Below are positions 1 through 24,158 of a stretch of 24,158 nt of DNA, in pieces. Source of the DNA: an uncultured bacterium (GTDB lineage Bacteria; Abyssobacteria; SURF-5); the NCBI GenBank assembly GCA_964510165.1, contig CAZEBC010000040.1, positions 1 through 24,158 on the forward strand, written 5' to 3'. Position numbers and translations under genes: made by a program. Each line of letters opens with the position of its first letter. Positions within the stretch are counted from its first letter, which is position 1. The notes below the pieces were generated by a model that was given only the letters and a program-made list of their open reading frames with translations, searched no databases and was not told where the DNA came from.

Positions 1-134
1 AAGGGGAAGAGGGTAAACGGGGAAAAGGTAAGCAAAACGGAATCCGCCTGGGGCCTTGAGTGGCGTGAAGAGTCGGCGGGTCGATTTGTGCAAATGAATT
101 CGCGCCTAGCAGCAAGTTCGAGGAATAGATATAC

Positions 135-791
135 ATGAGCACACGGGCGAGGACGATTGAGGATAAGGAGTTACGCAGAAGGCGGCTCTTGGATGCCGCG
201 AAGGAGCTTTTTTTCGAGCGGGGGTATCGCGACACGACGATCGAGATGATCACGGAGCGGGCGGGCGTCAGCACAGGCGCGTTCTACCTCTACTTCAAGA
301 GCAAAGAGGAAATCTACATGACGCTGTACGCCGACGGGATCGACATATTTCATCGGATGGCGCGGCAGGCGATCTCGTGGCCGGGCATGAGCGCGCTGGC
401 GCGGCTGTCGGCGGTCGCGCACGCATATTTCCGTTTCTACAAGGAGCACACGGAATACTTCGAGATACTGGCGTTCATCCATATGTATGAGACGAAGCTG
501 AAGGAGCGGACGGAGATGTCGGCGCTCTTGGATGAGAAGGCGATCGCGCTCTTGAAGATGATCGAGGGCGTGATCAAGGAGGGGATCGAGCGCGGCGAGC
601 TGACGCCGCGCGACACGTGGAAGACGACGAACGTGCTGTGGGGGATGATGGACGGACTCGTGATGCTGGCCGAGCGCAAGAACGTAATGGTGATGGGCGT
701 GACGCTGGAGGATTTGTTCAAGGAAGCGCTCGAGATTATTTTTTATGGGGTGAGCGGCGGCAAGAATAGTGGTGATTCAAAGCCGCCGTGA
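135..791 (+). CDS. TetR/AcrR family transcriptional regulator
   Basis: N-terminal HTH 'RRRLLDAAKELFFERGYRDTTIEMITERAGVSTGAFYLYFKSKEEI' is the TetR signature; helical C-terminal ligand domain; AGGA at 121-124 upstream of the ATG. Confidence 0.95.
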   Translation: MSTRARTIEDKELRRRRLLDAAKELFFERGYRDTTIEMITERAGVSTGAFYLYFKSKEEIYMTLYADGIDIFHRMARQAISWPGMSALARLSAVAHAYFRFYKEHTEYFEILAFIHMYETKLKERTEMSALLDEKAIALLKMIEGVIKEGIERGELTPRDTWKTTNVLWGMMDGLVMLAERKNVMVMGVTLEDLFKEALEIIFYGVSGGKNSGDSKPP

Positions 792-797
792 AGTGTC

Positions 798-822
798 GGG
801 CGGCCACACGGGGCCGCCCCTA
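798..822. repeat. REP-like palindrome, family A copy 1
   Basis: GGGCGGCC-ACACG-GGGCCGCCCCTA hairpin; a near-identical copy lies at 3537-3562. Confidence 0.8.
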
Positions 823-845
823 TAACTGAAAGACGCGCAGACGAA

Positions 846-868
846 GCAGGCAGGATGCTTGCGCTACA
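846..868. repeat. GTAG-type REP-like palindrome, family B copy 1
   Basis: GCAGGCAGGATGCTTGCGCTACA; related copy GCAGGCTGGAGGCCTGCGCTACA at 7917-7939; the CTAC end reads GTAG on the minus strand. Confidence 0.7.
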
Positions 869-935
869 GGACGAGCGGGCAATCCCCGCCGAGGGTGGGA
901 CTGCGCCACGGAATGGCGCTGAGTGAGGAGGAATC

Positions 936-3428
936 ATGACGACGACGGCGAGGACGGGACGGGGGACGGGGACGCGGCGGTCGCGGTTTGTTGAGGCGTT
1001 CGAGGCGAGCCTCGGCAACGGCCACACGGATTACATCAAATATATCGCGGCACAGGATGGCCCCTCGAGCGAGCGCAACCGGCAGCGGCGCGATGCGTTT
1101 TTCAACACGCCGTTCAGCATCTGCATCGAGCGGGCGCGGTATTACACGGAGAGCTTCAAGCGGACCGAGGGCGAGCCGCAGGTGATCCGGCTGGCGAAGG
1201 CGCTTCGCCATTATATGGAGCACGTTACGATTGTGCTGGCGGAGGGCGACCTGTTCGCGGGCTATCAGGGCGGCAAGATTCTGTGCTCACTGATGTATCC
1301 CGAGCTTGCATCGGCGTATCTGGACGAGAATGCATGGGAGGAAGCGAGCAATTTCAACATCAATCCGGTGCAGATAAGCGAGGCGGAGGTCGCGGAACTG
1401 AAGGAGATCGCGCCGTACTGGCGGGGGAAGTCGGTGCAGGAGCATTACAACTACTTGAAGCCGCACAATGACGACCTGGTGCACCAGCGCGGGCTGATAT
1501 TCGCGTACAACATGCTGGCGGGCGTGGGGCATGTGATTGTGGACATCGAGCGCGGCATCTATCGCGGATTGGGCAGCATCCGCGATGAGGCGCGCGCGAA
1601 GGTGGAGGCGTTGCAGAGGCATCCCGAGGATGCGATCACTCCGAAGAAGATCGCGTTTTACAAGGCGGTCGCGATCGCGCTTGAAGGTTTGTTCGCGTAT
1701 GCACATCGGTGCGCCGATTATGCCGAGGCGCGCGCGAGGGAAGAGGCCGACGAAGAGCGGCGCGAGGAGCTATTGCGGATCGCGCGGGCGTGCCGTCATG
1801 TGCCGGAGCATCCGGCGCGGGACATGTACGAGGCGATACAATGCACGCTGTTGATGTTGACGGCGAACCAGATGGAGTCGTGCGAGATATCCATATGTCC
1901 GGGGCGGATGGACCAGGCGCTGTATCCGATATATCGGGCGGACATCGAGGCGGGCCGGTTCACGCGGCAGGACATGGTCGAGTTGTTCGAGAATTTCCTG
2001 ATCCGGATCGGGCAGAGTTCGTGGCTGTACAGCGGGCGTCAGCAGGGCGCGCTGTTTTATCCGAGGAAGGGGAATCTGGTGACGGTCACGCTGAGCGGCA
2101 AAGATGAGCGGGGAAACGACACGACGAACGAGCTTACGTATTTGATCCTCCATGCGCACGCGAACAACCGGCTCGGGCATCCGAGCATCGCGGTCAGGTT
2201 TCACAAGAATTCGCCGGAGGCGCTGCGCGAGGCGTGTGCGCGGATCATCGGAACCGGGAAGGGCCAGCCCGGCGTAATGAACGACGAGGTAATGATTCCG
2301 GCGTTGATGCGGCTGGGATTTGAGGAGAAGGACGCTCACAATTACGCCGACATCGGCTGCATCGAGATGGGGTCGGCGGGCACCTCGATTGGGCCGTCGA
2401 GCATCGGGTTTGTGAATCTGGCGAAGTGCCTGGAGCTTGCGCTGCACAACGGGCGCTGTCCGATATATAACGACCAGGTCGGACCCAGGACCGGCGACGC
2501 GCGGGCTTTCACGAGCTACGAACAACTCATGAAGGCATATGCCGAGCAGGTGCGTTTCGCGGTGACGCAATTCAATCAGTCGGTGTCTGCGATTGAGATG
2601 CTGCATCAGCGGCTGAGGCCGATACCGTACATGTCTTCGATCACGGACAACGCGATGGAGCGCGGGCTTGACCTGACGGACGGCGGCTCGAAGTATTATT
2701 TCGCGGGTATCGAGGGGATCGGCGTGGCCGATGTGGGCGATTCGCTCGCCGCGATCAAGAAGCTGGTGTTCGAGGAGAAGCGGGTTTCGATGGCGGAGCT
2801 TGTGGACGCGCTGGCGACCAATTTCGGCGAGAACGAGCGGTTGAGGCAGATGCTGTTGAACGCTGCGCCGAAGTATGGGAACGACGACGATTACGTTGAC
2901 GAGATTGCGCGCGAGGGGTGCACGGTGTTTCTCGAGGAAGTGAAGAAGCACCGCGATTATTGGGGCAGCGTGTACAATCCGGGGATATGGTCGATAGAGC
3001 TTGCGATGATATTGGGGGCGGCGGTGGGTGCGCTGCCGAGCGGGCGGTGCGCGTTCGAGTCGCTGACGGAGGGAGTGGCGCCGTCGCGCGGGTGCGACCG
3101 GAAGGGGCCGACGGCGACGGTGAGGTCGGTCGCCAAGCTGGACCACCATCTGATGGAGAACGGCAGCATTTTTAATATGAAGTTCAATCCCGACACGTTC
3201 AAGGACGAGAGCATCGGCAAGTTCATTGACGTGATGAAGACGTATTTTGCGCTCGGCGGGTTCCAGATGCAGTTCACGGTGGTGGACCGGAAGACGCTGT
3301 TGGCCGCGCGCGAAGAGCCGGAGAAATACCGTGACCTGGTGGTGCGGGTGGCCGGTTACAGCGGGTATTTTGTGGAGCAGTCGCCGCGCGTGCAGGAGCA
3401 TATCATAGAGCGGACGGAGTATTGTTGA
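936..3428 (+). CDS. Glycyl radical enzyme (PFL2/eliminase-like family), substrate unknown; GRE1
   Basis: 830 aa; N-terminal 'ICIERARYYTESFKRTEGEPQVIRLAKAL'; Cys loop 'YADIGCIEMG' (Cys475, Glu477); 'APKYGNDDDYVD'; Gly loop 'DLVVRVAGYSGYF' (Gly807); strong SD GAGGAGG upstream. Confidence 0.95.
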   Translation: MTTTARTGRGTGTRRSRFVEAFEASLGNGHTDYIKYIAAQDGPSSERNRQRRDAFFNTPFSICIERARYYTESFKRTEGEPQVIRLAKALRHYMEHVTIVLAEGDLFAGYQGGKILCSLMYPELASAYLDENAWEEASNFNINPVQISEAEVAELKEIAPYWRGKSVQEHYNYLKPHNDDLVHQRGLIFAYNMLAGVGHVIVDIERGIYRGLGSIRDEARAKVEALQRHPEDAITPKKIAFYKAVAIALEGLFAYAHRCADYAEARAREEADEERREELLRIARACRHVPEHPARDMYEAIQCTLLMLTANQMESCEISICPGRMDQALYPIYRADIEAGRFTRQDMVELFENFLIRIGQSSWLYSGRQQGALFYPRKGNLVTVTLSGKDERGNDTTNELTYLILHAHANNRLGHPSIAVRFHKNSPEALREACARIIGTGKGQPGVMNDEVMIPALMRLGFEEKDAHNYADIGCIEMGSAGTSIGPSSIGFVNLAKCLELALHNGRCPIYNDQVGPRTGDARAFTSYEQLMKAYAEQVRFAVTQFNQSVSAIEMLHQRLRPIPYMSSITDNAMERGLDLTDGGSKYYFAGIEGIGVADVGDSLAAIKKLVFEEKRVSMAELVDALATNFGENERLRQMLLNAAPKYGNDDDYVDEIAREGCTVFLEEVKKHRDYWGSVYNPGIWSIELAMILGAAVGALPSGRCAFESLTEGVAPSRGCDRKGPTATVRSVAKLDHHLMENGSIFNMKFNPDTFKDESIGKFIDVMKTYFALGGFQMQFTVVDRKTLLAAREEPEKYRDLVVRVAGYSGYFVEQSPRVQEHIIERTEYC

Positions 3429-3536
3429 AATGCGCGCGAGGCGCGCGGTTTCTGGTTTCTGGTTGAAGGACAGATGAAAGAGAGAGGGAAAGATTCGTCC
3501 ACGAAGAGCGTGAAAAGGGCAGGCGCAGGGGCAGAC

Positions 3537-3562
3537 GGGCGGCCACACAGGGCCACCCTTAC
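3537..3562. repeat. REP-like palindrome, family A copy 2
   Basis: GGGCGGCCACACAGGGCCACCCTTAC, matching 798-822 with a few substitutions. Confidence 0.75.
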
Positions 3563-3590
3563 GATATTGATGTGAACGGGAAGCGGGGCC

Positions 3591-6173
3591 ATGGAACTCA
3601 GGGATGATGCGAGCGAGCGGATCAAGCGGCTGCGCCGGCGGTACATGGAGGAGCCGGTCTGGATATCGGTAGAGCGGGCGCGGTACTACACGGAGTCATG
3701 GCGCGAGACGGAGGGATCGGGGCTGTCGCTCGGCGTTCGCGTGGCGCTCGCGATGAAGAACGTGTTTGAGAAGATGACGCACTGCGTGGACCCCGACGAC
3801 CGGATCGCCGGCGCGTGGACCGAGTACTTCCTCGGGGCGCCGATTGATGTCGAGCGCGGCCTATTCAACAACGTCCTCCGGATCGAGCTTGGCAAAGGCT
3901 CGATGCTCGCCCACCAGATCAAATCGAATGCCCGCTTCCTTTCTTATATGGTTCGCAAGTACGGCCCCGTCGAATTCTACAATAACATGAAGCGCACGCG
4001 GGAGGTGGGCGCGGCGATGCCGAGCATCGGGCTGAAGACGATGCCGGAGCGGAGGATCAATCCGTACGCGATCAAGCCGGAGAACAAGAAAGTATTGCGG
4101 AAAGAGGTGCTTCCATACTGGGAAGGCGAGACGATGGCTGAGGTGGTCGCGCGCGAGATGGAGCGGTCGGGGTTGTTCGGGGGCGACTTGCGCGATTTTG
4201 CCGCCGCGCTTCCAGCGACGACCTCGAAGATGTACACGTTTCTCTCGCCCGGGGCGGTGCTGGGGACGTATCAGGGACACGTGGTTCTGGATTACCAGCG
4301 GGCGGTCGTGGACGGGCTGTTGAGGATGAAGGAGGAGGTTCGGGAAAAGATCGATGGCGACGGCAGCCAGACGCAGGGGGAGCGCGATTTTCTGGAGTCG
4401 GTGGATATCGCGCTTGACGGCGTGATCATATTCGCCAGGAGATTGGCGGACAAGGTGAAGGAGGAACTCGACAAGGAGAGCAATCCGGAACGGAAGGCGA
4501 CGCTCTCGCGCATGTTTGAGAATTGTTTGAGGGTTCCGCTTCATCCGGCGGAGAGTTTACGCGAGGCGCTGCAATCGTTCTGGACGGTGAAGGTCGCGAC
4601 CGAGCTGGCGAACATCACCAACGTGCATTCGGCGGGACGGATTGATCAGATTTTTTATCCATATTATAAGAAAGATGTCGAGGCCGGGCGCATCGCGCGC
4701 GAGGAGGCCCGAGAGCTGCTCGAGGAGTTGCTGCTGAAGATCATGACACAGAACGTGAGGCCCGAGTCGAATTTCATCGGCGATTTCTATCAGCGGTACG
4801 AGGGTTCGGCGCCGGTCACGCTTGGTGGGCTGACGCGCGATGGGACGGACGCGACGAACGAGCTGACCTACATCCTTCTTGAGGCGGCGGAGCGCTCGAA
4901 GAGCGCGGTCAATGTCGTCGTAAGGTTTCACAAGGACACGCCGGAATCGCTTTACATGAAGGTAGCGGATGTCCTTTATCATGGGACATCCAGCGTATCG
5001 CTCATGAACGATGAGGTCTGTATCGAGGCGATGAAGCGGCGGGGATTCAGCGAGGAGGACGCGCGCGATTACGCGATCACGGGTTGCGTGGACCTGCTGG
5101 CGCCGGGGAAGACGGGCGGCATAGGGTTTGCAGCGATTCTGCTGAGCCGGGTGCTCGACATGACGCTCCGCAACGGCGATTCACAGACGCTGGTGGGGCT
5201 GATTCGGAATGCGGGCGTGAAGACAGGCGACCCGGACAGGTTCAGTTCGTTTGAGCAATTGGTTGACGCCTTCATCGCACAGGCGGCGCATGTCATCAAG
5301 GCTATCGCGGACGGCTCGAACCTGCGGGACAGGCTCTTCAGTGAGATGCAGCCGGCGCCGTACATGTCGGCGTTCATGCAGGGGTGTTTGGAGAAGGGAA
5401 GGGACGTGACGGAGGGCGGAGCGGTGTACGACCTGTCCGGCATCCTGTTCATGAACAGCATCGCGAACGTGGTGGATTCACTGTACGTGATCAAGCGGCT
5501 CATTTTCGAGGAGAAGCAGTTCACATTCAAGGAATTGCTCGAGGCGATCGATCATAATTTTGTCGGGTATGAGCGGATTCATCGGTTGATCAAGGGCGTC
5601 GAGGGCAAGTGGGGCAATGGGAATCCGGAGTCGGACGCGCTCGCGCGCGAGGTGACGACGCGCCTGTTCGAGGAGACATACAAGCATCGAAGCTTCAAGG
5701 GCGGCCCGTTTGTGCCGTTCGTCAACAGCATGACCTCGCATACGTATGACGGGCGGATTTCGATTGCGACGCCGGACGGCCGAAAGGCGGCCACACCGTT
5801 CGCGGCAAGCTGCAATCCTTATAATGTGGACAAGTGCGGAGTGACCGGGGTGCTGAGGTCGGTGGCGGCGCTCGATTTCAGGCACATTTTCGGGTGCGCG
5901 GTGAACATACGGCTGCATCCATCGGCAATTGGGAAGAGCGAGGAAGCCCGGCGTAAATGGGTGGCGCTCGTCAGGACGTACTTCAGGATGGGCGGCATGC
6001 AGTTGCAGCCGACGGTGGCCTCGACCGAAGTTTTGCGCGCCGCGCAGAAGGATCCCGACAGCTACCGCAGCTTGATTGTGAAGGTGGGCGGCTACAGCAC
6101 GTATTTTGTGGACCTTGGCCGCGAGATCCAGAACGAGATCATCTCGCGCTCGGAGCACAGAGTCGGCGTGTGA
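3591..6173 (+). CDS. Glycyl radical enzyme, non-canonical motifs, substrate unknown; GRE2
   Basis: 860 aa; 'ISVERARYYTESWRETEG', 'GRIDQIFYPYYKKD', 'DATNELTY'; Cys loop 'YAITGCVDLL' (Cys499, Asp501); Gly loop 'SLIVKVGGYSTYF' (Gly834). Confidence 0.93.
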   Translation: MELRDDASERIKRLRRRYMEEPVWISVERARYYTESWRETEGSGLSLGVRVALAMKNVFEKMTHCVDPDDRIAGAWTEYFLGAPIDVERGLFNNVLRIELGKGSMLAHQIKSNARFLSYMVRKYGPVEFYNNMKRTREVGAAMPSIGLKTMPERRINPYAIKPENKKVLRKEVLPYWEGETMAEVVAREMERSGLFGGDLRDFAAALPATTSKMYTFLSPGAVLGTYQGHVVLDYQRAVVDGLLRMKEEVREKIDGDGSQTQGERDFLESVDIALDGVIIFARRLADKVKEELDKESNPERKATLSRMFENCLRVPLHPAESLREALQSFWTVKVATELANITNVHSAGRIDQIFYPYYKKDVEAGRIAREEARELLEELLLKIMTQNVRPESNFIGDFYQRYEGSAPVTLGGLTRDGTDATNELTYILLEAAERSKSAVNVVVRFHKDTPESLYMKVADVLYHGTSSVSLMNDEVCIEAMKRRGFSEEDARDYAITGCVDLLAPGKTGGIGFAAILLSRVLDMTLRNGDSQTLVGLIRNAGVKTGDPDRFSSFEQLVDAFIAQAAHVIKAIADGSNLRDRLFSEMQPAPYMSAFMQGCLEKGRDVTEGGAVYDLSGILFMNSIANVVDSLYVIKRLIFEEKQFTFKELLEAIDHNFVGYERIHRLIKGVEGKWGNGNPESDALAREVTTRLFEETYKHRSFKGGPFVPFVNSMTSHTYDGRISIATPDGRKAATPFAASCNPYNVDKCGVTGVLRSVAALDFRHIFGCAVNIRLHPSAIGKSEEARRKWVALVRTYFRMGGMQLQPTVASTEVLRAAQKDPDSYRSLIVKVGGYSTYFVDLGREIQNEIISRSEHRVGV

Positions 6174-6205
6174 GGCGAGCGGGCTTATATTGCTCTGGCG
6201 CGTGC

Positions 6206-6227
6206 GCACGGCGCGCCGTGCCCCTAC
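6206..6227. repeat. GTAG-type REP-like palindrome
   Basis: GCACGGC-GC-GCCGTGC followed by CCCTAC (minus strand GTAGGGGCACGGCGCGCCGTGC). Confidence 0.75.
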
Positions 6228-6260
6228 GTATATCGGGAACACCGAGCATCCGGGCCGGAC

Positions 6261-7169
6261 ATGAAGGGCATAGTCTTCGACATTCAATACTATTCGATGT
6301 ATGACGGACCGGGGATACGCGCGTGCGTTTTTCTGAAGGGCTGTCCGCTGCGGTGCGCGTGGTGCCACAACCCGGAATCGCAGAGCCCGAATCCGGAGAT
6401 GTCGTATTTCGCGGAACGATGTGCGCGGTGCGGAAAGTGCGTCGAGGCCTGCTCCTCGCATGCGCTTCGATTGACGGATGAGGGGGTCGTGAGGGACCGG
6501 GCCGCATGCGGTGTGTGCGGGGTGTGCGCGGACACTTGTCCCAATGAGGCCATGGAGCGAATAGGCAAGGAACTCTCGACGGAGCAAATTGTTGAACAGG
6601 TCTCGCGCGACCGGGAGTTTTATGAGATGTCGGGCGGCGGGGTCACGATTTCGGGCGGCGAGCCGACCTTGCAGGCGGAATTTCTGCTTGAACTGCTGGG
6701 GGGCATCAAGCAAAGGGGGCTGCATACCGCGCTTGAGACATGCGGTTTTTTCGGGGAAGACTTGATAGAAGCGCTTGTGGAACATGTGGACCTGTTTCTG
6801 TATGACATAAAGCACGTGAGAGCTGAGCACCACGAATACTTTACGGGTGTTTCCAATGAGCGGATTGTGTCCAATTTCTCCAAGATACTTGGTCGCGTTG
6901 GAAGTTCTCGGGTTATTCCCAGGGTACCTGTCATCCCGGGTTTCAATGATGACGCCGACTCGATAGAGGGGATGGTCGCTTTCCTTAACGAGGTCGGGTA
7001 TGATGGCCCAGTCCACCTGATGCCGTACAATCGGATGGCCAAGACGAAGTGGGAGAAGATAGGGAAGGGCTCTCTTTACAGGGACATGGGCAGCCTTGAA
7101 GAAGAGACCCTGGGGGGTATCGTGTCTTGCTTTGAGCGGGCCTCATTTGAGACGGTGTGTAATCGGTGA
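6261..7169 (+). CDS. Glycyl-radical enzyme activating enzyme (radical SAM, with 2x[4Fe-4S] ferredoxin insert)
   Basis: 'DGPGIRACVFLKGCPLRCAWCHNPES' (CxxxCxxC); insert 'CARCGKCVEAC...CGVCGVCADTCP'; 'GGGVTISGGEP'; 'HTALETCG'; 'PVIPGFND'. Confidence 0.96.
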   Translation: MKGIVFDIQYYSMYDGPGIRACVFLKGCPLRCAWCHNPESQSPNPEMSYFAERCARCGKCVEACSSHALRLTDEGVVRDRAACGVCGVCADTCPNEAMERIGKELSTEQIVEQVSRDREFYEMSGGGVTISGGEPTLQAEFLLELLGGIKQRGLHTALETCGFFGEDLIEALVEHVDLFLYDIKHVRAEHHEYFTGVSNERIVSNFSKILGRVGSSRVIPRVPVIPGFNDDADSIEGMVAFLNEVGYDGPVHLMPYNRMAKTKWEKIGKGSLYRDMGSLEEETLGGIVSCFERASFETVCNR

Positions 7170-7335
7170 ATGTTCCTTCCTCCAATGACAGTCTTGAGAC
7201 GTAACCTTGTGTATAACAATTAGTTGTGCATATCCATAATGGTGTTCCATTCTCGGGTCCCCCCGCCTTGCGACTCTTTCGTTTTGTTCTTACACTTAAA
7301 TGAGATGAAATGAAGAAGAGAGAGGTGTTTTCTCG

Positions 7336-7851
7336 ATGTATATGAGATATGCGTTGATTCTTCTATTGTCGTTTGGCCTGGTTGGGTGGAAGGCTGCGCC
7401 GATGAAGATGGACCTCGCCTCGGTAACGCAGAATCCCGGTCAGTTCGACGGCAAGAAGATAGAGATAACCGCTCCTGTGGAGGAGAATACATATCCGCGG
7501 GGCGATGAATACAAGAAGTGGCAATTCGTCCTTGGCTCGGATAAGGCGGGCATTGTGGTATATGAGATGGGGTTCAATCCCGCGACGATCGTGAAGGCGT
7601 ACTATCTGGTGGAAGAGGCCCGCAAGGCAGGGGAGAATGTGACGGTAGTGGGCAAGTTCCACGCCAAGCCTTATGAGAGAAGTGAGCACGGGGTCAAGAT
7701 GCAGGTTGATTCGGTCCGGTTTGGCGACAAGGTGATCCACACGGACCAAGGCGAGTTTGTGCCTTACTATTACGGCGGTCGTTATCCGGGTTCGCCGGTC
7801 TACTATGACGGTCACATTTACTATCCGTTGCAGCAGGAATTCCCATATTGA
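7336..7851 (+). CDS. Hypothetical exported protein, probable OB-fold with Tyr/Pro-rich tail
   Basis: SD GAGGTG 8 nt upstream; hydrophobic N-terminus 'MRYALILLLSFGLVG'; beta-strand pattern 'NPGQFDGKKIEIT...GENVTVVGKF...MQVDSV' is reminiscent of periplasmic OB folds (inference). Confidence 0.7.
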   Translation: MYMRYALILLLSFGLVGWKAAPMKMDLASVTQNPGQFDGKKIEITAPVEENTYPRGDEYKKWQFVLGSDKAGIVVYEMGFNPATIVKAYYLVEEARKAGENVTVVGKFHAKPYERSEHGVKMQVDSVRFGDKVIHTDQGEFVPYYYGGRYPGSPVYYDGHIYYPLQQEFPY

Positions 7852-7872
7852 CGCAAATAGGGGAGTGTTTTT

Positions 7873-7976
7873 CCCTCACCCCAACCCTCTCCCACTCGGG
7901 AGAGGGAGACGGAATTGCAGGCTGGAGGCCTGCGCTACAACAAGCCTCTCCCGTTGGGAGAGGGCAGGCTGAGGGG
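7873..7976. repeat. Inverted pair of CCCTCTCCC/GGGAGAGGG palindromic repeats enclosing a family-B REP
   Basis: CCCTCACCCCAACCCTCTCCCACTCGGGAGAGGG (7873-7906) and the inverted related unit CCTCTCCCGTTGGGAGAGGGCAGGCTGAGGGG (7945-7976), with a REP at 7917-7939 between them. Confidence 0.8.
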
Positions 7977-8010
7977 TTGCGGCGAAGCCGTGCCGTAATA
8001 TTGATAAATA

Positions 8011-8038
8011 GGGGACGCCATGCGGGAGGTTGTCCCCC
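8011..8038. repeat. Hairpin (possible terminator for paaI), related to the 18791-18841 palindrome
   Basis: GGGGACGCCATG...TGTCCCC between convergent genes; shares GGGGAC(A/G)CCATG with 18803-18814. Confidence 0.5.
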
Positions 8039-8048
8039 ATTCATGCCG

Positions 8049-8501
8049 TTATGCCCGCGTCTCCTTGTCGAGGAAGTGGAGCGGGTCTTTCTTGCGATAT
8101 ACCAGGGCCTGGCAGATGGCGAGGAGTTTGCCGGTCTGGTCGCTTACGGTGATGTAGTAGTTGGCGGTGCGGGCGGTGCGATTGATTTCCTTGGCTTCGG
8201 AGGTGAGCAGGGCGCCCGCCTCGGGCGTCGAGAGGTATGTAATGTTCATGTTGAGGGCGACGGCTACGGTGCCGTGGGAGTTTGAGGCGGTCTCGAACGC
8301 CTCGTCAATAAGGGAGAAGACGGCGCCTCCGTGGGCCATGCCGTGGATATTTGCCATGTCGGGTGTGAATCTCATTTGCACCTTTGAGTAGCCGGCTCCT
8401 ATCTCCTTGAGTTCCAGTCCCATCTTGCGCGCATAGGGTTCTTCCTTCACCTTTTGGCGGATCGCCTCGAAGACCGTTTCGTTCATATCTGATCCTTTCA
8501 A
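8049..8501 (-). CDS. paaI: PaaI-family (hotdog fold) acyl-CoA thioesterase
   Basis: 'NIHGMAHGGAVFSLIDEAFETASNSHG' hotdog motif; 'VALNMNITYL'; 'TANYYITVSDQTGKLLA'; context next to paaK. The true start may be the second Met (MNETV), which follows AAAGGA. Confidence 0.88.
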   Translation of the reverse strand: MKGSDMNETVFEAIRQKVKEEPYARKMGLELKEIGAGYSKVQMRFTPDMANIHGMAHGGAVFSLIDEAFETASNSHGTVAVALNMNITYLSTPEAGALLTSEAKEINRTARTANYYITVSDQTGKLLAICQALVYRKKDPLHFLDKETRA

Positions 8502-8606
8502 TATTTGCCGGTTAAAGAGCGCACGCCGTGCGCCTGTACCCGATCATGCGACGATGCGGACAGATTCGTTGCGACAGGCCAATATTCGATTTTCCTCAGA
8601 ACTCCT

Positions 8607-8721
8607 CGTCATTGCGAGGGAGGAACGTAGTTCCGACCGAAACAATCCCGGTACAGTTGGTCCCGGCCGCTGTATCGAGATTGCATCTTCATCCCGTGTT
8701 CGCGTGATTCCTCGCAATGGC
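8607..8721. repeat. CGTC-type palindromic element (cloverleaf, MITE/REP-like)
   Basis: Terminal inverted repeat GTCATTGCGAGG (8608-8619) / CCTCGCAATGGC (8710-8721); internal stems GGAAC/GTTCC and CAATCCCGGTACAG/CTGTATCGAGATTG. Confidence 0.8.
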
Positions 8722-8777
8722 TCTCGTGAGAGGACGAGCGGATTTTCGGATTTTGCAGCGAAATCAACAGTCAAGCC

Positions 8778-8806
8778 ATGATACCTTGGAAGAGGCGAAG
8801 AGTCAA
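8778..8806 (-). promoter_or_regulatory. sigma70-type promoter for paaI
   Basis: Minus strand TTGACT (8806-8801), 17-nt spacer, TATCAT (8783-8778). Confidence 0.65.
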
Positions 8807-8844
8807 CCGGCATGGTCATTTTGGCCGGAACTCGTTGATGCCGC

Positions 8845-8870
8845 TGGATGTCCGTCCATGTTGACATCCA
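8845..8870. promoter_or_regulatory. Candidate operator overlapping the -35 box
   Basis: Perfect inverted repeat TGGATGTC-N10-GACATCCA; a further TGACATCC half-site at 8901-8908. Confidence 0.5.
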
Positions 8871-8889
8871 CTATTCATCATGGTATACT
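8861..8889 (+). promoter_or_regulatory. sigma70-type promoter for the paaK-liv operon
   Basis: TTGACA (8861-8866), 17-nt spacer, TATACT (8884-8889), with a TG extended -10 at 8881-8882. Confidence 0.8.
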
Positions 8890-9036
8890 TGCGCCACTTG
8901 TGACATCCCTGGGCACGCGCGTCTTACCCCAAGACGGACGTGGGAGGCTGTCCCGTGACAGACGGACGCCAACATATTCGCACGAGCGTACGTGGAAACA
9001 CTGGAGAAGTGTTTGATATATCTGGCCGGTTTCCAT

Positions 9037-9061
9037 GAGGCGGTTCACGAACCGCCTCTAC
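9037..9061. repeat. GTAG-type REP palindrome, family C copy 1
   Basis: GAGGCGGTTC-AC-GAACCGCCTCTAC; related to 12287-12316. Confidence 0.8.
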
Positions 9062-9171
9062 AATCGCGGTAGCGGCTCCGCGCCATTACAAAGGAAAACG
9101 CACAGTATTTGGGAAACTGGGTGACGCGCGCGAATGAGATTGAATTTATCAAGAAGAAGGAAGTGATGACG

Positions 9172-10479
9172 ATGATCTGGGATGAAAAGCACGAATGCAT
9201 GCCGAGGGAAGAGCTCGAGGCGCTTCAACTGAAGCGGCTGAAGGGCGTGGTCAAGCGGCTGTATGCAAACGTGCCCTATTTCCGCAATAAACTGGATTCG
9301 CTTCATCTGAAACCCTCCGACATCAAGGCCCTCAAGGACCTTCAAAAGCTTCCCTTCATCACAAAGCATGACCTGAGGGAGACGTATCCATTCGGGTTGT
9401 TTGCCAGGCCGCTTAAGGATGTGGTGAGAATCCATTCGTCATCGGGGACGACGGGCAAGCCCGTGGTGGCGGGATATACCCGTGCCGACCTTAACCTGTG
9501 GGCTGAGCTGATGGCGCGCACGATGACGGCTGGCGGCATGACGGCCGACGACATTGTACAGAACGCTTACGGGTATGGGCTGTTCACTGGCGGCCTCGGC
9601 ATTCATTACGGCGCGGAGAGGATCGGGGCGACGGTGATTCCGATTTCGGGCGGCAACACGAAGCGGCAACTCATGATAATGGAGGATTTCGGCGCGACCG
9701 TTCTGGCCTGCACGCCGTCGTATTCTCTCCAGATCGCCGAGGTGGCGCATGAGATGTGTCTCGACATGAAGAGGATGAAACTGCGGGTGGGTTTCTTCGG
9801 CGCTGAGCCTTGGTCGGACCAGATGCGGGTGGAAATCGAAGAACAGCTCCATCTCAAGGCGATGGACATCTATGGGCTTACGGAGGTGATCGGGCCGGGG
9901 GTTGCGGCCGAATGCGAACACCGATGCGGGCTGCACGTCTTCGAGGACCATTTCCTCGCCGAACTGATCGATCCCGACACGTGCGAGCCGCTCCCGCCGG
10001 GACAGACAGGCGAGCTTGTGCTGACGTGCTTGACGAAGGAGGCGTTTCCTGTGGTGCGTTTCCGCACGCGGGACATCGTGAGCCTGAACCATGAGCCGTG
10101 CGAATGCGGCCGAACGCTTGTGCGCATGGCGCGCGTGACCGGCCGGACCGACGATATGCTTATCATCAGGGGAGTCAACGTGTTTCCCTCGCAAATCGAG
10201 AGCGTTCTTGTGGGCATTGAGGAAGCCGAGCCTCATTACCAACTTATTGTGAGCAGGGACGGGGTAATGGACACGCTCGAGGTCCAGGTTGAGGTTGACC
10301 AGAAGCATTTCTCCGACGAGATCAAGGGGATGCAGCGGCTGGAGCGCAAAATCGCGCACGAGATCAACAGCATGCTGGGCATCCATGTGAAGGTAACTCT
10401 GGTTCAGCCGAAAACCATCGAGCGCAGCATGGGGAAGGCGAAGCGGGTAATTGACATGCGCAAGGAGGGATTACCGTGA
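9172..10479 (+). CDS. paaK: Phenylacetate--CoA ligase family protein (canonical)
   Basis: P-loop '[12 protein letters not shown]', '[17 protein letters not shown]', 'GAEPW', 'DIYGLTE', 'RFRTRD', '[20 protein letters not shown]', C-terminal 'GKAKRVID'. Start reassigned to ATG 9172 (MIWDEKH) after the SD AAGGAAG. Confidence 0.95.
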
Positions 10480-10910
10480 AAGTACGGCAGGTATCCGTTT
10501 TCCTTGAGAACAAGATAGGCCATGCGCGAATGGTCACCGATGAGCTGAAGAAGGCGAATCTGAACCTTCGGGCGATTACGCTCGCTGACAGCGAGAACTT
10601 TGGCATCTTGCGCATGGTGGTCGAAGACCCCGATAAGGCCTACGCGGTTCTGCGCACGGCGAACTTTGCCGTTCAGGAGACCGATGTCATCGCGGTCGAG
10701 GTGCCCGATCAGCCCGGCGGGTTGAGCGAGGTGCTCAAGACGCTCGAGGACTGCGGCGTGAATATCGAATACCTGTACTCGGTGCTCGAGCGCAAGAGCA
10801 ACAAGGCGGTCATTATTATTCGGGTTGAGGATATTGACAACGTCATCGCGCAATTGAAGGACCGCCACATCAAGCTCTTGTCGAGCAAAGAGGTGTACGG
10901 GGCGCTTTGA
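10476..10910 (+). CDS. Tandem ACT-domain (amino-acid-binding) protein
   Basis: '[11 protein letters not shown]...[15 protein letters not shown]...[13 protein letters not shown]...VNIEYLY'; GTGA overlap with the paaK stop. Confidence 0.9.
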
Positions 10911-10915
10911 GAGAC

Positions 10916-10937
10916 GGGCGCAATGAATTGCGCCCCT
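10916..10937. repeat. REP-like palindrome, family D (AATGAATT core)
   Basis: GGGCGCAAT-GA-ATTGCGCCCCT; degenerate relatives at about 88-109 (GTGCAAATGAATTCGCGCCTAG) and about 21411-21431 (GTGCGAATGAATTCCCGCCCAC). Confidence 0.7.
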
Positions 10938-11063
10938 CGACGGAATCACGAAGCGTGGGACAGATTCCGTAAAGCTCTGGCGTTACCGGACCTGCCCGGT
11001 CGGCAGGCCGTGAGGAGTTTGCACTTTTATTGAAGAGGGTTGAGGTAAGAGAGGAGTGGAAGC

Positions 11064-12218
11064 ATGAAGAAGATTCTGATACTGGCTGTAGTTGCGTGTC
11101 TCGCGCTGAGCGCGACCGTTCTTGCGGCTGAGCAGGAACCCATCAAGATCGGGGCCGTCTTCGCGGTTACGGGCAAGGCTTCGTGGCTGGGCGAGCCGGA
11201 GCGGAACACGGTGAAGATGATCGAGGCCGCCGTGAACGCGAAGGGGGGCATCAACGGCAGGCCGATTCAAGTGATTGTCGAGGACGATGCGGGCCTCGAA
11301 CCGAACACAGTAAATGCGGTCAAGAAGCTGGCGACGAAAGATAATGTGGTCGCGATAGTAGGTCCGACGACGACCGGCACGACTCTGGCGGTCAAGCCGA
11401 TTGCCGAGGAATACGGCGTTCCGCTGATCTCCTGCGCCGCGGCGGAAGCAATCGTCAATCCCGTGGCCAAATGGGTGTTCAAGACTCCGCAGAAGGACAG
11501 TGACTGCGCGACACGCATATACGAGCACATGAGGGAAAACGGCATCACAAAGGTGGCCATCATCACCTCGACAGACGGGTTCGGCGCAACGGGGCGCGCC
11601 CAATTGCAGGCTCTTGCTCCCACGATGGGAATAGAACTCGTTGCGGACGAAACGTACGCGCCCACGGACACGGACATGACCGCGCAACTGACCAAGATCA
11701 AGGGAAGCCCTGCGCAGGCGCTCGTGAACTGGTCGGTCGGGCCCGTTCAGGTTGTTGTGGTGAAGAACGTGCGGCAGCTCGGTCTGACAATTCCGGTTTA
11801 TCAGAGCCATGGTTTTGGAAACCCGAAAAACATCGAGGCGTGCGGCCCGGCTGGCGAGGGGATCATCTTCCCTGCGGGGAGACTGCTTGTGGTGCAGAGC
11901 CTGCTGGACAGCCATCCGCAGAAAGCGGTCCTCGCGAAGTACAAGGCCGAGTATGAGGAGCAGTTCAAGGACCAGGTGAGCACGTTCGGCGGGCATGCGT
12001 TCGATGCGTTGTGGCTCGTGCTCGACGCGATCAAGGCGGTTGGGCCGGACAGGGCGAAAATACGGGATTACATCGAGAACACGAAGGGGTTCGTCGGGAC
12101 CGGCGGCGTGTTCAATTTCTCGCCCACGGACCATTGCGGCCTTGACAAGAACGCCTTCGAGATGATGACGGTGAAGGACGGAAAATTCGTGCCGCTTGCG
12201 GCCCTTGCGAAGAAGTAG
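11064..12218 (+). CDS. ABC transporter substrate-binding protein, LivK/Leu-binding family (probably aromatic acid)
   Basis: Signal peptide; 'IKIGAVFAVTG', 'NAKGGINGRPIQVIVEDD', 'DTDMTAQLTKIK'; SD GAGGAG. Confidence 0.93.
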   Translation: MKKILILAVVACLALSATVLAAEQEPIKIGAVFAVTGKASWLGEPERNTVKMIEAAVNAKGGINGRPIQVIVEDDAGLEPNTVNAVKKLATKDNVVAIVGPTTTGTTLAVKPIAEEYGVPLISCAAAEAIVNPVAKWVFKTPQKDSDCATRIYEHMRENGITKVAIITSTDGFGATGRAQLQALAPTMGIELVADETYAPTDTDMTAQLTKIKGSPAQALVNWSVGPVQVVVVKNVRQLGLTIPVYQSHGFGNPKNIEACGPAGEGIIFPAGRLLVVQSLLDSHPQKAVLAKYKAEYEEQFKDQVSTFGGHAFDALWLVLDAIKAVGPDRAKIRDYIENTKGFVGTGGVFNFSPTDHCGLDKNAFEMMTVKDGKFVPLAALAKK

Positions 12219-12240
12219 AACCTGAAGGTTTTCGGGCGCA

Positions 12241-12316
12241 GTCACGCCAGGGCGTGACGCCCCTGCAAAGATTAGTAAGCATACATTGCAGGGGCGGTTT
12301 GCGAACCGCCCCTGCA
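12241..12316. repeat. Two REP-like palindromes between the SBP and permease genes
   Basis: GTCACGCC-AG-GGCGTGAC-GCCCCTGCA and the perfect TGCAGGGGCGGTT-TGCG-AACCGCCCCTGCA (12287-12316). Confidence 0.8.
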
Positions 12317-12371
12317 GTATGACGCGCGTCTGGTTGGCGCTCAACTTGGTGTGGTTTGTGTTTCGTGATTC

Positions 12372-13265
12372 ATGGATGTTTTCTCTCGGACTCTTCAATA
12401 CATATTCACCGGCGTTGCCATCGGCAGCATTTATGCGATGGTCGCGCTGGGATTTAACATAATTTATAACTGCACGGGCATCATCAATTTCGCGCAAGGC
12501 GAGTTTGTGATGCTTGGCGGCATGTTCATGGTGACGCTGACCACGGTGTGGAAACTCCCCGTGGCGGTCGCGTTTCCGATAGCTGTCGCGCTAGTCGTAC
12601 TGGTAGGCGTGGTATTCGAGCGGATCGCGATTCATCCCTTGAAGAATCCGTCAGTGCTGGTGCTGATCATGATCACCATAGCCGGTTCCATTCTGGTCAA
12701 GGGGCTGGCGATGTTTGCGTGGGGCAAGGAGGCGCGTTATCTTCCACACTTTTCGGGGGAAACGCCGATCGCCATTTTCGGGGCGACGATTCTGCCGCAA
12801 ACGTTATGGGTTTTGGGGAGCCTCGGGGCGGTGGTCGTCGCGCTCGCGTGGTTTTTCAATCGAACGTTGATGGGCAAAGCCATGCGCGCGTGCGCCCATA
12901 ATGCTAACGCCGCCCGCCTCGTGGGGATCAGCGTGAAGCAGATGGTGACGCTCTCATTTGGCATCTCGGCGGGCATCGGGGCCGTGGCCGGGATCGTCAT
13001 CGCGCCGATCATCCTGATGGACTACCAGCGGGGCGCGATGCTGGCTCTGAAGGGATTCGGCGCCGCAATCCTTGGCGGGCTTGGCAGCGGGCCGGGCGCA
13101 GTGATGGCGGGCATCCTCCTGGGAATACTGGAATCGCTTGGCGCGGGCTACATTTCCTCTCATTACAAGGATGCGATCGCGCTTATCGTGCTGCTCGTTG
13201 TGTTGTTTGTCCGGCCGGGAGGGATGCTGGGCAACGCCGAGGCGCAACGGTTGAAGAAATTCTGA
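12372..13265 (+). CDS. livH: Branched-chain amino acid-type ABC permease
   Basis: 'GSIYAMVALGFNIIYNCTGIINFAQGEFVMLG', 'GKAMRACAHNANAARLVGI', 'LKGFGAAILGGLGS'. Confidence 0.92.
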   Translation: MDVFSRTLQYIFTGVAIGSIYAMVALGFNIIYNCTGIINFAQGEFVMLGGMFMVTLTTVWKLPVAVAFPIAVALVVLVGVVFERIAIHPLKNPSVLVLIMITIAGSILVKGLAMFAWGKEARYLPHFSGETPIAIFGATILPQTLWVLGSLGAVVVALAWFFNRTLMGKAMRACAHNANAARLVGISVKQMVTLSFGISAGIGAVAGIVIAPIILMDYQRGAMLALKGFGAAILGGLGSGPGAVMAGILLGILESLGAGYISSHYKDAIALIVLLVVLFVRPGGMLGNAEAQRLKKF

Positions 13266-14221
13266 TGAAGCGACATATCGCTACAGTTTTGTTTGCCGTG
13301 CTCGTGATGGGAATTCCCCTTATCGTGAGGAATCCATACTATGTGGGCGCGCTGGTGTTCGTCGGGATATACTCGCTGATGACGGTCTGTCTCTGCCTGC
13401 TGCTTGGCTATGCAGGCCAGATATCGCTGGGACATGCGGCCTTCTATGGAATCGGCGCATACACCTCGGCGGTATTGACCACGCGCACGCATCTTTCGCC
13501 GTGGCTGGCGCTTGTTGCGGCGATGGCGGTGACGGCCGCTCTTGCCTTCCTGGTTGGCCGGCCTGTGCTCAAGCTGCGCGGCCATTATCTGGCGATGGCG
13601 ACGCTAGGCTTCGGCGAAATCATCTATATTGTCTTCAATTCTGCGGTCGAGCTGACGGGAGGGCCGTCGGGCCTGGGCCAAATCCCGCGGCTTTCGATAG
13701 GCGGGTTCGTTTTCAAGAATGACATTCATTATTACTATCTGGTATGGCTGACCGTCATCGTGCTTGTTGTGCTTGTGCTCAATATCATCAATTCGCGGGT
13801 GGGCCGGGCGCTTCGCTCGATTCATGGGAGCGAGACGGCGGCCAACGCGATGGGAGTGAACACGGCCTCGTACAAGATGCAGATATTCGTGTTTAGCGCA
13901 GCCGTCTCGTCCCTTGCAGGAAGCTATTACGCCCATTTTGTCACGTTCATAAGCCCGACGACATTCGACGCGAACGTGTCCGTACTGCTGGTGACAATGG
14001 TGATCGTCGGCGGCATGTCGAAGGTGTGGGGCGCGCTGCTGGGGGCGGCTCTTCTGGGCACGCTTCCGGAATACCTGAGGACATTCGGCGATTACGACAT
14101 TCTGGTGTACGGCGCGATCATGCTCGCCATCATGATGTTTGCGCCCGAAGGATTGTCCGGCCTCATTGTTGCCTGCAAGAGGTCGTTGGCCGGGAAATCC
14201 TTGCGCGGGGCCCCGGCCTGA
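13265..14221 (+). CDS. livM: Branched-chain amino acid-type ABC permease
   Basis: 'GYAGQISLGHAAFYGIGAY', 'LRGHYLAMATLGFGE', 'LTGGPSG', 'SRVGRALRSI'; TGATG overlap with livH. Confidence 0.92.
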   Translation: MKRHIATVLFAVLVMGIPLIVRNPYYVGALVFVGIYSLMTVCLCLLLGYAGQISLGHAAFYGIGAYTSAVLTTRTHLSPWLALVAAMAVTAALAFLVGRPVLKLRGHYLAMATLGFGEIIYIVFNSAVELTGGPSGLGQIPRLSIGGFVFKNDIHYYYLVWLTVIVLVVLVLNIINSRVGRALRSIHGSETAANAMGVNTASYKMQIFVFSAAVSSLAGSYYAHFVTFISPTTFDANVSVLLVTMVIVGGMSKVWGALLGAALLGTLPEYLRTFGDYDILVYGAIMLAIMMFAPEGLSGLIVACKRSLAGKSLRGAPA

Positions 14222-14231
14222 GGCACGAAGC

Positions 14232-15011
14232 ATGTTGAAGGTGCAGGGCTTGAGCAAGCGCTTCGGCGGGGTCATCGCGGTCAACGACCTGAGTTTTGAA
14301 GTGCGCGAGAAGCAGATAAAATCGGTCATTGGACCGAACGGCGCGGGCAAGACCACCTTGTTTAACCTGCTGACCGGGCTGCTTCCGCCGACTCGCGGGA
14401 AGATTACGTTCCTGGAAGAGAACATCTGCGGACGCAGGCCTCACGAGATCGCCCGGATGGGCATATCGAGGTCGTTCCAGAACGTCGAGATATTCGATAA
14501 CATGAGCGTGCTCGAGAACGTGATGCTCGGGCGACACTGCCGGACCCGCTGCGGCGCGTTCAGCAACGCGCTGCGCTGGAGGAAGGCGGTGGAGGAAGAG
14601 CGGCGGATCACCGAGGAGGCGATGGGTCACCTTGCGAGCATCGGGCTGGACGTTGACCCGCATGTTTCGCCGGCGTCGCTCCCGTTCGGAAAGCGCCGAA
14701 TGGTGGAGTTCGCGCGCGCGCTTGCGACTTCGCCCCGGCTGCTGCTGCTCGATGAGCCGGCCTCGGGGCTGAACATCCGCGAGACCGAGCAGATCGCCCG
14801 GCTCATTTGCCGGATTCGCGACTCCGGCGTTACGGTGATGCTCGTGGAGCACGACATGTCGGTCGTCATGGAGATTTCGGACGAGGTTCTCGTGATGGAC
14901 TACGGGATCAAGATTGCCGAGGGCAAACCGCGAGACGTGCAGCGGAACGAAGAGGTCATCGCGAGATACCTTGGCCGCTCCAACAGTCATGTTAAAGGTC
15001 CAAAACCTTAA
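14232..15011 (+). CDS. livG: ABC transporter ATP-binding protein
   Basis: Start reassigned to 'MLKVQGLSKRFGG'; Walker A GPNGAGKT; 'LLLLDEPASG'; 'LVEHDM'; 'ARYLG'. Confidence 0.93.
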   Translation: MLKVQGLSKRFGGVIAVNDLSFEVREKQIKSVIGPNGAGKTTLFNLLTGLLPPTRGKITFLEENICGRRPHEIARMGISRSFQNVEIFDNMSVLENVMLGRHCRTRCGAFSNALRWRKAVEEERRITEEAMGHLASIGLDVDPHVSPASLPFGKRRMVEFARALATSPRLLLLDEPASGLNIRETEQIARLICRIRDSGVTVMLVEHDMSVVMEISDEVLVMDYGIKIAEGKPRDVQRNEEVIARYLGRSNSHVKGPKP

Positions 15012-15723
15012 GAGTTATTATGGGCGCTTGCAGGCGCTCCGGGGGATCAGCCTTCACGTCGGCAAGGGTGAGATCGTCACGCTTATCGGCGCGAACGGAG
15101 CCGGCAAAACCACCATATTGAACACGGTCGCCGGGCTCATTACGCAATGCGAGGGCGCCATCCTTCTCGACGGCAAGGACATCAAGGGATTGCCGCCCGA
15201 GAGGATCGTGAAGCTGGGCGCGGTGCTCGTGCCCGAGGGACGGCAACTGTTCGCACCGATGACCGTCGCCGACAATCTTCTGCTTGGCGCATATCTGAGG
15301 CACAAGAACGGAAGCAAGGCTGAGCTGGAGCAGGACATGGGGATGGTCTTCGAGATGTTTCCGGTGCTTAAGGAGCGCCGCAAGCAGTTGGCCGGAACCC
15401 TCTCGGGCGGTGAACAGCAGATGCTGGCGATCGGGAGGGCGCTCATGTCACGGCCACGGCTGATGCTGCTTGATGAACCCTCGATGGGCCTGGCGCCGAA
15501 GGTGGCGGAGGAAATCTTTCGGACCATTGTACGGCTGAAACAGCAGGGGGTAACCGTCCTGCTGGTGGAGCAAAACGCGCGGATGGCGCTCGAGGTCGCC
15601 GAACGCGGCTATGTCATTGAGACGGGTCAGGTGGTTGTCCAGGGACCGAGCGCCGACCTGTTGAGGAATCGCGAGGTCGAGCGCGCGTATCTCGGCAAGA
15701 CGTACGAGAAGGTGTGGGAATAA
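14989..15723 (+). CDS. livF: ABC transporter ATP-binding protein
   Basis: Start reassigned to 'MLKVQNLKSYYG'; GANGAGKT; 'VPEGRQLF'; 'LSGGEQQMLAIGRALM'; 'LLDEPSMGLAP'; 'LVEQN'. Confidence 0.94.
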   Translation: MLKVQNLKSYYGRLQALRGISLHVGKGEIVTLIGANGAGKTTILNTVAGLITQCEGAILLDGKDIKGLPPERIVKLGAVLVPEGRQLFAPMTVADNLLLGAYLRHKNGSKAELEQDMGMVFEMFPVLKERRKQLAGTLSGGEQQMLAIGRALMSRPRLMLLDEPSMGLAPKVAEEIFRTIVRLKQQGVTVLLVEQNARMALEVAERGYVIETGQVVVQGPSADLLRNREVERAYLGKTYEKVWE

Positions 15724-15746
15724 GCACGCACCGACGGGATTGCTGA

Positions 15747-17063
15747 ATGACGGGGATCGACACATTATACAGGACTATGACGCGGGAGGAGATCGAGCAG
15801 CTTCAGCTCGAGCGGCTGCAATCGACGCTCCACAGGGTGTACAAGAACGTCGGCTATTATCGGGAGTCGTTCCGAATCTGCAACTTTTATCCCGATGACA
15901 TGGTCAGTCTTGACGGGCTGGCGAAACTGCCGACCACCGGCCGCGCCACGCTCGTTGAGAATTATCCGTACGGCATGTTCGCGCTTCCATTGAGGGAGGT
16001 CATACGGCTTCAGGCCGCGTCGTCGGTGCTTCACGAGGCGATCGTCGTCGGCTTCACCCGCAATGACATTGACCACTGGACCGAACTGGCCGGCCGGTCG
16101 TTAATCTCAGCCGGCGTCGGGCGGGACGACCTTGTGCATATCTGCGTGGATTACGGCTTGTTCCCCGGCGCGCTCGGGCTCCACTACGGCGCCGAGAAGA
16201 TCGGGGCGTCCGTCATCCCCGGCGGCGCGATGCCGCCGGATTCCGAGTTCGAGATGATGAAGAACTATCATGTGACCGTGCTCGTGACGACACCGCACAG
16301 AGCGCTTCGTCTCGCGCGATATATCTGCGAGCACGGAGGCGCCGCGCGGGCTCTGATGCTCCGCGCGTGCCTGCTTGTGGGGCAATACTGGTCAGAGGCG
16401 GTTCGTTCACGGCTGGAAGAACATCTGTGCGCGCCCGTCTTTGACTGTTACGGTCACCATGAGATAGTCCCCTCCGGCATCGCGGCCGAGTGTGAGAAGA
16501 AGAGCGGGCTTCATATCAACGAGGACCATTTCATTGCCGAGGTGGTTGACCCCGCGAGCGGCCGCCCGCTTGCGCCCGGACAGGAGGGCGAGCTCGCGAT
16601 TACCACGCTTACGAAAGAGGCCTTCCCACTGATCCGCTATCGCACGGGCGACATCACGCGCATAAACAAGGCGCCTTGCCAGTGCGGGTCATGCTTCGCG
16701 CGGATGGAGCGGGTCTCGCAACGGACGGACGACATGATATTCGTTGGGGGAATACATTTCTTTCCCTCGCAAGTGGAACAAATACTGAGGCGGGTAGTCG
16801 GGCTTAAGCGGTTATCGCCGGCATTTCAAGTTGTCATCGAGGGCGCCGACGCCAACGAGTCGGTTGAAGTGCTGGTCGAGGTGAACGAATCGATCTTGTC
16901 GGATAAGTTGCGCACTCTCAGGGCAATCGAAACAAAAATACAGGACGAACTGTTCGATATGCTCGGCGTCACGGCGAAAGTCAGGCTCGTCGGGCCAGGC
17001 GCCCTGAGCCTGGGACCCCGCGGAGAAGGCCGCGTGGTCGACAAGCGGGAATTGAATTCTTAA
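15747..17063 (+). CDS. Phenylacetate--CoA ligase paralog with degenerate catalytic motifs
   Basis: Colinear with PaaK1 ('REEIEQLQLERL', 'NYPYGMFA', 'LHYGAEKIGA', 'GLHINEDHF', 'LTKEAFPLIRYRTGD', 'RTDDM'), but the P-loop and the C-terminal Lys motif are altered. Confidence 0.88.
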   Translation: MTGIDTLYRTMTREEIEQLQLERLQSTLHRVYKNVGYYRESFRICNFYPDDMVSLDGLAKLPTTGRATLVENYPYGMFALPLREVIRLQAASSVLHEAIVVGFTRNDIDHWTELAGRSLISAGVGRDDLVHICVDYGLFPGALGLHYGAEKIGASVIPGGAMPPDSEFEMMKNYHVTVLVTTPHRALRLARYICEHGGAARALMLRACLLVGQYWSEAVRSRLEEHLCAPVFDCYGHHEIVPSGIAAECEKKSGLHINEDHFIAEVVDPASGRPLAPGQEGELAITTLTKEAFPLIRYRTGDITRINKAPCQCGSCFARMERVSQRTDDMIFVGGIHFFPSQVEQILRRVVGLKRLSPAFQVVIEGADANESVEVLVEVNESILSDKLRTLRAIETKIQDELFDMLGVTAKVRLVGPGALSLGPRGEGRVVDKRELNS

Positions 17064-17114
17064 TTCCGATTGGCCGTTGGCGCCGGAGGATGGGTTGTCC
17101 GTGAGGAGGAGGTG

Positions 17115-17225
17115 ATGAGGAGAAAAAGACAAGCTCGGACCCTGTTTCGGGTCGCGAGGAACATCGCCGTTATAGGATTCATGCTGTTAGAAAAGGCACG
17201 TTTACAACAAAGGGAGAAAGCATGA
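17115..17225 (+). CDS. Possible 36-aa small ORF overlapping the porin start
   Basis: AGGAGG SD at 17104-17109, ATG 17115, MRRKRQARTLFRVARNIAVIGFMLLEKARLQQREKA, TGA overlapping the porin ATG (ATGA). Codon usage is atypical for this window. Confidence 0.25.
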   Translation: MRRKRQARTLFRVARNIAVIGFMLLEKARLQQREKA

Positions 17226-18718
17226 AGAACGTGGTTTTGTTCCTCTGCATAGCCGCACTGGGCCTGGCGCTCATTACGCCGGCGTGGGGGAACCCGGAAT
17301 CAGACGATCTTCAGGCATTGAAGGCGCAGGTTGACCAGCTCAACAAGCTCCTTCAGGGCCAGCAGCAGAAGCTCGAGCAGCAAGACATGAAACTGCAAGA
17401 GCAGCAGCGCAAAATCCAAGAACTGGAGAAGACGGGAACGGAGCCCGTTACAGACGAGGATATGGAAGTCATCCTCGAACGGGTGAAGGCCGAGCTTCCT
17501 CCGCCTGCGGACGGTCTTACAATCGGCGGGGGCAAGATACGCATAACGCCGTATGGGTTCATTCGACTGGATGCGGCGTATGACGACTCGGCGAACTTCC
17601 TGTTCTCAGGCAATGTGGTCGGATGGGCGTTCCCCGAGGGCGGCACAAACACGGCCCTGGAGAAAATGTTCCCGAACGACGACGAGAGCTTCTCCATGAC
17701 CGCCACCGCGACGCGGCTGGGCTTGAATTTCCTCGGCCCCGAGTTTGCGGGCGGCAACATCAAGGGCCAGCTCGAAATCGACTTTGACGAGTTGTCCGGT
17801 TTCGGCGGCGACGTGGTGGCCCACCGCATCCGCATGCGGCATGCCTATGCCGAGCTCATGTATCCCACGTGGAGCCTGCTCGCGGGCCAGACGTGGGACG
17901 TCATCGCCCCGAAGATCCCCTATATGCTCGACTGCGTCGTGCTGTGGGGATCGGGCAACGTCGGCTATCGGCGTCCGCAGCTTCGTCTCACCAAGTGGAC
18001 GGACATTGACGGGACGAAGCTCACCGGGCAGTTCAGCTTGAACCACACGGACCGGAGCCTCCAGGACAACATCGACGCGGACATCAATCTGCTGAACGGT
18101 GTTGAATCCGGCTGGCCGCTTACAGAGGCTCGGCTCGGCGTGGACGGCGTGATATTCGGCGACCGCAAGGCCGGCTTCGGCGTGTACGGACTGATCGGCG
18201 AAGAAGAAGTTGATTTTCCGCCGAGCAGGCCCCACGCCAAGGAAGACCTTGATGTCTGGCTTGTCGGTATCGACGGCAGCCTGGCCGTTATCCCGAGCCT
18301 GGTCACGCTTCAGGGAGAACTGTGGATCGGAGAGAACATAGACAACGTCTATGGCGGCATCGTGCAAGGCGCCGTGTTTGACGCGACCGACCCGAACAAT
18401 ATCGAGGAACTCGAATCGTATGGCGGATTCATCAGCGCCATGATCACTCCTCGGCCGGGTCTTCTGTTCAACGTCGGCTATGGTCTGGATGACGTTGACA
18501 GCAGCGACATGACCCCAACAAACTTCGTGTCCGGCGCGCTCAGGACCGACAGCTTCGGCAACCGCAGCCAGAACTGGACGGTCTTCGGCAACGTCATTTA
18601 CACCGTAGTCCCGAATTTCGATGTGGGACTCGAACTCGCGTGGCATGAGACCAAGTGGGTTGGCATGGAAGACGGCGACCTGTTCCGTATCCAGACTGCG
18701 TTTATTTACAAGTTCTAG
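17222..18718 (+). CDS. Outer-membrane porin, DcaP-like, with N-terminal coiled coil
   Basis: Signal peptide; Gln/Leu heptad coiled coil; 'YGFIRLDAAYD', 'TRLGLNF', 'IRMRHAYAE', 'LLAGQTW', 'RRPQLR'; alternating beta strands; C-terminal 'YKF'. Confidence 0.85.
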   Translation: MKNVVLFLCIAALGLALITPAWGNPESDDLQALKAQVDQLNKLLQGQQQKLEQQDMKLQEQQRKIQELEKTGTEPVTDEDMEVILERVKAELPPPADGLTIGGGKIRITPYGFIRLDAAYDDSANFLFSGNVVGWAFPEGGTNTALEKMFPNDDESFSMTATATRLGLNFLGPEFAGGNIKGQLEIDFDELSGFGGDVVAHRIRMRHAYAELMYPTWSLLAGQTWDVIAPKIPYMLDCVVLWGSGNVGYRRPQLRLTKWTDIDGTKLTGQFSLNHTDRSLQDNIDADINLLNGVESGWPLTEARLGVDGVIFGDRKAGFGVYGLIGEEEVDFPPSRPHAKEDLDVWLVGIDGSLAVIPSLVTLQGELWIGENIDNVYGGIVQGAVFDATDPNNIEELESYGGFISAMITPRPGLLFNVGYGLDDVDSSDMTPTNFVSGALRTDSFGNRSQNWTVFGNVIYTVVPNFDVGLELAWHETKWVGMEDGDLFRIQTAFIYKF

Positions 18719-18731
18719 AGGCGAATCGGAC

Positions 18732-18763
18732 GGGGAGAGGCGGCGTCCAAGGCCGCCTTTCCC
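18732..18763 (+). terminator. GC-rich hairpin after the porin (possible terminator)
   Basis: GGGAGAGGCGGC-GTCCAAG-GCCGCCTTTCCC; no clear U-tract follows. Confidence 0.45.
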
Positions 18764-18790
18764 TCGTTCGGCCTCTGATGTGGGACTGAT

Positions 18791-18841
18791 CCCGGTCATA
18801 TTGGGGACACCATGTTGCATGGTGTCTCCAATATGACCGGG
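18791..18841. repeat. 24-bp-arm palindrome
   Basis: CCCGGTCATATTGGGGACACCATG-TTG-CATGGTGTCTCCAATATGACCGGG; one G.T wobble only. Confidence 0.9.
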
Positions 18842-18913
18842 CCGGTTCGACACCCCCGAATCGGCGACGACAGGTTTGCATTAAGAATTTAGCGAACTCT
18901 GTCCGCTCTCCCG

Positions 18914-18922
18914 TGGTATAAT
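18914..18922 (+). promoter_or_regulatory. Extended -10 promoter element for iorAB
   Basis: TGgTATAAT about 50 nt upstream of iorA; SD AGGAG at 18960-18964; no good -35 box. Confidence 0.6.
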
Positions 18923-18973
18923 GAAATTCTCAGCAATCCACAATAAGTAACGTTTCATCAGGAGTTCGAACAC

Positions 18974-20743
18974 ATGAATGCTGTACTGATGTCGGGAAAT
19001 GAGGCCGCCGCGCGCGGTGCGTACGAGGCGGGGGTCAGGTTCGCCGCGAGTTATCCGGGAACACCCGCGACCGAGGTGCTCGAGAGCGTGGCCTCATATC
19101 CGGGAGTCAAAGCGCAATGGACCGTGAATGAGAAGGTGGCGCTCGAGGAGGCGATCGGCGCGGCAGTGGCGGGAGCGCGAGCGCTAGCCTCGATGAAACA
19201 CGTAGGCCTGAATGTCGCAGCCGACCCCCTGTTCACGTCGTCATACATCGGAGTCAAAGGCGGACTGGTCATCATCAACGCCGACGATCCGGGAATGCAC
19301 AGCTCGCAGAACGAGCAGGACAATCGTTATTATGCCCGCGCGGCCAAGCTGCCGATGCTGGAGCCAGCCGACAGCGCCGAAGTGAAGGAGTTTGTCAAGT
19401 TCGCGTTCGACCTCAGCGAGCAGTACGACACGCCCGTGATCATCCGGGTGACGACGCGAATCTCTCACTCGAAGGGAGCGGTCAAGCTCGGCGAGCGAGT
19501 GGAAAAGGAAGTCGCCGGGTTCACGTCCGATATTCCAAAATATGTGATGTTGCCCGGCTACGCGAGGGGCCGGCATGTGGTTGTAGAGGAGAGGATGCAG
19601 CGTCTGAACCGGCTTTCGGACCGCTCGAAGCTGAACCGCATCATCAAGGGCGACAGTTCGGTCGGCATCATCTCGAGCGGAGCTGCGTTCCAGTACGCGC
19701 GCGAGGTCGCGCCGAAGGCTTCGTTCCTCAAGCTTGGAATCGTGAATCCGCTTCCGAAGAAAATAATACAACGCTTCGCGGAGCAGGTGAAGCGTCTGGT
19801 GGTCGTTGAGGAACTTGACCCGGTCATCGAGGAGCAGGTCCGCGCGATGGGAATCAAGGTGCACGGCAAGGACCTGGGATTCCCGCTTTGCGGCGAGCTT
19901 TCGCCCGAGAAAGTGTGGGAGGCGCTGCACTCGAAATTCCCGCGCATCGTGAGGCCGAGGCACGAGATGACGGTTCGGCCCGATGCGTTCACCGACCTGC
20001 CGCCGAGGCCGCCGGTGATGTGTCCCGGATGTTCCCACCGCATCGTGCTGAGCATTCTCAAGAAGTTCAAGGTCAACGTGATGGGCGACATTGGTTGTTA
20101 CACCCTTGCCGCCCAGCCGCCGCTGAAGGCGATGGACTCGTGCCTGTGCATGGGCGCGAGCGTGGGCATGGCGTTCGGCATCGAGAAGGTGACGGGAAAA
20201 GGCAAGACGGTCGCCGCGCTCGGCGATTCCACCTTCATCCACGGCGGCATCACCGGACTCATTGACATCGTGTACAACAAAGGGGCGACGCTCGTCATCA
20301 TCCTCGACAATTGCACGACCGCGATGACCGGCAGGCAGGAGCATCCGGCCACCGGGAGGACTCTTCAGGGCGAGCCGACCGTGCAACTCGACTTCGAACG
20401 GCTCGCGCGCGGCATCGGCATTAAGGACGCGCATACGGTTGATCCGCTCGATTTCGACAAGCTGGAGCAGACAATCGCGGCCTGTTTGAAAAGCGATGAG
20501 CCGTCGCTGATCGACGCGAAGCGCCCCTGCGTGCTTATCCCCGGGCGAGAGCCGCTGCCCGTGTATGCGGTCAACCAGGAACTGTGCACTCAGTGCGCCG
20601 CCTGCATCCGGCTCGGATGCCCGGCCATGACGCAAATGGGCAAGGGGAAAGAGAAGAGGTTCTTCATTGACGAGTTCTTCTGCCAAGGATGCGGCCTGTG
20701 CATGCAAGTGTGTAAGTTTGATGCAATAGGAGTGAAGCAATGA
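18974..20743 (+). CDS. iorA: Indolepyruvate:ferredoxin oxidoreductase alpha subunit
   Basis: 'GNEAAARGA', 'YPGTPATE', 'NEKVALE', 'MKHVGLNVAADP', 'DDPGMHSSQNEQD', 'RPPVMCPGCSH', 'GDIGCY', TPP motif 'GDSTF...LDN', two C-terminal CxxCxxC ferredoxin motifs. Confidence 0.96.
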   Translation: MNAVLMSGNEAAARGAYEAGVRFAASYPGTPATEVLESVASYPGVKAQWTVNEKVALEEAIGAAVAGARALASMKHVGLNVAADPLFTSSYIGVKGGLVIINADDPGMHSSQNEQDNRYYARAAKLPMLEPADSAEVKEFVKFAFDLSEQYDTPVIIRVTTRISHSKGAVKLGERVEKEVAGFTSDIPKYVMLPGYARGRHVVVEERMQRLNRLSDRSKLNRIIKGDSSVGIISSGAAFQYAREVAPKASFLKLGIVNPLPKKIIQRFAEQVKRLVVVEELDPVIEEQVRAMGIKVHGKDLGFPLCGELSPEKVWEALHSKFPRIVRPRHEMTVRPDAFTDLPPRPPVMCPGCSHRIVLSILKKFKVNVMGDIGCYTLAAQPPLKAMDSCLCMGASVGMAFGIEKVTGKGKTVAALGDSTFIHGGITGLIDIVYNKGATLVIILDNCTTAMTGRQEHPATGRTLQGEPTVQLDFERLARGIGIKDAHTVDPLDFDKLEQTIAACLKSDEPSLIDAKRPCVLIPGREPLPVYAVNQELCTQCAACIRLGCPAMTQMGKGKEKRFFIDEFFCQGCGLCMQVCKFDAIGVKQ

Positions 20744-21357
20744 ACGTGATGATGGTAGGGGTCGGCGGACAGGGAGTTCTGACGGGCGCCGACATTCTGG
20801 CGCGCTCGGCGATGGCGCGCGGATTCGACGTTAAGGTGAGCGAGGTGCACGGGATGGCGCAGCGCGGCGGCAGCGTGTACTCGCATGTGCGTTATTCCAG
20901 GAAGGTCAGGTCTCCGCTTATCATGATGGGCGAGGCCGACATAATCCTCGCGTTCGAGCGCGTGGAGTCACTCCGGTTCGCGCATTACGCCAAGCCCGAC
21001 GGACTCATCATCGTCAACAACCAGCGGCTTGACCCGGTTACCGTTTCCTCCGGCCAGTTCTCGTACCCTGAGGACATCTTCGAGCGGCTCAAGGCGCTTC
21101 CGCAAGAAATTCATGTCGTGGACGGCGAAAGCCTCGCCGCGAACCCCGCAACCCGCCGTTCTGTGAATTTTCTCCTCATTGGCGCCCTCGCTGCGCGAAC
21201 GGATGACATCCCGCAGAAGATATGGGAGCAGACCATCACGGAAGCATTCAGCCGCAAGCCCAAAGCCCTCGAGGCCAACCTTGAGGCTTTCCACAGAGGC
21301 TTCGCGGGAGCAAGCCGCGCTCGTCCGAAAAGCCGCCGTTCCTCCAGGACTTTATGA
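20740..21357 (+). CDS. iorB: Indolepyruvate:ferredoxin oxidoreductase beta subunit
   Basis: 'GVGGQGVL', 'SEVHGMAQRGGSVYSHVR', 'SPLI...ADIILAFE', 'NLEAF'; ATGA overlap with iorA. Confidence 0.95.
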   Translation: MNVMMVGVGGQGVLTGADILARSAMARGFDVKVSEVHGMAQRGGSVYSHVRYSRKVRSPLIMMGEADIILAFERVESLRFAHYAKPDGLIIVNNQRLDPVTVSSGQFSYPEDIFERLKALPQEIHVVDGESLAANPATRRSVNFLLIGALAARTDDIPQKIWEQTITEAFSRKPKALEANLEAFHRGFAGASRARPKSRRSSRTL

Positions 21358-21459
21358 GCGTCAAAGATAGAATTCATCGCACGGCTCATCGACACTTGAG
21401 CATGCGATTGTGCGAATGAATTCCCGCCCACCCAATCGCGGGTAATCATTCCTGCCGGT

Positions 21460-22500
21460 TCACAGGAGCAGAAGCATGAGGAGCGCCACGAGGAGAGCCG
21501 TTGCGACGAGGCCGAGATTTCGGAAGAAATCGGTTCTGAGGATGGGCGCCGTCCAGTAGATGCTGTGAACATCGGAGGGCAGCGTGCGACCGGTTATGAC
21601 CAATTCGACCTCCTCGAGCAGGTCCTGTGCGATGAGCTTTCGGAGCGCTTTTCCGAGTTCGGCTGAAGCCGCTGATGGATTGCCCATGTAGGTGACGAGA
21701 TGATCGCCGTATCCTCTGCGCGTATTGAGCCACCAGCCAAGGTTGCGCGCGATGCCGTCGAAGATAAGGCTGATCTTGTCGGACGCGCCCTTGAGCCCGA
21801 CCAACCTGAATGTGGCTGCGAGCGGTCGGCCGCTGTTTCGAATCCACCCGACTCGCGGAGGGCCGTCAGTCCTGGATGCCCGATATGAATCCGAAACGAG
21901 CTCGGGCCGATATGCGAGCAGCAACGAGGTCTCCAGAATGGCCGCATGTTCGCCCCCGAGGCTGAGGGCCGTCTTCTCTTCTTCGCTCAATGCGCGCCCG
22001 ATTTCCGCCTCGATTCGGGGAATAGCTGCGCCGGTGACATACGCATACAGCACGCGCATCGAGGGCGCGATCATCGCCGCGCCCCGCTTTCGGCTGACGC
22101 GCTGGCATGCCTCCTCGAGCGCGGGAGGTTGGCGCGGCCCGCCGTGGCCGTTGGTGACGACGATGTATTTGAATCCGTGGCTGGTGAGCGAGTTGCCGAA
22201 GCCGATGATCGCGCTCCTGAGCGTGCGCGGCGTGGTTGCGATCGAGCCTGCAAGCGGCAGTTCGTCGGTCCCGATTGTGAGCGGCGGATACAGGACGACG
22301 GCCCAGTCGGCATGTTTTCGGGCGAATGCTTCGGCCAGGTCGGCGGCGTTCATCGAAGCGAAGAACGTGTCCATTCCCATCGGCAGGTGATGTCCATGGA
22401 CCTCGAGGGAACTGACCGGCAGGATCAGAAGGGTTTTGTCGCGGTCCAGGTCTCGCATCTGCGAAAACAGCATCTCTTCGGCTTTGTAAAGTGTGCTCAC
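21460..22500 (-). CDS. Creatininase-family amidohydrolase with C-terminal hydrophobic anchor
   Basis: 'LPVSSLEVHGHHLPMGMD', 'NGHGG', 'EHAAILETS' supply the metal ligands; hydrophobic tail 'LGLVATALLVALLMLLLL'; GTG start after AAAGGA. Confidence 0.85.
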   Translation of the reverse strand: MSTLYKAEEMLFSQMRDLDRDKTLLILPVSSLEVHGHHLPMGMDTFFASMNAADLAEAFARKHADWAVVLYPPLTIGTDELPLAGSIATTPRTLRSAIIGFGNSLTSHGFKYIVVTNGHGGPRQPPALEEACQRVSRKRGAAMIAPSMRVLYAYVTGAAIPRIEAEIGRALSEEEKTALSLGGEHAAILETSLLLAYRPELVSDSYRASRTDGPPRVGWIRNSGRPLAATFRLVGLKGASDKISLIFDGIARNLGWWLNTRRGYGDHLVTYMGNPSAASAELGKALRKLIAQDLLEEVELVITGRTLPSDVHSIYWTAPILRTDFFRNLGLVATALLVALLMLLLL

Positions 22501-22614
22501 GATTCAGGATCCTTTCCGAAGCTGCTCGCTTGAGGGCTATGGATATGGCTGAGGGTTTCATGTATTATATACCGGCGCGTGCAGATAATGGCCATACGGG
22601 AAGGAGCAACTGAG

Positions 22615-23445
22615 ATGGATGGAATAAGAGACAAGGTGGCCCTTGTGACCGGCGTTGGAAGGATACACGGTATCGGGGCGGGCATCGCGAGACGCCTGGC
22701 GCGGGAGGGCGCGCATGTGGCCGTGAGCGATATCTGCGCTGACTTCAAGGATGTGCCCGGCTACGGAATGGGCACGTGGGACCAGCTCAGGCAGACCGCC
22801 GACCAGCTTCGGTCGCTCGGGGTGCGCTCGGCGGCGATAAGGTGCGACGTGACGAAGGCCGAACAGGTGGAGGCGATGCTCGAGCAGGCTGTCTCCGAGC
22901 TCGGCCGCATTGATATCATGGTGAATAACGCGGGCGGCAACCCCGGCTCGGCGCCGGTTCTCATGATGGAGGAGGCAGCCTGGCGGCGTACGCTGGAGAT
23001 CAACGCAACGGGCGCGTTTCTGTGCTCGAGGGCGGCAGCGCAACGCATGATCGCGCAGGGCGAAGGCGGCAAGATCGTCAATCTCTCCTCGCGCACCGCG
23101 AAGACGCCCGCTCCTTATCTTGCGGCCTATATCGCGTCGAAGCAGGCGGTCATAGGACTCACCAGGGCGATGGCGCTTGAGCTCGGCCCCTTCAGGATCA
23201 ACGTGAACGCTGTATGCCCGGGCTTCATCGACACCGACCTCACGCGCGAGGGACACGCCAAGCAGGCCGAGGCCACGGGGGTCTCCGTCGAGGAAATAGT
23301 GGCCGAAAAGGTGAGGAGCATCCCGATTGGACGCCCCGGAACACCGGAGGACGTTGCCGGAGTAGTGGCATTTCTGTGCTCCGCCGATGCGGATTACCTG
23401 ACCGGCCAAGCGATCAACATCACGGGCGGATGGGAGATGCATTAA
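22615..23445 (+). CDS. Short-chain dehydrogenase/reductase (SDR)
   Basis: 'VALVTGVGRIHGIG', 'NNAG', catalytic 'YIASK', 'VNAVCPG', 'YLTGQAINITGG'. Start reassigned to ATG 22615 after AAGGAG. Confidence 0.93.
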   Translation: MDGIRDKVALVTGVGRIHGIGAGIARRLAREGAHVAVSDICADFKDVPGYGMGTWDQLRQTADQLRSLGVRSAAIRCDVTKAEQVEAMLEQAVSELGRIDIMVNNAGGNPGSAPVLMMEEAAWRRTLEINATGAFLCSRAAAQRMIAQGEGGKIVNLSSRTAKTPAPYLAAYIASKQAVIGLTRAMALELGPFRINVNAVCPGFIDTDLTREGHAKQAEATGVSVEEIVAEKVRSIPIGRPGTPEDVAGVVAFLCSADADYLTGQAINITGGWEMH

Positions 23446-23489
23446 AGAAGAGGGGGAAAAGGGGAAAGGCGAAAGGATATTTTGACTGG

Positions 23490-23993
23490 TCAGGAATTCA
23501 GTTTCTGCAATTTCTCCAGCCGGGCCACGAGCTGCTCCACCTGTTTCTCGCGCTTTGACAGGCGCTCCTGTGAATCCTTCAGGCGTCCGGCTAATTTATC
23601 GATCTTCTCCTCCAACTGAACGTATCCCACATTCATCCTGGCGAGACGGTCGGCGAGCATGCGGGCCAACTTGAGGCCGAGCGCCGGAGAAGAAGTGAAG
23701 AAATCCATCACTTTGTCGGCACTGACGACAAGGAATGTGCATGACGCCATGGTTTTGAGCGTGGCGGTTCGAGGGATGCCGAGAAGAGTGGACAATTCAC
23801 CCAGGTAGCTGCCTTCCTCCTCAACGACGGCGATGCGCTTGTTGCTCTTAAGGATTTCCACCTTCCCTTTGAGCAGTATGTACATTTCCGAGCTGGTGTC
23901 GCCTTCCTTAAAGATGACCTCGTCGGCAAGCACCCGCTTCTGCAAAGCCCTCAGTTTTTCTGATTCTTCATAGAGCTTGATGAGATCGCTCAT
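23490..23993 (-). CDS. Cyclic-nucleotide-binding domain protein with C-terminal coiled coil
   Basis: 'VIFKEGDTSSEMYILLKGKVEI', phosphate cassette 'LGELSTLLGIPRTAT'; heptad-rich C-terminus. Start reassigned to 'MSDLIK' after AAGAGGGT. Confidence 0.88.
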   Translation of the reverse strand: MSDLIKLYEESEKLRALQKRVLADEVIFKEGDTSSEMYILLKGKVEILKSNKRIAVVEEEGSYLGELSTLLGIPRTATLKTMASCTFLVVSADKVMDFFTSSPALGLKLARMLADRLARMNVGYVQLEEKIDKLAGRLKDSQERLSKREKQVEQLVARLEKLQKLNS

Positions 23994-24044
23994 TGGCGCA
24001 ACCCTCTTTGTTGAATGCCTGGAAAACTGGCCACTACAACATAT

Positions 24045-24073
24045 TGTGCATAACTTGTTGATGTTGTGGATAA
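24045..24073. promoter_or_regulatory. Two DnaA-box-consensus 9-mers
   Basis: TGTGCATAA (24045-24053) and TGTGGATAA (24065-24073) read TTATGCACA and TTATCCACA on the minus strand, in an AT-rich stretch. Confidence 0.45.
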
Positions 24074-24158
24074 GTTGTATTGCTTTGATGGCCTCGTTCA
24101 GAACCAGTATAAGGGCAAATGCGTTGAAAGTCAATTCAAGACAAAAAGTTACGAAGGC

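Follow-up and report, generated by a model that had tools for sequence, protein, structure and literature searches.

A putative glycyl radical enzyme of a PFL2-type clade marked by KVGGY and CxD motifs

The glycyl radical enzyme genes and their surroundings

The window, meaning the whole stretch of 24,158 nucleotides that was analysed, holds two genes for glycyl radical enzymes (GREs) and one for an activase, all on the forward strand. The first, GRE1 (936..3428), was recognised from its translation and from Pfam and NCBIfam matches as a canonical GRE with the motifs GCIE, PKYGND and RVAGY. It travels with a gene for a TetR-family regulator (135..791, forward strand, Pfam TetR_N). Orthologs of the regulator with 72–79% identity adjoin GRE1 in the related genomes G001, G004, G005, G006 and G008, and the pair is kept in five out of the five relatives having GRE1. 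In G001 and G005 the pair lies apart from GRE2. GRE1 and the regulator are an older unit, separate from GRE2. A hairpin 3′ of GRE1 is a weak hint only, and a promoter and terminator scan gave counts no different from chance.

The second gene, GRE2 (3591..6173, forward strand), was identified from an intact open reading frame, Pfam, an AlphaFold2 (AF2) model and Foldseek. It encodes 860 amino acids with no internal stop, bearing out the intact frame of the original prediction. Pfam finds the two domains of the GRE superfamily, a PFL-like barrel (PF02901, 503 bits) and a C-terminal glycyl radical domain (PF01228, 74 bits). Translation also places the three motifs of that prediction where it had them. 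The Cys loop ITGCVD (residues 496–501, 5076..5093) contains Cys499, the thiyl site by homology, and Asp501, which occupies the place of the Glu at Cys+2 in the CXE motif of 1,2-eliminases and isomerases; GRE2 thus reads C-V-D, the carboxylate being kept as Asp. The sequence GKWGNG (residues 672–677, 5604..5621) replaces the usual PKYGND. The Gly loop LIVKVGGYS (residues 828–836, 6072..6098) contains Lys831, Gly833 and Gly834, the radical site by homology. It departs from the fingerprint RVxG[FWY] around the radical Gly (PMC13450708, PMC11528403) by having Lys for Arg, and keeps the Gly and the Tyr. The end coordinate given in the original prediction, 6107, is three codons beyond this motif. 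Two further features came from alignments. A family-specific insertion of ∼48 residues (∼103–150, 3897..4040) is predicted by AF2 to form two long helices, and His230 (codon 4278..4280) is the likely partner of the Cys+2 carboxylate, being matched in a HMMER alignment, with positions counted by hand, to His164 of glycerol dehydratase (GD).

An open reading frame immediately 3′ of GRE2 (6261..7169, forward strand) supplies the nearby radical-SAM activase expected for a member of the GRE superfamily. It scores 330 bits against TIGR02494, over the cut-off of 174 bits, and is the probable cognate activase of GRE2. Its orthologs (51–72% identity) lie directly 3′ of GREs of the same family in other genomes; the activase is adjacent in 25 of 29 loci of the Asp type described below, and three of the four misses are cut by a contig end. 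The genome as a whole has six GRE genes and only three activases. A search for sequencing runs listed five DNA entries and no RNA entry. Further downstream in the window are genes for two PaaK-like ligases, IorAB, a 4HBT thioesterase and a Liv-type ABC transporter. Between the activase and the PaaK and IorAB genes lie a 171-aa open reading frame that matches no family and a thioesterase gene read from the other strand.

Conservation and distribution of the GRE2 family

Residues were counted in 121 family sequences and in 64 other GRE sequences. The KVGGY loop is present in 121/121 family members, and Cys499, His230, Lys831, Gly833, Gly834 and Tyr835 are each invariant among them. The catalytic Cys is also found in 64/64 of the other GREs and the His in 50/64. 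At position 501 the family has Asp in 103 sequences and Glu in 18, against Glu in 52 and Asp in none of the 64. At position 831 the other GREs have Arg in 57 cases and Lys in six, so the description of this Arg as very highly conserved is right in that it is common but goes too far if it is taken to be near-invariant. The GKWGNG motif is similarly retained, with Gly672 in 115, Trp674 in 121 and Gly677 in 113 family sequences, where the other 64 have Pro (57), Tyr or Phe (44 or 16) and Asp (57). Coupling between Lys831 and Gly677 was considered and rejected, as PKYGND persists in other GREs that have Lys, and a terminal Gly occurs there in two that have Arg.

The family forms a well-supported clade on the tree (support 0.999). 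Its successive sisters are P0128, with KVGGF, PKWGNG and a Cys loop lacking a carboxylate at Cys+2 (VCAN), and then P0138, with GCVE, KVGGY and PKFGND. Given that P0138 combines GCVE with KVGGY, Lys arose before Asp. The 18 Glu-type members form a single subclade with a gene neighbourhood unlike that of the Asp type, and parsimony makes Asp ancestral in the family with one change to Glu. On the suggested check of whether GCVD and KVGGY are fixed together, the Lys is universal in the family, and strict coupling fails on P0138 and on these 18 members. The changes would have been private to GRE2 had its close homologs carried the ordinary GCVE and RVAG. All of the nearest homologs (72–91% identity) have GCVD, KVGGY and GKWGNG, and recurrence across 121 homologs means that these motifs are not chance or private changes. 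Nor do near-identical sequences create the pattern, as pairwise identities in the alignment are 57–91%. The motif pair was likewise absent from the characterised or solved GREs compared, none of which has CxD or a Gly loop with Lys.

Beyond the motifs there are 74 family signature positions. Many of these are conserved in other GREs and replaced here, examples being Phe to Thr332, Glu to Ala340, Asn to Leu517 and Phe-Asn to Pro807-Thr808. The remodelled active site that had been proposed has support at the level of sequence only, as some signature positions correspond in the alignment to residues of the GD and HypD pockets. The insertion is found in the family and in P0128 only; the region is 77 residues long in the family and 27–42 in the other 64 sequences, and the two helices (residues 102–124 and 126–139) are modelled with block pLDDT values of 85–94. 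As judged from the alignment, the clade is defined by the KVGGY Gly loop, CxD (CxE in one subclade), GKWGNG and the helical insertion of ∼48 residues.

The GRE2 gene is intact and conserved, and purifying selection acts on it. The NG86 dN/dS ratio is 0.115 against the G001 ortholog (79% amino acid identity, dS 1.24) and 0.099 against the G005 ortholog (74%, dS 1.8), these being the two nearest orthologs and dS being near saturation. The view that the changes reflect selection on a subfamily and not decay is upheld by these ratios, by the clade support and by the invariant key residues. One could still argue for neutral drift or the early decay of a redundant paralog, as each change is conservative and takes a single nucleotide step, the genome carries six GREs, and of the GRE2 and activase orthologs in the relative G006 only deletion remnants are left. 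The remnants indicate that the module is dispensable in that lineage. However, 121 sequences spread over several bacterial and archaeal phyla have these residues fixed, dN/dS is ∼0.1 and the reading frame is open throughout, and we regard drift or decay as the least probable explanation of all.

The family comprises at least 120 clusters at 90% identity and occurs in Asgard archaea, Dehalococcoidia, Desulfobacterota and candidate phyla, with sediment sources. There is a main subclade of 88 sequences, the window's subclade of 11 and the Glu-type subclade of 18. Neighbours in the main subclade are a sugar-type MFS_2 transporter, an FGGY kinase, an Fe-alcohol dehydrogenase and a KDPG-type aldolase, arranged as MFS_2-GRE-GRE′-AE-FeADH-FGGY (L003, L109, L110) or KDPG aldolase-FGGY-GRE-AE (L016-18, L118, L119, L124). 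The window's subclade is without these carbohydrate-type neighbours in the three loci seen (the window, G001 and G005), the activase being the sole neighbour common to them. A metagenome scan found no member of the window's subclade, the best identity being 65%, and thus the context of this subclade rests on three loci.

Proposed function and alternatives

The AF2 model of GRE2 has a pLDDT of 93.9 and a pTM of 0.94. Its best Foldseek matches are 1,2-propanediol dehydratase, glycerol dehydratase, Archaeoglobus fulgidus PFL2, HypD and CutC (TMq 0.84–0.86), with BSS and MASS at 0.78–0.80, and TMt against GRE structures reaches 0.93. A sequence search of the PDB gave HpsG (2e-118), CutC (3e-115), BSS (2e-62) and MASS (1e-59). 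The nearest relatives in both sequence and fold are eliminases, and the fold shown by the model is that of the GRE 1,2-eliminases. Every NCBIfam score is under its curated cut-off, so that GRE2 falls within none of the named equivalogs, for which cut-offs are 1000–1150 bits (HpsG 1000, CutC 1050, PRK09983 1109). The scores were 456 bits for HpsG, 447 for HypD, 413 for HpfG, 390 for CutC and 378 for the PflD-type PRK09983, and the subfamily model TIGR01774 gave 508 bits against a cut-off of 678. A search of the ESM Atlas returned generic GRE clusters only and no structure for GRE2.

The main reading, to which we give a probability of roughly 60%, is that GRE2 is functional and belongs to a distinct PFL2-type GRE clade that has yet to be characterised, with an eliminase- or isomerase-like mechanism. 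It is most likely an active eliminase- or isomerase-like enzyme using the Asp501-His230 pair. By homology, the activase would take H from Gly834 and the glycyl radical would generate a thiyl radical on Cys499. This thiyl would remove H from the carbon beside a substrate hydroxyl while the carboxylate of Asp501, held by His230, would accept or hydrogen bond the hydroxyl proton. The ketyl-type radical could then undergo 1,2-elimination, with loss of a neighbouring group, or isomerisation by ring opening, after which the product radical would recover H from Cys499. We infer from the alignments the contact between Asp501 and His230 and the proximity of Cys499 to Gly834. Asp has one methylene fewer than Glu; taken with the many family-specific replacements at pocket-aligned positions, this suggests that the site may suit a substrate that differs from those of the known GREs. 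The operons of the largest subclade suggest that the substrate of the clade could derive from a carbohydrate or polyol.

What the CXE Glu and the His that partners it do in GREs has been reviewed (PMC13450708, sections 5.6–5.7), and the His160-Glu436 pair of HypD is described in PMC7077986. GRE2 has, in His230, a counterpart of the His that pairs with the Cys+2 carboxylate in GD (His164) and HypD (His160). Since all characterised GRE eliminases and isomerases have CXE (PMC13450708), a CxD enzyme might use its carboxylate differently. A tentative and rather doubtful extension is that the KVGGY/CxD clade, abundant in Asgard archaea and subsurface bacteria, forms a functional class new to GREs, its remodelled radical loops and pocket supporting a type of reaction or substrate so far unknown among them. 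This could, for instance, be a radical reaction within an anaerobic carbohydrate pathway that has yet to be recognised, with the FGGY kinase, KDPG-type aldolase and Fe-alcohol dehydrogenase; the CxE sister subclade would be linked instead to acetoacetate-decarboxylase-like and corrinoid methyltransferase genes.

How far the enzyme departs from known GREs can be argued in several ways. Deviation of both fingerprint motifs across the family, replacement of 74 positions, many of them conserved in other GREs, failure to reach any equivalog cut-off and the VCAN loop of P0128 would all fit a reaction type new to GREs, i.e. not elimination, isomerisation, decarboxylation, formate-lyase or X-succinate synthase chemistry, in which the altered loops reflect different radical handling. 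We consider this unlikely, as the carboxylate and partner His are kept, the best fold and sequence matches are eliminases, Asp and Glu interchange within the family, and the Fe-alcohol dehydrogenase, kinase and aldolase neighbours are typical of dehydratase and isomerase pathways. That GRE2 instead merely assists a second GRE, which would be GRE1 here and an SCVD paralog elsewhere, by forming a mixed dimer or storing a radical, would account for there being two GREs per activase in the window and in five out of five loci with two family genes, which always pair one GCVD with one SCVD type. However, most family loci have a single GRE with an activase, GRE1 and GRE2 are not neighbours in G001 and G005, and a mere scaffold would not need the invariant catalytic Cys, His, carboxylate and Gly; this auxiliary role is highly improbable.

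The gene content and habitats suggest two other assignments. The ligases, IorAB, thioesterase and transporter downstream in the window could make GRE2 an arylacetate decarboxylase or other aromatic-acid enzyme working with phenylacetate-CoA ligase and indolepyruvate oxidoreductase. This is very unlikely given the genes lying between them and the activase, their absence from beside GRE2 orthologs in G001, G005 or any of ∼50 family loci, and the lack of an open reading frame for a small Cys-rich subunit near GRE2. The decarboxylase scores, 348 bits for indoleacetate (cut-off 1100) and 293 for HPA (cut-off 1150), are also below the eliminase scores. An X-succinate synthase that activates hydrocarbons, a role put forward for certain GREs of Asgard archaea and Archaeoglobus, would suit a family common in sediment Asgard archaea, Dehalococcoidia and Desulfobacterota, and some Asgard GREs are named Ass/Bss in PMC8163825. 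The chance of this is slight: the BSS and MASS matches are far weaker than those to eliminases, no beta or gamma subunit frames follow GRE2, no short Cys-rich frames flank GRE2 or the activase, and the family's neighbours are sugar-type transporters, kinases and aldolases. KVGGY and GKWGNG are both missing from the sequence file of the PMC8163825 supplement, where FASTA line breaks could hide single cases but not all, and its Ass/Bss proteins are therefore a different clade. The Hermodarchaeota Ass/Bss proteins were rejected as family members on this ground.

The clade, which is large, spans bacteria and Asgard archaea and departs throughout from the usual radical-loop signatures, is a good target for finding new enzyme function, and its conserved operons suggest testable substrates. 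Whole GRE clades are without an experimental function, and the PFL-like GREs of known function are all bacterial (2026 review, PMC13450708, section 7). A literature search found no paper describing the KVGGY/CxD clade, the string KVGGY occurring only in unrelated papers, and a search on Arg731 of pyruvate formate-lyase gave no match. The clade escapes literal motif searches because both textbook signatures, RVxG and CXE, are broken. Work on a single member would tell whether Asp can stand in for the catalytic Glu and how the Lys/Gly-Gly loop bears on recognition by the activase, and could reveal a new route of anaerobic carbon turnover in sediments.

Comparison with known GREs

The sulfonate C-S lyases HpsG, IseG and IslA and the choline lyase CutC have the PFL2-type architecture in common with GRE2, and HpsG and CutC are its best PDB sequence matches. 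The corresponding equivalog scores are nevertheless far under the cut-offs, and the sulfonate-binding Arg183 of HpsG aligns, by hand count, with Leu in GRE2. The Cys loop of GRE2 is most similar to that of PflD, both having Leu after the Cys-loop carboxylate and PG(K/R)T further on. Anhydroglycolysis, in which PflD and YbiW act as anhydro-sugar-phosphate isomerases, and the operons of the main subclade both include sugar kinases and aldolases. PflD and YbiW differ from GRE2 in their CXE and RV-type Gly loops and in the low PRK09983 score, and overall they are less similar to it than the dehydratases are. The A. fulgidus PFL2 (2F3O), whose function is debated, is also PFL2-type and from an environmental anaerobe, with a TMt of 0.93; it differs in having GCVE, PKYGND and RVAGW and no insertion, at 29% identity.

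The best fold match is to the B12-independent C-O eliminases glycerol dehydratase and 1,2-propanediol dehydratase (1R8W, 5I2G, 9RCO), with TMq 0.85, TMt 0.92 and 27–29% identity. GRE2 differs from them in having Asp for Glu, Lys for Arg, GKWGNG for PKFGND and the 48-residue insertion. By hand count, GD Phe333 and Asp447, the latter of which we take to be a pocket residue, align with Tyr400 and Phe513 of GRE2. Like GRE2, these dehydratases have a single catalytic Cys, a carboxylate at Cys+2, a His at the position of GD His164, a C-terminal glycyl radical domain and an adjacent activase.

GRE2 and the extent of its family

GRE2 (P0001), the glycyl radical enzyme (GRE) under study, is encoded by an uninterrupted reading frame of 860 amino acids on the forward strand at 3591-6173. 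The intact frame and the altered loops of the original prediction were all found at the residues named: the Cys loop ITGCVD (residues 496-501, with Cys499 and Asp501; nt 5076-5093, +), GKWGNG (672-677; nt 5604-5621, +) and the Gly loop LIVKVGGYS (828-836, with Lys831 and Gly834; nt 6072-6098, +). Pfam matches were to PFL-like (503 bits) and Gly_radical (74 bits), and none of the NCBIfam equivalog models came near its cut-off against GRE2. A glycyl-radical activase lies 3' of GRE2 at 6261-7169 (+; TIGR02494, 330 bits against a cut-off of 174).

In a word-indexed search across 5.8 billion proteins, 8000 candidates were scored and 751 matched at E <= 0.001. The 120 matches listed were all 57-100% identical to GRE2 and 805-891 aa long, their named sources being Candidatus Abyssubacteria (91%), Dehalococcoidia, Desulfobacterales, 'Deltaproteobacteria', Desulfomonilia and the archaeal Lokiarchaeota, Promethearchaeota and Hermodarchaeota. 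When 1.84 billion 50%-identity representatives were searched exhaustively with HMMER, 7206 proteins passed E <= 0.001. Identity to GRE2 fell in this search from 54% (P0127, which joins the family) to 46% (P0128) and then directly to 39% or less, so that the family stands clearly apart from its neighbours.

The family alignment (n=122) comprised the query, its stored duplicate, 119 matches and, as a control, the upstream paralog GRE1, giving 121 family rows. KVGGY was present in 121/121 rows, whereas the Cys loop varied (GCVD 86, GCVE 17, SCVD 14, GCTD 4), so the two motifs are not strictly coupled. GCVD was the commonest form and no row paired an ordinary GCVE with RVAG. The third motif read GKWGNG in 104 rows, GKWGNA in 8, NRWGNG in 6, GRWGNG in 2 and GMWGNG in 1.

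Comparison was made with 64 other GREs, namely GRE1 and 63 full-length representatives among the listed matches P0135-P0199; P0127, P0128 and P0138 were set apart and representatives below 700 aa left out. The Arg of RVxG, stated in the original prediction to be very highly conserved, is indeed present in 57 of the 64, but Lys replaces it in 6 (with 1 gap) as well as in the whole family. At Cys+2 there were 52 Glu and no Asp. Within the sampled sequences CxD is thus peculiar to the GRE2 family and Lys at 831 a recurrent minority state elsewhere. Residues of the PKYGND type prevailed in the 64 (Pro 57, Tyr 44 or Phe 16, Asp 57). Arg occupies the Lys831 position in each of the five solved structures most similar to the Gly-loop peptide. 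Each of the five nearest to the Cys-loop peptide carries GCVE, and PflD is the best match among them. No characterised GRE with the motif pair was found among the closest solved structures aligned; for the remainder, a review states that every characterised GRE eliminase and isomerase retains CXE, its Glu hydrogen-bonded to substrate (PMC13450708). Three distant matches among the 50%-identity representatives, P0182, P0183 and P0193, read RVATW, RVAAY and RVSTW, the radical Gly being replaced by Thr or Ala, consistent with the aminoacyl radical enzymes of PMC11528403.

Judged from the alignments, the family appears to differ from other GREs well past the three motifs. There are 74 signature positions (conserved to 90% or more within the family and shared with no more than 15% of the 64 others), several of them strongly conserved as another residue in other GREs. 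Examples, with the commonest residue of the 64 in brackets, are Thr332 (Phe), Ala340 (Glu), Ser467 (Gly), Leu517 (Asn), Ser623 (Gly), Pro807-Thr808 (Phe-Asn) and Gly833 (Ala or Ser). An insertion of ∼48 aa at residues ∼103-150 was exclusive to the family and P0128 among the sequences compared (77 residues against 27-42 in others).

Descent and gene neighbourhoods

A tree built with FastTree (LG+gamma) from 120 family sequences, 66 representatives and GRE1, and rooted at the midpoint, placed the family, P0127 included, in one clade (support 0.999). Its sister was P0128 (VCAN, KVGGF, PKWGNG), and the next sister P0138 (GCVE, KVGGY, PKFGND). P0128 has the 48-aa insertion without a carboxylate at Cys+2. 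By parsimony Asp is the ancestral Cys+2 state in the family, with a single change to Glu marking a clade of 18 (support 1.0). From the sister motifs and this parsimony, Lys and Gly-Gly came earliest, followed by xKWGNG and the insertion and then by Asp, which was reversed once. The main subclade holds 88 sequences (74 GCVD, 14 SCVD), a second 22 (18 GCVE, 4 GCTD) and the window's own 11, GCVD throughout.

Neighbourhoods were tabulated for the window together with 50 loci on genome contigs, metagenome contigs and relatives' genomes, a table that includes near-duplicates (e.g. L009/L115, L023/L128) and five fragments without assignable type. The activase came next to the GRE gene in 25/29 Asp-type loci; of the other four, three end at a contig edge and L019 carries a thiolase in its place. 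Glu-type genes had an adjacent activase in 1/16 loci, an ADC-like gene (PF06314) in 9/16 and a URO-D-type methyltransferase gene in 7/16, and the latter two were absent from all 29 Asp-type loci. The neighbourhood of the GCVE subclade features the ADC-like gene along with SDR/epimerase and acyl-CoA dehydrogenase genes (L006-L010, L012, L015, L095, L115), or the methyltransferase along with B12-binding genes (L006, L013, L015, L095, L112, L114, L117). In the main subclade the operon [TetR]-MFS_2-GRE(GCVD)-GRE(SCVD)-activase-Fe-ADH-FGGY kinase recurs (L003, L109, L110; variants L002, L111), as does, on Asgard contigs, KDPG-type aldolase-FGGY kinase-GRE-activase (L016-18, L118, L119, L124). The activase is the sole neighbour common to the three loci of the window's subclade (window, G001, G005). 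Since clade members share ancestry, these patterns are clade-level associations rather than independent events.

All five loci with two family genes (L002, L003, L109, L110, L111) pair one GCVD with one SCVD gene, about 60-70% identical, and share one activase. The SCVD type has additional cysteines right after the loop (SCVDCC or SCVDLC). Such pairs may work as two enzymes of one system or form a mixed dimer.

GRE1 and the GRE2-activase module

GRE1 (936-3428, +; 830 aa), upstream of GRE2 and 34% identical to it, has the ordinary GCIE, PKYGND and RVAGY. A GC-rich hairpin with a weak T tract lies at 3431-3447, 3 nt past the GRE1 stop and before the 163-nt GRE1-GRE2 gap; overall, such sites are no more numerous than expected by chance. 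The TetR-GRE1 pair was found in 5/5 same-family relatives having GRE1 (G001, G004, G005, G006, G008), at 72-79% identity to the window for TetR and 77-79% for GRE1. GRE1 is a unit separate from GRE2.

The GRE2-activase module has been gained, moved or lost within the window's bacterial family, because in G001 and G005, which hold the nearest GRE2 orthologs, it lies on contigs other than that of GRE1, in G004 the activase directly follows the GRE1 ortholog with no GRE2 between (L101, C166), and in G006 a deletion remnant lies 3' of the GRE1 ortholog (C12; L102 4021-5161). The G004 activase has TAA at L101 4232 against GAG (Glu46) in the window's, the result of a nonsense mutation or else of an error in sequencing. 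The G006 remnant keeps GRE2 residues 1-156 within a 168-aa ORF, and residues 548-583 joined in frame to activase residues 116-302, a fusion that lacks the radical-SAM cluster motif. The module is intact in the window. It is probably intact too in the relative at 91% identity, whose homologs of GRE1 and GRE2 lie on contigs of equal size. The window's genome (97% complete) has six GRE genes (C40 twice, C93, C211, C146, C28) against three activase genes (C40, C9, C146), and its GREs therefore probably draw on shared activases.

The window also carries an aromatic-acid gene set at 8049-21357: a 4HBT thioesterase (minus strand), two PaaK-like phenylacetate-CoA ligases, a Liv-type ABC transporter, a DcaP-like porin and the indolepyruvate:ferredoxin oxidoreductase IorAB. 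Beside relatives of GRE2 this set is not conserved. The PaaK, IorAB and ABC-transporter genes are set off from the activase by a 171-aa ORF with no family match and the opposite-strand thioesterase.

Nature of the GRE2 enzyme

Taken together, the analyses make it most likely that GRE2 is an active, 1,2-eliminase- or isomerase-like enzyme from a GRE clade so far uncharacterised. Decay is contradicted by the intact frame, the family-wide conserved motifs and dN/dS (Nei-Gojobori) of 0.115 against the G001 ortholog (79% aa identity, dS 1.24) and 0.099 against that of G005 (74%, dS 1.8), values which are rough because dS is near saturation but agree with the selection originally proposed. The AlphaFold2 model (89-sequence alignment; mean pLDDT 93.9, pTM 0.94) forms the insertion as helices 102-124 and 126-139. 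Its top Foldseek group (TMq 0.84-0.86, TMt 0.91-0.93) comprised 1,2-propanediol dehydratases (5I2G, 9RCO), glycerol dehydratase (1R8W), A. fulgidus PFL2, HypD and CutC. An X-succinate synthase is contradicted by the ranking of BSS (TMq 0.78-0.79) and MASS (0.80) below the dehydratases. An arylacetate decarboxylase ranks there too (0.80), and this reading is further contradicted by the equivalog results and by the lack of conserved PaaK, IorAB and ABC-transporter genes beside GRE2 family loci.

The literature search found no paper on the KVGGY/CxD clade, and the Hermodarchaeota 'Ass/Bss' proteins (PMC8163825) belong to a different clade by a motif test on that paper's sequence supplement. As a lead, drawn from the main subclade only, the GRE2 substrate may be a carbohydrate- or polyol-derived compound.

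In HypD, His160 sits 2.5 Å from Glu436 and both are essential (PMC7077986). In GRE2 an Asp501-His230 pair would take the role of the Glu-His pair, and His230 is kept in 121/121 family members; we infer the steps from glycyl radical to product by homology. In a HMMER alignment with glycerol dehydratase, with positions counted by hand, its His164 corresponds to His230 and its Glu435 to Asp501, its Phe333 to Tyr400, and its Asp447, which we take to be a pocket residue, to Phe513 of GRE2.
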